The translations under genes were made by a program, and so were the position numbers. Below, piece after piece: positions 1-64,000 of a DNA stretch of 64,000 bases (positions are counted from its first letter, which is position 1; each line of letters starts with the position of its first letter). The notes beneath the pieces were generated by a model that saw nothing but the letters and a program-made list of their open reading frames with translations, was not told where the DNA came from and searched no databases. This DNA comes from Elusimicrobiota bacterium. GTDB lineage: Bacteria; Elusimicrobiota; Elusimicrobia; UBA1565. The DNA is taken from contig JBDRPD010000062.1 of assembly GCA_043827405.1 (NCBI GenBank), positions 32,001 through 96,000 of the forward strand. Reading direction: 5' to 3'.

Positions 1-23
1 CGGCCGCCGCGGCCCTGGGGCCG

Positions 24-938
24 TTGGCGCCGCGGCATGCCAGCGCCTATGGAAAGGCCGACCGCGGTACGTCCGGCGCCGCTTTCCTGAAGCTGCCGCC
101 GGGCGCCCGCCCCTCCGCCCTGGGCGAGGCCTATTCGGCCGTGGCCGATGACGTCTACGCGGTCTATTATAATCCCGCCGGACTGGCCCGGCTCGGCCGG
201 TCTGAGCTCGCCGGGATGCATAATAAGCACTTCCAGGATACCAGCCATAATTTCGGCGCTGTCGCCGTGCCTTTGCTGTCCTGGGTCGATACCCGCCGTC
301 CGCGTTACGAGTTCGGCGTCCTGGCGCTCTCCCTGACGAGCCTGTCGGTTGATGGTATCGAGCGGCGCGGCCTGGTCGAAAGCGACGAGCCGGAGGGGAC
401 TTTCGGGGCGCGGGATTTTGTCTATACGCTGGGCTACGGCTATGCGGTAGGCGACCGTTTGTCGATCGGCGCGGCGGGCAAGTATATCTCCCAAACGCTT
501 GATTCGTCCCGCGCCTCGGCCTTCGCCGTGGACGGCGGCACGCAGTACCGCGCCGGGCGTCTGCGCGCCGCCGCCGGCTGGCGCAACGGGGGCAGCGCCG
601 TCAAGTTCCATTCCAGAGGCAATCCGCTGCCGTTTGAGGTCTACTTCGCCGGCGGCTATGCCTGGTCGGAGCGCTGGCTGGGCGTTGTGGAAGCGACTTT
701 GCCGCGCGATGATTCGCCGGGTTTTGCCGCCGGCGTCGAATACCGGCGCGCGATAATGGAAGATCTTGACGGCGGCCTGCGGCTGGGCTACAACTCGGAG
801 CATACCGCGGCCGACGGCCTGGGCGGAGTCACGGTGGGGCTGGGCTTAAGCTACGGGAAGACGGCTTTTGATTTCGCCTGGGTGCCCTACGGGGAACTGG
901 GGAGTACCTTCCGCTATTCGGTCCGCGTCCGGTTTTAG
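24..938 (+). CDS. PorV/PorQ-like (UPF0164) outer-membrane beta-barrel protein; true start probably upstream of the window
   Basis: N-terminal motif GAAFLKLPPGARPSALGEAYSAVADDVYAVYYNPAGLA typical of the family; alternating beta-strands; C-terminal Phe. Confidence 0.8.
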   Translation: MAPRHASAYGKADRGTSGAAFLKLPPGARPSALGEAYSAVADDVYAVYYNPAGLARLGRSELAGMHNKHFQDTSHNFGAVAVPLLSWVDTRRPRYEFGVLALSLTSLSVDGIERRGLVESDEPEGTFGARDFVYTLGYGYAVGDRLSIGAAGKYISQTLDSSRASAFAVDGGTQYRAGRLRAAAGWRNGGSAVKFHSRGNPLPFEVYFAGGYAWSERWLGVVEATLPRDDSPGFAAGVEYRRAIMEDLDGGLRLGYNSEHTAADGLGGVTVGLGLSYGKTAFDFAWVPYGELGSTFRYSVRVRF

Positions 939-1465
939 CGCTTCTTCTTTTCGCCCCACATCCGGTCGGCGCCGGTTTTGGCGGCGAAGGCGGCGCCCTG
1001 CAGGGACTTGCGCTCCTCGCGCATGCTGTTGATCTGCTCGGCGGCCTGGGTCTTGGAGTCCACCTCGGTCCATTCGGCGTCATCGGCCGCGCCCTTGGCG
1101 CCGTTTTTGCCGGCGGGGAGGTTGGATGCCGGCAAAGTCAGCGATTCCTTGCCGTTGTAGATGATCTTGTCTTTTTCAGTTTCCGAGGAGATCCGGATCG
1201 CGGAGACGATACCCTCGCCGTCCTTGGTCAGGCGGCCGTTAAGCACGGCCTGGCTAAGCGGGTCCTTGCCGAGGCTGAAATCGGATTTGGGGACTTCCTT
1301 AACCTCCACGTCCTTCTTCTCGGCCGCGGGTTTCTTGATGATCGGATTCGGCTTGCCGGTGCAGGTATTGGGCCAGAGGCAAATAGAGTACTTCCTGCCC
1401 TGCGCGCAGGCGTCGTCGGCGGTCAGGGTGAAGGTCAGGACGAAAAGGGCGATGGTTATCTTCAT
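935..1465 (-). CDS. hypothetical secreted protein
   Basis: 176-aa ORF with signal-peptide-like N-terminus (MKITIALFVLTFTLTA); TATCAT -10 lies 6 nt upstream of ATG. Confidence 0.7.
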   Translation of the reverse strand: MKITIALFVLTFTLTADDACAQGRKYSICLWPNTCTGKPNPIIKKPAAEKKDVEVKEVPKSDFSLGKDPLSQAVLNGRLTKDGEGIVSAIRISSETEKDKIIYNGKESLTLPASNLPAGKNGAKGAADDAEWTEVDSKTQAAEQINSMREERKSLQGAAFAAKTGADRMWGEKKKR

Positions 1466-1524
1466 GCTCTTATGATAGCCGGAATGCCCACGGAGGAGAA
1501 GTGGCGGACGGCCTAAAAAGACGA

Positions 1525-1563
1525 CCCGGCCTTGGACCTATTGGAAGTGGGACGAAGGGCCTA
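1525..1563. promoter_or_regulatory. tandem imperfect 16-bp palindromes of type (TA)GGNC-N4-GNCC(TA); putative regulator binding sites
   Basis: cccggccttggaccta (1525-1540) and tgggacgaagggccta (1548-1563), upstream of the minus-strand gene 935-1465. Confidence 0.4.
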
Positions 1564-2934
1564 TCTGGATTTTCTGATTTCGCGGCAGCCCGTCTTCTGG
1601 ATGGAGGTCGTGGTCTTGATTTGTCCCTTGCCGGGGCCGGCGCAGGCTTTGACATTATCCGGCGAGTAGATGGCGGTTTGATGGTAGGCTTTGAGGAATC
1701 TCACCGCCGCCTGGTCGCATTCTCCGCTCGTTTGGCCCGGCTTGCAGCCGGCGGCCGATACGGCGGCTCCCTGGGCCGCCGCTTCCGTGATGGAGAGCTG
1801 TACGCCGGGGGAGGTGATTCCGCTTTCGGCCTGGCCGCTGAGCAGACCCGACACCCGCTGCTTCATGTCAACGACGGACTCTCCCTGAGGATCGACGAGC
1901 TCCTTGGTCGCGCTGTCCTGTATGCCGCCGCGGTACTTCTCCTGCTGCTCGGACGTCATGTCGGTGTTGTAGTTCTTCGCGCGGGCCTGCGAAATATCGG
2001 GGGTGCCGCCGCCGTTCTGCGAGACGGCGGTAGGGGTGTTGTTGCCGGAGCCGTACGCCGTGGGCTCCGCGCCGCGGTTCTCGGTCTGCTCCGGCGTGCT
2101 CTTGATGTTGGCCAGGTTCTCGAGCGCCTGGTGGTGGCTCTGGTCGTCGGAGAGCACCTGATCGACCTGCTCCGGAGAAGGGTCGTTCCATAAATTATCA
2201 TTGCCTTCGGGATTCTGCGGAATATCCCAGGGGGCCGGCGGACCGACGAAGCCGGGGTCGCCGTACTGCAGCGGCTGCTGCCCTTTGGGGGCGTTCTCCG
2301 CGATCGTTTTATTGGCGAGCGCCGTGCCTTCCTTCTCGGCCGCCGCGAATGCGGCTTCCTGGTCCTGCTTCTGCTGCTGCTCCTGGTCCCAGGTTTTTCG
2401 GAAACTCTCGTTGATGTTGCCCAGGTCCAAAAGCATGCAGGAGTCGGCCGTTTCGACGCCGACGATGGTCGGGGGTTCGCCGCCGTCGGTCTGGAACCTG
2501 AAGATGCCGGGATACAGTTTCGAGAGCACCTCGAGGTCCTGCATGTCCTGGGTGCAGGCGGTCTTTGAGCAGTCGATATTGACCGGGGCATTCGGGATGT
2601 CAAGATGCTCCGCGTTCGCCAGATATTCGAGCCGGCTGGCGCTGAAGCCCCATTTGTTGAGTTTGTCCACAACCGCAGGATGTTCTTTCGAATAGGCCAT
2701 GGCAAGCGGGGGGTCTTTCGGGTCGGGCGTCTTGGGCGGAAATGAGAACCTGCCGAGGGAGTCAGGGTTGAAGCCCGGCATATCGGAGGTAAGAGTCATG
2801 CCGTCAGCCGGCAAGCCGGCATTCGCTTCTGCGGTTTCTTCCGGCAGCGGCGGATCGGCCGACGCGATAGGCGGAAAAGCCAGGGCCAGAGCCAGGCTGA
2901 AGAGCGGAAAGAGCTTAAAAATATTGGCTTTCAT
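1561..2934 (-). CDS. hypothetical secreted acidic protein
   Basis: 457-aa ORF, signal peptide MKANIFKLFPLFSLALALAFPPIASA, paired Cys residues, no family recognised. Confidence 0.75.
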   Translation of the reverse strand: MKANIFKLFPLFSLALALAFPPIASADPPLPEETAEANAGLPADGMTLTSDMPGFNPDSLGRFSFPPKTPDPKDPPLAMAYSKEHPAVVDKLNKWGFSASRLEYLANAEHLDIPNAPVNIDCSKTACTQDMQDLEVLSKLYPGIFRFQTDGGEPPTIVGVETADSCMLLDLGNINESFRKTWDQEQQQKQDQEAAFAAAEKEGTALANKTIAENAPKGQQPLQYGDPGFVGPPAPWDIPQNPEGNDNLWNDPSPEQVDQVLSDDQSHHQALENLANIKSTPEQTENRGAEPTAYGSGNNTPTAVSQNGGGTPDISQARAKNYNTDMTSEQQEKYRGGIQDSATKELVDPQGESVVDMKQRVSGLLSGQAESGITSPGVQLSITEAAAQGAAVSAAGCKPGQTSGECDQAAVRFLKAYHQTAIYSPDNVKACAGPGKGQIKTTTSIQKTGCREIRKSR

Positions 2935-2975
2935 GGCGCTTCCGTCAATAGTATAGCCGGATTACTGGCCGCCGC

Positions 2976-3015
2976 AAGGTCTAAAGTCCTAGACGTCAAT
3001 AGGCCTTAGGACCCA
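2976..3015. promoter_or_regulatory. tandem imperfect 16-bp palindromes of type (TA)GGNC-N4-GNCC(TA)
   Basis: aaggtctaaagtccta (2976-2991) and taggccttaggaccca (3000-3015) in a divergent intergenic region. Confidence 0.5.
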
Positions 3016-3077
3016 GATTATTATATCATAGAATGCGCCATTGAAAAGCCACCGCGCTTTTGGTATATATTCCCACT

Positions 3078-4556
3078 ATGGCAATCGAATTTGGCACCTC
3101 CGGCTGGCGCGCCGTCCTGTCTGAAGATTTTACTTTTGATAATGTTCGCAAGCTTATTCACGCAATATCCGGGCACATTAAGGAGCACCCTTTATACGGC
3201 TACCATGGGCAGGAGTACTTCGCTCATGTGGGGGAGAAAGCCGCCAAGGACGCGCCCCTGGTGGTCATCGGCTACGATCCGCGTTTTATGGGGGAGAAGT
3301 TCGCCCTGGAGGCGGCCGAGGTGTTCGCCGCCGCCGGGGTGCGAGTCATCCTGTCGGACCAGGACACTCCGACTCCCGCCGTCGCCTGGAATGTCCTCGA
3401 AGAGGGCGCCGTCGGCGGCATCGTCGTGACGGCGAGCCACAACCCGGGCAACTACAACGGCATCAAGTGGACGCCGTTCTGGGGCGGGCCGGCGACTGTG
3501 GATGTGACCGAGGATATCGAGCGGCGCATCAGCATTGTGGGCCACCACAATATCCGGATGATGGCTTACGATAAGGCCGAGCGCGACGGCTGGATCACCC
3601 GCAAGGACTTCCGCGGCGGCTACTTCAAGCAGCTGCGCAAGATGCTCGACATTGACAAGATCAAGGCGGCCAAGCTGCGCATCGGCGTCGACGCCATGAA
3701 CGGCGCCGCGCGGCACTACCTGCGGCCGTTCCTTGAGAGCATCGGTCTCACGGTCGAGGCCATCAACGAAGAGCGCGACGTCACGTTTCAGGGGCATTCG
3801 CCCGAGCCGACGCCGGAGCGTCTCGAGCGGCTCGCCGCGCTGATGAAGAAAAAGAATCTCCAGCTGGGCCTCGCCTGCGACGGCGACGCCGACCGCTTCG
3901 GCGTCCTCGACGAGGGCGGCGCTTGGATCTCCGCCAACGAGGTGCTGGCCCTGACCCTGCATCACCTCATAACCTACCGCCGGCAGACGGGAGGGGTGGC
4001 GCGCAGCCTGATGACCTCGCATTTTGTCGACGCCGTCGCCAAGAGCCGCCAGCTGCGCGTCCGGGAGACTCCGGTCGGCTTCAAGCATATCGGCGAGCTC
4101 CTGCGCACGGGCGATTTTATCCTCGGCGGCGAAGAGTCCGGCGGGCTTTCGATTCGCGGGCATGTGCCGGAGAAAGACGGCATCCTCGCCTGCCTGCTGA
4201 TGGCCGAACTGACGGCTTACGCGAAGAAGCCGCTGGCCAAGGTGCGCGACAGCCTGTTCAAGGATCTGGGGCATTTCTGCAACTCCCGGCTGAACTTCGA
4301 GCTGAGCAGTCCAAAGATGGCCAAGGAGCTGCGCGACCGCCTGACGCAGAAGCCGCCGCTCAATATCGCTGGGACTTCGGTATGGCGCATAGACCACACC
4401 GACGGCTTTAAGTTTATTCTCAAGGACGGGCGCTGGATGGGCCTGCGCCTGTCGGGTACCGAGCCCGTCGTTCGGCTCTACGCCGAAGCCTTCGACCCGA
4501 AGGGGCTGAAGTCGCTGGTTGATGACGGCCGGAAGATTATCATGGGGAAAAAATAA
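3078..4556 (+). CDS. phosphoglucomutase/phosphomannomutase family protein
   Basis: FGTSGWR, TASHNP phosphoserine loop, DGDADR metal loop, GEESGG, RLSGTEP motifs. Confidence 0.95.
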   Translation: MAIEFGTSGWRAVLSEDFTFDNVRKLIHAISGHIKEHPLYGYHGQEYFAHVGEKAAKDAPLVVIGYDPRFMGEKFALEAAEVFAAAGVRVILSDQDTPTPAVAWNVLEEGAVGGIVVTASHNPGNYNGIKWTPFWGGPATVDVTEDIERRISIVGHHNIRMMAYDKAERDGWITRKDFRGGYFKQLRKMLDIDKIKAAKLRIGVDAMNGAARHYLRPFLESIGLTVEAINEERDVTFQGHSPEPTPERLERLAALMKKKNLQLGLACDGDADRFGVLDEGGAWISANEVLALTLHHLITYRRQTGGVARSLMTSHFVDAVAKSRQLRVRETPVGFKHIGELLRTGDFILGGEESGGLSIRGHVPEKDGILACLLMAELTAYAKKPLAKVRDSLFKDLGHFCNSRLNFELSSPKMAKELRDRLTQKPPLNIAGTSVWRIDHTDGFKFILKDGRWMGLRLSGTEPVVRLYAEAFDPKGLKSLVDDGRKIIMGKK

Positions 4557-4557
4557 T

Positions 4558-5850
4558 ATGGCCAAGATCAAGGATGTCCGGGCGCGTGAGATTCTGGATT
4601 CCCGGGGGTTCCCGACGCTGGAAGCCGAGATCGTTCTGGAGGACGGCGCCATCGGCCGGGCCGCGGTGCCCAGCGGCGCGTCCACCGGCGAGCACGAGGC
4701 GGTGGAGCTGCGGGACAAGGATAAGTCGAGATTTTTGGGCAAAGGCGTCCGGCAGGCGGTGGAAAACGTCGTGCAGGTGCTCGGCCCGGCGGTCAAGAGC
4801 ATGGACGCCGCCGACCAGGTGGGGATCGACGAGACCATCATCGGGCTCGACGGCTCGTCCAATAAGGGCAAGCTGGGCGCCAACGCGCTCCTTGGGGTCT
4901 CCATGGCGGCGGCGCGCGCCGCGGCGGCGAGCTCCGGCACGCCGCTCTATATCCATCTGCGCAAAGCTTTTAATATCAAGCACGAGGAGTTTCTGCTGCC
5001 GGCGCCGATGCTCAACATCATCAACGGCGGCAAGCACGCCGACAGCGGCCTCGACGTCCAGGAGTTCATGATCGTCCCGACCGACGCCGCGGACTTCCCG
5101 GAGGCCCTGCGCATGGGCGCCGAGATTTATCAGCACCTCAAAATGCTGCTCAAGGCGCGGAACCATTCGGTGGCCGTCGGCGACGAGGGCGGTTTCGCGC
5201 CGCACCTGAACTCGCACGACGAAGCGCTCGAAATCGTGCTCGAGGCCATCCAGAAGGCCGGCTACGAGGGCCGCGTCCAGCTGGCGCTCGATGCGGCGGC
5301 CAGCGAGTTCTTCAAGGTCGGAAAGTACCAGTTTGAGGGCCAGGCGCGGACGGCGGCGGAGATGAACGAGATCTACGCGCGCTGGGTCGCGCATCATCCG
5401 ATCATCTCCCTGGAGGATCCCCTGGCGGAAGACGACTGGGACGGCTGGAAGGCGCTGACCGCCAAGATCGGCGATAAGACGCGGATCATCGGCGACGATA
5501 TCTTCGTGACCAACCTCGAGCGGCTCGGGCGCGGCATCGAGGAGAAGTCGGCGAACTCGATCCTCATCAAGCTCAATCAGATCGGTACGGTCATGGAGAC
5601 GGTGCATGCCGTGCTCAAGGCGCACGGGGCGGGCTTCATGTCGGTTATCTCTCACCGTTCGGGCGAGACGGAGGATCCGTTTATCGCGGACCTCGCCGTC
5701 GCGCTCAACGCCGGCGCCATCAAGACCGGCGCGCCCTGCCGCTCCGAGCGGCTCGCGAAGTACAACCAGCTCCTGCGCATCCATGACGAGCTCGGCGATA
5801 AGGCCGTGTTCGCCCGGGACCGAGCCTTCCGCGCAGGAGTGCATGCCTAA
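4558..5850 (+). CDS. eno: enolase (phosphopyruvate hydratase)
   Basis: AREILDSRG, VPSGASTGEHEAVELRD, GDEGGFAP, SHRSGETED, RSERLAKYNQLLRI. Confidence 0.98.
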   Translation: MAKIKDVRAREILDSRGFPTLEAEIVLEDGAIGRAAVPSGASTGEHEAVELRDKDKSRFLGKGVRQAVENVVQVLGPAVKSMDAADQVGIDETIIGLDGSSNKGKLGANALLGVSMAAARAAAASSGTPLYIHLRKAFNIKHEEFLLPAPMLNIINGGKHADSGLDVQEFMIVPTDAADFPEALRMGAEIYQHLKMLLKARNHSVAVGDEGGFAPHLNSHDEALEIVLEAIQKAGYEGRVQLALDAAASEFFKVGKYQFEGQARTAAEMNEIYARWVAHHPIISLEDPLAEDDWDGWKALTAKIGDKTRIIGDDIFVTNLERLGRGIEEKSANSILIKLNQIGTVMETVHAVLKAHGAGFMSVISHRSGETEDPFIADLAVALNAGAIKTGAPCRSERLAKYNQLLRIHDELGDKAVFARDRAFRAGVHA

Positions 5851-6220
5851 ACGCCGCCGCCATCTAAAGACGGCTAATGGGGGCGTAAGCAGGCGGCCGG
5901 CGGCGCGCGGCACCGCGGTCGGCGGCTGGTTTGCGCGCATCCCCCGCCGCTGGCTCTACGCCGCTGCCGCTGCTGCCGCCGCCGCTCTGCTGTTGGGAAA
6001 CCAAGGCTTCCGGACTGTGGTCAAGAATACTTTGCTGCTGCGCCGCATCCACCGGGAGCTGGCGCTGGAGAAAGAGGATGCGCGGCAGCTGGAACGCTCG
6101 ATCAAGGCGGTGAGCAGCGATGATCGCGCGCTCGAGCGGGCCGTACGCAAGGAGCTGGGCTATCTTAAGCCGGGTGAAGTCGAGTACCGCTTCCCGCCGC
6201 CCAGCGCAAAAAACAAATAA
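5843..6220 (+). CDS. ftsB: septum formation initiator FtsB/DivIC family protein
   Basis: TM segment, coiled coil and LERAVRKELGYLKPGE motif; canonical position downstream of eno. Confidence 0.85.
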   Translation: MPKRRRHLKTANGGVSRRPAARGTAVGGWFARIPRRWLYAAAAAAAAALLLGNQGFRTVVKNTLLLRRIHRELALEKEDARQLERSIKAVSSDDRALERAVRKELGYLKPGEVEYRFPPPSAKNK

Positions 6221-6230
6221 CCATAACGAC

Positions 6231-6304
6231 TGGTACCGGTTTTTAACTTTAACTTTGTTGTGGATAGTTATCCCCATGTAAGTTAAAGTTAAAAAACGGT
6301 ACCA
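6231..6304. repeat. 25-bp inverted repeat (1 mismatch) enclosing two oppositely oriented DnaA-box-like 9-mers
   Basis: Arms tggtaccggtttttaactttaactt (6231-6255) and aagttaaagttaaaaaacggtacca (6280-6304); loop contains tgtggatag (6259-6267) and ttatcccca (6268-6276). Confidence 0.85.
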
Positions 6305-6314
6305 TTGAGCTATT

Positions 6315-7097
6315 GTGTTTCCGACTCTGTTTCGAATAGGCGATTTTCAAGTGGCGACCTATGGTCTGCTGGTCGCCGCCGGCTATCTGGCCGGCATCGC
6401 CTGGCTGAGCGCGCAGCGCCGGAACATGGAGCTGAGCGAGGAGCGGTTCTGGAACCTCATCTACGTCCTCTTTTTCGGCGCTATCGTCGGCGGCAAGCTC
6501 CTCTACTGGGCCGTTTCCTGGCGCGATATCCTCAACGGCGACCTGCGGCTGATCCGCGATATCCGTTTCGGCTTCGTCTACTTCGGCGGCCTGCTCGGCG
6601 TCTTCGCGGCCGGCGTCTGGTACAAGCGGCGGCACAATCTGGTCTTCATGAAGATCGCGGACTACTTCTCGACCGCGCTGCCGGTCGGGCATGCGATCGG
6701 ACGGCTCGGCTGCTTCATGGCCGGCTGCTGCGCGGGGCGGCCGACCGAGATGCCCTGGGGCGTGCGCTTCACGCATCCGGCCAGCCTGGTCCATCATGCC
6801 CTGCGCGGCACGCCCCTGCATCCGACCCAGCTCTACGAGGCCGGCGCCAATATCCTGATCGCCGTGCTCCTGTACCGCTTGCTGGGCAGGGTGCGTACGG
6901 GCCGGCTCGCCCAGGGGACCGTCTTCGTTACCTACCTGGCGCTGTACTCCGTCGCCCGTTTTGTTATTGAGTTCTTCCGCGGCGACGACCGGGGCGGGGA
7001 ATTGCTCGCCTTGTCGCCGTCGCAGTGGATCGCGCTCGGTACCGTCGCGGCGGCCGCTTACCTGTATAAATTCCACCGCGGACGGAGCGGGGCATGA
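6315..7097 (+). CDS. lgt: prolipoprotein diacylglyceryl transferase
   Basis: YGLL, VYFGG, GRLGCF, HPTQLYE, RFVIEFFRGD motifs. Confidence 0.95.
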   Translation: MFPTLFRIGDFQVATYGLLVAAGYLAGIAWLSAQRRNMELSEERFWNLIYVLFFGAIVGGKLLYWAVSWRDILNGDLRLIRDIRFGFVYFGGLLGVFAAGVWYKRRHNLVFMKIADYFSTALPVGHAIGRLGCFMAGCCAGRPTEMPWGVRFTHPASLVHHALRGTPLHPTQLYEAGANILIAVLLYRLLGRVRTGRLAQGTVFVTYLALYSVARFVIEFFRGDDRGGELLALSPSQWIALGTVAAAAYLYKFHRGRSGA

Positions 7098-8035
7098 AGA
7101 ACGAGCGCCTGACCGTGGGCACCAGCGGCGTGCGGCTCGACCGCTTTCTGGCCATGCGTTTTTCCGGCTACAGCCGCTCCTTCTGCAAGGACCTGGTAAA
7201 CACCGAGCGCGTCACCGTGGACGGCCTTAAGCGGCCTCCGGATTACCGCCTGACCTGCGGCGAGGTCGTGCGGGTGCGCATCGGCCTGCCCGTCTGGGAC
7301 GAGCCCGACTTTGATAAATGGGTTATTTACGAGGACCGGGACCTGCTGGCGCTCAATAAGCCGGCCGGCATCCTGACGCACCCCGTGGGCGAGACCTGGC
7401 TCAACCGTTCCGATGCCGTGCTGGACGCTCCCGAGCCGACGGTCGCGGGCCTGCTGTGGAAGTGCCGGCCCGAGATCCGCCGTTCCAATGTCGAGCGCTG
7501 CGGGATCGTGCACCGTCTCGACCGGCGCACCAGCGGCGTCATTCTCGCCGCCAAGCGCGTCCCCGCGCAGAAGAATCTGCTGCAGGCGTTCCGGGAGCGG
7601 AGGGTCGCCAAGGTTTATCGCGCCGTCGTGCTGGGCCATCCGGAGCGGATAGATATCGACGCGCCGATCGGCCGCGCGCCGGGCCGCCGGCGCGTGCAGG
7701 TATCGCAGTGGGGACGGGAGGCGAGCACCCGCATCAAGACCATCGCTTTCGCCCGCGGGATGAGCGTGGTGCAGGCTGAGCCGCGGACCGGCCGTACCCA
7801 TCAGATCCGCGCCCACCTGGCGCATTTGGGATATCCGGTGGCCGGGGATGGCGAATGGTTCTGCGCGCCGGAGCTCAAGAGGCTGGCCGAGCTGGGCCAT
7901 GAGCCGCCCGAGCGCATGCTGCTGCACTCCTACCGGGTGCGTTTGTGGCATCCCGTTACCGGCGAGCGGGCTTCCTTCACCGCGCCGATTCCCCAGGACT
8001 TCCGCGACTACTGGGAAGCCGTGGTCGGGCTTTAG
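7094..8035 (+). CDS. RluA/RluD family pseudouridine synthase with S4 domain
   Basis: RLDRFL S4 start, NKPAG, HRLDRRTSG catalytic Asp, TGRTHQIRAH. Confidence 0.93.
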   Translation: MKNERLTVGTSGVRLDRFLAMRFSGYSRSFCKDLVNTERVTVDGLKRPPDYRLTCGEVVRVRIGLPVWDEPDFDKWVIYEDRDLLALNKPAGILTHPVGETWLNRSDAVLDAPEPTVAGLLWKCRPEIRRSNVERCGIVHRLDRRTSGVILAAKRVPAQKNLLQAFRERRVAKVYRAVVLGHPERIDIDAPIGRAPGRRRVQVSQWGREASTRIKTIAFARGMSVVQAEPRTGRTHQIRAHLAHLGYPVAGDGEWFCAPELKRLAELGHEPPERMLLHSYRVRLWHPVTGERASFTAPIPQDFRDYWEAVVGL

Positions 8036-8067
8036 CCGGGCGCCGCCGAGGCCTCTCAGGATATGCG

Positions 8068-8514
8068 TTATCTTCTGACTTCGATCCCGTTTTCCCGGGC
8101 TGCCGCCAGAAGATCTTCCAGCGAGAAATCCTCGCAGAGGGCGGCCTTCTCCATGAAGGGGACAAACCAGCCGAAACCGTAGCGCTTGATCTCCGCGACC
8201 GTATCGTTGTAGCGCAGCAGGGAGCGCGGATCGAAGTTGGCCTGTCCATTATAATCGCCGCCGAACAGTATCGGCCGGTCCAGGCTGGCGGGATCGAAGC
8301 CCAGGCTGAACGCCTTCGCGTAGTAGAACTGAAGCGGGAGTTCCGCGGGCCGATACCAGCCGGGCTCCTTTCCTCGGCTGTTCAAGACGCCCTCTCGCGG
8401 CACGGGAATCCGATCATGCCGCGATTGTACTAGATTGGTCGGATCGCCGATGACGCAAATTAGCGGACGAAGATATATAATGCTCGCCGCCAATAATCCG
8501 TGCCGCGGAGGCAA
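8068..8514 (-). CDS. hypothetical protein (start uncertain)
   Basis: 148-aa ORF with protein-like composition filling the gap between rluA and the next gene; TTG start is doubtful. Confidence 0.5.
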   Translation of the reverse strand: MPPRHGLLAASIIYLRPLICVIGDPTNLVQSRHDRIPVPREGVLNSRGKEPGWYRPAELPLQFYYAKAFSLGFDPASLDRPILFGGDYNGQANFDPRSLLRYNDTVAEIKRYGFGWFVPFMEKAALCEDFSLEDLLAAARENGIEVRR

Positions 8515-8519
8515 TAGGT

Positions 8520-8831
8520 ATGCCGAGCAAACTGATAGCGCTTTTGGAGTCGGCTCTCGCTTATCGCGCGATCCAGGGACTCCTCTTTTTGCCGACCCTG
8601 ACGATGGTCGTCCTTCAGACTTTTGCCGCTGCCGGAGAAATCCGCGGCGCCGGCATGGGCGGCGGCGCCTTTCCCGTCGCCGCGCTCGGCCGCGCCGCGT
8701 GGGTTGTCGTCTGCATCGCGCCGATCAAGGAGATCTATGAGGCCAACTTTGTTCGCAGGAACGCGCCGCGGATCCTGCCGATGCTCCCGGCCTTCGTCTG
8801 CCTGATAATGGCTGTCGCTGTCTTTTTTTAG
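8520..8831 (+). CDS. hypothetical membrane protein
   Basis: 103 aa with about three hydrophobic segments; GGAGG SD and TATAAT upstream. Confidence 0.6.
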   Translation: MPSKLIALLESALAYRAIQGLLFLPTLTMVVLQTFAAAGEIRGAGMGGGAFPVAALGRAAWVVVCIAPIKEIYEANFVRRNAPRILPMLPAFVCLIMAVAVFF

Positions 8832-8859
8832 CGATCCCACGTGATTCGTGGGTCTTGTC

Positions 8860-9201
8860 TCAGCGGCCGAAATAGCTCTTGATTTTGCCGGCGAGGCGCC
8901 GGCCTTCGCGCCAGCCCAAGACTATCCCGACCAGGGCTCCGAGGGTGAATGCCGCCGCCTCGATCGTCGCCGTCGTCGCGGAGCCCGTGTCGACGCCCTG
9001 CACGTCGGCGAAGAGGTAGCCGACGACCAGCCCCAGGACGCCGAAGCAAAAGGCGCCGGCGCTCGCGACCGCCGGTACGAGAAAAGCCGCGAGCGCGTCC
9101 TGGCGGCGCCCCGCGACGAGATAGGCTAACGCCAGCAAGGCACCGGCGCCGGGAGCGAGGAGGATGCCGCCCATGATGGCGAGGGGAATGGTCTGATTCA
9201 T
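8860..9201 (-). CDS. hypothetical membrane protein
   Basis: 113 aa from ATG 9201 (MNQTIPLAIMGG), three hydrophobic helices, basic C-terminal tail. Confidence 0.65.
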   Translation of the reverse strand: MNQTIPLAIMGGILLAPGAGALLALAYLVAGRRQDALAAFLVPAVASAGAFCFGVLGLVVGYLFADVQGVDTGSATTATIEAAAFTLGALVGIVLGWREGRRLAGKIKSYFGR

Positions 9202-9270
9202 CTCAGGGCCTGCGATACTAAACCAAAAATGATAAAAATGGAGAAGAGCCGCAGCGCAAAGGAGCGAGCC

Positions 9271-10470
9271 ATGACCACAAAAACCGATCCCCGCATGAAG
9301 TTCGTCGACGACGACGTCGCGGCCCTGAAGGAGGAAGGCCGCCATATCACGCTCAGGATCCTGCAGGGAGCGCAGGAAGCCGTATCGACCATCGACGGCA
9401 AGAAGGTCATCAACCTGACCTCGAACAATTATTTAGCGCTGGCGACCCATCCCAAGCTCAAGGCAGCGGCCAAAGAGGCCATCGACCGCTACGGCGTGGG
9501 CACCGCGGCGGTGCGCAGCATCATCGGGACCATGGACATTCACCAGGAGCTCGAGGATCGCCTGGCGCGCTTCAAGGGCACCGAGTCTTGCGTCGTATTC
9601 CAGTCCGGCTTCGCCACCAATGTGGCGGTATGCCAGAGCCTGATGACCGACAAGGCCGACCTGCTGATCTCCGATAAGCTCAACCACGCCTCGATCATCG
9701 ACGGGGGGCGGCTGTCCCGGGCGCAGCGCAAAATCTACGAGCACAAGGACATGGACTCGCTCAAGGCCATTCTCGAATCACCGGAAGCGCGCGCGGCACG
9801 GCGCAAGCTGATCGTCACCGACGGAGTGTTTTCGATGGACGGCGACGTCGCCCCGCTGCCCGCGATCATGGATTTGGCCGATCAGTACGGCGCCTTCGTC
9901 ATGGTCGACGACGCACATGCCAGCGGCGTCATGGGCAAAAACGGCCGCGGCACGCCGTCACATTTCGGCCTGACCGACCGGGTGCAGATCCAGATCGGGA
10001 CTCTCTCCAAGGCGATCGCCTCGATCGGCGGCTACGCCGCCTGCTCGGCGTCCATGCGCGAGTACCTGATCTCGACCGCGCGGCCCTTTCTGTTTTCGAG
10101 CTCACATCCGCCGTCGGTGACCGCCACCTGCATCGCCGCGGTCGAGGTGCTGGAAAACGAGCCCGAGCTCATCGACCGGCTGTGGTCGAACACCCGGCTG
10201 TTCAAGGACGGCCTGGTGAAGGCGGGCTTCGATACCGGCGCCAGCGAGACGCCGATCACGCCGGTCATGGTCGGCGACACCTTCAAGGCCAAGCAGTTCA
10301 GCGAACGGCTGTTCGCGGAGGGGGTGTTCGCCCTGTCTATCGGCTTCCCGACCGTACCCAAAGGCAAGGAGCGGCTGCGCACCATAGTGACCGCCGGCCA
10401 TACCGAGCGGGAGCTGGAGACCGCGGTCGCGACCTTCGCCAAGGTGGGCAAGGAGCTGGGAATTATCTAG
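9271..10470 (+). CDS. kbl: glycine C-acetyltransferase / 8-amino-7-oxononanoate synthase family (class II PLP enzyme)
   Basis: SNNYL, LNHASIIDG, TDGVFSMDGD, VDDAH, GTLSKA (PLP Lys). Confidence 0.85.
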   Translation: MTTKTDPRMKFVDDDVAALKEEGRHITLRILQGAQEAVSTIDGKKVINLTSNNYLALATHPKLKAAAKEAIDRYGVGTAAVRSIIGTMDIHQELEDRLARFKGTESCVVFQSGFATNVAVCQSLMTDKADLLISDKLNHASIIDGGRLSRAQRKIYEHKDMDSLKAILESPEARAARRKLIVTDGVFSMDGDVAPLPAIMDLADQYGAFVMVDDAHASGVMGKNGRGTPSHFGLTDRVQIQIGTLSKAIASIGGYAACSASMREYLISTARPFLFSSSHPPSVTATCIAAVEVLENEPELIDRLWSNTRLFKDGLVKAGFDTGASETPITPVMVGDTFKAKQFSERLFAEGVFALSIGFPTVPKGKERLRTIVTAGHTERELETAVATFAKVGKELGII

Positions 10471-13099
10471 CGACGGGGCGCAAAGCCTTCCGGTCGACTA
10501 CGATGATCTCCGGGGACCCGTCGCGTACCAGCCACGCTTTGCCGTCCCTCCAGGTGAAGCCGGACAGCGGCTGCGGACCGCCGCTGAGCTCCGGAATCTC
10601 ATAGGCGTCCAGCACAGATAAGGATCTGTCGAGCTGATGCCGGTACAGGCGCCGGCTTTCCGCGTCCGCCGACCAGAAGAAGTCTTTATCTACGTAGATG
10701 GCGGCGGGCGCGCCGTTCGGGGCGGCGTAGCTCTCGATGACCGACAGCTCGCTGTCGGGCAGATGCTGGTAGATGCGGCGCTTTACCGTATCGGCCGACC
10801 ATAGATACCGTTCATCCCAGAACAGCGCCGAGGGGCTGGGTCCGGGGCTGGCGACGCGGCGGACCAGCGGCAGCTCTTTGCTCAGGAGCCGTATTTCGAT
10901 CATTCCTTTCGCGCCGTCGCAGATGTATAAGTGCTCCTTGGACGCGGCGAGGCCGGTCAGCCGCTCCGCCGGGATCGGGGACTCGCGATGCGGTATCAGC
11001 TTGCCGTCCTTGAGTTCAAGCTCGTATACCATTTGCCGCATCCAGTCCGCGGTCCACAGCCGGCCGTCGCGCCACATAAGAGCCGTGGCGTTGGCCAGCG
11101 GCAGTGTGAGCCGCCGTACCGCCGGCGCCGCCGGCGGGGGGGGAGGTGACGGCGCTTTTGCGGGGATACGCACCGCCAGCGTCCATAGCCCGAAGGCGAG
11201 CAGGGCCGTCCCCGCGACAAGGCCGAAAATTTGCACGCCGGATAGGCGCCGGCCGCCGGCGAGCACCTGCCCAATGTGGTCCGCAATGGAGTGTACCTTG
11301 GAGCGGACTTCGCCCAGTTCCTGCGCTTGGCGTCCGCTCGTTTCACTCAACTCGCCAATGCGTTTGCGCAGATCGTTGAGTTCGCGGCCGCGCGCACCGC
11401 CGGCCTGCATGAGCTTGTCCAGTTCGCGGGCCAGCTGCTCGCCGCCGGCATCTATCTGTCCTTTGAGTTCCGCCAAGATGCGCACATGCTCCTGGTCCGC
11501 GGCCTGCGCCTGTGCGAGCTTCCCCAGAATATCCGAGCGCACGTCCTCGAGCCGTACGGCCTGCCCCTGGTCCCGTTCGGCCGCCTCCTGGAGCCCGCCC
11601 AGCACGGACTCCACGCGCACGCGCAGCGCCTCGAGAGAGCGGGCGTTGGCGCCGCCCTGCGCGCGTTCCTCTTCCATCTCGCGGGCCAGCGCGTCGAGCT
11701 TGCCGGCGAGCGCCGCGTTCCCGGCTTCCTGTACCTGCGCCGCAGTTGCGATCTCGCCAGCGAGTTTCGCGTGCAGGGCCTGCCGGCCCTTATCCGCTTC
11801 CCGCGCCGCGGCTTCGATCCTGCCGGCGAGCGCCGCGTTCCCGGTTGCTTGTTTCTGCGCCGCGGCTTCGATCTCGCCGGCAAGCGCCGCGTTCCCGGCT
11901 TCCTGTACCTGCGCCGCAGTTGCGATCTCGCCAGCGAGTTTCGCGTGCAGGGCCTGCCGGCCCTTATCCGCTTCCCGCGCCGCGGCTTTGATCTCGCCGG
12001 CGAGCGCCGCGTTCCCGGCTTCTTGTTTCTGCGCCGCGGCTTCAATCTTGCCGGCGAGCGCCGCGTTCCCGGCTTCCTGGTGTCGTTCGACCTGATCCAG
12101 GCGTCGCGCGTTTTCCGCGCGCGCGGCCTCCGCCTGCTGCGCGGTGGAATCGATTTTTTTGTACAGCGCGGTGTCGCGCTCCGTCTGGAGCCGCTGTGCC
12201 GCGGCGGCGCGCCGTTCATCCTCTCCGCGGGCCGCCGCCGTCTCCTGGGCCAGGAAGTCGACCTTATCGGCGAGTACCTTGTTCCTGAGTTCCTGCCGGC
12301 GGTCGGCCTGCGCCAGGCGTTGGGCGCCTTCCGTATGCGTTCTCTCTATTTCATCCGTCAGCGAGCCGATCTTTTTTGCGATGATGGCGTTGCGGGCTTC
12401 CTGGTGCTGGTCGATCTTATTCCAGCGCCGCTCGCTTTTATCGTCGGCAATCTCCAGCTTTTGGCCGAGCGTATCTATTTTTCGCGACATTTCGGCGGCG
12501 CGGTTGCGCTGCTGTCCGTCGGTCTCGACGGAACGCTCGCGCAGGGCGCTCAGGCCTTCTTTCAATTCCTGCAGCTCGGCGGAAAATTCCTTGTGCGCCG
12601 CCAGGACGCTGCTTACGTCGCCGCGAAAGGCGCCGACCTGTCCGTTCAAGGCGTCGAGCTGTTTAGTATGCTCGGCCCCCGTGGCCAGGCTTTCCTGAAT
12701 TTCCCGGCGCAGCGCCTCGGTGCTGCGCAGCTGGCTGCTGAGGCCCTCGACTTTCTCGCGCAGGCCGCCGATGTGGCCGCCTTTCTCGGCCAGCTCCTCC
12801 CGTAAAGCGGCGATATCCTTTATCCGGCGCCCGAGCTGCGCCGCCATCACGGCCCGCGTTTTTTCCAGCGAGTCGACGCGCTCGCGCACGCCGCTGACCG
12901 CGGCGCGTATCCTGGCATGTTCGACGAGGGCTTCGACGAGGCCCTCGATCTCGCGGGCCGGCCGCCAATCCTCTTTCTGCTTGCCGTAGCGATCCTCGGG
13001 ACAGACGAGCGCGGCGTCCGAAAAGCCGGGAAGACTGAGCAGGTCCTTCCACTCATACGGGCCGACGATGTTCCGGCTGTGATATAGCCAATACTTCAT
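10463..13099 (-). CDS. membrane-anchored protein: N-terminal GYF-like domain, long coiled coil with internal repeats, one TM helix, C-terminal beta-propeller
   Basis: MKYWLYHSRNIVGPY...W GYF_2-like start; heptad-rich middle; TM IFGLVAGTALLAFGLWTLAV; five blade-like repeats such as ALMWRDGRLWTAD and ALFWDERYLWSAD. Confidence 0.8.
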   Translation of the reverse strand: MKYWLYHSRNIVGPYEWKDLLSLPGFSDAALVCPEDRYGKQKEDWRPAREIEGLVEALVEHARIRAAVSGVRERVDSLEKTRAVMAAQLGRRIKDIAALREELAEKGGHIGGLREKVEGLSSQLRSTEALRREIQESLATGAEHTKQLDALNGQVGAFRGDVSSVLAAHKEFSAELQELKEGLSALRERSVETDGQQRNRAAEMSRKIDTLGQKLEIADDKSERRWNKIDQHQEARNAIIAKKIGSLTDEIERTHTEGAQRLAQADRRQELRNKVLADKVDFLAQETAAARGEDERRAAAAQRLQTERDTALYKKIDSTAQQAEAARAENARRLDQVERHQEAGNAALAGKIEAAAQKQEAGNAALAGEIKAAAREADKGRQALHAKLAGEIATAAQVQEAGNAALAGEIEAAAQKQATGNAALAGRIEAAAREADKGRQALHAKLAGEIATAAQVQEAGNAALAGKLDALAREMEEERAQGGANARSLEALRVRVESVLGGLQEAAERDQGQAVRLEDVRSDILGKLAQAQAADQEHVRILAELKGQIDAGGEQLARELDKLMQAGGARGRELNDLRKRIGELSETSGRQAQELGEVRSKVHSIADHIGQVLAGGRRLSGVQIFGLVAGTALLAFGLWTLAVRIPAKAPSPPPPPAAPAVRRLTLPLANATALMWRDGRLWTADWMRQMVYELELKDGKLIPHRESPIPAERLTGLAASKEHLYICDGAKGMIEIRLLSKELPLVRRVASPGPSPSALFWDERYLWSADTVKRRIYQHLPDSELSVIESYAAPNGAPAAIYVDKDFFWSADAESRRLYRHQLDRSLSVLDAYEIPELSGGPQPLSGFTWRDGKAWLVRDGSPEIIVVDRKALRPVAR
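11702..12078 (-). repeat. intragenic tandem duplication with a 174-bp (58-aa) period, built from QEAGNAALAG units
   Basis: Near-identical nucleotide blocks begin at 11702 and 11876; five copies of Q(E/A)(A/T)GNAALAG. Confidence 0.9.
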
Positions 13100-13171
13100 A
13101 GCGCTGGCATAGTATGGCGGATGCCGCAAAAGAGTCAATAATATAAATGTTAACTGGGGATTAGGGGGGGG

Positions 13172-13247
13172 AGTCAGCGCTAACGCGCTGACAGCACTGC
13201 TTCTGTAATGTGAGGATCTGTACAGTCAGCGCTAACGCGCTGACAGC
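13172..13247. repeat. 24-bp perfect direct repeat (2 copies) with internal hairpin and 28-bp spacer
   Basis: agtcagcgctaacgcgctgacagc at 13172-13195 and 13224-13247; stem gtcagcgc/gcgctgac; copy 2 contains the stop codon of the serine hydrolase gene. Confidence 0.9.
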
Positions 13248-14461
13248 CCGTGACGGGCGTCCATCTCGCGGTAGACGATGTTTGAGACTTCGCGGATCAG
13301 GTCGCCGCGGGAGCTGATCCAGCGGGTATAGTTGCTCGCCGGCTTGTCCTTCTCGATGACCCCGACCAAGGTATAGGCGTACTTTTTCCCGTCGGCGCCT
13401 TTAACTTCCAGAATCCCCATATTGCCGCACAGCTGACGGGTGCTTCCGGTCTTGTCGTAGACCTTGGTGCCTTTCGGGATGTCACGCGCGCCGGTGAAGA
13501 TGCGGTCGCGGTTGGGCAGGGCCATGATGCGCTTGATCTCATCGGCGCCGGGAACGTTGTCGTGCCACAGCGCGTAGAGAAACCGGCTGTAGTCATGCAC
13601 CGAGGATTTGTTGCGGTAGGTGCGGCCGCCCCACGGGATATACTCGACGATCTCCGTATCCTGCAAAAGATGGCTGAAGCTGCGCTTAAGCAGCTCATCG
13701 ACGGCCTGCGGGCCGCCGAGACGGCGCAGGATCCAGTTGGTCGCGCGGTTGTCGCTGCGGCGGATCATGGCGGTGAGCTGGCGGCGGCTCTTCGGTCCAT
13801 AGTGCAGCTTGCCTTCGCGGACCTGGTGAAAAAACGCCATGGCGAAAAACGGTTTCACCAGGCTCGCGGCCTGCATGGGCTTGTCTTCGTTGATGTCGAC
13901 CAGCTTGTCCTTGCTCGTCAGGTCGTAGACGGACCAGGACGTGCTCTCGTCCGGACGCAGGGTCCCGCGCCGGCGCTGGGTCTGGATATAGGCGTCGATG
14001 CGCTTTTCGAGATCGGGCAGGCTGGCGAGCGCTCCCTTGGAAGGTTTATGGTGTGCGGGCAGCGCCGGGACCGGCCTCTTCGCCGGACGCCGCGCCTCTG
14101 CGGGCTCCGGGACGTTCGACCGCTGGGCCGAGGCGATGGGCCATCCTTCGCTGGCGACCATGGCGCATTTCTCCAGGCCGGATGAGGTCAGGAGCTCGTT
14201 GTGATAGTCGGCGATTTCCCGGGTCGAGAGGGCGTCGCGGTCGCGGTCGTAGATCAATCCGTAGAGGCTGCGGCCGCGGACAATGAGGAGCTTCTTGGTC
14301 ATGTGGGGGCCGAGGACGCTCAGGACGGACTGGCGGTACTTCAGCACCTGGCTGAAATCAGAATGCCAGAGGTAGGATACGTCATAGCTCTTTGCGGCGG
14401 ACGCGCGCGCGGGCGGGCAAGCGAGCGCGGTGATGAGACAAATGAAAAAACAGATTCTGAT
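13232..14461 (-). CDS. secreted class A beta-lactamase-like serine hydrolase (penicillin-binding family); start proposed at ATC 14461 (ORF track starts at 14347)
   Basis: AASLVK (SxxK), SDN and DKTG motifs; the open frame extends upstream through a signal peptide RICFFICLITALACPPARA. Confidence 0.8.
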   Translation of the reverse strand: MRICFFICLITALACPPARASAAKSYDVSYLWHSDFSQVLKYRQSVLSVLGPHMTKKLLIVRGRSLYGLIYDRDRDALSTREIADYHNELLTSSGLEKCAMVASEGWPIASAQRSNVPEPAEARRPAKRPVPALPAHHKPSKGALASLPDLEKRIDAYIQTQRRRGTLRPDESTSWSVYDLTSKDKLVDINEDKPMQAASLVKPFFAMAFFHQVREGKLHYGPKSRRQLTAMIRRSDNRATNWILRRLGGPQAVDELLKRSFSHLLQDTEIVEYIPWGGRTYRNKSSVHDYSRFLYALWHDNVPGADEIKRIMALPNRDRIFTGARDIPKGTKVYDKTGSTRQLCGNMGILEVKGADGKKYAYTLVGVIEKDKPASNYTRWISSRGDLIREVSNIVYREMDARHGLSAR

Positions 14462-14494
14462 GGCGGTGCTCCCGGTTTGCGAATATGTCCATAG

Positions 14495-14605
14495 ATGTAA
14501 CTGGAATTCGTTACATTTTCAAGTCCGCGCGGAAAAGCAGAGCTGGAATTCGCTTGCGCGAAGCGTAGACCGAGCCCGGCGCTGAGCGAAAACGAATTCC
14601 AGCTC
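14495..14605. promoter_or_regulatory. nested inverted repeats between purH-like gene and serine hydrolase gene
   Basis: 13-bp perfect IR gagctggaattcg (14540-14552) / cgaattccagctc (14593-14605); palindrome atgtaac-N8-gttacat (14495-14516). Confidence 0.6.
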
Positions 14606-14613
14606 GGCTTAGC

Positions 14614-16170
14614 CTAGTGCCGGTGATGGCGGATGCCGGTGAAGACCATGGCCATGTTCAGCTCGTCGGCGAGCTGCACCGCTTCGCGGTCCGCGCTGGT
14701 CCCGCCCGGCTGGATGCAGGCCGTCGCGCCCGCGTCCGCCGCTTCCTGCAGATGGTCGGGTCCCAGCCCGCTGTCGCTGGCGAACACCAGAATGTCATTG
14801 GGGGATATGACGGGATGCCGCTCCTGGCTCTTGACGATCGCCAGGCGCACGGCGTCCAGGCGCGTGGCCTGGCCGGCGGCGATGCCGACGGTCGACAGGC
14901 TCCTCGCGAAGACCGCCGCATGGGTCGCGGTGTGCTTGCATACCTTCCAGGCCAGGCGCAGCCCCGGCGTTTCGAGCTCGCTGGGCGCGCGGCGCGTGAC
15001 CGTCTTGAGCATCTCGGGAACCTTGGGGTTGTCGCGGTCCTGCAGCAGAACGCCGCCGGATATCGTTTTGATATCGATCTCGTTGGGCGACAGCAGCAGG
15101 GACGGCAGGCGGACGAGCCGCACGTTCTTTTTGGCGCGCAGGATGTCGAGGGCTTCGCCCGAGAAATCGGGGGCGACGATGCACTCGAGATATTCCGCGG
15201 CCAGGGCGGAGGCCGCCTCGCCGTTCACTTCGCGGTTGAAGGCCGCGACGCCGCCCGTGCAGCCGCGGGGATCGGCGCGGTAGGCGAGCTGCGCCGCCAG
15301 CCCCAGGTGCTCCGCCGCCGCCGCCCCGGCCGGATTGCCGTGGATGACGATGGCGCAGGCGGGCTCGGCGAACTCGGCGGCCAGCTCGACCGCGCGGTCC
15401 ATGCCGATATAGTGGTTGTAGGAGAGCGGCTTGCCGAAGAACAGCTCCGCGGCGTTAAGCCCCCAGGGCCGCGAGCCGCTGCGGTCGTAGAGCGCCGCGC
15501 GCTGATGCGGGTTCTCGCCGGCGCGGAGCTCGGAGGACTTTTTCAGCGCGAGCACCATCTCGTCCGGCATTTCCTTGAGGGCCGAGCTCAGGTACTGCGC
15601 GATCGTGGAGTCGTAGTAGGAGACGTAGTAGAAGGCCTTGGCCGCCAGCGACTGGCTGCGCTCGATCGGCAGGCGGCGTCTTTTTTTGAGCGTGTCGAGC
15701 ACCGGCATATAGTCGTTGGGATCGCATAAGGTGATGACGCTGGGATAGTTGCGCGCCGCCGCCCGCAGCAGCGCCGAGCCCGAGACGTCGAGGAAGTCCA
15801 GGATATCCCGTTTGGACGAGTCGCCCAATTGCGGGATATTGGCCAGCGGATAGAGGTTGACGGCGGCGAGATCGATCACCGGGATCTTTTCCCGGTCGAG
15901 GTCGCGCATCTGATCGCCGTCGCGGCGCTCGGCGATCAGGCCGGCGAACAGCCGGGGGTGGATCAGGCGGACCCGTCCCCCGCAGATATCCGGCTGTCCG
16001 GTCAGCTCGGTCACGTCCTCGTGCTGGATGCCCGCTTCCTTCAGGGTCGCGGAAGTGCCGCCGGAGCTGAGGATGCGGTAGCCCAGCTCCTGAAGCCCCT
16101 GCGCGAGCTCGACGATGCCGCTGTGGTCCGCGACGCTGAGCAAGGCGGCTTTGGGGAATTCCGCGGCCAT
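14614..16170 (-). CDS. purH: PurH-like bifunctional AICAR transformylase/IMP cyclohydrolase homolog with highly degenerate active-site motifs
   Basis: PurH architecture (ALLSV, VNLYP, GENPHQ, IQPGG, MVFTGIRH) but KH->IH, RVKTLHP->RVRLIHP, IDIGG->LDVSG, ASDAFFP->ASDSGLG. Confidence 0.8.
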   Translation of the reverse strand: MAAEFPKAALLSVADHSGIVELAQGLQELGYRILSSGGTSATLKEAGIQHEDVTELTGQPDICGGRVRLIHPRLFAGLIAERRDGDQMRDLDREKIPVIDLAAVNLYPLANIPQLGDSSKRDILDFLDVSGSALLRAAARNYPSVITLCDPNDYMPVLDTLKKRRRLPIERSQSLAAKAFYYVSYYDSTIAQYLSSALKEMPDEMVLALKKSSELRAGENPHQRAALYDRSGSRPWGLNAAELFFGKPLSYNHYIGMDRAVELAAEFAEPACAIVIHGNPAGAAAAEHLGLAAQLAYRADPRGCTGGVAAFNREVNGEAASALAAEYLECIVAPDFSGEALDILRAKKNVRLVRLPSLLLSPNEIDIKTISGGVLLQDRDNPKVPEMLKTVTRRAPSELETPGLRLAWKVCKHTATHAAVFARSLSTVGIAAGQATRLDAVRLAIVKSQERHPVISPNDILVFASDSGLGPDHLQEAADAGATACIQPGGTSADREAVQLADELNMAMVFTGIRHHRH

Positions 16171-16171
16171 A

Positions 16172-18160
16172 TCAGCCGAGCAGCTCCAGGAAGGCTTTGA
16201 GATCGAGGATCGGGACCTCGAGCTTCTCCGCTTTTTTCGCCTTCGATCCCGGCTTGGCCCCGACCACGACGTAGGAGGTTTTCTTGGAGACGGAGGACGA
16301 GGCTTTGCCGCCGAGCAGCCGCACCTTCTCCTCGGCCTCGCCGCGCGTCATCCCCGCGAGCTCGCCGGTGAACACGAAGGTCTTGCCGGCGAGGGGGGAG
16401 CCCGCCGGAGCCGCCGTCTTCGGCTCGACCATGTTTACTTTCGCGCGTTTGAGCTCGCCGATGAGCGCGCGCACGGGCGGCCGGGCGAAGAACTGCGCGA
16501 CCGCGGCGGCGACGATGGGCCCGATCTCCGGGATGCGGGTCAGGGCTTCCTCGTCGCTGTGCATCAAGGCGTCGATGCCGCTGAAGCGCGCCGCCAGGTC
16601 GCGGGCGGTGGTCTCGCCCACCTGCGGGATGCCGAGGGCGAAAAGCAGCTTCGAGAGCGGGCGGCTCTTCGCCGCGGCGATGGCGGCGAGGAGGTTGTGC
16701 GCCTTCTTGTCCTTGAACAGCTCAAGCCGGAGCAGGCGTTCCTTGGTCAGGCCGAAGATGCCGGAGATGTCCTTGACGTCGCCGGCGTCGACCAGCTGCT
16801 CGACGACCGCGTCGCCGAAGCCCTCGATATCCATGCCGTCGCGCGAAGCGAAGTGCAGCAGCTTGCGCTTGAGCTGCGCGGGGCAGGAGGGATTGCCGCA
16901 GCGATAGGCGACGAACCCCTCCGCCTGTTCGACCGCGCCGCCGCAGGCCGGACATCCTTTCGGCGGGCGCACGGGCTTGCCGCCGGCATGCCGGACCACC
17001 TTGATGACTTTGGGGATAACCTCGCCCGCCCGCTCGATCATTACGGTATCGCCGACCCGCACATCAAGACGCTCGATCTCCTCGAAGTTGTGCAGCGAGG
17101 CGCTGGAAATCGTGACGCCGGAGAGAAATACTGGCGCGAGCTCGGCGACGGGGGTGATGGTGCCGGTGCGGCCGACCGAGAAGGTCACGCCGCGGAGCGT
17201 CGTCGTGGCCTGGCGGCCGGGGTACTTGAAAGCCATGGCCCAGCGCGGGCTCTTGGTGGTGGCGCCGAGAATCTTTTGCTCCCGCTGGAGGTCGACTTTG
17301 GCGACCAGGCCGTCGATCTCGTAGGGGAGCTCGAGCTGCCTGCCGCGGTACTCTTCGTAGACCGCGATGACGGCGCCGACGTCTTCGACGCGGCGGCTGC
17401 CGCCGGGCACGGCGAAGCCGAGGGCGCGGCAGGCGGCGAGAAAATCCGAGTGCGACTCGATCTTGGGGCCGCCTTCGATGCGGCCGAAGGAGTGGGCGAA
17501 GAACTTGAGACGGCGGGAGGCGGTCACGCGCGGGTCCTTTTGCCGCAGCGATCCCGAGGCGCAGTTGCGGGGGTTGACGAAGGGGTCTTTGTCCGCTTCT
17601 TTCAGCTCGTCGTTGATGGCGGCGAAGTCGTCTTTGTCGATATAGACCTCGCCGCGCACCTCCAGAAGCCGCGGCGTCTCCGGGCCTTCCAGCGCCAGGG
17701 GGATGGCGCGGATGGTGCGGATATTGGGGGTGACGTCCTCGCCGCTCCTGCCGTCGCCGCGGGTGGCGCCCAGGCTCAGCTTGCCGCCGCGGTAGGTCAG
17801 GGCGAGGGAGACGCCGTCGATCTTGGGCTCGACGACGTAGCCTTGGGGATCGCGGCCGAGGACCTTCTTCACCCGCTCGTCCCAGGCCCGGATGTCCGCG
17901 GCGTCGTAGGAGTTGTCGAGCGACAGCATGGGCACCGCATGGTCCACCGGCTTGAAGTCGGCGCCGACGCCGCCGCCGACGCGCACGGTGGGGGAGTCGT
18001 CGGTCTTCAGCTCGGGATGCGCGTCTTCCAGCACCTGCAGGCGCTGGAGGAGCCGGTCGTATTCCTCGTCGGAGACGGCGGGATCGTCGTCGATGTAGTA
18101 GCGGCGGTTGTGGGCGCGGATCGCGGCGCGCAGCTGGAGGATTTCCTTCCCGGCGTCCAT
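16172..18160 (-). CDS. ligA: NAD-dependent DNA ligase
   Basis: EPKIDG adenylation motif, EVRGEV, C4 zinc finger, HhH repeats, C-terminal BRCT. Confidence 0.98.
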   Translation of the reverse strand: MDAGKEILQLRAAIRAHNRRYYIDDDPAVSDEEYDRLLQRLQVLEDAHPELKTDDSPTVRVGGGVGADFKPVDHAVPMLSLDNSYDAADIRAWDERVKKVLGRDPQGYVVEPKIDGVSLALTYRGGKLSLGATRGDGRSGEDVTPNIRTIRAIPLALEGPETPRLLEVRGEVYIDKDDFAAINDELKEADKDPFVNPRNCASGSLRQKDPRVTASRRLKFFAHSFGRIEGGPKIESHSDFLAACRALGFAVPGGSRRVEDVGAVIAVYEEYRGRQLELPYEIDGLVAKVDLQREQKILGATTKSPRWAMAFKYPGRQATTTLRGVTFSVGRTGTITPVAELAPVFLSGVTISSASLHNFEEIERLDVRVGDTVMIERAGEVIPKVIKVVRHAGGKPVRPPKGCPACGGAVEQAEGFVAYRCGNPSCPAQLKRKLLHFASRDGMDIEGFGDAVVEQLVDAGDVKDISGIFGLTKERLLRLELFKDKKAHNLLAAIAAAKSRPLSKLLFALGIPQVGETTARDLAARFSGIDALMHSDEEALTRIPEIGPIVAAAVAQFFARPPVRALIGELKRAKVNMVEPKTAAPAGSPLAGKTFVFTGELAGMTRGEAEEKVRLLGGKASSSVSKKTSYVVVGAKPGSKAKKAEKLEVPILDLKAFLELLG

Positions 18161-18232
18161 GGGGACATTAAATCATTTCGCGGAACTTTTTCGGGCTTGG
18201 GTCGTAATGAGGGGCGGGGGCGAGAATGGGTC

Positions 18233-18261
18233 TTGTTATACAGTGTTATACGATCTATAAT
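18233..18261 (+). promoter_or_regulatory. sigma70-type promoter overlapped by a tgttatac direct repeat (putative TA operator)
   Basis: TTGTTA (18233-18238), 17-nt spacer, TATAAT (18256-18261); AGGAG SD at 18264. Confidence 0.65.
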
Positions 18262-18274
18262 ATAGGAGTTTCGG

Positions 18275-18362
18275 GTGCTTGGGATTGACCTCCTCGTTTG
18301 GAATACGGATACCGATGACGGATATGGAGAAGCAGAGATACATGAAGCATGCTCTGCACTAG
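18275..18362 (+). pseudogene. internally deleted BrnT-like toxin remnant
   Basis: GTG start after SD gives MLGIDLLVWN (BrnT-like N-terminus); a second frame gives PMTDMEKQRYMKHALH* (BrnT-like C-terminus); lies directly before an RHH antitoxin. Confidence 0.55.
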
Positions 18363-18366
18363 GGTC

Positions 18367-18624
18367 ATGAAACGAAACGCGAGACGAACCACGGAGTCCG
18401 ATAAGAAGCTCCGCCGCTATTATGAGCGAAACTCCGCCTTGGCTTCCGGCAGGAAGCTCAGCCGGGTCGAGGTCTCCTTCCCGCGGCCGCGCAAGCTCGT
18501 CGCGCTGCGCATAGAGCCGGAGACATTGGCCGCGGTGCGGAAATTGGCGGCGGAGCGGGGGCTGAATTACTCAACTCTGATGCGCATGTGGATCACCGAG
18601 TGTTTGCGGCGGGAGATTCGTTAG
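18367..18624 (+). CDS. BrnA/CopG-family ribbon-helix-helix antitoxin
   Basis: C-terminal VALRIEPETLAAVRKLAAERGLNYSTLMRMWITE. Confidence 0.8.
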   Translation: MKRNARRTTESDKKLRRYYERNSALASGRKLSRVEVSFPRPRKLVALRIEPETLAAVRKLAAERGLNYSTLMRMWITECLRREIR

Positions 18625-18679
18625 CATCGGCGCGAACCATCCGACGTGCTGAACTGCTCAACTCTGAGGCGCCTGGGGA

Positions 18680-19513
18680 TTACCGCTTCGCGGCTTCGTC
18701 CGTGCTCTCGACAAACGACCACGCCATGTCCTGGTTCGAGCCCGCGGCGTACGTATCGGGGCCCAGCAGGATGCAGCCGAACTCGACGTCCCCGAGCAGC
18801 TCGCGGGCTTCCTGCAGAACCGTCGACGCGGGGATGCCGCGCGCGAGCCGGTCGTAGGCGCGCAGCGCGGCGCCGCGGCGCAGGATCTCCTCGCCGATCC
18901 CGGTGAAGGCGGCCGCGCCTCGCGGGCCCGCGTAGAGGCCGCAGCCCGGAAGGGGGACGTCCCCGATGCGGCCGAGCGGTGAGCCCGTCAGCCCTCCGGA
19001 GCTCAGGGCGGCGGCGAATTCCAGCCCGTCGGTCGCGACGCAGCCGACCGTATCGGAGCCGCGGAGGAAAGCGGCGAACCGCCGCCGGGCCTCCTCGGTC
19101 GTCGGATCATATCGCGCGTGGCCTTCCCGGCGGGCGAACTGGGTCGCCCCGGGACCGCAGAGCAGGGCGCCTCCTTTCAGCGCCAGCGAGAACGCGACCC
19201 GGGCCGGGTGGCGCACCGCTTCGATGCAGGCGACGGCCCCGAATTGCGGCGGAGCCGGCTTTGTCGTCGGGCGCCAGAACATGAAAGAGGCGTCCATCTG
19301 GATGGTCTTGTGGTCGCCGCGCAGCGACGAGCCCGTTCCGGCATTGAACCGCGGGTCGTCCTCAAGCACGTCCATCGCGCTTAGAACAGCTTCCGCCAGC
19401 GGCCGCCCCGCGGACACCGCCCGCCGGGCCGCCGCGGCGGCCCGCTGGGTTCCGTCGCGGTGCGCCGCGGGTGAGCTGGAGCCGCCGTGCGTCAGTATCC
19501 TCACATGAGCCAT
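18680..19513 (-). CDS. iaaA: isoaspartyl peptidase/L-asparaginase (Ntn hydrolase)
   Basis: HGG, LEDDPRFNAGTGS, MDAS, DTVGCVA (Thr nucleophile), GRIGD, TGIGE; divergent from cphBA. Confidence 0.9.
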   Translation of the reverse strand: MAHVRILTHGGSSSPAAHRDGTQRAAAAARRAVSAGRPLAEAVLSAMDVLEDDPRFNAGTGSSLRGDHKTIQMDASFMFWRPTTKPAPPQFGAVACIEAVRHPARVAFSLALKGGALLCGPGATQFARREGHARYDPTTEEARRRFAAFLRGSDTVGCVATDGLEFAAALSSGGLTGSPLGRIGDVPLPGCGLYAGPRGAAAFTGIGEEILRRGAALRAYDRLARGIPASTVLQEARELLGDVEFGCILLGPDTYAAGSNQDMAWSFVESTDEAAKR

Positions 19514-19589
19514 GCGAGTCATTATAGTCTAATGGCGATGCCGCGAGCGCATTAACCGCTCCCGGTCAAATGCTAGAATCAAGCCCACC

Positions 19590-20477
19590 ATGGCAAGCGA
19601 GACCCGCGGCGATTCCCCTCGAGATCCGAAGAGCAGGAGGAAGCAGGGAAAGCTGCTCCTAATCGGCGGCAACGAGGACAAGACCGAAAAGATGGAGATC
19701 CTTCGCGCCCTCGTCCAGGAGGCGGGGGGCGGCGCGGCGCGCATCGAGGTTATTACCACGGCTTCTTCCGAGCCGGAAACCGTATGGCAGGCGTACGAAA
19801 AGGCTTTCCGGCAGATCGGGGTCGCCTACGCACAGCCGCTGCACATCGATTCGCGCGCGCAGGCGGAGCAGCCGGAGCTGCTCGAGCGCATCGGCCGGTC
19901 CACCGCCATCCTGTTCGCCGGCGGGGATCAGCTCCGCATCACGTCGATCCTCGATGGGACGCCGGTGGCGGAGGCGATCAACCGCCACTTCTTCGACGAC
20001 GGAAAGCTGATCGCGGGGACTTCCGCGGGCGCGGCCGCGCTGACCAGCACCATCATCTACGACGGGGAATCTCATGAGGCCCTGCACAAGGGGTCGGTGA
20101 AGATGACCGGCGGCCTGGCCCTGATTTCGAATGCGGTGGTGGATACGCATTTCGTTTCCCGCGGCCGTTTCGGCCGCCTGATCCAGGTCGTCGTCGGCAA
20201 TCCCCGCCTCATCGGAGTCGGACTCGGCGAGGATACCGGCGTTTTCGTCACCGGCGGGACGAAGCTGAAGGTCGTCGGCAGCGGTTTGGTGATCATCGTG
20301 GATGGCGGGAATATCGGCTTCACCAATGTTTTTGATGTCGAGCATATGGAGCCGTTTTCCGTCGAAAACGTCAAGGTCAACGTGCTCAGTTCCGGCGCCG
20401 GCTACGAGCTCGATTCCCGCTCCTTTCTGCCGCCGCCCCCCAGGAAGGCGAAGCCCGGGGCGGCCGAGAGCCGGTGA
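19590..20477 (+). CDS. cphB: cyanophycinase
   Basis: IGGNEDK, GGDQLRI, GTSAGA (Ser), DTHFVSRGRFGRL, GLGEDT. Confidence 0.95.
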   Translation: MASETRGDSPRDPKSRRKQGKLLLIGGNEDKTEKMEILRALVQEAGGGAARIEVITTASSEPETVWQAYEKAFRQIGVAYAQPLHIDSRAQAEQPELLERIGRSTAILFAGGDQLRITSILDGTPVAEAINRHFFDDGKLIAGTSAGAAALTSTIIYDGESHEALHKGSVKMTGGLALISNAVVDTHFVSRGRFGRLIQVVVGNPRLIGVGLGEDTGVFVTGGTKLKVVGSGLVIIVDGGNIGFTNVFDVEHMEPFSVENVKVNVLSSGAGYELDSRSFLPPPPRKAKPGAAESR

Positions 20478-23143
20478 AGATCCTGCAGCTGCGCGCGCTG
20501 CGGGGCCCGAATCTTTGGTCGCGCTTCCCGACGATGTATATGGAGCTCGACCTCGAAGGCTTCGCTGAACGTCCCACCCATACGCATCCCGGATTTACCG
20601 ACCTCCTGATGCGGCTGATGCCGTCGCTCTACCAGCATCGCTGCGGGGTCGGCCGCGAGGGAGGCTTCGAGGGCCGGATGCGCGAGGGGACCTATTTGGG
20701 GCATGTGGTCGAGCATGTCGCGCTCGAGCTCCAGTGCCTGGCGGGCATGGAGGTCGGTTTCGGCAAGACGCGGGAGACCTCCGCGCCGGGAGTCTACCAT
20801 GTGGTCTACCGCTACCGCGATGAACAGGCGGGACTCGAGGCCGGCCGGCAGGCGGTCGGTCTGGTAGAGGCGTCGACTCAGGGCCGCTGCGTCGAGCTCG
20901 CCCCCATCCTGCAGCGGCTGCGGGAGATCCGCGAGGAAAGCATGCTGGGCCCCTCGACCACCTCGATCGTGGAGGAGGCGGTGGCGCGCGACATCCCGTT
21001 CATTCGCCTCAACGAGGCGTCGCTGGTCCAGCTGGGATGGGGCGCGCAGCAGCAGCGCATCCAGGCGACCTTGTCGGGGCGAACCTCGGCCCTCGGCGTC
21101 GAGATCGCGGACGACAAATTTCTTACCAAGAAGCTCCTGCGCCGCGTCGGCGTCCCCGTTCCCCAGGGCGCGGTCGTGGATTCAGCGGCGGAGGCCGCGG
21201 CCGCGGCTGAGGACCTCGGCTTCCCCGTCACCATCAAGCCCCTGGTCGGGAACCACGGGCGCGGGATTTCGGTCTGCGTCGCCGGCAAAGAGGGGGTCGG
21301 ACCGGCTTATGAAAGCGCGCTGAAAGTGTGTCCGCGCGCGGTGGTCGAACGGCACCTGGAAGGGGACGATTTTCGCATTCTGGTCGTGGGACACCGCATG
21401 GCGGCGGCGGCGCGCCGCACCCCGGCCCAGGTTACGGGCGACGGGAAGCGGACGATCCGCGAGCTGATCGACGAGGTGAACCGCAGCGAAGCGAGAGGAT
21501 TCGGTCACGAGAAGGTCCTGACCTATATCACTCCCGATGATATGACCCTGCGCCTCCTGCGGGAGCTCGGCCTCGATCTCGAATCGGTCCCCGCGGCCGG
21601 ACGGGTGGTGCGCCTGAAGTCCACGGCGAATCTTTCGACCGGCGGCACCGCCGAGGATGTCACGGATACGGTGCATCCGGCGAACCGCTTCATGGCGGAG
21701 CGCATCAGCCGCATCGTCGATCTCGACATCATGGGCATCGACTTCGTCGCCCCCACGCTGGAGACCCCGGTTTTCGAGAACGGCGGAGGGGTCGTCGAGG
21801 TCAACGCCGCCCCCGGGTTCCGGATGCACCTGTCGCCGACGCACGGCAAGCCGCGCAACGTCGCCGTTCCGGTCGTCGATATGCTTTTCGGCAAGGAAGG
21901 CCGCGGGAGGATTCCGCTGGTGACCGTTACCGGAACGAACGGCAAGACGACAACGGTGCGGCTGATCTCCCATCTCCTGAGAACGGCCGGCCGCCGCGTC
22001 GGCTCGACCACGACCGACAGCGTGCAGATCGAGAACCACACCGTGCTCCGCGGGGACTATTCGGGGCCGGAAGGCGCCGGCGTCGTCCTGCAGGACCCCA
22101 CCGTCAATGCGGCGGTGCTGGAGATCGCGCGGGGAGGAATCCTCCGCCGCGGCCTGGGCTTCGACCGCGCCGACGTGGCCGTGGTCCTCAACGTCGCCGA
22201 AGACCATCTCGGGCTCGAGGACGTCCACGATCTCGACAAGCTCAGCGATGTCAAGCGGGTCGTCGCCGAGGCGGTGCATCCCGAAAAGGGCCGGGTCGTC
22301 CTTAACGCGGACGACCCGCGGGTTCTGGCGATGAAGAAGAAGCTGCAGGCCCGGGCCGTACTGTTTTCGCTCGACCCCGATTGCGCGGCGGTGCGCCGGC
22401 ATTTAGCCGAGGGCGGCACCGTTTTCACGATCGAAGAGGCCGCCGTGGTGCTGCGCGAGGGCAAAGCCCCGAAGATGCCGATCGTCAAGGTGTTCGAGAT
22501 ACCGATCGCGCTCGGAGGGAAGGCCCTTTACAATGTGTCCAACGCCCTCGCCGCGGCCGCGGCGGCGCATGCTTTGCTCGGCCTCGAGCTCGAGGACCTG
22601 AAGGCGGGCCTGTCGACGTTCAACCCGTCGATCGGCCAGTCTCCGGGGCGCTTGAATATCATTGAGATCGCGGGCGTCGACTATCTGGTCGACTACGCCC
22701 ACAACGTCCCGGCCTTTATGGCTCTCAACCAAGTCGTGGCGTCCCTGGCGGAAAACCGGCCGCCGGGCCACCGCCGCATCGGGGTGGTTTCCGGCACGGG
22801 CAACCGTCGAGACGAAGATATCCATCTCCTCGGCAAGGCCGCGGCCGGCATCTATACCGACCTAATCATCAAGGACTCCGACCCGCGCGGCCGGCCTCCG
22901 GGGGAGACGGCTGAGATTATGAAGCGCGGGGTGCTCGCCGCGGGTTTTCCCGGCGCGAGGATCCGCGTGGTCGTCGAGGAGAAAAGCGCGATCGAAGCCG
23001 CATTCGACGCGGCGCGCTCCGGGGATCTCGTCGTCATTCAGCCGGATGATATCGCGCGAACGATCCGGCAGCTGCTGGAGTACAAGGAGTCGCATGTGAG
23101 CCTTGATCTCGGAGACAACCCGCCGGCGCAGATACCGGCCTGA
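20474..23143 (+). CDS. cphA: cyanophycin synthetase
   Basis: LRGPNLW, HRCGVGREGGF, GHVVEHVALELQ N-domain; ATP-grasp domain (EVNAAPGFRMH); Mur-ligase domain (TGTNGKTTT, DYAHN); 889 aa. Confidence 0.97.
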   Translation: MKILQLRALRGPNLWSRFPTMYMELDLEGFAERPTHTHPGFTDLLMRLMPSLYQHRCGVGREGGFEGRMREGTYLGHVVEHVALELQCLAGMEVGFGKTRETSAPGVYHVVYRYRDEQAGLEAGRQAVGLVEASTQGRCVELAPILQRLREIREESMLGPSTTSIVEEAVARDIPFIRLNEASLVQLGWGAQQQRIQATLSGRTSALGVEIADDKFLTKKLLRRVGVPVPQGAVVDSAAEAAAAAEDLGFPVTIKPLVGNHGRGISVCVAGKEGVGPAYESALKVCPRAVVERHLEGDDFRILVVGHRMAAAARRTPAQVTGDGKRTIRELIDEVNRSEARGFGHEKVLTYITPDDMTLRLLRELGLDLESVPAAGRVVRLKSTANLSTGGTAEDVTDTVHPANRFMAERISRIVDLDIMGIDFVAPTLETPVFENGGGVVEVNAAPGFRMHLSPTHGKPRNVAVPVVDMLFGKEGRGRIPLVTVTGTNGKTTTVRLISHLLRTAGRRVGSTTTDSVQIENHTVLRGDYSGPEGAGVVLQDPTVNAAVLEIARGGILRRGLGFDRADVAVVLNVAEDHLGLEDVHDLDKLSDVKRVVAEAVHPEKGRVVLNADDPRVLAMKKKLQARAVLFSLDPDCAAVRRHLAEGGTVFTIEEAAVVLREGKAPKMPIVKVFEIPIALGGKALYNVSNALAAAAAAHALLGLELEDLKAGLSTFNPSIGQSPGRLNIIEIAGVDYLVDYAHNVPAFMALNQVVASLAENRPPGHRRIGVVSGTGNRRDEDIHLLGKAAAGIYTDLIIKDSDPRGRPPGETAEIMKRGVLAAGFPGARIRVVVEEKSAIEAAFDAARSGDLVVIQPDDIARTIRQLLEYKESHVSLDLGDNPPAQIPA

Positions 23144-23149
23144 GCCGGC

Positions 23150-25405
23150 TCAATCCGCCAGCGACTTCAGCAGGCGGTTCTTGCCGGCGGCGTCGAGCCG
23201 TTGCAGAGCGGGATTCCCGTCGAGCGCGATGCGGATGATCTCGGGAAGCTCGGCCGGGCGCCCGGCGGCCGGGATCATGCCCGCCGGCTCCGTCAGCTCG
23301 TAGAGCGCCACGTCATGAGCATTGCGCCGCACCGGGCGCAGGTGGCCGCGCCAGAAGCGCGACAAAATCCGCAGCTGCTCCGGCGTCAGCGCGTGCAGGC
23401 GCCGCTGGAGGTTGCGCAGGGTTTCCGGATAATCGGCGAGAACATGCGTGAAGCCGCCGGCGCGGAGAATCGCTTGCAGCCCGGCGGCCGTCGGCGCCGT
23501 CCGCAGCGCCCGCAAAAAAGGATGCTCGTCGAACAGCGAGCAGGTCGCGCTGTCGCGCTCCAGGAACGCTGTGCGCACATCGCCCAGCAGCATGAGGCGG
23601 GCGTCCGGCGGCAGCGTTGCGTTGATATAGCGCGCCATCTCGTACTGCTGGGGCGGGTAGCCGATATGCGCCCGGCCGAGATACTGCTCCTTGGTCTCAT
23701 GTCCGAAGACGACGACCGGCACCTCTTTTTGCAAGAGCATCGCGCCGTTCCAGGCCAGGTTCCAGAGGACGATCGGGACGACCAGCCACGGCGCCCAGGG
23801 GCGCCACTCCCGGCCCAGCGCGGTCAGTTGATGGGCGGCATAGAGGCAGAACAGCGCCAGGGCGGGGATAAAGAAGCGGACCATGGAAGAGGACGCGCTC
23901 CAGGCGATATACTGCACGCCGAAGGCGAGCAGCAGCCAGCCGAAGGGGAAGACGGCCTTGCGCACGCGGAAGATCAGCGGGAAGAACGCGACCAGCAGCG
24001 GGCCGATGAAGGAGTAGTGGCTGCGTCCCTGGGTGAACAGCAGCCAGGGGGTGAGCAGCCAGGTCTGCCAGTGCCGGAGGCCGCCGTACCAGAAATGCCC
24101 GCGCGCCGAGTCCTTGAGCGCGGCGGCGTCGGGATAGAGGCCGCTCTGGCCGAAGACGGCGCCGAGGAAGGGATAGACGGGGTTGCCCGTAAACAGCGCG
24201 TTCTTCACCAGCCAGGGCGCGAAGACCGCCAGCGCGGCCAGCGACCAGAGTACCGGGAGCAGCAGCTTGGCGCGGCGCTCTATTTTGGGAGCGCGGTAGA
24301 GCCAGAGCAGCATCAGGACCAGCGCCGCCGCCGCGTTCCACGCCGCGGTGTATTTGACCCCCAGGGCGAGCCCGTGGAAGATGCCCGAGACCAAAAACCA
24401 GCGCGCGGTGGCGGCCGGCTGGGGCGACTCCTGGGCGTAGAAGCCCCGGACCAGCGCCCATATTCCCATCAGCGACCAGAACGCCGCTCCGCATTCGACG
24501 CTGGTATGCCAGGCGGCGAAGGCGGTGACGGGTACGGTGCAGAACAGCGCGCAGGCGCAGAGGGCGGTTTGCCGCGAGCAGGCGGTCCGGCCGAGGCCGT
24601 AGATCGCGGCCACAGTCAGCAGCATCATCCACAGGTGCATGAGCTTGGCCAGAATCTCGCCGCGGAACAGCATCCCCAGCAGGTACAGCATCTCCATGTT
24701 CTGGGGGAAATTCGTATGCAGGATGCCTTCGATGGGGACGATGCGGCCGCGCAGGCGGTAGGTGTTGGGGGCGCCGAGGTGGTAGACGAGCGAATCGTAA
24801 AAGGTCTCGGGAGCGAGCGCGCCGAGGAGATGGTAGAAGACGCTGTAGGCGAGAACGGCCAGGAGCAGCCATTCCAGCGGCGCCAGCGTCGAGAAGAAGC
24901 CGGGGTGTTCGGGCGATATCGCCGGCCGACGCTTGAGCCAGCGCAGAAGCTCCACCGCCGTTAGGGCGATCCCCGCGCCGAGCAGCGCGAAGGCGAGCCC
25001 GGGCGTGACCCCCGCCGCAGCGCCGAGAAACAGCGTCAGCAGCGCGAGCGCGCCCAGGCCGAAGGCTTGCGCGATCAGGGCGCGCTCGAGGCCGGCCAGC
25101 GGCGTGCGGAACATCCAGCGGACCAGCGGCATGCCGTAGCCGAGCGCCGCGAAGGCGAAGGCGGCCAGATAGATCAGATCCAGCAGGTAGCCGCCGGCCA
25201 GTTCGGCGAGCGGTACGGTGCGCGGCGTCTTCACGGCGAAGGGCAGCAGCAGGCCGAGGTACAGCGACCGATCGGTCAAGGAGACGAGCTTGGCGCCGAT
25301 GAAGGCGAACCATACGGCAAAAGCCGTCGGCAGCGGCCAGAAGACCGCGCGGGCGTTCCCGGTGTCCTGCTTGTTGGCGCGCGGCTTACGTTTTCTCTTT
25401 CCCAC
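23150..25405 (-). CDS. polytopic membrane protein, GT-C (ArnT/PMT-like) glycosyltransferase
   Basis: Many TM helices; FYDSLVYHL, GLALGVKYT and PWLVKNALFTGNPVYPF motifs. Confidence 0.7.
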   Translation of the reverse strand: MGKRKRKPRANKQDTGNARAVFWPLPTAFAVWFAFIGAKLVSLTDRSLYLGLLLPFAVKTPRTVPLAELAGGYLLDLIYLAAFAFAALGYGMPLVRWMFRTPLAGLERALIAQAFGLGALALLTLFLGAAAGVTPGLAFALLGAGIALTAVELLRWLKRRPAISPEHPGFFSTLAPLEWLLLAVLAYSVFYHLLGALAPETFYDSLVYHLGAPNTYRLRGRIVPIEGILHTNFPQNMEMLYLLGMLFRGEILAKLMHLWMMLLTVAAIYGLGRTACSRQTALCACALFCTVPVTAFAAWHTSVECGAAFWSLMGIWALVRGFYAQESPQPAATARWFLVSGIFHGLALGVKYTAAWNAAAALVLMLLWLYRAPKIERRAKLLLPVLWSLAALAVFAPWLVKNALFTGNPVYPFLGAVFGQSGLYPDAAALKDSARGHFWYGGLRHWQTWLLTPWLLFTQGRSHYSFIGPLLVAFFPLIFRVRKAVFPFGWLLLAFGVQYIAWSASSSMVRFFIPALALFCLYAAHQLTALGREWRPWAPWLVVPIVLWNLAWNGAMLLQKEVPVVVFGHETKEQYLGRAHIGYPPQQYEMARYINATLPPDARLMLLGDVRTAFLERDSATCSLFDEHPFLRALRTAPTAAGLQAILRAGGFTHVLADYPETLRNLQRRLHALTPEQLRILSRFWRGHLRPVRRNAHDVALYELTEPAGMIPAAGRPAELPEIIRIALDGNPALQRLDAAGKNRLLKSLAD

Positions 25406-26888
25406 GCGGCGTAAAGAGAGCGCCCCAGCCCAGCGTCCAGGCGGTTCCGATGACGATGGCCCAGGGCCAGGCGATTTGGGATATGCCGAGCGGCGACAGG
25501 AGGCCGGAGCGCAGCGCCGCCGGCCCCGGTGGGAGATCGGCGGTTAAGAACAGGACGACCAGGACGCTCGTCGCCATGGCGGCGACGTTCGCGTACTCAT
25601 GGCCGCGGCTTTTCGTCAGCACGGCCAGCAGGAACACGCCGAGGAGCGCGCCGTAGGTGTAGCCCATGATGCGCAGGCCCAGCCACAAAATAGAGGTGTC
25701 TCCGCCGAAGAGCATGGCGACGCCGGCCAGGATGACGCCGAAGACGACAACGAGACCGCGCGACAGCCGGATGCTTTGCCCGTCGTCGAGCCGGCGGGTC
25801 GCGAAGGGGACGTAGAGGTCGACATAGACGGTCGAGGCCAGGCCGTTGAGCGCCGAGTCCAGAGACGACATGGCGGCGGCCAGCAGCGCCGCCACCAGCA
25901 GGCCCCGGACGCCCATGGGCAGGACGGTGCGGATGAAGTGGGGATATATGAAGTCGTTGCGTCCGGCGGCGGCGTACTGCGCCGCCGCGGGGTCGGGAAA
26001 GACCTGGTAGTAGGCGAACAGCGCCGCGCCGACCGTCAGAAACACCAATGTCGTCAGCAGGCTGGCGGCGCCGTAGGCTATGGCGGCGCCCTGGGCGTTT
26101 TTGACGTTGCGGCAGGTCAGGAGGCGCTGGGCGATGTCCTGGTCGGTGGCGCCGACGGCCAAGCCGATGACGACGGCGAAAAAGTTGCCGGCCCAGAAAG
26201 TCGTCGCGTCGTCGAGGTCGAAGGCGAAGTTGAAGGTCGTGAATTTGCCGTGCGCCGCGCCGATGTCGATGAACTGGGCGAAGCCGTCGGGCAGGGCGCT
26301 CCAGATAAGAGCGATGGAGACCACGGCGCCGATGAGAAAGAGGGACAGCTGCAGGATGTCGGTCCAGATCACGGCCTTGATGCCGCCGCTGGTCGTATAA
26401 ACCATAGCGAAGAGCGCGATCAGGACGATGGCGGTTTTGAGCTCCAGGCCGAAGAATACCGAGACGGCGATGGCGCAGCCGGCGAGCCGGACGCCGCTGG
26501 CCAGGATGCGGCTGCAGATGAAAAACAGGGTTCCCGTCGTCCGCGTGACCGGGCCGAAGCGGTCCCCCAAAAGCTCGTAGACGGTGGTGACCTGCAGCCG
26601 ATAAAATACCGGCAGGAAGATGGCGGCCAGCAGCAGGCTCGAGATGAAGGTCCCGACCCAGAGCTGCAGGTAGACGAAGTTGCCGCCGAAGGCGGCTCCC
26701 GGCACGCCGATGAAGGTCAGGGCGGAGAGCGCCGTCGCCAGTGAGGAGGCGGCGACCGGCGCCCAGGACATGGAGCGGCCGGCGAGAAAGAAGTCCGCGG
26801 TGTTCTTCTCCCGGCGTCCCGCCCAGACGCCGAGGGATACGACGGTCGCGGCATAGAGCGCGAGCACGCACCAATCGAGCCAAACCAT
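25386..26888 (-). CDS. sodium:solute symporter (SSS family)
   Basis: DFFLAGRSM, SALTFIGVPG, GGIKAVIWTD, DQDIAQR, AAAMSSLDS. Confidence 0.93.
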   Translation of the reverse strand: MVWLDWCVLALYAATVVSLGVWAGRREKNTADFFLAGRSMSWAPVAASSLATALSALTFIGVPGAAFGGNFVYLQLWVGTFISSLLLAAIFLPVFYRLQVTTVYELLGDRFGPVTRTTGTLFFICSRILASGVRLAGCAIAVSVFFGLELKTAIVLIALFAMVYTTSGGIKAVIWTDILQLSLFLIGAVVSIALIWSALPDGFAQFIDIGAAHGKFTTFNFAFDLDDATTFWAGNFFAVVIGLAVGATDQDIAQRLLTCRNVKNAQGAAIAYGAASLLTTLVFLTVGAALFAYYQVFPDPAAAQYAAAGRNDFIYPHFIRTVLPMGVRGLLVAALLAAAMSSLDSALNGLASTVYVDLYVPFATRRLDDGQSIRLSRGLVVVFGVILAGVAMLFGGDTSILWLGLRIMGYTYGALLGVFLLAVLTKSRGHEYANVAAMATSVLVVLFLTADLPPGPAALRSGLLSPLGISQIAWPWAIVIGTAWTLGWGALFTPRGKEKT

Positions 26889-26918
26889 GGCCGGAATTAT
26901 AGCGAATATGGTTACGGC

Positions 26919-27341
26919 CTAGCGGGGACCCGCGAACCGCGCGAGGTCCGTGAAGAAGGTTTTTACGTAGGCGGGCAGGTAGCCGACGACGCAGAGCAGA
27001 AGCAGCGCCGCGATCATGAACGGCGCGGCGGTGCCGCATAGCGACGCGGGACGCCAGAAGGGGTGGGCGTCCGGCGCCGGCGCCCAGACCCAGCCGTGCA
27101 GGGGCGGCGCTTCTTCCTCGGGGCCGGCATAGTCGCCGTGCGGCCACCAGCGGTCGGTGAGATAGTGGGCCGCCAGATAGGCGCCTAGGCCGAGGAAGGC
27201 GAGCGCGGCGCACAGATGCCGGAGGAGCTCGCCCGGCGCGATGAGCCACAAGACAACGACAAGCGCGGCCTGCAGCGCGGAAAACTTCAAGGCGGCACCG
27301 CGGCGCGCTCTCTTATGCTCGGCGGTCGCCCAGTCGTTCAC
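26919..27341 (-). CDS. hypothetical membrane protein
   Basis: Three hydrophobic segments; GTG start overlaps the TGA of the upstream gene. Confidence 0.6.
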   Translation of the reverse strand: MNDWATAEHKRARRGAALKFSALQAALVVVLWLIAPGELLRHLCAALAFLGLGAYLAAHYLTDRWWPHGDYAGPEEEAPPLHGWVWAPAPDAHPFWRPASLCGTAAPFMIAALLLLCVVGYLPAYVKTFFTDLARFAGPR

Positions 27342-27853
27342 GCCGACAACCCATGCTCTTCCCGCACCGCTTCCCAGCCCGCTTCCCACCCGTTTTCCTT
27401 GGCGGCCGGCTCAAAAGTCGCGAGGAATTTTCGCAGCGCCGCGTCGCCGTCGATCCGGCGGCCGAGGCGGCGGTTGTGTTCCAGTATGTTTTCGCAGCGG
27501 GCTTGGAAGTCCGTCGGGGTGAGCTGCGCGACCCGGAATACGTCGCGGTCTTCGCCGCCGCCGCGCACCTCGACGATCCAGTGCCGGGAGGCGAGCGAGG
27601 TACGCAGGTACTTGGCCACGGTCTCGTCGCCGAGGTCGAAGACCCGGTGGACGTAGAAGGGCTGGTCGGGTATGTCGTAGAGGCGCAGGATGCAGGCAAG
27701 CAGGCCGCCTGTGGGCAGCAGGAAGGAGCCGAACTCCAGCGTCATGCGCACGTCCTTGAAGCGCGACGGCTGAGCGACGCGCACCGTCCAGGCGGGGACG
27801 CCGTCATAGTAGTAGAGGTGCCCGGGGCGCGTTATTTCGTTTTCTCTCACCAT
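27338..27853 (-). CDS. hypothetical protein
   Basis: 171-aa ORF overlapping both neighbours in the operon. Confidence 0.65.
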   Translation of the reverse strand: MVRENEITRPGHLYYYDGVPAWTVRVAQPSRFKDVRMTLEFGSFLLPTGGLLACILRLYDIPDQPFYVHRVFDLGDETVAKYLRTSLASRHWIVEVRGGGEDRDVFRVAQLTPTDFQARCENILEHNRRLGRRIDGDAALRKFLATFEPAAKENGWEAGWEAVREEHGLSA

Positions 27854-28323
27854 CGGTGGTAGGCGGGATGCCCGGGCTTGACGGCGACGAAGGTCCCGCG
27901 GAAGGTCGCGCAGCGCTTGCCGCCGGAGGTCAGCGCGGATTCAACAACCGCGCGGTCGTCGGCGGACTCGGTGACGCGCGCGATGAGGCGGATGGGGCCC
28001 GCGGACGGCGCCGGCCGCCGCATCTTCACCGCGAACTCGGCGGTGACGGTGCACGGCGGCTTGTCCGTCCCGGTCTTCTTCATGAGGTGATGCGTCGCCG
28101 TCCAGTTCGAGTGGCAGTCGAGAAGGGCGCCGATGATCCCGCCGCTGAGGGTCCCGGCGAAGGCTTCATGCTGCTTCTCCGCCCGCCAATCGGCGACCAG
28201 TTCGTCGCCCGCGCCGCCGGAAGGAAAGCTGCGGATGCGCAGGCCCCGCGGGTTGGCGGGGCCGCAGCCGAAGCAGACATTGCCGGGCGCGTAGCGCTCC
28301 TGTACCGAGAGCTCGGCGCTCAC
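27847..28323 (-). CDS. PaaI-family (hotdog fold) thioesterase
   Basis: CFGCGPANPRGL, GGIIGALLD, VTAEFAVKMRRP. Confidence 0.88.
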   Translation of the reverse strand: MSAELSVQERYAPGNVCFGCGPANPRGLRIRSFPSGGAGDELVADWRAEKQHEAFAGTLSGGIIGALLDCHSNWTATHHLMKKTGTDKPPCTVTAEFAVKMRRPAPSAGPIRLIARVTESADDRAVVESALTSGGKRCATFRGTFVAVKPGHPAYHRW

Positions 28324-28739
28324 GGCTTCTTCCCTTTGCGCGCGGACTTGCGAATTTTGTCCAGGATCCCGTTGATGAAGCCGCCCGATTCGCGGGCGGC
28401 GAAGACCTTGGCGATTTCCAGGGCCTCGTCGATCACCACGCTGGCCGGAGTGTCCGGGCAGTGCATAAGCTCGTAGGACGCCAGCCGCAGCAGGTTGCGG
28501 TCGACCGCGGCCATGCGCTCAAGCGCCCAGTTCTTGGCGGTTTTAGCGATGCGCTTGTCGAGCTCATCGCGAAGCTCGTGGGCGCCGACGGCGAGGGCTT
28601 TCGCGAACACCAGGGTTTCCTTATCGAGCGCATGCCCGGCGCTGACGATGATCATCGCCTGCTGGACGCTCATGCCTCCCGACTCGGCGAGATAAAGCGC
28701 CTGCAGGGCGAACTCTCGTGCTTGCCGTCTCCGTCCCAT
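28320..28739 (-). CDS. nusB: transcription antitermination factor NusB
   Basis: RRRQAREFALQALY, DRNLLRLA, VVIDEALEIAK, FINGILD. Confidence 0.96.
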   Translation of the reverse strand: MGRRRQAREFALQALYLAESGGMSVQQAMIIVSAGHALDKETLVFAKALAVGAHELRDELDKRIAKTAKNWALERMAAVDRNLLRLASYELMHCPDTPASVVIDEALEIAKVFAARESGGFINGILDKIRKSARKGKKP

Positions 28740-28742
28740 GGG

Positions 28743-29189
28743 CTACCCTTTTTTTACGGCGCCGTGAATTTTAAGCCGCGCCATCTCGAGCGCCGCCAGC
28801 GCGGCCTCCGCGCCGCGGTCGAACTTGCCGCGCGTGCGGGCCACGGCCTGGGCATAGGTTTTGGGAGTTATGACGCCGACCACGCAGGGCACACGGGTCT
28901 GCAGCGAGATGCGCTGGATGTGGATGTAGGTGGCGTTCGAGATATAGTCGTTTTGCGGGGTCTGTCCTTTGAGCACCGCGCCGAGGCAGATGACCGCGTC
29001 GAAGCGGCCGGAGCGGGCCAGTTCCTGCGCCGCCCAGGGAATCTCGAAGCCGCCGGGCACCCAGACCGTGTGGATGCGGTTGCCGGCGACGCCTTTCTTT
29101 TTCAGCGCGCGCACGCAGTTGGCGTGCAGCTTGCCGGTGATCTCCTCATTGAAGCGGGATACGACGATGCCGAATCGTGGCTGTTTCAT
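28743..29189 (-). CDS. ribH: 6,7-dimethyl-8-ribityllumazine synthase
   Basis: IVVSRFN, VPGGFEIP, DAVICLGAVLKGQT; position in rib operon. Confidence 0.95.
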   Translation of the reverse strand: MKQPRFGIVVSRFNEEITGKLHANCVRALKKKGVAGNRIHTVWVPGGFEIPWAAQELARSGRFDAVICLGAVLKGQTPQNDYISNATYIHIQRISLQTRVPCVVGVITPKTYAQAVARTRGKFDRGAEAALAALEMARLKIHGAVKKG

Positions 29190-30469
29190 TTTTTCTTTCG
29201 CTTGGCGGAGGGGGTTTCCGTCAGGCTGAAATGGGTATGCAGAACCGGCCCCAGCTCCAGCAGATGTCCCATCTTCGCCTGTTTGGTTTTGATATAGCGT
29301 TCGTTGTGGCGGTTGGCCGGTATCTGGATCGGAACGCGTCCGACGACCTTCAGGCCGAAGCCTCCGATGCCCACGATTTTGCGCGGGTTATTGGTCATGA
29401 TGCGGATCGTCGACAGCCCGAGGTTCGCGAGAATTTGCGCGCCGATGCCGTACTCCCGCAGGTCGGGCTTGAAGCCCAAGGCCTGGTTGGCCTCTACGGT
29501 ATCAAGCCCCTTGTCCTGCAGCACATAGGCCTGGAGCTTCTTGACCAGGCCGATGCCGCGGCCTTCCTGGGACAGGTAGACCAGCACGCCTTTCTTCTCC
29601 CGGGCGATGGAGCGCAGCGCCGACGCCAGCTGGTTGCCGCAGTCGCAGCGCAGGGAGAACAGGGTGTCGCCGGTAAGGCAGGACGAGTGGACGCGCACGA
29701 GCACGTCTTTGGCCCCGTCAACCTCGCCCATGACCATGGCCAGATGCTGCTTGCCGGACAGAGTCTCCTCGAAGACATGCAGCGTGAAATCCCCGAACGG
29801 AGTGGGGAGGCGGGTCGAAACCTGCCGTTCAATGAGCTGCTCGTGGGTATGGCGGTACTCGATGAGCGCCTTGATGGTGATGATCTTCAGCCCATGCTTG
29901 TTGGCGAACTTCAGGAGCTCGGGGACCCGCGCCATCTTCCCGTCCGGGTTCATAATCTCGCAGATAACTCCGGACGGGTGCAGCCCCGCCAAGCGCGAGA
30001 GGTCCACCGCCGCCTCGGTATGCCCCGTGCGGACGAGCACGCCGCCGTTCTTCGCGCGCAGCGGGAAAATGTGGCCGGGGCGAATGAAATCGTTGGGCCC
30101 CGAGGCGGGATCTATCAGCCGCTGGATCGTCGCCGCCCGGTCGGCCGCCGAGATGCCGGTGGTGGTGTCTTTTACGGCGTCGACCGAGACCGAGAAGGCC
30201 GTGTCGCGGCCCGGAACCGGCCCGCAGTTGGCGTCGCTGACCATAGGATCAATCTTGAGCCGGTCAAGGTGGGCGGCTTTCATCGGCACGCAGATCAGGC
30301 CGCAGCCGTGGCGCGCCATGAAGTTGACCGCTTTGGCGGTAGTCTTCTCCGCGGCCATGACCAGGTCGCCTTCATTCTCGCGGTGCGGGTCGTCGATCAC
30401 GACGACCATCTTCCCCTTCTTGATATCCGCGAGAGCGTCGGGGATGCTGTCAAATTCGGCGGCGCTCAT
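29186..30469 (-). CDS. ribBA: bifunctional DHBP synthase / GTP cyclohydrolase II
   Basis: RENEGDL, RPGHIFPL, GHTEA, RVHSSCLTGD, RCDCG, QEGRGIGL, TNNP. Confidence 0.97.
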   Translation of the reverse strand: MSAAEFDSIPDALADIKKGKMVVVIDDPHRENEGDLVMAAEKTTAKAVNFMARHGCGLICVPMKAAHLDRLKIDPMVSDANCGPVPGRDTAFSVSVDAVKDTTTGISAADRAATIQRLIDPASGPNDFIRPGHIFPLRAKNGGVLVRTGHTEAAVDLSRLAGLHPSGVICEIMNPDGKMARVPELLKFANKHGLKIITIKALIEYRHTHEQLIERQVSTRLPTPFGDFTLHVFEETLSGKQHLAMVMGEVDGAKDVLVRVHSSCLTGDTLFSLRCDCGNQLASALRSIAREKKGVLVYLSQEGRGIGLVKKLQAYVLQDKGLDTVEANQALGFKPDLREYGIGAQILANLGLSTIRIMTNNPRKIVGIGGFGLKVVGRVPIQIPANRHNERYIKTKQAKMGHLLELGPVLHTHFSLTETPSAKRKKK

Positions 30470-31053
30470 TTGCCCTTCCGCTGGTCCAGGATGTTTACGA
30501 TGTAGCGTGCGAACAGGTCGACTTCTAGATTCACTACGCCGCCGGGCCGGTAGATGCCCAGCGTCGTCCGGTCGAGCGTCTCGGGGATGAGCACGGATTC
30601 GAAGTGATCCTTGCCGACCTTGGTCACGGTCAGGCTCGTGCCGTCAACCGCGATCGAGCCCTTAAGGGCTACGAACTTGCGCAGCGCCTTGGGCAGGCTG
30701 AAGCGCATGCGCACGAAGCCGCCGGGAACCTTCTCTTTTTCGAGCACCTTGGCGCGTGAGTCCACGTGCCCGCTGACCCAGTGGCCGCCGATGAAGTCCG
30801 CGGCCTTGAGCGAGGGCTCGAGGTTCACGCGCGCGCCCGCCTTGAGGCCGCCCAAATTCGTCAGCCGCAGCGTTTCCGGGCTGACGTCAAAGTCCACCGT
30901 GCCGTCCTGTTGCCGGATCGCGGTCAGGCAGGTGCCGTTGATGGCGACGCTGGCGCCCTTGGGCAGGCGTCCGAAGGTTACGCCGCGCACGCGCAGATAG
31001 GCGCCTTTGTTGGATACGACGGTTCCGAGTTTGCGAACGATGCCCGTGAACAT
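30466..31053 (-). CDS. ribE: riboflavin synthase
   Basis: MFTGIV start, NGTCLT, VNLE, GGHWVSGHVD. Confidence 0.96.
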   Translation of the reverse strand: MFTGIVRKLGTVVSNKGAYLRVRGVTFGRLPKGASVAINGTCLTAIRQQDGTVDFDVSPETLRLTNLGGLKAGARVNLEPSLKAADFIGGHWVSGHVDSRAKVLEKEKVPGGFVRMRFSLPKALRKFVALKGSIAVDGTSLTVTKVGKDHFESVLIPETLDRTTLGIYRPGGVVNLEVDLFARYIVNILDQRKGK

Positions 31054-31058
31054 AGCTG

Positions 31059-32153
31059 TTACCTCGCAGTAGTTATGCGGCCCGTCACGAGCAGGTCGCG
31101 GCCTGCCCGGCGGAATTCCATCGCGGTCAGTATCGGAGTGCGGCTTAAGCGGTGAAAGCCGCCGCCTTCGAAAAAGGAGCGCGCCTCCCGGCCCCCGATG
31201 AGGCGGGGGGACAGGAATAAATGTACCTCGTCGACCAGCCCGGCTTCGAGAAAAGATGTGTGTACGGCGCTGCCGCCCTCGACTAGAAGCGAGGATATCC
31301 CCCGGCGCGCGAGCGCTTTGAGCAGCGCGCGCAGATCGACGCCGCCGTTTTTGGCGCGCGGCAGGCGCAGGCAGTCGGCATGCGGCAAGCCGGCTTTGGC
31401 GGCGGTGGCGACCAGCGCCCGTCCGGGACCGCGGAACACCTTGGCCCGCTTGGGCGAACGCAGCCGCGTATCAAGTATCACCCGCAGAGGGTGCCTGCCG
31501 GTCCCGGCGGTGAGGCGGGGGTTGTCGGCCAGGACGGTGCCGACGCCGGTCAATATCGCGTCGACTTCGCCGCGCATGCGGCGGCTGATGGTCCGCGCCT
31601 CGGGGGAGGTGATCCACTTGGACTCCCGCGTCGCCGTCTCGATGCGGCCGTCCAGGCTGGCGCCGGCCTTAAGGATGACGTAGGGCCGCTTCTTCTTGAC
31701 CCAATGCACGAAGACGCGATTGAGCTCGAGCGCTTCTTTGTTGAGCGCTCCGCGAACGACGGTGATGCCGGCGCGCCGCAGCCGGGCGAAGCCCTTGCCG
31801 GAGACCAGGGGATTGGGGTCCGTCATCGCGGCGACCACGCGGCGCACTCCGGCCTTGATCAGCGCCTCCGTGCACGGCGGGGTCTTGCCGAAATAGCAGC
31901 AGGGCTCGAGCGTCACATAGGCGGTGGCGCCGCGCGCGCGTTTGCCCGCGCGCTTGAGCGCCTGGGGTTCGGCATGCGGTCCGCCGAAGCGCCGGTGCCA
32001 GCCGGTGCCGACGATCTCGCCGCCGCGTACGAGCACGCAGCCGACCATAGGATTGGGATGCGTGCCGCCAAGCCCCTTGACCGCCAGGGCGAGCGCCCGG
32101 CGCATGTAATACTCATCGGTTTTGTCTGTTTTATTCACGGGGCGGCGGCTCAA
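31059..32153 (-). CDS. ribD: riboflavin biosynthesis deaminase/reductase
   Basis: PNPMVG, HAE, TLEPCC..TPPC, SLDGRI, VEGG. Confidence 0.96.
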   Translation of the reverse strand: MSRRPVNKTDKTDEYYMRRALALAVKGLGGTHPNPMVGCVLVRGGEIVGTGWHRRFGGPHAEPQALKRAGKRARGATAYVTLEPCCYFGKTPPCTEALIKAGVRRVVAAMTDPNPLVSGKGFARLRRAGITVVRGALNKEALELNRVFVHWVKKKRPYVILKAGASLDGRIETATRESKWITSPEARTISRRMRGEVDAILTGVGTVLADNPRLTAGTGRHPLRVILDTRLRSPKRAKVFRGPGRALVATAAKAGLPHADCLRLPRAKNGGVDLRALLKALARRGISSLLVEGGSAVHTSFLEAGLVDEVHLFLSPRLIGGREARSFFEGGGFHRLSRTPILTAMEFRRAGRDLLVTGRITTAR

Positions 32154-32280
32154 AGATCTTAGACTGCAACGTTTCCCGAAAAGGGTTTAAAATTATAGCA
32201 AATTTATCTTCGTCGACAAGGGGAGGGAACTTCCCGGCTGCTCGCTTGTAGACATGGGGAGCGTGCAGCAGTTGACAGGC

Positions 32281-32298
32281 TGTAAACTATAGTTTACA
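32281..32298. promoter_or_regulatory. perfect 18-bp palindromic operator upstream of the addiction module
   Basis: tgtaaactatagtttaca is self-complementary; TTGACA at 32272; ends 2 nt before the toxin ATG. Confidence 0.75.
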
Positions 32299-32300
32299 CT

Positions 32301-32603
32301 ATGCATATTCGATTAAGCTCGACGCCTGAGTTCGACGAGTGGCTGCGTGAGTCGGACGCCAAAAGCCGCGCGCAAGTGGATGATAGATTGGATCGGGTCC
32401 GTGAGTATGGGCATTTCGGACCTAGGCGGTATTTCGGCGGCGAACTCTATGAGCTGAAATGGAAGAGCGGCAGGCGGGTGTATTACTCGCTGGTCGATGA
32501 CGGGAGCGGCATCATCGTCCTGCTGCTTCTGGGCGGTGACAAGCATGGCCAAAAGAAAGACGTCGCAAAAGCGCGGAAAATCATGGAACGTGAAGCTGCG
32601 TAA
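32301..32603 (+). CDS. type II TA toxin, RelE/ParE/HigB superfamily (addiction module killer protein)
   Basis: TPEFDEWL, RLDRV..GHFG, LYELKWKSGRRVYY, LLLLGGDKHGQKKDV. Confidence 0.88.
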   Translation: MHIRLSSTPEFDEWLRESDAKSRAQVDDRLDRVREYGHFGPRRYFGGELYELKWKSGRRVYYSLVDDGSGIIVLLLLGGDKHGQKKDVAKARKIMEREAA

Positions 32604-32907
32604 GCTAAAGCTTGACGCGATGGCGAGACCGTACGATCCGACCGTTAGCTTGCGGGATCCCAAATTAGTCCAGCAAGCCATCCTGCAAGCTCTGCGTGAA
32701 GGCGACTTCGATGCTGTGATCAGCATTTACCGGGCGCATCTCAGAGTCCTTAACCGTTCCCGGACCGCCCGCGCCATGAATGTGTCTCGGCAGTACATCC
32801 ATAGGATGCTCAGAGCTCCAAACACCCCTTCACTGCGGACATTCACCGCATTCATGCGGGCGCTGCATAGAGGGGGCGAATCGGTCCAGAAGTTTTCCGG
32901 TGGTTAG
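32590..32907 (+). CDS. addiction module antidote protein (HTH antitoxin)
   Basis: GTG start overlaps toxin end; HTH segment SRTARAMNVSRQYIHRML..NTPSLRT. Confidence 0.82.
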   Translation: MKLRKLKLDAMARPYDPTVSLRDPKLVQQAILQALREGDFDAVISIYRAHLRVLNRSRTARAMNVSRQYIHRMLRAPNTPSLRTFTAFMRALHRGGESVQKFSGG

Positions 32908-33695
32908 AGTTTTCTGAGGACGTCTTTGATGACCCGTTCCAGGGTCTTGGGGTCGACGTCCTTGCCCCGGCTTTTAGGACAGGCGGCGCCGTATTCCAGC
33001 CCGGGAGTCGGGCAGTCGCTGCGCCGCGCCGGCGTCTCATCGAGCCCGAAGTAGTGGGCGCGGGCTTCCAGCAGTTTCTGCACGTCGCTTTCCTTCAGCT
33101 TCTGCTCGCGGCCGAGCTGCCGCGCGGTCAGCGTAATCTTGGCGCAGTGCTCGACGAGCTCCATCTTGGCGTAGGCGTCGTAGAGGCACTTGCCCATGGT
33201 CACCACGCCGTGGTTGGCCAGCAGGATCGCGTCGTTGTCCCGGGCCAAATCCTTGAGGGAATCCACCAGCTCGCTGGTGCCGGGCGTTCCGAAAGGCGCC
33301 AGCGGCGCGCAGCCCAGGGCTTCGACGAACTCCGCGACCAGCGGCTGGTTGAGCGGAATGCCGGCGCAGGCGAAGCCGGTGGCGGTGGCCGGATGCGCGT
33401 GGACTACCGCTTCCATCTCCGGACGGCTGCCGAGCAGCGCCAGGTGCATCTTGACTTCCGAGGTCGGCTTGCGGCCGCCCTGGAGGCGGCGGCCCTGCCG
33501 GTCGATGACGAGCAGGTCGCGCGGCTCGATCTGCCACTTGCCCATGCCCGTCGGCGTGATGAGGAAGCGCTTGGCGTCGAGGCGGACGCTGATATTGCCG
33601 GAAGTCCCGGGAGCGTAGTCTTTCTCCGAGAGCCGGCGGCAGTAGCGGACGATCTCCTCTCTCAGCTCCCGTTCGACGGGCCGCGGCGCGCTCAT
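32904..33695 (-). CDS. class II aldolase/adducin family protein (fuculose-1-phosphate aldolase-like) with C-terminal extension
   Basis: SGNIS, ITPTG, PTSEVKMH, HAHP, LANHG Zn-binding motifs. Confidence 0.9.
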   Translation of the reverse strand: MSAPRPVERELREEIVRYCRRLSEKDYAPGTSGNISVRLDAKRFLITPTGMGKWQIEPRDLLVIDRQGRRLQGGRKPTSEVKMHLALLGSRPEMEAVVHAHPATATGFACAGIPLNQPLVAEFVEALGCAPLAPFGTPGTSELVDSLKDLARDNDAILLANHGVVTMGKCLYDAYAKMELVEHCAKITLTARQLGREQKLKESDVQKLLEARAHYFGLDETPARRSDCPTPGLEYGAACPKSRGKDVDPKTLERVIKDVLRKL

Positions 33696-34579
33696 ACGCT
33701 GTATCCTAGCTCTTTGAGCGCGCGCTTGTCCCGGCGCCAGTTCTTGCGGACTTTGACCCAGAGCCCCAGCTGGGTTTTGCGGCCGGTGAAATTCTCGATG
33801 GCGGTGCGGCTCTTGGCGGTCAGGTCGCGCAGGGCCGCGCCCTTGCGGCCGAGCAGAACGCCTTTTTGCGTCGGCCGCTCGACGTAGATCGTGGCCTCGA
33901 TCTCATCCGCCCGTCCCGGCCGTTCGCGGAATACTTCGATGGCGACGGCGCAGGCGTGGGGAATCTCCTGGCGGTACTGTTTGAAAATCTCCTCGCGGAT
34001 GAGCTCGGAAGCGAAAAAGCGCTCGTAGCGGTCCGACAGCCGGTCGCCGTCGTAAAAGGCGGGCGATTCCGGCAGCAGCCGCACGAGCGCCGCCTGCAGC
34101 TCCTCGATGCCGGTCTTCTTGAGGGCGCTGATAAACACCGTATCGCAGGGGGGGAGGACATCGCGGTAGATCTGCGCGGTCTTCTCCAGCCGGACCCGGT
34201 CGGGAACCAGATCGATCTTGTTGACCGCCAGTATCAGGGGCTTGCCGGCGGAGGCCAACCGCTGCAGCTGGGCCAGCGTCTCGGGCGTGGGCGGCTTGGG
34301 CTCGACCAGGAGCACCAGGATATCGGCGTCCTGCTTGGCGGCGGAGCGCGCCGACTTGATCAGCATGTCCTGGAGCTTGTCGTCGGCGTGTCCCAGCCAG
34401 CCGGGGGTGTCCTGGAAGCAGATCTGATAGCCCTTGCCGTTGAGGATGCCGATAATCTTGTGCCGGGTGGTCTGCGGGCTGGGCGAGACGATGGAGAGCC
34501 GGAACTTGAGCAGGGCGTTGAGCAAGGTCGACTTGCCGGCGTTGGGGACGCCGATCAGGGCGACGAAGCCGGCTTTCAT
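33692..34579 (-). CDS. era: GTPase Era
   Basis: GVPNAGKST, QTTR, DTPG, NKID, KH domain and LWVKVRKNW. Confidence 0.96.
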   Translation of the reverse strand: MKAGFVALIGVPNAGKSTLLNALLKFRLSIVSPSPQTTRHKIIGILNGKGYQICFQDTPGWLGHADDKLQDMLIKSARSAAKQDADILVLLVEPKPPTPETLAQLQRLASAGKPLILAVNKIDLVPDRVRLEKTAQIYRDVLPPCDTVFISALKKTGIEELQAALVRLLPESPAFYDGDRLSDRYERFFASELIREEIFKQYRQEIPHACAVAIEVFRERPGRADEIEATIYVERPTQKGVLLGRKGAALRDLTAKSRTAIENFTGRKTQLGLWVKVRKNWRRDKRALKELGYSV

Positions 34580-34836
34580 AGGATATGGCCCAGCATGCAT
34601 AGAGCATAGCCAACACGGGCGGGGATGCGCTAGGGGGGGGGATTAGAATCGCTTATTAAGAAAGTGCTTGTGAAAAACGGCGCTACCGCGCCAGGGGGCG
34701 GCTTAAGTTCGGCGGGAAGGGACGGCGGCGAGGACCACGGCGTCGGCGTCGCGCGCGGCGTACTCTACCGGTGCCCGCATTCTGCATGGATCGCACCGAG
34801 GTGACGAACGCTGCTTCGCGAAGGGGAGAGCGGTTC

Positions 34837-34962
34837 TATCGGGTATAGAAATCAGTATTGCCTTGACAAAGAGGCGATTTAGGGTATAATAATAATGAAA
34901 CTATACCCGATATAGCCTATTACTGTTAAACATCATATAAATTGCATCCGAACGGGTATAGT
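34837..34962 (+). promoter_or_regulatory. sigma70 promoter of hipBST flanked by CGGGTATA operator half-sites
   Basis: TTGACA 34863, TATAAT 34885; 12-bp IR tatcgggtatag (34837-34848) / ctatacccgata (34901-34912); tgcatccgaacgggtata at 34943-34960. Confidence 0.75.
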
Positions 34963-34971
34963 TCGATCAAT

Positions 34972-35181
34972 ATGAAAAAGAACCCTATGGCTGATTTTGT
35001 GCGAGAAAAGAGGCGCAGCGCCGGTCTCACGCAGACCGAGCTTGCAGCCAAGGCCGGTGTCGGGCTTCGCTTCATTCGAGACTTCGAACAGGGCAAGCCG
35101 TCCCTGCGCACGGACACAGTGAACAAGGTGCTGTTCCTCTTCGGAAAATGCCTCGGACCGATCGATCTGCCCCGCGAGTAG
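34972..35181 (+). CDS. hipB: HipB-like (y4mF-type) XRE HTH regulator
   Basis: GLTQTELAAKAGVGLRFIRDFEQGKPSLRTD. Confidence 0.9.
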   Translation: MKKNPMADFVREKRRSAGLTQTELAAKAGVGLRFIRDFEQGKPSLRTDTVNKVLFLFGKCLGPIDLPRE

Positions 35182-35186
35182 CGACT

Positions 35187-35534
35187 ATGGAAAAGAACGA
35201 GGAGCGCGCCATCGTCTATTACGGCGACAAGGAAGCCGGCGAGCTGACCAAGAAGCCGAGCGGATTTGAATTCGCCTACAGGCGCGAGTACCTGAGCGAC
35301 CCGGATTCAATGCCGATCAGCTTAGCCATGCCTTTGACCGGAGAAATATACGAGTCGAGCGTCCTCTTTCCGTTTTTCGACGGCTTGCTTCCGGAAGGCT
35401 GGCTTCTCGATCTCACCTGCACGTCGGCCAAAATCGACAAGAACGACAAGTTCCGTCTCTTGCTTCACACCGGCAAAGATCCCGTAGGCGCCATCAGCAT
35501 CCGGCCCGCGGACCAGGAGCATCATGGCGATTAG
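35187..35534 (+). CDS. hipS: HipS-like protein (standalone HipA N-terminal subdomain)
   Basis: FEFAY, PISLAMP, LFPFFDGLLPEGW, DPVGAISI. Confidence 0.88.
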   Translation: MEKNEERAIVYYGDKEAGELTKKPSGFEFAYRREYLSDPDSMPISLAMPLTGEIYESSVLFPFFDGLLPEGWLLDLTCTSAKIDKNDKFRLLLHTGKDPVGAISIRPADQEHHGD

Positions 35535-36444
35535 ATGCCTGTGCTGCCAGCTCCTCCTCAAAGAAGAGGGGCGCTATCACGTGAAGTGCCTCAAGGCGCT
35601 GTGGGGTAAGCCCATTGTCCCGAAAATCTCATTTGCCCTGGCCGATCTGCCGTCGAAGGTCACTACCGCCGAGGATCACATGTCGATCTCCGGGGTTCAG
35701 GTCAAGGCGCTCGTGCGGCTGAGCCGGGACGCGTCCGAAATCGAGACCGCGCCCAACGGCAGCACTCATATCATGAAGCCGGAGCCCAACGAGTATCCAG
35801 GCCTGCCCCAAATGGAGAACGCCTGCATGAGCATGGCGGCGACGCTGGGGATGCCCGTCCCTCCGCATGGCTTGTTCCCCATGTCGGACGGCCGGCTTTG
35901 CTACATCGTCAAGCGGTTCGACAGGACGGAGGATGGCGGCAAGATTCAGAAGGAGACGATGTTTCAGCTGCTCGGCGCGACCGACAAGTATTCGGGGTCG
36001 CTGGAATCCGTCGGAAAGGCGATCCGCGCGCATGCCGAAAACGTCGGTCTCGACACCATCGACTTCTTCGAACGGGTCCTCTTCTGTTTTTTGACCGGGA
36101 ACGGGGACATGCACCTAAAAAATTGGGCGCTCCTCATCCGCGACAAGAAGGCGTCTCTGGCCCCCTGCTACGATTTGGTCGCGTCGAAGGTCTACCTCGC
36201 GAATGAGGAAGATTCGGCGCTGATGATTAACGCCAAGAAGAACAAGCTCAAAAGATCGGACTTCGAAGCGTTTTCCAACTATCTCAAGATTGATCCGAAG
36301 GCGGCGGCGAACGTTTTCGAAAAACTGAAGGGCGCACGGGAACGACTTCGGGAGATGTGCGTTTTTTCCGAACTCAACCCGTCGCTGGGGCAACAATTCG
36401 AGGACGTGATGGCAACACGCTTCAAACGCTTCTATTTGGCTTAG
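35524..36444 (+). CDS. hipT: HipT-like serine/threonine kinase toxin
   Basis: MSISGVQVK Gly-rich loop, IMKP, YIVKRFDR, GNGDMHLKNW, LAPCYDL. Confidence 0.9.
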   Translation: MAIRCLCCQLLLKEEGRYHVKCLKALWGKPIVPKISFALADLPSKVTTAEDHMSISGVQVKALVRLSRDASEIETAPNGSTHIMKPEPNEYPGLPQMENACMSMAATLGMPVPPHGLFPMSDGRLCYIVKRFDRTEDGGKIQKETMFQLLGATDKYSGSLESVGKAIRAHAENVGLDTIDFFERVLFCFLTGNGDMHLKNWALLIRDKKASLAPCYDLVASKVYLANEEDSALMINAKKNKLKRSDFEAFSNYLKIDPKAAANVFEKLKGARERLREMCVFSELNPSLGQQFEDVMATRFKRFYLA

Positions 36445-36667
36445 GAGGACGCGCGAATACGTCTCGGTGCGCCATCGCCCCGAGCGGCCAACCCGTCAAT
36501 ATATCAAGGGGAAACTAAGACGGGACCACCCGCTCCGACAGGACCATCTCCGACCCGCAGCGCGGACAGCCCGACTGCCGGGTCGATAAGTTCCCCTGGA
36601 CCGGTTGCTGCCCCCCCTGAATTAGGCTAGAATGCAGCCCTGTCTGATTTTTCGTCTGGAGGGATTT

Positions 36668-37414
36668 ATGGGCCTGCTGCCAATTATCGTCATCGTCGCC
36701 GTCTTCCTTTTCTCGGCCGTCAAGATACTCAATGAATACGAGCGCGGCGTCATCTTCACGCTCGGCAAGTATGACGGCGTGAAGGGGCCGGGGCTCATTA
36801 TCGTCGTCCCGCTCATTCAGGCGATGACGCGCATCAGCCTGCGGACCATAGTCCTCGACGTGCCCCCGCAGGACGTCATCACCCGCGACAATGTGACGGT
36901 CAAGGTCAACGCCGTCGTCTACTACCGCGTCATGCAGGCCAACAAGGCCGTCATCGAGGTCGAGAACTACTACTACGCGACCAGCCAGCTGGCGCAGACC
37001 ACGCTGCGCGGCGTGCTCGGCAAGATGGACCTCGATCATCTGCTGTCGGAACGCGAGAAGATCAACGTCGAGCTGCAGCGCATCCTCGACCAGGATACCG
37101 AGCCGTGGGGCGTCAAGGTTTCGAAGGTCGAGGTCAAGAACGTCGATCTGCCGGAGAATATGCAGCGCGCCATGGCCAAGCAGGCCGAGGCCGAGCGCGA
37201 GCGCCGGGCCAAGGTCATTCATGCCGAGGGCGAGCTGCAGGCCTCATACAAGCTGGCCGAGGCCGCCGAAGTCATGGCGAAAAACCCGGCCGCGCTGCAG
37301 CTGCGCTACCTGCAGACGCTCGTCGAGATCTCCGTCGATAAGAACTCAACCGTCGTCTTTCCCTTGCCGCTCGACTTCATGCAGGGGCTGATGAAGAAGC
37401 TGAACGCGAGCTAA
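36668..37414 (+). CDS. SPFH/stomatin (slipin) family protein
   Basis: [49 protein letters not shown]. Confidence 0.95.
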
Positions 37415-37436
37415 AGCCGCGGCCGTCGAGGACGCA

Positions 37437-38561
37437 GTGCATCGTCGAGAACCGCTGGGACTCTACGTCCATGTTCCGTTCTGCGCCGTCAAGTGCTTCT
37501 ACTGCGACTTCGTTGCCTTTTCCGGCCAGGGCGGCCGGGTCGACCGCTACCTGGACGCCGTGCTCTGCGAGTCGCGGATGCGCGGCGGCGCGTCTCCCGA
37601 CACCCTCTATATCGGCGGCGGTACCCCGAGCGAGCTGAGCGCGGACCAGCTGCGGCGCCTGCTGGCGGGACTGGACTTGCCGGAGCTGCGCGAAGCGACC
37701 TTCGAGGCGAACCCGGAAAGCATGGACGAAGAGAAGCTCGACGTTCTGGCGCGCGGCGGCGTTACCCGACTCAGCCTCGGCCTGCAGGCCGCGCAGGAGC
37801 GGCTGCTGCGAACGCTCGGCCGGCGCCATTCCTGGGGTGATTTCGCCCGCGTCTTCGCGGCGGCGCGCGCGCGCGGCCTCGCCGTGAACGTGGACCTGAT
37901 GTGCGGGCTGCCCGGACAGAGCCGCGCCGACTCCGGCGAGAGCATCGACCGGGTTCTGGCGCTGGCGCCGGAGCATGTGTCGCTCTACGGGCTGTCGGTG
38001 GAGGACCGGACGCTGTTCAAGAAACGCGCGGTTCAAGTTGATGAGGACGAGAGCCGGCGGATGCTGGAAGACGCGCATGCCCGGCTTGCCCGCGCGGGCC
38101 TGCGCCACTACGAAATATCCAACTTCGCCCGGCCGGGAGCCGAGTCCAGGCACAATATCAACTACTGGCGCAACGGCTCCTATGTCGGGCTCGGCTGCGG
38201 CGCGGCGGGCTTCATCGGCGGAACGCGCTACAACAACGAGGAGACGCTGTCCCGGTACCTCGACCGGGTCGACCGCGGGGAGCGCCCCGTCGCCTCGTCG
38301 GAGCGGCTGAAGGGCAAGGAGAAGGCGGGGGAGACGCTGCTGCTCGGGCTGCGCCTCATCGACGGGATCGGTTTGGCGCCTGGGGTGCAGGAGATGTTCC
38401 GGCCGGAGCTCGAAGGGCTGCTCGCGCGCGGGCTGGTGGAGCTCGCGGGCGGCTGCTCGCGCTCCTTGCCGCGGCTGCGGCTGACGAGGGAAGGGCTGTT
38501 TTTGTCCAATGAAGTTTTTCGCGAGTTCGTCCCGCCGTATGCGGACGCGGAGCGGACATAG
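37437..38561 (+). CDS. hemW: radical SAM heme chaperone HemW (HemN-like)
   Basis: YVHVPFCAVKCFYCDF, GGGTPS, EANP, YEISNFA, HNINYW. Confidence 0.9.
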   Translation: MHRREPLGLYVHVPFCAVKCFYCDFVAFSGQGGRVDRYLDAVLCESRMRGGASPDTLYIGGGTPSELSADQLRRLLAGLDLPELREATFEANPESMDEEKLDVLARGGVTRLSLGLQAAQERLLRTLGRRHSWGDFARVFAAARARGLAVNVDLMCGLPGQSRADSGESIDRVLALAPEHVSLYGLSVEDRTLFKKRAVQVDEDESRRMLEDAHARLARAGLRHYEISNFARPGAESRHNINYWRNGSYVGLGCGAAGFIGGTRYNNEETLSRYLDRVDRGERPVASSERLKGKEKAGETLLLGLRLIDGIGLAPGVQEMFRPELEGLLARGLVELAGGCSRSLPRLRLTREGLFLSNEVFREFVPPYADAERT

Positions 38562-38627
38562 GCGAGGGTAAATTTATGGTTAAGAGCCCTTGTAAAGGTC
38601 CGTCTTGCCCTCCATAATATTGCCGAC

Positions 38628-39818
38628 ATGGATACCATAAGAAATCAGCTGTTGAGCGGTGCCGTGACGTTGAGCCTGGTTCTCGTTTGCGCCGCGGCGG
38701 CGCGCGCCGGTGATGCCGACAGCGATCTGCTGCGCGCCGCGCTGACCCTGCGGCAGAAGACCTACAGCGCGGCCCAAGCGGTCAAGAAGGCCGATGACAA
38801 GCTGATGCAGAGCCTCTACGCCGTGCCGACTGCCGAGGGGGTTTTGGTCGATATCCATATCGCGCTCAGCGGCATCTCTCCCGACAGCTCGCGCTACTAT
38901 GGGGGGCTCGGGCCCGAGCTGTTCGCCGCGCGGCAGAAGCTGGAGCAGGGCATCCAGGATTTGGCGCAGGCGCCCAAGAACTGCGAGGCCGGTTCGCTGT
39001 CGCGCTGGCAGCTCGCCGTCGCCGGGCGGCGCAGCGTCGAGGACGCCGTCGGCATGGCCAGCCGGGCGCGCATGCGCGTGAGCCAGCTGTCCGGACTGGA
39101 GGCGAAGCTGTCTCCCATCGTCTTCGAGCTGCGCAAGAAAACGCGCTGGAGCGCGGATGCGAGCAAGCTCGACCGCCTGCGCCTGGACATCAAGGGCGCG
39201 CTGGAGAGCGCCGCCAAGTATCTCGACGCCGGTCTCAACAACGAGGCCTTGCACGATATCGACATCGGCCGCAGCGCCCAGTGTCCCGATTTCGCGATGC
39301 CGCAGATTGAAGAGTCGCTGACTTCGTCTTCGCCGGCGGTTCCGTTCGGGCAGACCGCCAGCCCGCGCGCCGCGCAGGCGCTGGCCTGGTCCGCCGAGCA
39401 GATGCCGGGCGGCAAGGGGACGGGCGTCAACCGCAACAACGGCCAGAGTACCGCCAAGAGTCAGAACGCCTGGAACTCCTGGTGCCTGGCTTTCGTGGCG
39501 ACCGCCTACGGCCGGGACGTGGAGGAACTGCGGGCGCCGAGCGCGATCTCTTCCTATAAGAAGTTCGTCCGCGCGGGCAAGCTGGTCAACTCGCGCAGCG
39601 GCATCCCGGCGGGCGCCCCGGTTTTCTTCAAGGCTACGCGGGGCAACAACTACTGGGGACATATCGCGATATTCACCGGCCGCTACACCGAGAGCGGAGA
39701 GCCCATCATCCGCACCACCGGCTGGGGCAGTTGGCCGGGCATCCACGAGATTACCCTGGCGGAAATGGAGCGCAAGGGCGGCACCACCTATACGGGTTTC
39801 GGCGTCGTCACGCCGTGA
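38628..39818 (+). CDS. secreted protein with C-terminal NlpC/P60 or CHAP-like cysteine peptidase domain
   Basis: Signal peptide; helical N-terminal region; WCLAFV (Cys) and YWGHIAIFTG (His). Confidence 0.7.
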   Translation: MDTIRNQLLSGAVTLSLVLVCAAAARAGDADSDLLRAALTLRQKTYSAAQAVKKADDKLMQSLYAVPTAEGVLVDIHIALSGISPDSSRYYGGLGPELFAARQKLEQGIQDLAQAPKNCEAGSLSRWQLAVAGRRSVEDAVGMASRARMRVSQLSGLEAKLSPIVFELRKKTRWSADASKLDRLRLDIKGALESAAKYLDAGLNNEALHDIDIGRSAQCPDFAMPQIEESLTSSSPAVPFGQTASPRAAQALAWSAEQMPGGKGTGVNRNNGQSTAKSQNAWNSWCLAFVATAYGRDVEELRAPSAISSYKKFVRAGKLVNSRSGIPAGAPVFFKATRGNNYWGHIAIFTGRYTESGEPIIRTTGWGSWPGIHEITLAEMERKGGTTYTGFGVVTP

Positions 39819-39936
39819 CCTGATCCCGCTCCGTCTCCGCTTGACTGAACTGTCCTTCCTATTTTGATATCCTTCTATTGAGCCGTATTGGCCCTCCGTA
39901 CACTTTTCACGAACATAAACCGATGGGGGTATAGTC

Positions 39937-41910
39937 ATGCTGGAGCGCAAAAAAGGCGTAGATATTTTAGTCGAGATCGGCGGCATCAAGAACGCCGATG
40001 ATGCCATGAAGCTGTTCAAGAAGAAGCTCGACGCCGAGCACCTCGGTCGGCTCAAGAAGATCAAGAACGAAGAGGCGCGCATCAAGATCGCCAACGCCAT
40101 CGCCATGTGCGAGCCGGATAAGGTCTATATCAACACCGGCGCGAAGAAAGATTTGCAGTTCATCCGCGAGCTCGCCCTCAAGACCGGCGAGGAAAAGAAG
40201 CTGGCGATGAAGAACCATACGATCCACTACGACCTGGCCGGCGAGCAGGGGCGGATCACCGACCGCACCTTCTATATCGCCAACGAGGGCGAGGCCGTCA
40301 GCTCGCTGGGCAAGAAGATGCTGCGCGCCGAGGCCCTCGAGGACATCCGCGGCAAGATGAAGGGCATCATGCGCGGCAAGACCATGGTCGTCGGCTTCTA
40401 CAACCGCGGCCCGGTCGGGGCGCCGCTGTCCAACCCGGCGCTCGAGATTTCGAGCTCGGCCTACGTCAGCCACAGCGCCGAGATCCTCTACCGCAACTGC
40501 TACCCATCGTTCGACAAGGAGGTCAAGAAGCTTGGGCATATGTTCGTCAACGTCCACAGCGAGGGCCCGAACCGGCCCGAGGACCTGCCCAACGCCCGCG
40601 TCTTCATGGACCGCAGCCACTGGACGACCTTCAGCATCTTCTGCACCTATGCCGGCAACACCCTGATGATGAAGAAGGGCAACCACCGCTTCGCGGTGGA
40701 TAAGGCCGTCTACACCAACCGCGGCAACGAGCTCTCCGAGCACATGTTCATCACCGGACTCAAGGGCCCCGGCGGGCGCGTTACCTGGTGCGCCGGCGCC
40801 GCGCCCAGCGGCTGCGGCAAGACGACGACGGCCATGGCCGGCGACCTTTTCGTCGGCGACGACCTGGCGCAGATGTGGATCGCCAAGGACGGCACGGTGC
40901 GCGCGATCAATCCCGAGGCCGGCATCTTCGGCATCGTCCAGGACGTCAACTGGGAGGGCGACCCGCACCTCATGAACCTGCTGCGCAAGGAAGGGGCCGA
41001 AGTGATCTGGTCGAACGTGCTCGTTGACGACAAGGACGTTCCCCACTGGGTCAATAACGGCGAGAAGCCGCCGAAGAAGGGCAAGAACTTCCAGGGCGAG
41101 TGGTTCGCGGGCAAGAAGGACGCCGCCGGCAAGGACATCCCGCTCTCGCACCCGAACTCGCGCTGCACGGTCTCGGCGAGCAAGCTGGCCAACTACTCCA
41201 AGGAGAACGAGAACCCCAAGGGCGTCGTCACCCGCGTCGTCACCTACAGCGGCCGCGACTCCGACACTATGCCGCCGGTCTGGGTGGCCAAGAACTCGGA
41301 CCACGGCGTTTTGATCGGCGCCTGCATCGTCTCGGCCGCCACCGCGACCGAGGTCGGCGCCAGCGGCGTCAAGCGCGCGCCGTGGGCCAACGCCCCGTTC
41401 ATCCCGGGGGCGCTGGGCGACTACATGGACGCGCAGTTCAAGTTCTTCGGCAGCAAGAAGATCGCCAAAGGCAAGCGGCCGATCATGGCCGGCCTCAACT
41501 ACTTCCTGACGCATGAGGCGCGCGGCGGCGAGGGCAAGCAGCTTCTCGGCGAGAAGCGCGACGTCAAGGTGTGGCTGTCGTGGCTCGAGCGCCGCGCCTT
41601 CAACGAGGTCGAGGCGATCGAGACCCCGATCGGCTTCCTGCCGAGGTACGAGGACTTAAAGAAGCTCTTCAAGGACAAGATCGGCAAGGAGTATCCGGAA
41701 GGGCTCTACGAGAAGCAGTTCTCGCTCCACATCGACAACATCGTCAAGCGCCTGGACCTGCAGCTCGAGGCCTACGGCAAGGAGGAGAACCTGCCGGAGC
41801 AGCTCTTCGCGGTGCTCAAGGAGCAGCGGGCGGGGCTCATGGCGCTGAAGGAGAAGCACGGCGCCGTCGTCAAGCCCGAGCAGCTGGCGCTGCAGGGCGC
41901 GGCGAACTAG
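39937..41910 (+). CDS. pckG: phosphoenolpyruvate carboxykinase (GTP)
   Basis: YAGN, EHMFI, APSGCGKT, VGDDLA, RAINPEAGIFG, HPNSR. Confidence 0.93.
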   Translation: MLERKKGVDILVEIGGIKNADDAMKLFKKKLDAEHLGRLKKIKNEEARIKIANAIAMCEPDKVYINTGAKKDLQFIRELALKTGEEKKLAMKNHTIHYDLAGEQGRITDRTFYIANEGEAVSSLGKKMLRAEALEDIRGKMKGIMRGKTMVVGFYNRGPVGAPLSNPALEISSSAYVSHSAEILYRNCYPSFDKEVKKLGHMFVNVHSEGPNRPEDLPNARVFMDRSHWTTFSIFCTYAGNTLMMKKGNHRFAVDKAVYTNRGNELSEHMFITGLKGPGGRVTWCAGAAPSGCGKTTTAMAGDLFVGDDLAQMWIAKDGTVRAINPEAGIFGIVQDVNWEGDPHLMNLLRKEGAEVIWSNVLVDDKDVPHWVNNGEKPPKKGKNFQGEWFAGKKDAAGKDIPLSHPNSRCTVSASKLANYSKENENPKGVVTRVVTYSGRDSDTMPPVWVAKNSDHGVLIGACIVSAATATEVGASGVKRAPWANAPFIPGALGDYMDAQFKFFGSKKIAKGKRPIMAGLNYFLTHEARGGEGKQLLGEKRDVKVWLSWLERRAFNEVEAIETPIGFLPRYEDLKKLFKDKIGKEYPEGLYEKQFSLHIDNIVKRLDLQLEAYGKEENLPEQLFAVLKEQRAGLMALKEKHGAVVKPEQLALQGAAN

Positions 41911-41936
41911 TTCGCGGCATAACGGTCGCAGCAATG

Positions 41937-41978
41937 AGCCGCCCGGCTTCGCCGGGCGGCTTGTTTGTTTATTTTTTT
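41937..41978 (+). terminator. Rho-independent terminator
   Basis: agccgcccgg-cttcg-ccgggcggct followed by tgtttgtttattttttt. Confidence 0.85.
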
Positions 41979-42029
41979 AAAACAAAATTTCCTTTAGCGT
42001 ATGCTATTCTCGGTAGGGATGTCGGGAAG

Positions 42030-43760
42030 GTGCGGCGTTTGAAATCGCTCGTACGCCGGCTGCTTGGCGGCGTGCTCCTTGTCCCGCTGGCCTTGAGCAG
42101 GGCCGGCGCGGGGCTCTTTTATGTCGATGTGCGCACGTCCACGGAAAAGTTCGAGCTCCGGCTTCCCCGTTCCGCGAACTACGAGCTGGTCAGCGGCTCG
42201 CTGAATTTTACCGTTCCGGACGGCGTCAGGATGACGGTTCTTTCGGGACAGGCGACCATGATGGTCGAGGGGACCGCGATCGTCGGCGATGCCGGAGACA
42301 CCTTCAGCTTCCTGATCGCCGACGGCCGGGCGCATATCGTCGTGCACGCCGGGGAGATGAGCGTCACGCTGCCGGGCTATATGACGGCCGTCATCCGTGC
42401 CGGTCAGTTCCTGCCGGTGAGAGTTTCCAAGTTTGGAACCGTTACCGCTCCGCAGGCGCCCCAGGTGAAGGCGCCCCAAGTTAAGGCTCCCCAGGCAAAG
42501 GCTCCCCGGACGCGGCCCCCGATCGTTCCCGGACCGCCCGCAAGGAAGCCGTCGGTGCGGACCCCGGGCATCAATCTGAATATCCGCCTTTACCCATATT
42601 ACGCCGTCACCCAATCCTACGATACGAATATCTACCGGGTGCCGCGGGATAAGGCCGATGCGGGCACGGTGGGCGGCGGCGTGCTCGGCTCCTGGATAAC
42701 CAGGAATACCGTCGGTTCACGGCTGCAAATCCCGTTCAATAAGCAGCACCGTTTCGGGGCGGGCTATGCTTTGAGCATCGAGAACTATTCCACCCAGCCC
42801 GGGGTGAATGACACGAACGACCAGCAGTTCGACGCGCTGTACCGGTACGATATGCGCCGCCGCGTCGTCCTGCAGCTCGCCGACAAATACAAGAATACCA
42901 AGGACCCCGCCTTCAGCTCGCTCGTTGAGCGCAAGCGCCGGTATGAGAACGAGGTGTCGGCGCTGCTGGACTACGGCCGCAGCCGTCTTTTTGTGTGGGC
43001 GATCGACGCCCATTTTAACCACCACAAATATCTTGATCCCATGCTCTCCTCCCTGCTGAACCGGTACGAATCATCCTTCGGCGGCCGCGTGGGCATCAGG
43101 CTGCAGCCGCATTCGGAGCTCTACCTCCACTACCATCGCGGCATCGTCCATTACTCCGCGGGCCGGGCGGACCATTCCAAGTCCCATGACCTCGGTCTCG
43201 GGCTTTCCGGCGAGCTCGCTCCCCGGCTCAAAGGCATGGTCTCTTCCGGCGTCGCGGTCCGGCGCTACGAGCGAGCGACCGGCGAGGAGCGGCAGACGGT
43301 GAGCCTGCTGACGACCGCCGTCGACCTTAAATACGAACTGTCCCGGCGTACGCGGTTCGCTCTGGTCGGCTACCGGCGCATGCAGGAATCGACTTTCGGC
43401 GGCAGCCGGTATTATGTAGCGACCGGCGCGACGCTGAACGTCCGCCAGCGTATTAAAGCGCTGGTTGTTTCGGTGAGCGGAGGGCATGAGACCAGCGTAT
43501 ATCCGGTTTCGACCACTATCGGCGCCGCGGCCGCTTTCCGGCGGGACCGCCATTACACGGGAAGCGTGAGAATCGATTATGAGCTGCGCAAATGGCTGTC
43601 TTTGAGCGCGCAGTATACGAGCATGCAGCGTCTTACCAGTTTCGCCGAGGAGTTCGACTACCGTGCCGATGTGACTTCCGTAGGTCTGCGCGCCGGGTTC
43701 GGCGGACATGAGCCGAACCGCCGATATGCGGAGCCTGCTTCGTCAAACAGCGCCTTTTAG
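42030..43760 (+). CDS. outer-membrane beta-barrel protein with N-terminal beta-rich (FecR-like) domain and Pro-rich linker; start 42030 or 42039
   Basis: Signal-like N-terminus, APQ(V/A)K repeats, YDTNIY followed by about 400 aa of amphipathic beta-strands. Confidence 0.7.
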   Translation: MRRLKSLVRRLLGGVLLVPLALSRAGAGLFYVDVRTSTEKFELRLPRSANYELVSGSLNFTVPDGVRMTVLSGQATMMVEGTAIVGDAGDTFSFLIADGRAHIVVHAGEMSVTLPGYMTAVIRAGQFLPVRVSKFGTVTAPQAPQVKAPQVKAPQAKAPRTRPPIVPGPPARKPSVRTPGINLNIRLYPYYAVTQSYDTNIYRVPRDKADAGTVGGGVLGSWITRNTVGSRLQIPFNKQHRFGAGYALSIENYSTQPGVNDTNDQQFDALYRYDMRRRVVLQLADKYKNTKDPAFSSLVERKRRYENEVSALLDYGRSRLFVWAIDAHFNHHKYLDPMLSSLLNRYESSFGGRVGIRLQPHSELYLHYHRGIVHYSAGRADHSKSHDLGLGLSGELAPRLKGMVSSGVAVRRYERATGEERQTVSLLTTAVDLKYELSRRTRFALVGYRRMQESTFGGSRYYVATGATLNVRQRIKALVVSVSGGHETSVYPVSTTIGAAAAFRRDRHYTGSVRIDYELRKWLSLSAQYTSMQRLTSFAEEFDYRADVTSVGLRAGFGGHEPNRRYAEPASSNSAF

Positions 43761-43819
43761 CCTTGCAAATTCCGCGATTTCCTGCTAAACAATGAGAGGT
43801 CTGCGCCGAGAGGAGGCTT

Positions 43820-44572
43820 ATGTCCTTTCGGTTGTCGCGGGCTTTTTTTATTTGGGTGCTGTTTCCCGTCTATGCGGCGGGCATGGGCCGTTCCCCCGCC
43901 GAAGAATACACGCTTGATCCGCAGACGCCGGCGGTGGTGGCCATCGATCCCGGTCACGGCGGCAAAAATGAGGGCGCCGATGTTTACGGCCGCAAGGAAC
44001 GTGAAATCGTGCTCGCGGTGGCCCAGCGCCTGCAGGAAATCCTGGAAGAGCGGCCGGCCCTTTCTCCGTACCTGACGCGCTGGGACGACGATTTCGTCGC
44101 TCTGACCGACCGCGTGACCCGCGGCGAAGCCGTGGGGGGGAAAGTTTTTGTCTCCCTGCATGTCGACAACAACCGCGTGCGCAAGGGGCGCGGCGTAATA
44201 ACCTATGTCTACGGCAGCAACCGCACCATCCCCAAGGGCCCCGAGCGCGAACGGGATGAGAAGATATTGCCCAAGCCGCCCCGTGGTCAGATCGCGCAGT
44301 CGCGGCGCCTCGCCGCGCATATTCAGAAATCGATGCGGCGGCACGGCATCAACGCCGTGGAGTATGTGGACCGGGGTCCGTTTGCCGTGCTCAAGAGCGC
44401 CTGGATGCCGAGCGTCATCGTGGAGCTGGGCAACCTGCGCGACAAGAAGGAGGCCGCCATGGTCTCCGACCCGCGGCAGCAGGCGCGCCTGGCGGAGGCG
44501 ATCGCCGACAGCATCGAAGGCTACCTGCGCGAGCGCTACGGCGGGGTCGCAAAGCGCGCCGGGACCGACTAA
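43820..44572 (+). CDS. N-acetylmuramoyl-L-alanine amidase (Amidase_3)
   Basis: IDPGHGG, E, SLHVD, VLK, IVELG Zn/catalytic motifs. Confidence 0.92.
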   Translation: MSFRLSRAFFIWVLFPVYAAGMGRSPAEEYTLDPQTPAVVAIDPGHGGKNEGADVYGRKEREIVLAVAQRLQEILEERPALSPYLTRWDDDFVALTDRVTRGEAVGGKVFVSLHVDNNRVRKGRGVITYVYGSNRTIPKGPERERDEKILPKPPRGQIAQSRRLAAHIQKSMRRHGINAVEYVDRGPFAVLKSAWMPSVIVELGNLRDKKEAAMVSDPRQQARLAEAIADSIEGYLRERYGGVAKRAGTD

Positions 44573-44595
44573 TCTAATAAGTATAATAAGCCGCT

Positions 44596-47325
44596 ATGCT
44601 GGATAAAGCCTATTCTCACGAGGACGTGGAATCCCGTTGGACCGCGGCCTGGAAGGAAGCCAAGCTCTTTCATTCCAAGCCCTCCGACCAGCCGTCCTAT
44701 ACGATCGTCATCCCGCCGCCCAATATCACCGGCGCCCTGCACATCGGCCATGCGCTAAACAATACGCTGCAGGACATCCTCATCCGCTACCACCGGCTGC
44801 GCGGCCGCGAGGCATGCTGGGTGCCCGGAACCGACCATGGCGGCATCGCGACCCAGAACGTGATGGAGAAGATGCTCAAGCAGGAAGGGCTCACGCGCCA
44901 TGATCTGGGGCGGGAGAAATTCCTGGGACGCATGCAGACCTGGTCGCGGGAAACCAAGAATACGATCCTCGGCCAGCTGACCCGTCTGGGCTGCGCTCTC
45001 GATTTCAGCCGCGAAGCCTTTACTATGGATGAGACGCGGGCCGCGGCCGTCTGCCATGCCTTCAAGCAGTTCTACGACCAGGGGCTCATTTACCGCGACA
45101 AGCGCATGGTCAACTGGTGCGTGCGCTGCGGCACCGCCCTGTCGGACATCGAAGTCGAGCACGAGGAGCGCAAGGGCGGCCTGTGGCATATCAAATACCC
45201 GGTGGTGGGCGAAGAGGGCCGTTTTCTGACCATCGCCACGACGCGTCCCGAGACCATGCTCGCCGACACGGCGATCGCCGTCCATCCGGACGATGAGCGC
45301 TACCGGGACCTGCATGGAAAGAAAGCGATCCTGCCCCTGGTGAATATCGAGATTCCGATCATCGCCGACGCCTACGTCGACCGGTCCTTCGGCACGGGGG
45401 CGCTGAAAGTTACGCCGTATCATGACGTCAACGATTTTGCGATTTGGCAGAGGCATAAGGACGTGATGCCCGCTCCGCCCCAGGTCATCGGCTTCGACGG
45501 CAGGATGACCGAGCAGGCGCCCGAGAAGTATCGCGGACAAACGCGCGATAAGGCGCGCGACGCGGTGGTCGCCGACCTGGAGGAATGCGGTCTGCTCGAC
45601 AAGATGGAAAAATACAAGAACGCCGTCGGCACCTGCTACCGCTGCCAGCAGGCGATCGAGACTTTGCCCTCGGAGCAGTGGTTTATGAAGATGGGAGAAC
45701 TCGCCGCGAAGGCGGGCGCTGCCGTCGACGCGGGGGACTTCAAGCTGTACACGCAGTCCTGGACCAAACCCTACCGGAAGTGGCTCGCGGATATTCACGA
45801 CTGGTGCCTGTCCCGGCAAATCTGGTGGGGGCACCGCATTCCGGTCTGGTACTGTCCCGAGTGCCTGGGCGACAAGCTGGAGCTCAGCGGCGACGATGAG
45901 TACCGGCTCAAGAGCGGCGGCGAAAAGCTCGAACGGGGCGTTCGGGTCGCCGCTTCCCGGCCGGATAAATGCGCCTGCGGCGCCGACCGCTGGGTGCAGG
46001 ACGCCGACGTCCTGGATACGTGGTTCTCGTCGGCGCTATGGCCGCTGTCGGTGTTCGGCTGGCCGGAAGATACCCCAGACCTGCGGTTCTATTACCCGAC
46101 CAAGGTGCTCGTTACGGGCTACGAGATCCTGTATCTCTGGGTCGCCCGGATGCAGATGATGGGGCTTTACTTCAAGGACCGCGTCCCCTTCGACGACGCG
46201 CTCATCCATGGGATCGTGCGCGACAATAAAGGCAAGAAGATGTCGAAGTCCTTGGGCAATGTTATCGATCCGCTCGTCATGATGGACAAATACGGCACCG
46301 ACGCGCTGCGCTTCGCCCTCGCCGCGCAGGCGCACCCCGGGCGGGATATCCCGTTCTCCGAAGACTCCTTGACCGGACCCCGCCATTTCGTCAACAAGAT
46401 TTGGAACTCGACGCGCTTCGTCCTGATGAACGTCCCCGAGACGGCGCCCGCCGGGGGCTACGCTCTCGCGGAGCTGGATGGAAAATCTCTCGAGCTCGCG
46501 GATCGCTGGATCCTTGACGCCTTCGCCGCGGCCGTCGAGCGCGTCCACGCGCATATCCAGGTCTATAACGTGGCCGCGGCGGCCGACGAGCTTTACGGCT
46601 TCCTGTGGGATGACTTCTGCGACTGGTATGTGGAGCTGGCCAAGATCCGTCTTGAGGACAAGTCCGCCGACGGCCGGGCGGCGCGCACGATTCTCGTGCA
46701 GGTCCTGACGGCGACGATGAAGCTCCTGCATCCGTTTATGCCTTACGTAACCGAGGAGCTCTACGGGGCGCTCAAGGCGCATGCGGGCGAGAAGGCGGAC
46801 TACATCCTGCGGGCCGGAGAATCCCGGTTTACGGGGGAGCTCGCGGACCGGGAAGCGGCCGAGAAGATGGCCTTTGTGATGGGCGCGGTCCGCGCCCTGC
46901 GCGCCCTGCGCTCCCAGCTCAATGTGCCTCCCGCGATGAAGCTCAACGTGATGTTCGCCGGCGAGGACCAGCATCTCGAGACCCTGCTCAACCACGCGCA
47001 CTACGTCCGGCGGCTGGCGCGGCTGGAGTCTTTCGAGAAATCGCCGGGCGAGCGCCCTCCTCAATCGGCTACCGCGGTGGTCGGCGGCCTGACATTCTAT
47101 GTCCCCTTGGCGGGGGTTATCGATTTGGCCAAGGAGCGAAAACGACTGGCCAAGGAGTTCGACGCCCTGTGCCAGGAGCTCGCGCGCTGCGAAAAGCAGC
47201 TGGGGAATCCTTCGTTTGTCGAGCGGGCTCCCGCCGCCGAGGTCGAGAAGATCCGCTGCCGGCAGCAGGATTTTGCGAGCAAAAAGATTTCGCTGGAGGG
47301 GACGCTGGCGAGCCTGGGAAATTGA
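44596..47325 (+). CDS. valS: valine--tRNA ligase
   Basis: PPPNITGALHIGHA, ATTRPET, DWCLSRQIWWGHRIP, KMSKS, C-terminal coiled coil. Confidence 0.98.
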   Translation: MLDKAYSHEDVESRWTAAWKEAKLFHSKPSDQPSYTIVIPPPNITGALHIGHALNNTLQDILIRYHRLRGREACWVPGTDHGGIATQNVMEKMLKQEGLTRHDLGREKFLGRMQTWSRETKNTILGQLTRLGCALDFSREAFTMDETRAAAVCHAFKQFYDQGLIYRDKRMVNWCVRCGTALSDIEVEHEERKGGLWHIKYPVVGEEGRFLTIATTRPETMLADTAIAVHPDDERYRDLHGKKAILPLVNIEIPIIADAYVDRSFGTGALKVTPYHDVNDFAIWQRHKDVMPAPPQVIGFDGRMTEQAPEKYRGQTRDKARDAVVADLEECGLLDKMEKYKNAVGTCYRCQQAIETLPSEQWFMKMGELAAKAGAAVDAGDFKLYTQSWTKPYRKWLADIHDWCLSRQIWWGHRIPVWYCPECLGDKLELSGDDEYRLKSGGEKLERGVRVAASRPDKCACGADRWVQDADVLDTWFSSALWPLSVFGWPEDTPDLRFYYPTKVLVTGYEILYLWVARMQMMGLYFKDRVPFDDALIHGIVRDNKGKKMSKSLGNVIDPLVMMDKYGTDALRFALAAQAHPGRDIPFSEDSLTGPRHFVNKIWNSTRFVLMNVPETAPAGGYALAELDGKSLELADRWILDAFAAAVERVHAHIQVYNVAAAADELYGFLWDDFCDWYVELAKIRLEDKSADGRAARTILVQVLTATMKLLHPFMPYVTEELYGALKAHAGEKADYILRAGESRFTGELADREAAEKMAFVMGAVRALRALRSQLNVPPAMKLNVMFAGEDQHLETLLNHAHYVRRLARLESFEKSPGERPPQSATAVVGGLTFYVPLAGVIDLAKERKRLAKEFDALCQELARCEKQLGNPSFVERAPAAEVEKIRCRQQDFASKKISLEGTLASLGN

Positions 47326-47399
47326 GCAGGGATGTTCGACCATTTCTATTGATTTCTGCGAACTAAGCTGATAATCTACCTCCGCGAGACTTCGGCAAA

Positions 47400-48743
47400 A
47401 TGGGCGAAAAAATTCTGGTAATAGAAGACGATCAGGCGATCGCGGAGTACGCGGTCCTGGTGCTCGAAAAAGAGAGCTTCCAGGTCGAAAAAGCCCTGGA
47501 CGGCAAAGAGGGGCTGGAGCTGGCCAGGGAGTTCATGCCGGACTTGGTCGTTCTGGACCTCATGATGCCCGGCATGCACGGCTATGAGGTCTGCCAGCAC
47601 CTGCGCCAGGACGAAAAGCTGCGCGACGTCCGGATATTGATCACCTCGACCAAGTCCTACGACGCCGATGTTGCGGGCGCCTCCGGAGCCGGGGCGAACG
47701 CGTATTTGACGAAACCCTATACGGCGCAGCGGCTGGTCGAGGAAGTCAAAAACCTGCTCGCGCAGAAGCCGTCATGCGGGAAGGTCGCCGGCAACGGCTC
47801 GGCCGATGAGCCGGACGTAAAAACCGAGGTCGTGAGCGGCGCCGCGGAGCCGAAGACGGCCGGGGTGAAGCCGGAAAATTCCGCCGTATGCATCCGTTTC
47901 TGGGGCACGCGCGGGTCGACGCCGGCCCCCGGGCCGTTTACTATCCGCTACGGCGGGAATACCTCCTGCACCGAGATGCGCTTCGGCGACAACCTCTTTG
48001 TCGTCGACTGCGGCACGGGCCTGCGCGAACTGGGCGTCAAGCTGGTAGATGAGTTCAAGGAGCGGTCGATCGAAGGGCACCTTTTTGTCGGACATACCCA
48101 TTGGGATCATATCCAGGGCTTCCCGTTCTTCACGCCGTTCTACATCCCCAAGAACAACTTCCGGCTCTACAGCGTACGTGGCGCCGGCAAGAGCCTCGAG
48201 CGCGTCTTCCGGGGGCAAATGGCCGCGGACTACTTCCCCGTGCCGCTGCGCAGCCTGGCCAGCGGGCTGACATTCGTCGAGCTGGAAGAGCCGGTGGACA
48301 TCGGCGGCGTCAAGGTGAGCTACCAGCATCTGAACCATCCCGGAGTCGCCATCGGCTTCCGCTTCGAGTACCAGGGCCGGATCGTGAGCTATATCAGCGA
48401 CCACGAGACTTTTTCCCGGCTGAGCGGAGTATGCGAGATGACCCTGAAGCAGGACCGGTCCATCGCCGATTTCGCGCGCGGCAGCGACCTGATGATTTGT
48501 GAAGCGCAGTACACGGAAGAAGAGTATAAGGTCAAGAAGGGCTGGGGGCACAGCACCTTCAACGACGCCGTCGATCGCGCGATCGCGGCGGACGTGAAGC
48601 ATCTCGTGCTGTTCCACCACGACCCGCTCCATACCGACGAGATGATGGACCGTTATCTCGCCGCCTGCCGGCGGCGGCTGCAGGACGCCGGCAGCGCCAT
48701 CGAGTGCAGCGCCGCGCAGGAAATGCAGACGATCAACCTCTAG
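47400..48743 (+). CDS. response-regulator receiver domain fused to MBL-fold metallo-hydrolase
   Basis: REC domain (IEDD, DLMMP, KP) plus FWGTRGS, YGGNTSC, HTHWDHIQG, WGHS, FHHDP. Confidence 0.9.
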   Translation: MGEKILVIEDDQAIAEYAVLVLEKESFQVEKALDGKEGLELAREFMPDLVVLDLMMPGMHGYEVCQHLRQDEKLRDVRILITSTKSYDADVAGASGAGANAYLTKPYTAQRLVEEVKNLLAQKPSCGKVAGNGSADEPDVKTEVVSGAAEPKTAGVKPENSAVCIRFWGTRGSTPAPGPFTIRYGGNTSCTEMRFGDNLFVVDCGTGLRELGVKLVDEFKERSIEGHLFVGHTHWDHIQGFPFFTPFYIPKNNFRLYSVRGAGKSLERVFRGQMAADYFPVPLRSLASGLTFVELEEPVDIGGVKVSYQHLNHPGVAIGFRFEYQGRIVSYISDHETFSRLSGVCEMTLKQDRSIADFARGSDLMICEAQYTEEEYKVKKGWGHSTFNDAVDRAIAADVKHLVLFHHDPLHTDEMMDRYLAACRRRLQDAGSAIECSAAQEMQTINL

Positions 48744-48757
48744 CCTTCGCCGCGGCT

Positions 48758-51019
48758 TCAGCGTGCGCCGCGGGCTTGCAGCAGAAAGGAATTGTCCGTG
48801 CGAAAGGTCTGTCCGCGCAGCAGCTTGCCCAGCGGGTATTCCGTAATCGGGCGGTCGTCGGTTACCAGGCGGTAGGGGCGTACGTAGGCGCGGGCTTCCG
48901 CCGGCGTTATGCGAAATCCCTCCCGCACCTTTTCTTCGGTCAGCGAAGTGAGAATTCGGGGCTGGACGCGTTCCTTGAGCCGCCGCTCCAGAACACCGGG
49001 GGCCCACGACAATGGTTCCTGCGAGCCGAAATACATCACGCCGGCGCGGATATCCGGATGGCTCCAAACCGCGACATGGGGGAAGACTTCGTACATGCCC
49101 TTAAGGATGTCCCAGTAGTCGTCTTCAAACGAGGGCAGCGGCAGCCACAGGGTGAAGATTCCCTGACGGGTCAGCCGTTGGCGTACCAGCCGCATGAAGT
49201 CCACCGTATAGAGATTGGTCGTCCCCGCGGCAAACAGGGGCGGCGAACCGTCTACCAGGACCAGGTCGTAAGGCTTTCGTGAACGCAGCAGCAGGTTGCG
49301 CCCGTCCATCATGAAGATGCGGGTCTGCGGCCGCTCGTAGATCGGCCGGCGGCCGGGCTGGAACATGCCGATGCGGTCGGCGACCGGCTGCAGGAGCTCG
49401 GCCGCATGGACTTCGCCGCCGAGCAGGGAGGCGGCGACCAAGGTCGTGCCGGCGCCCACCCCGATCAGGAGCGTGCGGCGGGGGTCTTCCCGGAACACGT
49501 TGGGGATGGAGGTCATGAGGGCGCCGTTGATTCCCGTGCCCGAGATTATGATGCCGTTGATCAGGAGGGTGCTTTCGTCGGCAGATGCCACGCCGGTGGC
49601 GGTGCCCGCGGGGGCCTCGTCATGGAACATGACGCGGGGCATCTCGCCTTTCATCCTCTCGAGCCGCCGCATGATGATGTCCAGCGAGCGGTCGCGCCGT
49701 GCCGCAAAGCCGGCAAACAGTACGAGAACGGCGAGCGCCATCGAAGCCGGCCTGAGCAGCGAAGGCTTGTGCCGCAGGAGCGCGGCGGCGCCGATGCCGG
49801 CATTGAGCGCCGCGAGGATCAGGAAGCTCTTATGGGTGCCGAACCGGCCGATCCCCCAGAAGCCGATGACGAGCGAGCCGAGGATGCCCCCGGCCGTGTT
49901 GAAGGCATAGACGCGGCCGATCGTGGTCCCCGCCGTATCGTCGCCCGAGCTTTCCAGGCGGGCCGCGAGCGGAAAAAGGAGTCCCATTACGATCGACGCT
50001 GGAAGGACTATCATCGCGGCGTGCAGCGCCAGCCGGGGCAGGTCCTGGCGCGAGACCAGCGGAGTATAGAGGTACTCCGCCGCCGTCTGGCGCAGGCCGA
50101 GCCAGTCGCACAGCCACAGGCTCAGCAGCGCGGCCGCGGCGAGCAGCAGTTCCAGGCGGCCGAACAGTTCCCAGGCACCCCGCTCCGACGTATTCCGGCG
50201 TGCCGCCAGGGCCGAGCCCAGAGCGGTGCCGCCGAGATAGCAGATCAGCAGGAACCCGAAAGCGTATCCGGATGTGCCCAGCAGCAGAATGAGCCGGCGG
50301 GTCCACAGGACCTCATAGCCCATGGCGCAGAACCCTGAAAGCATGAACAGCAGGCAGGCGGCGGAGGGGGTGGAGATAACGGGCAGCGAAAGGCGGTGCG
50401 GCGTCGGCGGACGAAGGAAGCGCCAGGGGAGCTTTCTGCCCGACATGGAAAACGCCGCTGTCGCCGCCGTCAGGTTGCCGGCCGCAGCGGTCAGCGCGGA
50501 AGCGGTCTCACCCCAATAGGCGATGGTCCAGAAGCTCGCGGCAATGACGCCGAGCATGGCGCCCAGCGTATTCGCGCCGTAGAGGGCTCCGGCGCCGCGG
50601 CGTAGTTCGTCAATTCGCGTGATGCCGTGGCGGCATAGTACCGGCAGCGTCGCGCCGAAGAAGAAGGTCGGCAGGAGCAGTGCCGGCCCGGCCAGGACGA
50701 AGATAATGAGCGTGTCGGCGGCCGGACCCAGGCCCGCGTCCAGGGGAGAGATCGCCGCGACGATGCGCGGCAGGGCGCTCATCCACAGGGTCGCCAGCAG
50801 CGCGGCGGCGGCTCCCGCTGTTTCCAGCAGCGCGTAGACGCCGAGCCAGTCCGTCTCGCGGCGGGTCCAGCGTGAGGCGGCGAGCGCGCCCAAAACGAGC
50901 CCGCCGAAGTAGAGGGCGATAAGAAAGCTGACCGCGTGGATGGTGACGCCGAAGGCGCGGCTGAGCATCCGCAGCCACACTATCTCGTAGATCAGGGAGG
51001 CGGCTCCCGATAAGGCCAT
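48758..51019 (-). CDS. fused membrane domain / spermidine synthase-like protein
   Basis: Duplicated TM modules (YEIVW/YEVLW, LYGANTLG/VYAFNTAG) plus SAM-fold motifs LLIGVGAGTT, DGRN, YDLVLVD. Confidence 0.88.
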   Translation of the reverse strand: MALSGAASLIYEIVWLRMLSRAFGVTIHAVSFLIALYFGGLVLGALAASRWTRRETDWLGVYALLETAGAAAALLATLWMSALPRIVAAISPLDAGLGPAADTLIIFVLAGPALLLPTFFFGATLPVLCRHGITRIDELRRGAGALYGANTLGAMLGVIAASFWTIAYWGETASALTAAAGNLTAATAAFSMSGRKLPWRFLRPPTPHRLSLPVISTPSAACLLFMLSGFCAMGYEVLWTRRLILLLGTSGYAFGFLLICYLGGTALGSALAARRNTSERGAWELFGRLELLLAAAALLSLWLCDWLGLRQTAAEYLYTPLVSRQDLPRLALHAAMIVLPASIVMGLLFPLAARLESSGDDTAGTTIGRVYAFNTAGGILGSLVIGFWGIGRFGTHKSFLILAALNAGIGAAALLRHKPSLLRPASMALAVLVLFAGFAARRDRSLDIIMRRLERMKGEMPRVMFHDEAPAGTATGVASADESTLLINGIIISGTGINGALMTSIPNVFREDPRRTLLIGVGAGTTLVAASLLGGEVHAAELLQPVADRIGMFQPGRRPIYERPQTRIFMMDGRNLLLRSRKPYDLVLVDGSPPLFAAGTTNLYTVDFMRLVRQRLTRQGIFTLWLPLPSFEDDYWDILKGMYEVFPHVAVWSHPDIRAGVMYFGSQEPLSWAPGVLERRLKERVQPRILTSLTEEKVREGFRITPAEARAYVRPYRLVTDDRPITEYPLGKLLRGQTFRTDNSFLLQARGAR

Positions 51020-51063
51020 CAGGGAGCATAAAAACGCCAGGCTCTTGGCGGCGGGACGCTTTA

Positions 51064-51681
51064 CTATTTTTTGCGACCCCGCTGCTGCATCCTTTCGCCC
51101 CGGCGGTCCATGCGCTCGCCCTTGTCGTCCAGGCGCTCGCCCTGACGCTGCATTCTCTTGCCCTTGCGCTCGAGCTTGCCGCCGGCGCGTTCGCGGCCAT
51201 GCTTCTGCATGCGCTCGCCCTTGCGCTCCAGGCGCTCGCCCCGCCGCTCGCGCTTCTCGCCCTTGCGTTCCAGGCGCTCGCCCCGGCGCTCACGCTTCTC
51301 TCCGCGCTTCTCAAGGCCCTTGCCGTGCCCGCGCGGGCCTTCGCCCGCCTGCTCCTGCCGCCGCTCTCCGCGCTTCTGCATGCGCTCGCCCTGGCGGTCC
51401 AGGCGTTCGCCTTTGCGCTCCAGTTTGTCCGCTTTACGCTCGAGCTTGTCGGCGGCGCGGTCCTTGCCGTGCTTTTCCAGACGGTCGGCCTTGCGCTCGA
51501 GCTGTTCTCCCTTGCGCTCGAGCTTCTCGCCCCGGCGTTCGCGGCGCTCGCCGCGGCCCGGCCCGGCCTCCGGGCTCTCGCTGGCGGCGGCGGGAGCTTC
51601 CAGGTCTTCTTCGGCCCGGACGTCTACGGTCAAGGTGAGGGCAAGGCATGCGGCGGTGAGCAGGAACAGGCTGGTCTTCAT
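51064..51681 (-). CDS. secreted, highly charged heptad-repeat protein (GERLERK-type repeats)
   Basis: GGAG SD, signal peptide MKTSLFLLTAACLALTLTVDVRA, then about 20 repeats of G(E/K)(R/K)(L/M/R)(E/Q/D)(R/K)(K/R). Confidence 0.75.
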   Translation of the reverse strand: MKTSLFLLTAACLALTLTVDVRAEEDLEAPAAASESPEAGPGRGERRERRGEKLERKGEQLERKADRLEKHGKDRAADKLERKADKLERKGERLDRQGERMQKRGERRQEQAGEGPRGHGKGLEKRGEKRERRGERLERKGEKRERRGERLERKGERMQKHGRERAGGKLERKGKRMQRQGERLDDKGERMDRRGERMQQRGRKK

Positions 51682-51848
51682 GGCGGTCTCCTCAGAAATT
51701 GCGTTTATGATTCGGCTCCGCAGGCCAAGGGTGTAGCAGACGGATTATACCTCATTATCCGTCGTCGTCATCGGCGAAACCTTGTGCTTGACGGCTTCAA
51801 CTTTGCTAACCTGTTTTTACACTTTAATTGACCAACTAGGAGGACGTT

Positions 51849-52229
51849 ATGGGGAGCAAGACGAAGTCGTATATCGGCGCCGGCGTGAGCCTTGTGGCCG
51901 TCGCGGCCGGGGGCTATTTCCTCTACGGGAAGGACGGCCAGAAAAACCGCGACAAGATCAAGGGCTGGGCCCTGAAGGCCAAGGGCGAAATGCTCGAGCA
52001 TATCGAGAAGCTCAAGCAGGTCAACCAGAAGGCCTACAACGATGTCGTCGACCGCGTTGCGAAGCGCTACAAGAAGTTCAAGCAGGTCGACAAGAAGGAA
52101 CTGCAGCGTCTGGTCAAGGAGAGCAAGGGCTTCTGGAACAGCATCGCCAAGAAGGTTCCTGAGACCGAGGCCAAGATCGCCCGGGTCAACAACCGGCGCA
52201 AAAAGGCCGCGCCGCGCCCGAAGAAGTAG
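51849..52229 (+). CDS. hypothetical YtxH-like membrane-anchored basic protein
   Basis: AGGAGG SD; N-terminal AVAAGGYFLYG anchor followed by amphipathic helices. Confidence 0.8.
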   Translation: MGSKTKSYIGAGVSLVAVAAGGYFLYGKDGQKNRDKIKGWALKAKGEMLEHIEKLKQVNQKAYNDVVDRVAKRYKKFKQVDKKELQRLVKESKGFWNSIAKKVPETEAKIARVNNRRKKAAPRPKK

Positions 52230-52256
52230 TTTTTCGCAGCCGCAGACACCGCAAGC

Positions 52257-52290
52257 AGCCGCCCGGCAGTACCGGGCGGCTGTTTGTTTG
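52257..52290 (+). terminator. Rho-independent terminator between convergent genes
   Basis: agccgcccgg-cagta-ccgggcggct followed by gtttgtttg. Confidence 0.8.
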
Positions 52291-52315
52291 CGCGAGTGGG
52301 GGCAAACGCCGGGTC

Positions 52316-52654
52316 TTACTTCTTCCGGGGGACTTCGATGACGCAGCGGTTCTCGAGCGACCGGCTGGTGCGATTGCCGCCGTTGCGGGCGCGGGCCACG
52401 ATGCGGACCTTGCCCGGTTTCTCCGGCTTCCAGTCGTACCAGTAGTAGCCTGCCGCGGCGCGGCACTTGCTCCAGCCTTTTCCGTTGAACGCGACTTCCA
52501 CGTCGTGGCCGGCGCTCGCGCCGATGCGGATCGTATAGTCGCCGGGACGGATTACTTCTCCGTCCTGGGGGTAGTCGATGAATACCGTGCGGGCATGCGG
52601 CTTTGCGGGCGTCTTCTTCGCGGGCGTCTTATTGTTGGTCGTCTTTCCTGCCAT
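52316..52654 (-). CDS. small hypothetical protein with Ig-like fold
   Basis: GGAGAG SD; IDYPQDGEVI..YTIRIGA..YWYDW..IVARAR pattern. Confidence 0.72.
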   Translation of the reverse strand: MAGKTTNNKTPAKKTPAKPHARTVFIDYPQDGEVIRPGDYTIRIGASAGHDVEVAFNGKGWSKCRAAAGYYWYDWKPEKPGKVRIVARARNGGNRTSRSLENRCVIEVPRKK

Positions 52655-52795
52655 ACTCTCTCCATGGTTTGACATTCCCGGGGGGATGTCGAGTGCGCGC
52701 CCATTATACATGAAGCCGTCGACGGAAACCTTGATTTAGATCAACGACGGCGCGGGGGGGTTCCCGCCCCGCATTGTAAAAGATAGAATTGCGCC

Positions 52796-54163
52796 ATGCC
52801 CGATCAGCATGAATGCCGTTATCCGAACGGCAATGTTCTCTACCGGAGGCTGAAAAAGACCTATCCCCGGATCGTCCGGGGCGAGGGGATCATGCTCTAC
52901 GACGCGGAGGGCAAGGAGTATATTGACGCCTGCTCGGGAGCGTACGTCACCAATATCGGTCATGGCGTGCGCGAGGTCGCCGACGCGCTGTCGGCACAGG
53001 CTCGCCGCTTCGCCTACGTCAACGGTACGGCTTTCACCCACGACGCGGCCGAAGAAGCCGCGTATGAGCTCGCCAAACGCTGTCCGCATGGTCTCGACAA
53101 GGTCTTCCTGCTGCTCAGCGGCTCCGATGCCGTGGAGGCGGCGCTCAAGACCGCCCGCCAGTACTGGGCCGCGCTGGGCAAGCCCGAGAAGAAGAAGCTC
53201 TTTGCCCTGACGCCGAGTTATCACGGCAGCGGCCTGTTGGCGCTGTCCGTTTCCGGCCGGCCGGAGTATCAGAAGACCTACCAGGACTGGATCGTGGATG
53301 TGGTGCGGGGCCCGGCGCCGTATCCCTACCGCTGCCTGTGCCGCGGCAAGGATCCGGTCTGCCCCTCCTGCACGGGCACCGGCATCGAAAAAAGGATTCT
53401 GGAGGAAGGGCCGGAAAAAGTCGCCGCGATCATCATCGAGCCGATCGGGGGCTCCTCGACCGGCTGTTCCGTGCCCCGTCTTGAGTTCCTGCGCAACCTG
53501 CGCGCTTTCTGCGACAAGTACGACGTGCTGTTGATCGCCGACGAGGTGCTGACCGGCGCCGGACGCACCGGGACCTGGTCGGCGCTCGAGCACTACGGCG
53601 TGGTCGCCGACCTGCTGGTCTTCGGCAAAGGCATTACCGGCGGCTATGCGCCGCTCTCGGCGCTGGTGACTTCGGAAAAGATCGCCGACGTCTTCGCGCG
53701 CAGCAGCGGCAGCCTGCCGCATAATCAGACTTTCTCGCACTTCTCCGTCTCCTGCGCCGCCTGCGTCGCGGCGCTGGCGTACCTCAAGGAGCATGGGCTC
53801 ATCGAGCGCTGCGCACGGATGGGAGAGAAGCTGCAGGAAAAGCTGCAGATCCTGCGCGAGCACCCGAATGTCGGCGACGTTCGCGGCAAGGGCTTGCTGG
53901 CGGGCGTGGAGTTCGTGGAAGACCGGGAGTCCCGGATGCCGTTCGAGCGGCGGCGGCGCTGCGCGGAAACGTTCGCGCAGCTGGCGCAGGATATGGGGCT
54001 GGTGGTCTGGCCGAACTACGGACAGGCGGACGGGGTCAACGGGGACCTCGCGATGCTGGCGCCGCCGTTTACGGTCACGGAGAGCGAGCTCGACCGCATC
54101 ATCGATTTATTCCGGGGCGCGCTCAAAGCGACGCTTAATTCCATGCGCAAGGACGCGGCATAG
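52796..54163 (+). CDS. class III aminotransferase (BioA/beta-amino-acid transaminase-like)
   Basis: SGSDAVE, SYHG, IADEVLTGAGRTG, FGKGITGGYAPL (PLP Lys), GDVRGKGL. Confidence 0.93.
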   Translation: MPDQHECRYPNGNVLYRRLKKTYPRIVRGEGIMLYDAEGKEYIDACSGAYVTNIGHGVREVADALSAQARRFAYVNGTAFTHDAAEEAAYELAKRCPHGLDKVFLLLSGSDAVEAALKTARQYWAALGKPEKKKLFALTPSYHGSGLLALSVSGRPEYQKTYQDWIVDVVRGPAPYPYRCLCRGKDPVCPSCTGTGIEKRILEEGPEKVAAIIIEPIGGSSTGCSVPRLEFLRNLRAFCDKYDVLLIADEVLTGAGRTGTWSALEHYGVVADLLVFGKGITGGYAPLSALVTSEKIADVFARSSGSLPHNQTFSHFSVSCAACVAALAYLKEHGLIERCARMGEKLQEKLQILREHPNVGDVRGKGLLAGVEFVEDRESRMPFERRRRCAETFAQLAQDMGLVVWPNYGQADGVNGDLAMLAPPFTVTESELDRIIDLFRGALKATLNSMRKDAA

Positions 54164-54181
54164 TCCGCGGCGGAGGTTTTT

Positions 54182-55762
54182 ATGGCGACGGCAGCGAAGA
54201 CGGACAAAATCACCTATACGTCGGCGAATGTCGACATGACGGAGTTCCATTTACAATTCGATAAAGCGCTGGCGAAGCTCCGCGCCGAGGCCGGCAGGAG
54301 CTACCCGCTTTATATCGGCGGCCGGGCGGTGGAAACGAAGAACGAGCCCGTGGTCGACGTTTCGCCGATCGATACTTCGCTGGTTCTCGGCCGGTTCGCC
54401 AGCGCCGGCCACGACGAGGTGGACGCCGCGATCAGAAACGCCTACGGCGTGCGCAAGGAGTGGGAGCATACGCCCTGGCCGGAGCGCGTCAAGATTATGC
54501 GCCAGGCGGCGGCGCTGGTGCGCGAGCGCAAGTATGAGCTGGCCGCCCTCATGGGGCTTGAGGTCGGCAAGAATCGGATGGAGTGCATCGGCGACGCCGA
54601 GGAGTCGGCCGACCTCATCGATTACTACGCCCAGCAGATGGAAGACCACAAGGGCTACATCCAGGAGCTCAATAAGATTACGCCGATCGAAACCAATACC
54701 GATATCCTGCGGCCCTTCGGCGTCTTCGTCTGCGTCGCGCCCTTTAACTTCCCGCTGGCGCTGTCCTGCGGCATGTCGTCCGCCTGTCTGGTGGCCGGCA
54801 ACGTCATCGTCTATAAGCCGTCAAAGGATACGCCATGGACGGGCCTGAAGCTCTACGAGATCTACCGCGACGCCGGCGTCCCCGCGGGCGCCTTTAACTT
54901 CATAACCGGCCGGGGCGCGGATATGGGCGATTCGCTGTGGCGGCATCCGCTGGTCGGCGGCATCGTTTTCACCGGCTCCAAGCAGGTCGGCATGCATATG
55001 TACCGGGAGTTCAGCAGCCGGTGGGTGAAGCCCTGCATGCTCGAGCTGGGCGGCAAGAACGCGACCGTGGTCATGGACTCGGCGGATCTCGACGCCGCGG
55101 CGGAGGGCATTATGAAGTCGGCCTGGGGGCTGCAGAACCAGAAGTGCAGCGCCTGCTCCCGGGTTTACGCCCACAAGAGCGTGGTGCAGGAGCTCACCGC
55201 CAAGATCATTGAGAGAACCCGGGCGATCAAGATGGGGGATCCGACGGAGAAGGACGTCTACTTCGGCCCCGTCATCAACGGCAGCTCGATCAAAAAGTAC
55301 GAGCAGGCCGTGGCGCAGGCCAAAAAGGACGGGGAGATTCTTATCGGCGGCGAGCGCCTTAAGGGCGGCGTCTTCGATAAAGGCAATTTCCTCGCGCCGA
55401 CCATCGCCCGGCTTCCGCTGTCGAGCTCGCTGTTCATGGAGGAGCTGTTTGTGCCTTTTCTGGCTATCGGCGAGGTCGAGACGCTGGATCAGGCGCTCGA
55501 AGAATGCAATAAGGCCGAGTACGGCCTGACCTCCGGCATCTTCTCCAAGAACAAGGAGGAGGTCGAGCACTTCTTCGACATGATCGAGACCGGTGTGACC
55601 TATGCCAATAAGCGCACGGGGGCCACTACCGGCGCCTGGCCGGGCGCCCAGGCCTTCTGCGGCTGGAAGGGCTCGGGCTCGACCGGCAAGGGGGGGTGCG
55701 GCCCCTACTACGTCGCGCAGTTCATGCGCGAGCAATGCCGTACGGTTATCGAGGAGGTGTGA
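54182..55762 (+). CDS. aldehyde dehydrogenase, Delta1-pyrroline-5-carboxylate dehydrogenase (RocA/PruA)-like
   Basis: PFNFP, FTGS, ELGGKN, QKCSACSR, EYGLT, QAFCGWKGSGSTGKGG. Confidence 0.9.
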   Translation: MATAAKTDKITYTSANVDMTEFHLQFDKALAKLRAEAGRSYPLYIGGRAVETKNEPVVDVSPIDTSLVLGRFASAGHDEVDAAIRNAYGVRKEWEHTPWPERVKIMRQAAALVRERKYELAALMGLEVGKNRMECIGDAEESADLIDYYAQQMEDHKGYIQELNKITPIETNTDILRPFGVFVCVAPFNFPLALSCGMSSACLVAGNVIVYKPSKDTPWTGLKLYEIYRDAGVPAGAFNFITGRGADMGDSLWRHPLVGGIVFTGSKQVGMHMYREFSSRWVKPCMLELGGKNATVVMDSADLDAAAEGIMKSAWGLQNQKCSACSRVYAHKSVVQELTAKIIERTRAIKMGDPTEKDVYFGPVINGSSIKKYEQAVAQAKKDGEILIGGERLKGGVFDKGNFLAPTIARLPLSSSLFMEELFVPFLAIGEVETLDQALEECNKAEYGLTSGIFSKNKEEVEHFFDMIETGVTYANKRTGATTGAWPGAQAFCGWKGSGSTGKGGCGPYYVAQFMREQCRTVIEEV

Positions 55763-55763
55763 G

Positions 55764-57158
55764 ATGAAAACTAAAAAGAAGCCCCGGGCGAAGAAGAAAA
55801 CCGGGCTGAAGCGGCCCGCGGCGTCCGCGCGCCGGGACTATCCCCGCATCGTCACGCCGCCTCCGGGTCCCAAGGCCCGGCAAATCATCGATATCGACGA
55901 TCGCTATTCCTCGACGAGCTATATGAAAATCTACCCGCTCGTCGTCTCGCACGGCGAAGGCTCGATGGTCGAGGACGTCGACGGCAACCGCTACATCGAC
56001 TTCATGGCGGGCATCGCCGTGGCCACCACCGGCTATGCCCATCCCAAGGTCGTCGCCGCGGTGCGCGAGGCGGCCGGCAAGTTCTTCAGCATGTGCTCGA
56101 CCGACTGGTACTACGAGAGCTTCGCGAAGCTGTGCGAGCGGCTCGCTCATCTCGCGCCCGGCGACAATAAGAAGCGTGTTTTCCTGACCAACTCGGGCGC
56201 CGAGGCGGTCGAGGGAGCGATCAAGCTGGCGCGCAACTCGACCAAGCGGACGGCCCTGATCGCCTTTCGCCGCGCTTTCCACGGCCGCACCTACGGCGCC
56301 ATGAGCCTGACCTCGAGCAAGGTCGTGCAGCGCGCCTTCTTCATGCCGATGCTGCCGGGGGTGTATCACACCGACTACCCGGACCCGTACCGCGTTGTCT
56401 ACGACCGCCGGCGCTTCAAGAACGTCTCGGAGTACTGCATCTGGCAGATTCATGAGGACCTGTTCCAGCGCCATGTGCTGCCGGAGAACGTGGCGGCCAT
56501 CTTCATCGAGCCCATGCTCGGAGAGGGCGGCTATGTGCTTCCCCCTAAGGAGTTCCTGGTCAGCCTGCGCAAGCTGTGCGACGAGTTCGGCATCCTGCTG
56601 GTCTTCGATGAGATTCAGTCCGGCGCCGGGCGCACCGGCCATATGTGGGCCGCCGACTACTACGGGGTCGAGCCGGACGTCCTGCTGACGGCCAAGGGGA
56701 TCGCTTCGGGCATGCCCATCGGAGCGATCATCGCCAAGGAGTCGGTCATGAAGTGGAAGCCGGGTTCGCACGGCTCGACTTTCGGCGGCAACCCCGTCTG
56801 CTGCGCGGCGGCGCTCGCGACGCTCGATCTGCTCGAAGGCGGGCTGATGGAGAACGCGCGCCGGATGGGCGCGCGGTTGATGAAGGGGCTGGAGCGGCTG
56901 AAGAACAAGTTCACGATCATCGGCGACGTACGCGGCACCGGGCTCTTCATCGGCGTCGAGTTCGTCAAGAGCCGGCGTACCAAGGAGCCCGCGAAGTCCT
57001 TCGTCAACGAGCTCTACATGCGCGCTTTCCACAAAGGCCTGCTGCTGCTGCCCTGCGGCGAGAGCGTGGTGCGCATCGCCCCGCCGCTGAACATCAGCGA
57101 GTATGATGTGGACAAGGGGCTCGAGATCCTCGAGAAATGTCTCGACGAGCTGACGTGA
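55764..57158 (+). CDS. class III aminotransferase (ornithine/lysine/4-aminobutyrate omega-aminotransferase-like)
   Basis: YPRIVTPPPGPKAR start, NSGAEAVE, AFHGRT, FDEIQSGAGRTG, AKGIASG, HGSTFGGNP. Confidence 0.93.
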   Translation: MKTKKKPRAKKKTGLKRPAASARRDYPRIVTPPPGPKARQIIDIDDRYSSTSYMKIYPLVVSHGEGSMVEDVDGNRYIDFMAGIAVATTGYAHPKVVAAVREAAGKFFSMCSTDWYYESFAKLCERLAHLAPGDNKKRVFLTNSGAEAVEGAIKLARNSTKRTALIAFRRAFHGRTYGAMSLTSSKVVQRAFFMPMLPGVYHTDYPDPYRVVYDRRRFKNVSEYCIWQIHEDLFQRHVLPENVAAIFIEPMLGEGGYVLPPKEFLVSLRKLCDEFGILLVFDEIQSGAGRTGHMWAADYYGVEPDVLLTAKGIASGMPIGAIIAKESVMKWKPGSHGSTFGGNPVCCAAALATLDLLEGGLMENARRMGARLMKGLERLKNKFTIIGDVRGTGLFIGVEFVKSRRTKEPAKSFVNELYMRAFHKGLLLLPCGESVVRIAPPLNISEYDVDKGLEILEKCLDELT

Positions 57159-58063
57159 CGGGCAAGGTCGTCTCAATGCGGGAGGCCGTGGCCTCCTGCG
57201 TGCAGGACGGCGCGACGGTCGTCATCGAGGGGTTCACGCACCTCATCTGCTTCGCGGCGGCGCACGAGATCATCCGGCAGGGGCGGCGGGACCTGACCGT
57301 CTGCCGCCTGACGCCGGACCTCATCTACGACCAGTTGATCGGCGCGGGCTGCGTGAAGAAGCTGGTCTTCTCCTGGGCCGGCAATCCCGGCGCCGGCTCG
57401 CTGCATGCCTTCCGCCGGGCGCTGGAGGGCAAATCCGATAAGCCTCTCGAGATCGAGGAGTACTCGCACTTCGGCATGGTCGCGCGCTTTCAGGCCGGTG
57501 CGGCCAACCTGCCGTTCTGGCCGCTGCGCAACTTTATGGGCACCGATCTCCCCGTCGTCAACGACCGCATCAAGAGCGTGACCTGCCCGTTTACCGGCGA
57601 GGTCCTCGCCGCGGTGCCGGCGCTCAACCCCGACGTGACCATCATCCACGCCCAGCGCGCCGACAAAAACGGGAACGCGCAGGTCTGGGGGCTGCTGGGG
57701 GTGCAGAAAGAAGCGGCCTTCGCCTCCAAGAAGGTGATCGTGGTCGTCGAGGAACTGGTTGACGAGCAGGTCGTGCGCTCCGATCCGAACCGGACCTTGA
57801 TCCCGGGCGCCATCGTCAGCGCCGTGGTCGTTGAGCCTTTCGGCGCCCATCCTTCCTTCGCCCAAGGCTACTACGACCGCGACAACGCCTTCTACCTGTC
57901 GTGGGAGAAGATCGCGCGCGACCCCAAGGACTTCGCCAAGTACCTCGACGAGTTCGTCATGGGCGTCAGCGGCCGGGCCGAGTACATGGAAAAGCAGGAA
58001 GGGCTCGCCGCGCGGCTCAAGGCGGATCAGCGCGTCTGCGCCGGGGTGAACTATGGCTTCTGA
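57155..58063 (+). CDS. catI: CoA-transferase subunit A, CatI/GctA type (3-oxoadipate/glutaconate CoA-transferase)
   Basis: EGFTHLI, HEIIRQG, TPDLIYDQLIGAGC, SWAGNPG, CPFTGE, GVQKEAA, GYYDRDN match the CatI-type sequence as I recall it. Confidence 0.85.
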   Translation: MTGKVVSMREAVASCVQDGATVVIEGFTHLICFAAAHEIIRQGRRDLTVCRLTPDLIYDQLIGAGCVKKLVFSWAGNPGAGSLHAFRRALEGKSDKPLEIEEYSHFGMVARFQAGAANLPFWPLRNFMGTDLPVVNDRIKSVTCPFTGEVLAAVPALNPDVTIIHAQRADKNGNAQVWGLLGVQKEAAFASKKVIVVVEELVDEQVVRSDPNRTLIPGAIVSAVVVEPFGAHPSFAQGYYDRDNAFYLSWEKIARDPKDFAKYLDEFVMGVSGRAEYMEKQEGLAARLKADQRVCAGVNYGF

Positions 58064-58832
58064 GACTCTCGACTATACGCTGAGCGAGATGATGGCCGTG
58101 GTTTCGGCGCGGGAGCTCAAGGACGGCGAAGTGGTTTTCGTCGGCATCGGCCTGCCCAACTTGGCCTGCAATTTGGCGCGCGTGACGCATGCCCCCAATC
58201 TGACCTTGATCTACGAGTCCGGCGCCGTGGGCGCCGTGCCTGAGCGGCTGCCGGTCTCGATCGGCGATCCGGCCCTGGTGACGGGTTCGCTCATGGTGGC
58301 GACCATGCCCGATATTTTTCAGTATTTCCTGCAGGGCGGCAAGATCGACGCCGGATTCCTCGGCGGCGCCCAGATCGACCGCTGGGGGAATATCAATACC
58401 ACGGTGATCGGGGACTACGCCAAGCCGAAGGTGCGCCTGCCGGGAAGCGGCGGCGCTCTTGAGATCGCCGTTCACTCGAAGCGGACGCTTATCATCAGCA
58501 AGTTGTCCAAGCGGGTGTTTCCGGAGGCGGTGGACTTCGTGACCAGCCCCGGCTACCGCTACCGCGGCAGGAGCCGCAAGGAGTTCGGCATGCCGGGCGC
58601 GGGACCGGTTAAGGTTATCACCGACAAGTGCATTCTCGCAGCCGATCCGGAGTCCGGGGAGATGACGCTGTCCGCGCTTTATCCGGGGGTCGAAGCCGCG
58701 GAGGTTCGCGACAGCGTGGGCTGGGACCTTAAAGTCCGGCCGACGCTTGGCGGTGTCGAACCGCCGACCGCGGAAGAGCTGCGGCTGCTGCGCGAAGAGC
58801 TCGATCCCGATAAGCTTTTCCTCAAGGGCTGA
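58053..58832 (+). CDS. catJ: CoA-transferase subunit B, CatJ/GctB type
   Basis: FVGIGLP, LIYESG (catalytic Glu), SIGD, LQGG, GNINTTVIGDYAKPKVRLPGSGGA. Confidence 0.85.
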   Translation: MASETLDYTLSEMMAVVSARELKDGEVVFVGIGLPNLACNLARVTHAPNLTLIYESGAVGAVPERLPVSIGDPALVTGSLMVATMPDIFQYFLQGGKIDAGFLGGAQIDRWGNINTTVIGDYAKPKVRLPGSGGALEIAVHSKRTLIISKLSKRVFPEAVDFVTSPGYRYRGRSRKEFGMPGAGPVKVITDKCILAADPESGEMTLSALYPGVEAAEVRDSVGWDLKVRPTLGGVEPPTAEELRLLREELDPDKLFLKG

Positions 58833-58837
58833 GCCGC

Positions 58838-59434
58838 GTGACGCGCAACGTCTACGTCTTTCGTCACGGCGAGACGGATTGGAATGCCGAGCGGCGGCTG
58901 CAGGGGCATTCCGACGTGAAGCTCAATGCCGCCGGCCGCGAGCAGGCCCGGGACCTGGCCAAGCTTCTGCGCCCCCTGGACCTCCCAGCGGTGCTGTGCT
59001 CCGATTTATCGCGTGCGGCGGAGACCGCGCGCATCGTCTTTTCTGACGCCCCGGAGCTGATCCAATACAAGCGCGAGCTCCGGGAAGCCTATCTCGGCAA
59101 GCTGCAGGGTACGCTGCGCAGCGAGTATGAACGTGTTCACGGCAAGGAGCAGTTCTCCCGCTGGCTGTCGGTGAAGGACGAGGATCAGGATTTCTGCTTT
59201 CCCGGGGGCGAGACCAAGCTGCAGCATCTTGCGCGGGTGCGGACCTGCCTCGAGTCCTACCTCGCCGTTCACGACTTCGCGCGGATCGGCGTCTGCACTC
59301 ACGGCGGGACCATCCGGCGCTTCGTCCATTTTGTCCGGGGGTCCGGCGCCGAGCCCGTATCCATCGCCAACTGCGCGGTCTACCACCTGAAATACGACGG
59401 TGTTCGCTGGGCTTACGTCGGGAAGCTGTCCTGA
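58838..59434 (+). CDS. histidine phosphatase family protein
   Basis: RHGETDWN, SDLSRA, LRE, THGG. Confidence 0.9.
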   Translation: MTRNVYVFRHGETDWNAERRLQGHSDVKLNAAGREQARDLAKLLRPLDLPAVLCSDLSRAAETARIVFSDAPELIQYKRELREAYLGKLQGTLRSEYERVHGKEQFSRWLSVKDEDQDFCFPGGETKLQHLARVRTCLESYLAVHDFARIGVCTHGGTIRRFVHFVRGSGAEPVSIANCAVYHLKYDGVRWAYVGKLS

Positions 59435-59436
59435 AA

Positions 59437-60264
59437 TTAGTTGAAAACGACGTTCTTTTGGAAACGGCTCTTGAGGATCGCGCCTTGCGCCGGGTAGTTT
59501 TTAAGTTCGCGGTCGAGTTCCTGCAGCCGCTGCGCCAGCGGCGGGTGGCGGCTGTCAAAAGAACCCTTGCTGGGCGCGTGCTCGCCGCCGTAGAGGCGCT
59601 TGAGCGCCGCCGGCAGGCCGTCCGGGTGATAGCCGCTCGCCGCCAGTATCCCCAGCCCCTTATGATCGGACGCGGTTTCCTGCTGGCGGGAATAGCCCTT
59701 GTCGGCGATGTACTCGACGGCGAGCTCGGCGAGCCGGTGGGCGCCGCCGCCGCCATTGAGCTTCTCCAATCCCAATCCCGCGCCCTTCATTACGCGGATC
59801 CCTTGGATGGCATGCTTGTCGTCGACGTGTACGATTTCATGCGCCAGCACGCCGGCGAGCTGGGCTTCGTTGCCCAAGCGCTGCAGCAGGCCCCGGGTTA
59901 CAAAGACATAGCCGCCGGGAGCGGCATAGGCGTTGACTGAGCGGGAGTTCAGGATGCCGAAATGATAGGTCATGCCGCCGCGTTTCGCCTTGCGGATCAG
60001 CGTGTTCCCTACCAGGCCGACATAGCGCGTCAGCGCGTCGTCTTCGTAGATGCCGAAGCGGCCGATGAGCCGGGCGGCGACCTCGCGGCCGAGCTCCCTC
60101 TCGCTTTCCGGCGTCAGGTGAAACTCGGCGGCGATTTCCGCGCCCTTCTGCAGATACTTCTCCCCTTTACGGCCGAGCTCCTTGAGCTCATACTTGCGCT
60201 CAGCGCGGGAAGGGGCGAGTCCGGCAAGCAGCAGGGCGGCGGAGAGAACGGCGGCGCGCCTCAA
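59437..60264 (-). CDS. M48 family zinc metallopeptidase, secreted
   Basis: NAYAAPGG, LAHEIVH, YSRQQETASD, SRHP. Confidence 0.9.
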   Translation of the reverse strand: MRRAAVLSAALLLAGLAPSRAERKYELKELGRKGEKYLQKGAEIAAEFHLTPESERELGREVAARLIGRFGIYEDDALTRYVGLVGNTLIRKAKRGGMTYHFGILNSRSVNAYAAPGGYVFVTRGLLQRLGNEAQLAGVLAHEIVHVDDKHAIQGIRVMKGAGLGLEKLNGGGGAHRLAELAVEYIADKGYSRQQETASDHKGLGILAASGYHPDGLPAALKRLYGGEHAPSKGSFDSRHPPLAQRLQELDRELKNYPAQGAILKSRFQKNVVFN

Positions 60265-62237
60265 AGCATTTTCTCTTGCTCGAAGATGCGGGCGTCCTCC
60301 CAGAAGATAAAGGCGCCAAAGAGCAGAAAGAGCAGGCCCAGCGGCAGCAGCGCGCCGGTCCCCTGCAGCCGCTCTCGCAGCTTGGCGAAGGGCTGTTCGC
60401 TCATGCGTCGGAAGGCGGATTTTTTCTTCTCAGCAGCGGCCGCGGTCTTGGCGGCGGCGGCGGTCGCGCTCATCTCTACCGCGATCCCGTCGGAGGACAT
60501 CATCTGGTCGACGGCCTCGCTGCGCTGCTGCTGCGCCGCGACGGGCCGGGCGCCGTCTTTCTGCTGCTTGTCCATTTCCGGCTGGTAGTTCGCGGCGGCG
60601 GCGAAAAAAAGCGCGGCAGCGCCGCAGAGGACGAAGAAAAAGGTGCGGATAGGGACGGCCTCTTCGGGATGGGTGCTGCGGTTCTTGAACAGCGCCAGGA
60701 AGTAGAAACATGCGCCGGCCAAGGCCAGGACAGGAGCCCGTTGATGGCGGGCTTGTGCGTCAAGCAGGACGCGCCAGGTGAGGCTGTCGGGAAGGCCGAA
60801 CTGAAAGGCGGCGGCGGCCGACAGCGCCGAGAACAAGAGCACTCCGACGATCGTCAGCCGGCTCTTGCGCGACTGGGAGGCCAGGCGCACCGTCATGAGA
60901 AAGCCGAATACGGACAGCGGCAGGAATATCGCGCGGCCGGCCGCGGCCAAGGACTCCGGCGTGGGCGGTGCGCCTTGGATGCCGGCGAAATACAGCTGCG
61001 CGACGCCGAGACTCAGCAGGGCGAGCGAGACGACGCCGAGACCGGCGGGAGCGGCGCCCGCCGAAGCGAGGGTCAAGAGGACCGGGGCGCTCAGGTAGAC
61101 CAGGTCCTTCATCCCGGCGAAGACGGCGCTGGCGCCCGTCGCGAGCCACAGCACGGCGGAGACCAGCGGCTTCCAGCTGACGGGATTAAGCGCATGCGGA
61201 TCGTCAGGATCATCGATCTCTTGGAAAGTTTCGCCGGGAGAATCCGCCGGCGGCAGCGGGGTGCGTAAAGTCGGCGTCATGCCGCCCGGGTTGGGCGCGG
61301 GGATCGGTACCGCCGCTCCTTCCACGTGCGTGGGAGACGGACGCTTGCCGGGCGTTATGATGCCGAGGTCGATGACTTGGCCGCCGGTCATCATTTCGTT
61401 GGCGTCGCCGACGACCATGCCCGGGGAGTTGAGCGCCTGCAGAAGTTCCGTTACGTCCTTGTAGCGCTCCGCCGGCTTCTTGGCCATCATCTTCATGATG
61501 ACCTCGGCGGCCATGGTGCTCACGTCGGGATGAACCGAGCGGGCATCCGGTACCGGATTATTGCAGTGCATGGCCACGATATCCTGCGGCGTCGGGCCCA
61601 TAAACGGCGGCTGCCCCGTGATCATGTGAAAATAGGTCGCGCCCATAGCGTAGATATCGCAGCGGCCATCCACCGCCTGGCCGTATATCTGCTCCGGCGC
61701 CATGTAGAGCGGCGTGCCGATAACTTCGGCGGCCTGGGCTTTGCCCGCAGGGTCCGTCTTGAGCGCCAAGCCGAAGTCGGCGAGGCGGATAGCGCCGTCT
61801 TTGGCCAGCAGGATGTTGGAGGGTTTGATGTCGCGGTGGACGATGCCGTGCTTATGCGCTTCCTGCAGCCCTTCGAGCGAGGCTTTGATGATCTGCAGGC
61901 AGCGCAGCGGTTCGATCTTGCCCGAACGTCCGAGCAGGTCCTCGGCGGTCTCACCGTCGACGAACTGCATGACGATGTAGTTGAGGTTGTTCTCCGCTCC
62001 CACGTCGTAGACCTGGGTGATGCGGGGATGTTCGAGGCGCGCCGCCGCCCGCGCTTCCAGCTGGAAGGATTCCACCGCGCCCGGACGGGCGGCGACTTTG
62101 GGATAAAGGAACTTGATGACGACGACGCGATCGAGGCGGACATGATGGGCCTGGTAGGCGACGCCCATGCCGCCCTCGCCAAGCTTCTTGAGGATTTGGC
62201 AGCCGCCGACTGTTTTGCCAATCATGGGATCGGGCAT
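60261..62237 (-). CDS. Hanks-type Ser/Thr protein kinase with multi-pass C-terminal membrane domain
   Basis: LGEGGMG, VIK, HRDIKPSN, DFG, GTPLYMAPE; about eight hydrophobic segments downstream. Confidence 0.93.
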   Translation of the reverse strand: MPDPMIGKTVGGCQILKKLGEGGMGVAYQAHHVRLDRVVVIKFLYPKVAARPGAVESFQLEARAAARLEHPRITQVYDVGAENNLNYIVMQFVDGETAEDLLGRSGKIEPLRCLQIIKASLEGLQEAHKHGIVHRDIKPSNILLAKDGAIRLADFGLALKTDPAGKAQAAEVIGTPLYMAPEQIYGQAVDGRCDIYAMGATYFHMITGQPPFMGPTPQDIVAMHCNNPVPDARSVHPDVSTMAAEVIMKMMAKKPAERYKDVTELLQALNSPGMVVGDANEMMTGGQVIDLGIITPGKRPSPTHVEGAAVPIPAPNPGGMTPTLRTPLPPADSPGETFQEIDDPDDPHALNPVSWKPLVSAVLWLATGASAVFAGMKDLVYLSAPVLLTLASAGAAPAGLGVVSLALLSLGVAQLYFAGIQGAPPTPESLAAAGRAIFLPLSVFGFLMTVRLASQSRKSRLTIVGVLLFSALSAAAAFQFGLPDSLTWRVLLDAQARHQRAPVLALAGACFYFLALFKNRSTHPEEAVPIRTFFFVLCGAAALFFAAAANYQPEMDKQQKDGARPVAAQQQRSEAVDQMMSSDGIAVEMSATAAAAKTAAAAEKKKSAFRRMSEQPFAKLRERLQGTGALLPLGLLFLLFGAFIFWEDARIFEQEKML

Positions 62238-62305
62238 AATCGATTAAGTATGAGAATAGCAGTACATTTAGCTGTTGGCAAGTCATCATTTGCTAAAATG
62301 AGCAC

Positions 62306-63664
62306 ATGAAAAAAGCGGCACGCACGAGCAAAATGAAAGCGCAGGTTTCCGAACAGCCCTTCAAATATCCCATCGCCAAGCCCTTCGCGGAGCCGGACTG
62401 GCGTCGTTTTGCGGTCTGGAAGGATGCTTCACGCGCGGACTGGGAGAGCGCGCTGTGGCAGCGGCGCCATTCGATCAAGAACCTCAAGGAGTTCAAGACC
62501 GCGTTCGGCGAGCATCTCGCGGACGATCTGCTGGCCGACATCGACCGGGATCAGCAGCAGTTCGCGACCATGTCGATGCTGATCCCTCCGCAGATGATCA
62601 ACACCATGGATGAGAAGGATCTGCGCGCAGATCCCGTCCGCCGCTATATGGCGCCCGCCGCCAGCGAGCGCCATCCCGAGTGGTCGAATCACCCCAAGGC
62701 TTCGCGCGACAGCCTGCACGAAGCCGACATGTGGGCCGTCGAAGGACTGACGCACCGCTATCCGACCAAGGTGCTGGCCGAACTGCTGCCGACCTGCCCG
62801 CAGTACTGCGGGCACTGCACGCGGATGGACTTGGTGGGCAATAATACGCCGCAGGTGCAGAAGGTCGGCTTCGCCATGAAACCGAAGGAGCGCTACGCGG
62901 CGATTCTCGACTACCTGCGCCGGACGAAGTCGGTGCGCGACGTCGTCATCTCCGGGGGAGATATCGCGAACCTGCCCATTCAGGTGCTCGAGCCGTTCGT
63001 AAACTCGGTCATGGAACTCCCCAATGTCCGGGATGTCCGGCTTGCAACCAAGGGCCTGATGGGGCTGCCGCAGCACTTCCTGCAGGATGAGGTGCTTAAA
63101 GGCTTCGAGCGCATCGCCAAGAAGGCGCATGAATGCGGCGTCGAAATCGCCGTCCATACGCACGTCAACAGCGCGCGTCAGCTGACCCCGCTGGTCGCTA
63201 AAGCCGTGCGTAAGCTCCTGGATATGGGCTACCGCGACGTGCGCAACCAGGGGGTGCTGATGCGCGGCGTCAACGCGACCGCGAAGGATCTGCTGGAGCT
63301 GTGCTTCACTTTGCTCGACCATGCCAAGATCATGCCGTACTACTTCTACATGTGCGACATCATCCCCAACTCCGAGCATTGGCGCCTCGCCGTATGGGAG
63401 GCGCAGCAGCTGCAGCATGACATCATGGGCTATCTCCCGGGCTTCGCGACCCCGCGTATCGTCTGCGACGTGCCGTTTGTCGGGAAGCGCTGGGTTCAGC
63501 AGTGCGGCGGCTATGACCGGGAAAAAGGAATATCCTGCTGGACCAAGAACTACCGCACCAGCATTGAGGCGGACGATCCCGATGCGCTGACGCGCAAGTA
63601 TGAGTATTTCGATCCGATCTATACGCTGCCGCCCGCCGGACAGGAATACTGGAGCAAGCAATAG
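62306..63664 (+). CDS. kamA: lysine 2,3-aminomutase (KamA-family radical SAM/PLP enzyme)
   Basis: GLTHRYPTKVL, CPQYCGHCTR, SGGD, HTHVN, RNQGVLMRGVN, PYYFYMCD, VGK. Confidence 0.88.
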   Translation: MKKAARTSKMKAQVSEQPFKYPIAKPFAEPDWRRFAVWKDASRADWESALWQRRHSIKNLKEFKTAFGEHLADDLLADIDRDQQQFATMSMLIPPQMINTMDEKDLRADPVRRYMAPAASERHPEWSNHPKASRDSLHEADMWAVEGLTHRYPTKVLAELLPTCPQYCGHCTRMDLVGNNTPQVQKVGFAMKPKERYAAILDYLRRTKSVRDVVISGGDIANLPIQVLEPFVNSVMELPNVRDVRLATKGLMGLPQHFLQDEVLKGFERIAKKAHECGVEIAVHTHVNSARQLTPLVAKAVRKLLDMGYRDVRNQGVLMRGVNATAKDLLELCFTLLDHAKIMPYYFYMCDIIPNSEHWRLAVWEAQQLQHDIMGYLPGFATPRIVCDVPFVGKRWVQQCGGYDREKGISCWTKNYRTSIEADDPDALTRKYEYFDPIYTLPPAGQEYWSKQ

Positions 63665-63668
63665 GTTA

Positions 63669-63857
63669 ATGTTTTACCGGATGCCGAAAGGCGACGGCGC
63701 GTTTCTCGCCGGGCTCTTGGTCTTTTCCGCCTTGGCCTTTCTCATTCCGGCGCTGCGCACCGCCAAGTTTGCGGGCGTCGCATATTTCGGCTGGTGGATG
63801 GCCGCCCTGATGTTTCTGGGACCGCTGTGGGCGCTGCTGCGGATGCTTAAGAAATGA
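63669..63857 (+). CDS. small two-TM membrane protein, probable accessory subunit of the downstream symporter
   Basis: 62 aa with two hydrophobic helices; ATGA overlap with the SSS gene. Confidence 0.7.
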   Translation: MFYRMPKGDGAFLAGLLVFSALAFLIPALRTAKFAGVAYFGWWMAALMFLGPLWALLRMLKK

Positions 63858-64000
63858 GCGTCGAAGCGGTCCTGGTCGTTCTCTATCTCGCGTGCTGCAT
63901 CGCTATCGGCGTCTATTTCGCGCGTCAAGGCCTGTCCTCGCAGGAGGAATACTGGGTCGCGGGGCGCAATATCGGCGTCGCCGCCAATGCCATGGCGATC
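63854..64000 (+). CDS. sodium:solute symporter (SSS family), truncated by the window end
   Basis: MSVEAVLVVLYLACCIAIGVYFARQGLSSQEEYWVAGRNIG matches SSS TM1 plus the EYxVAGR motif. Confidence 0.8.
   Translation, partial: MSVEAVLVVLYLACCIAIGVYFARQGLSSQEEYWVAGRNIGVAANAMAI

What the first reader, a model, noticed from the sequence alone, without database searches (positions are those of the whole stretch)
52796..64000. Candidate undescribed lysine catabolic route via beta-lysine, 3-aminoadipate and 3-oxoadipate
Seen: a tightly coupled operon of class III aminotransferase, P5C-dehydrogenase-like ALDH, second class III aminotransferase, CoA-transferase A/B and a histidine phosphatase (52796-59434). 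About 2.9 kb further on the same strand is a KamA-family aminomutase followed by an SSS transporter. Established: KamA converts L-lysine to L-beta-lysine. CatIJ-type CoA-transferases (Pseudomonas CatIJ, related to glutaconate CoA-transferase GctAB) activate 3-oxoadipate. Ornithine is degraded by omega-transamination to P5C and then by P5C dehydrogenase to glutamate. Inference: beta-lysine is the one-carbon homolog of ornithine. Omega-transamination (55764-57158) would give 3-aminoadipate semialdehyde, which cyclises to the five-membered pyrroline-5-acetate, a natural fit for a P5C-dehydrogenase-like enzyme yielding 3-aminoadipate. Beta-transamination (52796-54163) would give 3-oxoadipate, the CatIJ substrate, and thiolysis would yield succinyl-CoA plus acetyl-CoA. 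This accounts for five of the six operon genes and explains a 3-oxoadipate CoA-transferase with no aromatic-degradation genes in the window. It differs from the B12-dependent lysine 5,6-aminomutase fermentation and from the N-acetyl-beta-lysine route. I know no description of it but cannot search the literature.
Basis: partly seen in the sequence, partly recalled or inferred. Interest (0 to 1): 0.88.

Follow-up and report, generated by a model that had tools for sequence, protein, structure and literature searches.

The report
Probable B12-free lysine breakdown pathway
A gene cassette shared by several groups of soil and water bacteria most likely breaks down the amino acid lysine without vitamin B12, feeding it into enzymes best known from aromatic-compound breakdown; I found no description of this route and no enzyme in it has been tested.

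Summary
The genes are as described. Five of them form a cassette conserved in Elusimicrobiota, Gemmatimonadota, Myxococcota and Actinomycetota: AT1, ALDH, AT2 and CoA-transferase A/B. The phosphatase is not part of it (0 of 83 cassette loci).

The kamA link is real. It directly follows the CoA-transferase in three same-family genomes, and 74 of 82 ALDH carriers in this order have it. This genome lacks kamDE, kdd, kce and kal, but has a PcaF-like thiolase and separate canonical ornithine enzymes. All 4 kamD genomes of the order lack the ALDH.

Against: in Myxococcota 18 of 27 carriers also hold kamD, five cassettes lack the ALDH, and this genome has an unlinked beta-lysine acetyltransferase.

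Best reading (0.62): lysine → beta-lysine → 3-aminoadipate → 3-oxoadipate → succinyl-CoA + acetyl-CoA. Every substrate is inferred, none assayed. I found no description in 10 literature searches. The scan probably noted this system before on other DNA (e1-2450751).

The parts
52796..54163 (+). AT1, class III aminotransferase of the PRK07483/PRK06917 group; proposed 3-aminoadipate (beta-amino acid) transaminase
   Evidence: Best models PRK07483 (405 bits, cut-off 485) and PRK06917 (401, cut-off 535). PLP Lys278 invariant in 65 of 65 orthologs, N-terminal Arg17 in 62 of 62. Lacks the GabT Arg141/Glu211/Arg398 set. A 39%-identical S. meliloti homolog lies two genes from a beta-keto acid cleavage enzyme. 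Only about 25% identical to the Kat-like enzyme of G538.
54182..55762 (+). ALDH of the P5C-dehydrogenase clade, a distinct subfamily; proposed 3-aminoadipate-6-semialdehyde (pyrroline-5-acetate) dehydrogenase
   Evidence: Best models PRK03137 and TIGR01237, below cut-off. Best structure is T. thermophilus P5CDH. K-C-S catalytic loop and Glu141 invariant in 70 of 70 orthologs; Arg132 in 68 of 70; a 3-residue insertion before the anchor loop and the motif GATTGAWPG are conserved.
55764..57158 (+). AT2, omega-aminotransferase; proposed beta-lysine 6-aminotransferase
   Evidence: Passes the PRK05769 cut-off (599 vs 552). Best structure 7VNO, E 4e-120. Arg175, Glu254, Lys311 and Arg437 invariant in 68 of 68 orthologs.
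57137..58063 (+). CoA-transferase subunit A, GctA/CatI-like second form of 3-oxoadipate CoA-transferase
   Evidence: PF01144; best structure GctA 1POI; 58% identical to the S. meliloti pSymB protein in an IclR regulator-A-B-thiolase locus.
58053..58832 (+). CoA-transferase subunit B
   Evidence: PF01144; 50% identical to the S. meliloti partner; Glu55 invariant in 53 of 53 orthologs (its catalytic role is recalled from GctB).
58838..59434 (+). Histidine phosphatase; co-transcribed passenger, not part of the conserved cassette
   Evidence: PF00300; no homolog in any of 83 cassette loci.
59437..62237 (-). Two intervening genes (M48 peptidase, Ser/Thr kinase) that separate the operon from kamA in this genome
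   Evidence: Absent between CoA-transferase B and kamA in G456, G462 and G463.
62306..63664 (+). KamA-family radical-SAM/PLP enzyme; proposed lysine 2,3-aminomutase
   Evidence: Only PDB hit is lysine 2,3-aminomutase 2A5H, E 4e-45. CxxxCxxC (164-171), Arg173, Asp351, Asp388 and Lys394 invariant in 111 of 111 subfamily members. The same subfamily lies with kamD, kamE, kdd and kal elsewhere.
63669..63857 (+). 62-aa hydrophobic ORF, possible accessory subunit of the SSS transporter (inference)
   Evidence: Translated; no Pfam family; its stop overlaps the SSS start.
63854..64000 (+). Start of an SSS sodium:solute symporter (474 aa, runs past the window); candidate lysine or beta-lysine importer
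   Evidence: PF00474. Orthologs at 59-71% lie beside cassette genes in L111, L113 and L267. An APC amino-acid permease takes this place in 18 of 83 cassette loci.

Best explanation
The cassette plus KamA and a PcaF-like thiolase degrade L-lysine without coenzyme B12. (1) KamA: L-lysine to L-beta-lysine. (2) AT2 moves the 6-amino group to 2-oxoglutarate, giving 3-aminoadipate 6-semialdehyde, which closes to a five-membered pyrroline-5-acetate, the one-carbon homolog of P5C. (3) The ALDH oxidises it to 3-aminoadipate. (4) AT1 transaminates the beta-amino group to give 3-oxoadipate. (5) The CoA-transferase makes 3-oxoadipyl-CoA from succinyl-CoA. (6) The thiolase (G000:C7:302-1501) cleaves it to succinyl-CoA and acetyl-CoA. 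Shown here: gene identities, conserved linkage, co-occurrence, absence of the classical route in this genome, and conserved active-site residues. Inferred: every substrate and the order of steps; steps 2 to 4 would be undescribed activities.
For: Linkage: kamA directly follows CoA-transferase B in G456, G462 and G463. It lies next to AT2 in Gemmatimonadota (L012, L021, L031, L064, L166-L171) and in one Myxococcota genome (L266). It heads the cassette in two Actinomycetota loci (L041, L045; unpublished genomes G231, G235). Co-occurrence: in this order 74 of 82 ALDH carriers have the close KamA and 26 of those 74 have both on one contig within 31 kb. In Gemmatimonadota 12 of 13 close-KamA genomes have the ALDH (11 of 12 without the seed genome), against 30 of 188 others; 37 of 102 genomes with either KamA type have it, against 5 of 99 with neither. 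Replacement of the B12 route: 0 of 61 genomes in a set chosen mostly by KamA similarity hold both the ALDH (29) and kamD (16); all 4 kamD genomes of this order lack the ALDH; G538 carries kce-kdd-kamDE upstream of the same ABC-F gene where its congener G088 carries the CoA-transferase genes. End point: a PcaF-like thiolase lies in 17 of 83 cassette loci, directly after CoA-transferase B in 12 Myxococcota loci; this genome has one but no paaA or intradiol dioxygenase. Not needed for ornithine: canonical ornithine aminotransferase and P5C dehydrogenase are encoded separately. Enzymes: residues and closest relatives.
Against: No biochemical or genetic test. In Myxococcota 18 of 27 signature-ALDH genomes also have kamD, against a baseline of 159 of 251. 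All 5 such genomes checked have kamD, kamE, kal and kce; kdd was in the fetched locus in 4 of the 5. Five cassettes (G088, G511, G512, G513, G516) lack the ALDH. Eight genomes of this order, G769 and five Gemmatimonadota have the ALDH but no KamA was found; G150 is 97% complete. This genome has an AblB-type beta-lysine N-acetyltransferase beside a deacetylase, and a deacetylase follows AT1 in 3 cassette loci. Only 6 of 80 KamA-centred loci had AT2 nearby. The thiolase scores 522 bits against the PcaF cut-off of 597. Related genomes are not independent observations.
Confidence: 0.62

Rival explanations
1. N-acetyl/GABA route: beta-lysine is N6-acetylated, AT1 transaminates it at C3, the CoA-transferase and thiolase give 4-acetamidobutyryl-CoA and acetyl-CoA, a deacetylase frees GABA, and AT2 and the ALDH take GABA to succinate.
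For: G000 has an AblB-type acetyltransferase over the TIGR03827 cut-off next to an HDAC-family deacetylase and an SSS gene on C15. A deacetylase follows AT1 in L126, L129 and L132. AT1 is of the PRK06917 group that I recall as B. subtilis YodT. AT2 keeps the GabT arginine/glutamate set. The best NCBIfam match of the cassette permease is a GABA antiporter, far below cut-off.
Against: The acetyltransferase is in 0 of 83 cassette loci and a deacetylase in 3. None of its 10 metagenome relatives has kamA or cassette genes nearby, though several contigs are short. The ALDH scores 421 for P5CDH against 247-261 for SSADH models. G088 keeps AT1-AT2-CoT and its only ALDH hit is a canonical P5CDH. The CoA-transferase and thiolase are 3-oxoadipate types.
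Confidence: 0.13
2. Same route to 3-aminoadipate, but CoA activation comes first and AT1 transaminates 3-aminoadipyl-CoA, as Kat does with 3-aminobutyryl-CoA.
For: It avoids a free, decarboxylation-prone beta-keto acid; Kat sets the precedent (PMC3149608, passages).
Against: Kat is HemL-like, whereas AT1 is only about 25% identical to the Kat-like enzyme of G538. An AT1 homolog sits near a BKACE gene, an enzyme family that acts on free beta-keto acids. The CoA-transferase is close to an enzyme assayed on free 3-oxoadipate.
Confidence: 0.08
3. The cassette handles alpha-lysine, ornithine or 5-aminovalerate (towards 2-aminoadipate, glutamate or glutarate), and kamA is only a neighbour in an amino-acid catabolic region.
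For: AT2's closest characterised relative uses L- and D-ornithine and lysine (PMC9986279 table). The cassette coexists with the full classical route in myxobacteria and occurs in some genomes without a detected KamA. Acyl-CoA dehydrogenases lie near some cassettes.
Against: Canonical ornithine aminotransferase and P5CDH exist separately. The adjacent thiolase is PcaF-like, which a glutarate route does not need. The nearby acyl-CoA dehydrogenases score best as AcrC or FadE types and come with 3-hydroxyacyl-CoA dehydrogenase. With kamA but no kamDE or kce, beta-lysine would have no catabolic sink here. kamA-cassette adjacency recurs in different gene orders in four phyla.
Confidence: 0.1
4. The mutase acts late: AT2 and the ALDH turn L-lysine into 2-aminoadipate and KamA shifts that to 3-aminoadipate, as proposed in this scan for a different operon family.
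For: Same genes and same end point; AT2-type enzymes accept L-lysine; lead from earlier finding e1-2111212.
Against: Both aspartates matching Asp293 and Asp330 of 2A5H are invariant in 111 of 111 (their role in binding the lysine side-chain amine is recalled). The same KamA subfamily is interleaved on the tree with copies that sit with kamDE and kdd. The ALDH scores 268 for piperideine-6-carboxylate dehydrogenase against 421 for P5CDH.
Confidence: 0.05

Closest known systems
Clostridial/Fusobacterium lysine fermentation (KamA, KamDE, Kdd, Kce, Kal or Kat; PMC3149608, passages read)
   Same: Entry by lysine 2,3-aminomutase to beta-lysine; the same KamA subfamily sits with these genes in other genomes.
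   Different: No kamD, kamE, kdd, kal or kce in this genome; the 6-amino group would be removed by transamination and oxidation, not shifted by a B12 enzyme; products would be succinate and acetyl-CoA, not butyrate and acetate.
N6-acetyl-beta-lysine degradation (Pseudomonas B4, Brevibacterium L5) and the B. subtilis yodTSRQP-kamA operon (both recalled; PMC6522883 passages confirm only that YodT is an uncharacterised SigE-dependent class III aminotransferase and that the role of B. subtilis KamA is unknown)
   Same: KamA, a PRK06917/PRK07483-group aminotransferase and a two-subunit CoA-transferase.
   Different: No acetyltransferase in any of 83 cassette loci and a deacetylase in only 3; an omega-aminotransferase and a P5CDH-like ALDH are present instead; the CoA-transferase is of the GctAB-like form.
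Ornithine catabolism by ornithine omega-aminotransferase and P5C dehydrogenase (PH1423/TK2101 type; TtP5CDH)
   Same: AT2 and the ALDH are closest to these enzymes, and the proposed chemistry is the one-carbon homolog.
   Different: The ALDH is below the P5CDH cut-offs and carries its own conserved insertion and motif; canonical ornithine enzymes are encoded elsewhere; ornithine catabolism needs no CoA-transferase or thiolase.
Lower beta-ketoadipate pathway, second form of PcaIJ plus PcaF (S. meliloti SMb20587/20588, Xanthomonas Xcc0364/0365; PMC4682078, passages read)
   Same: 58%, 50% and 55% identity to the A subunit, B subunit and thiolase of an S. meliloti pSymB locus.
   Different: No intradiol dioxygenase or paaA in this genome; 3-oxoadipate would come from an amino acid.

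Membership tests
Lysine 2,3-aminomutase (KamA) | Radical-SAM CxxxCxxC motif and PLP-binding lysine | tested here: met
   Cys164/168/171 and Lys394 invariant in 111 of 111.
Lysine 2,3-aminomutase (KamA) | Residues matching Arg134, Asp293 and Asp330 of 2A5H (roles recalled) | tested here: met
   Arg173, Asp351 and Asp388 align with them and are invariant. A search of PMC9081730 for these residues found nothing.
Lysine 2,3-aminomutase (KamA) | Score over the curated TIGR03820 or TIGR00238 cut-off | tested here: not met
   178 vs 525 and 170 vs 199 bits; a divergent subfamily.
Lysine 2,3-aminomutase (KamA) | Converts L-lysine to L-beta-lysine | not testable with these tools
   Indirect only: the subfamily lies with kamD, kamE, kdd and kal in other genomes.
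B12-dependent lysine fermentation pathway | kamD/kamE, kdd, kce and kal or kat in the genome | tested here: not met
   No PF09043 or PF05853 match and no tblastn hit for kamD, kamE, kdd or kal in G000, while the same queries hit L198 and L292-L296. Genome 97.97% complete.
N6-acetyl-beta-lysine route / yod-type operon | Beta-lysine acetyltransferase and deacetylase linked to the aminotransferase and CoA-transferase | tested here: inconclusive
   Both genes exist in G000 on another contig; acetyltransferase in 0 and deacetylase in 3 of 83 cassette loci; other whole genomes not searched for them.
P5C dehydrogenase (RocA/PutA type) | Score over the curated P5CDH cut-offs | tested here: not met
   421 vs 648 (PRK03137) and 403 vs 660 (TIGR01237).
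P5C dehydrogenase (RocA/PutA type) | K-C-S catalytic loop, anchor-loop Gly-Ala and the Glu137 equivalent (roles recalled) | tested here: met
   Present and invariant; preceded by a conserved 3-residue insertion.
PRK05769 omega-aminotransferases (PH1423/TK2101 type) | Score over the cut-off and GabT-type Arg/Glu/Arg set | tested here: met
   599 vs 552 bits; Arg175, Glu254 and Arg437 invariant.
Kat acyl-CoA beta-transaminase | HemL-like sequence clade | tested here: not met
   HemL models are not among AT1's best 25; about 25% identity to the HemL-like enzyme in the kamDE cluster of G538.
3-oxoadipate CoA-transferase, second (GctAB-like) form | High identity to the S. meliloti/Xanthomonas enzymes and linkage to pcaF | tested here: met
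   58%/50% identity; PcaF-like gene in 17 of 83 cassette loci. That the L289 locus is SMb20587/20588 is inferred from its gene order.
3-oxoadipate CoA-transferase, second (GctAB-like) form | Activity on 3-oxoadipate rather than glutarate or glutaconate | not testable with these tools
   Needs an assay.
PcaF 3-oxoadipyl-CoA thiolase (G000:C7) | Score over the TIGR02430 cut-off | tested here: inconclusive
   PcaF models score best (522-531 bits) but below cut-offs of 597-605; 55% identical to the S. meliloti thiolase.

The most novel reading that the evidence does not exclude
A third beta-lysine catabolic route, needing neither B12 nor N-acetylation, runs through 3-aminoadipate into the beta-ketoadipate enzymes. 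It is the main lysine sink of a whole Elusimicrobiota order and of many Gemmatimonadota, swaps places with the kamDE route, and brings three undescribed activities: beta-lysine 6-aminotransferase, pyrroline-5-acetate dehydrogenase and 3-aminoadipate transaminase.
Probability: 0.65. Interest if true: 0.82.

Novelty: new variant of a known kind. Interest (0 to 1): 0.72.

Why it matters
It would add a widespread lysine degradation pathway, present in 82 of 101 genomes of this order, 42 of 201 sampled Gemmatimonadota and 27 of 251 sampled Myxococcota by the ALDH marker. It would explain kamA in genomes without kamDE, and pcaIJF-like genes in genomes without aromatic ring cleavage, which are now read as signs of aromatic degradation. 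It would give a function to three unassigned enzyme subfamilies. It also offers a natural route from lysine to 3-oxoadipyl-CoA, a known entry to bio-based adipate: the abstract of PMC7241714 states that enzymes deaminating beta-lysine or lysine for adipic acid production are not known (search listing). Cultured carriers exist, for example Cystobacter fuscus NCWS, which has the cassette, the thiolase and kamA, and no kamD hit.

Tried and rejected
Histidine phosphatase as a pathway member: rejected, 0 of 83 cassette loci.

Plain ornithine or proline catabolism: weakened, because canonical enzymes are separate and no proline dehydrogenase was found.

Aromatic degradation as the reason for the CoA-transferase and thiolase: no paaA or intradiol dioxygenase; benzoyl-CoA and extradiol routes were not searched.

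Strict mutual exclusion with kamD as a general rule: rejected by the Myxococcota sample. In Gemmatimonadota kamD was found in 0 of 201, so that sample cannot test exclusion.

A dedicated replacement gene for the ALDH in ALDH-less cassettes: the genes upstream of AT1 are mnmA, a fabD-like gene or an unassigned ORF; canonical P5CDH was present in the 3 of 5 genomes checked.

The ALDH as a stand-alone marker below about 43% identity: plasmid homologs at 39-43% lie in other contexts, and three Myxococcota hits lack the GAWPG motif.

Promoter and terminator scan: 4 promoter-like sites against 1.8 expected, none informative.

Literature support for the KamA residue roles and for BKACE-linked transaminases: not found in the papers opened.

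No structure prediction or complex prediction was run, as neither would settle substrate identity.

Full report
OBSERVATION. The window is G000:C62:32001-96000 of a 4.33 Mb genome, 97.97% complete. Its KamA groups with named Elusimicrobiota records on the tree, so I read it as Elusimicrobiota. Two minus-strand genes separate the six-gene operon from kamA, which is followed by a 62-aa ORF and an SSS transporter.

THE CASSETTE. AT1, ALDH, AT2 and CoA-transferase A/B are conserved together. I tallied 83 fetched loci that hold an AT2 ortholog plus the ALDH or AT1, dropping short duplicates of wider loci. Of these, 78 have the ALDH, 81 AT1, 63 subunit A, 62 subunit B, 24 the close KamA, 17 a PcaF-like thiolase, 18 an APC permease, 3 a deacetylase, and none the phosphatase, the acetyltransferase or kamD. 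These loci were chosen around ALDH or KamA hits, so the 24 is not an unbiased rate. Of 80 loci centred only on KamA, 6 had AT2 nearby.

LINK TO kamA. In three genomes of the same family (G456, G462, G463) kamA follows CoA-transferase B directly. In Gemmatimonadota it reads kamA-AT2 with GntR-CoT divergent. In one Myxococcota genome it reads kamA-AT2 with ALDH-GntR-CoT-AT1 divergent (L266). In two Actinomycetota loci it reads AsnC-kamA-amidohydrolase-ALDH-AT2-CoT-AT1, between the same flanking genes that enclose kamA-kdd-amidohydrolase-kamDE in L054. That Actinomycetota observation rests on unpublished genomes G231 and G235 and may not be published without their depositors' permission.

CO-OCCURRENCE. 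Across the 101 genomes of this order, G000 included, 85 have the close KamA, 82 the ALDH and 74 both; 26 of the 74 have them on one contig within 31 kb. In 201 Gemmatimonadota, 12 of 13 close-KamA genomes have the ALDH (11 of 12 without the seed genome). A second, clostridial-like KamA (best model TIGR03820, 437 of 525 bits) occurs in 89 others and never with the close one, and 37 of the 42 ALDH carriers have one of the two. The count of 89 includes unpublished G302, G402 and G427. Relatives are not independent, so these counts overstate statistical strength.

RELATION TO THE B12 ROUTE. G000 gave no match for kamD, kamE, kdd, kal or kce. The same queries hit other loci, so the search works. 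In a set of 61 genomes, 57 of them chosen for the close KamA, 29 had the ALDH, 16 had kamD, none had both and 16 had neither. In this order the 4 kamD genomes all lack the ALDH. G538 has kce, kdd, kamDE, a HemL-like aminotransferase, a thiolase and the close KamA, upstream of the same ABC-F gene where its congener G088 has the CoA-transferase genes.

TREE. A quick (not the careful) tree of 90 of the 111 KamA sequences interleaves kamD-associated and cassette-associated copies; strongly supported branches force at least 6 changes of the kamD label. The 21 rows left out had no genome-level label. The cassette label was mostly set by a genome-level ALDH hit, and in G176, G202 and G205 that ALDH stands alone in its locus.

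RESULTS AGAINST. In 251 Myxococcota, 30 have the ALDH (27 with its GAWPG motif) and 18 of those 27 also have kamD, against 159 of 251 overall (the 159 includes unpublished G702). All five double carriers checked hold kamD, kamE, kal and kce, and four showed kdd in the fetched locus. So the two routes coexist there and exclusion is not general. Five cassettes lack the ALDH; the three checked have a canonical P5CDH that might stand in. Eight genomes of this order (completeness 62-97%), G769 and five Gemmatimonadota have the ALDH with no KamA found. G000 has an AblB-type acetyltransferase over cut-off in an SSS-deacetylase-acetyltransferase operon on C15. Its 10 metagenome relatives show no kamA or cassette genes nearby, so I read it as a separate module for making or recycling N6-acetyl-beta-lysine, but it keeps the N-acetyl rival alive.

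KamA AND AT2. KamA keeps the radical-SAM cysteines, the PLP lysine and residues aligned with Arg134, Asp293 and Asp330 of 2A5H in 111 of 111 sequences; the roles of those residues are recalled, not read. AT2 passes PRK05769 and is closest to 7VNO, which I recall as PH1423. PMC9986279 (passages) lists PH1423 as active on L- and D-ornithine and lysine and less on GABA. Indifference to the alpha-carbon makes beta-lysine a plausible substrate (inference).

ALDH AND AT1. The ALDH is closest to T. thermophilus P5CDH, keeps its catalytic and anchor residues, and adds a conserved 3-residue insertion, Arg132 and Trp486. In 3-aminoadipate semialdehyde the amine sits as in glutamate semialdehyde and the carboxylate is one carbon further out, which such changes could accommodate (inference). 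AT1 lacks the GabT carboxylate-binding set, has an invariant N-terminal arginine, is not HemL/Kat-like, and has a homolog near a BKACE gene in S. meliloti.

LOWER PATHWAY. The CoA-transferase is 58%/50% identical to an S. meliloti pSymB pair in a regulator-A-B-thiolase locus. PMC4682078 (passages) reports that S. meliloti SMb20587/20588 were purified and have 3-oxoadipate CoA-transferase activity; that L289 is this pair is inferred from gene order. G000:C7 encodes a thiolase best matched by PcaF models and 55% identical to the S. meliloti one, in a genome with no paaA or intradiol dioxygenase and with separate canonical ornithine aminotransferase and P5CDH.

MECHANISM. The most economical reading uses all conserved genes once: lysine to beta-lysine, 6-transamination, oxidation to 3-aminoadipate, 3-transamination, CoA transfer and thiolysis. 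Removing the 6-amino group first also avoids 3-oxo-6-aminohexanoate, which would cyclise and decarboxylate (general chemistry, recalled). I put this order at 0.62 and some form of beta-lysine catabolism by this cassette at about 0.83.

LITERATURE. Ten searches of the CC-licensed PMC and bioRxiv library returned no description of the route. The 12 papers naming 3-aminoadipate, beta-homoglutamate or similar terms are, by their listings, about metabolomics, meteorites or peptide chemistry, apart from one reference-title typo that I opened. I read passages of PMC6522883, PMC3149608, PMC9986279, PMC4682078, PMC9854754 and bioRxiv 10.1101/2023.02.15.528638; a term search in PMC9081730 was empty; all others I saw only as listings. 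Subscription journals, MetaCyc and supplements were not seen, and the N-acetyl route and the yod operon are recalled. An earlier scan note (e1-2450751) seems to describe the same system on other DNA; I saw only its summary.

VERDICT. A real, widely conserved module tied to a lysine 2,3-aminomutase, most likely an undescribed B12-independent lysine catabolic route through 3-aminoadipate. It is built from known enzyme families, so I class it as a new variant of beta-lysine catabolism. Interest 0.72.

Noticed in passing
G000:C15 about 14570-18100 (L220:10570-14098, minus strand): Operon of an SSS transporter, an HDAC-family deacetylase and an AblB-type beta-lysine N-acetyltransferase with no ablA beside it; the same trio is in metagenome locus L297. 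Possibly makes, imports and recycles N6-acetyl-beta-lysine.
   Followed up: partly
Gemmatimonadota loci L178-L182, L185 against L019, L037: A clostridial-like KamA sits after thyX and two D-Ala-D-Ala-ligase-like ATP-grasp genes in many genomes; in L019 and L037 the divergent KamA occupies that slot. The two types never co-occur in 201 genomes. The ATP-grasp pair may make a beta-lysine amide.
   Followed up: partly
L003, L007, L011, L052 (Myxococcota): The two KamA types lie in tandem; the reason for keeping both is unexplained.
   Followed up: no
L206, L207, L208, L209, L210 (G512, G516, G088, G513, G511): Cassettes AT1-AT2-CoA-transferase without the ALDH; three genomes checked have a canonical P5C dehydrogenase elsewhere.
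   Followed up: partly
L287 (Rhizobium sp. CB3171 plasmid NZ_CP121654.1): Deacetylase, GNAT, class III aminotransferase, LysR, FAD oxidoreductase, a GAWPG-type ALDH, 3-hydroxyacyl-CoA dehydrogenase and a KamA-family gene in one cluster; perhaps a related amino-acid route.
   Followed up: no
L186, L188, L196, L197 (same order): 3-hydroxyacyl-CoA dehydrogenase and an AcrC-like acyl-CoA dehydrogenase lie between the cassette and kamA; possibly an electron sink, or a reductive branch from 3-oxoadipyl-CoA.
   Followed up: no
G000:C62:97824-99958 and 101114-107507 (just past the window): After the SSS gene come a probable zinc-peptidase and ATP-grasp pair, then NuoE/NuoF-GltD/NuoG-like genes with an FMN-type glutamate-synthase-like gene (read from translations only); the latter could reoxidise glutamate or NADH.
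   Followed up: no
G000:C62:1-16800 and about 21200-32000 (L222, L223): Two very long ORFs, at least 5600 and about 3590 codons, upstream of the window.
   Followed up: no
window 51064-51681, minus strand: A secreted-looking 205-aa protein made of repeated charged segments, with no Pfam family.
   Followed up: no
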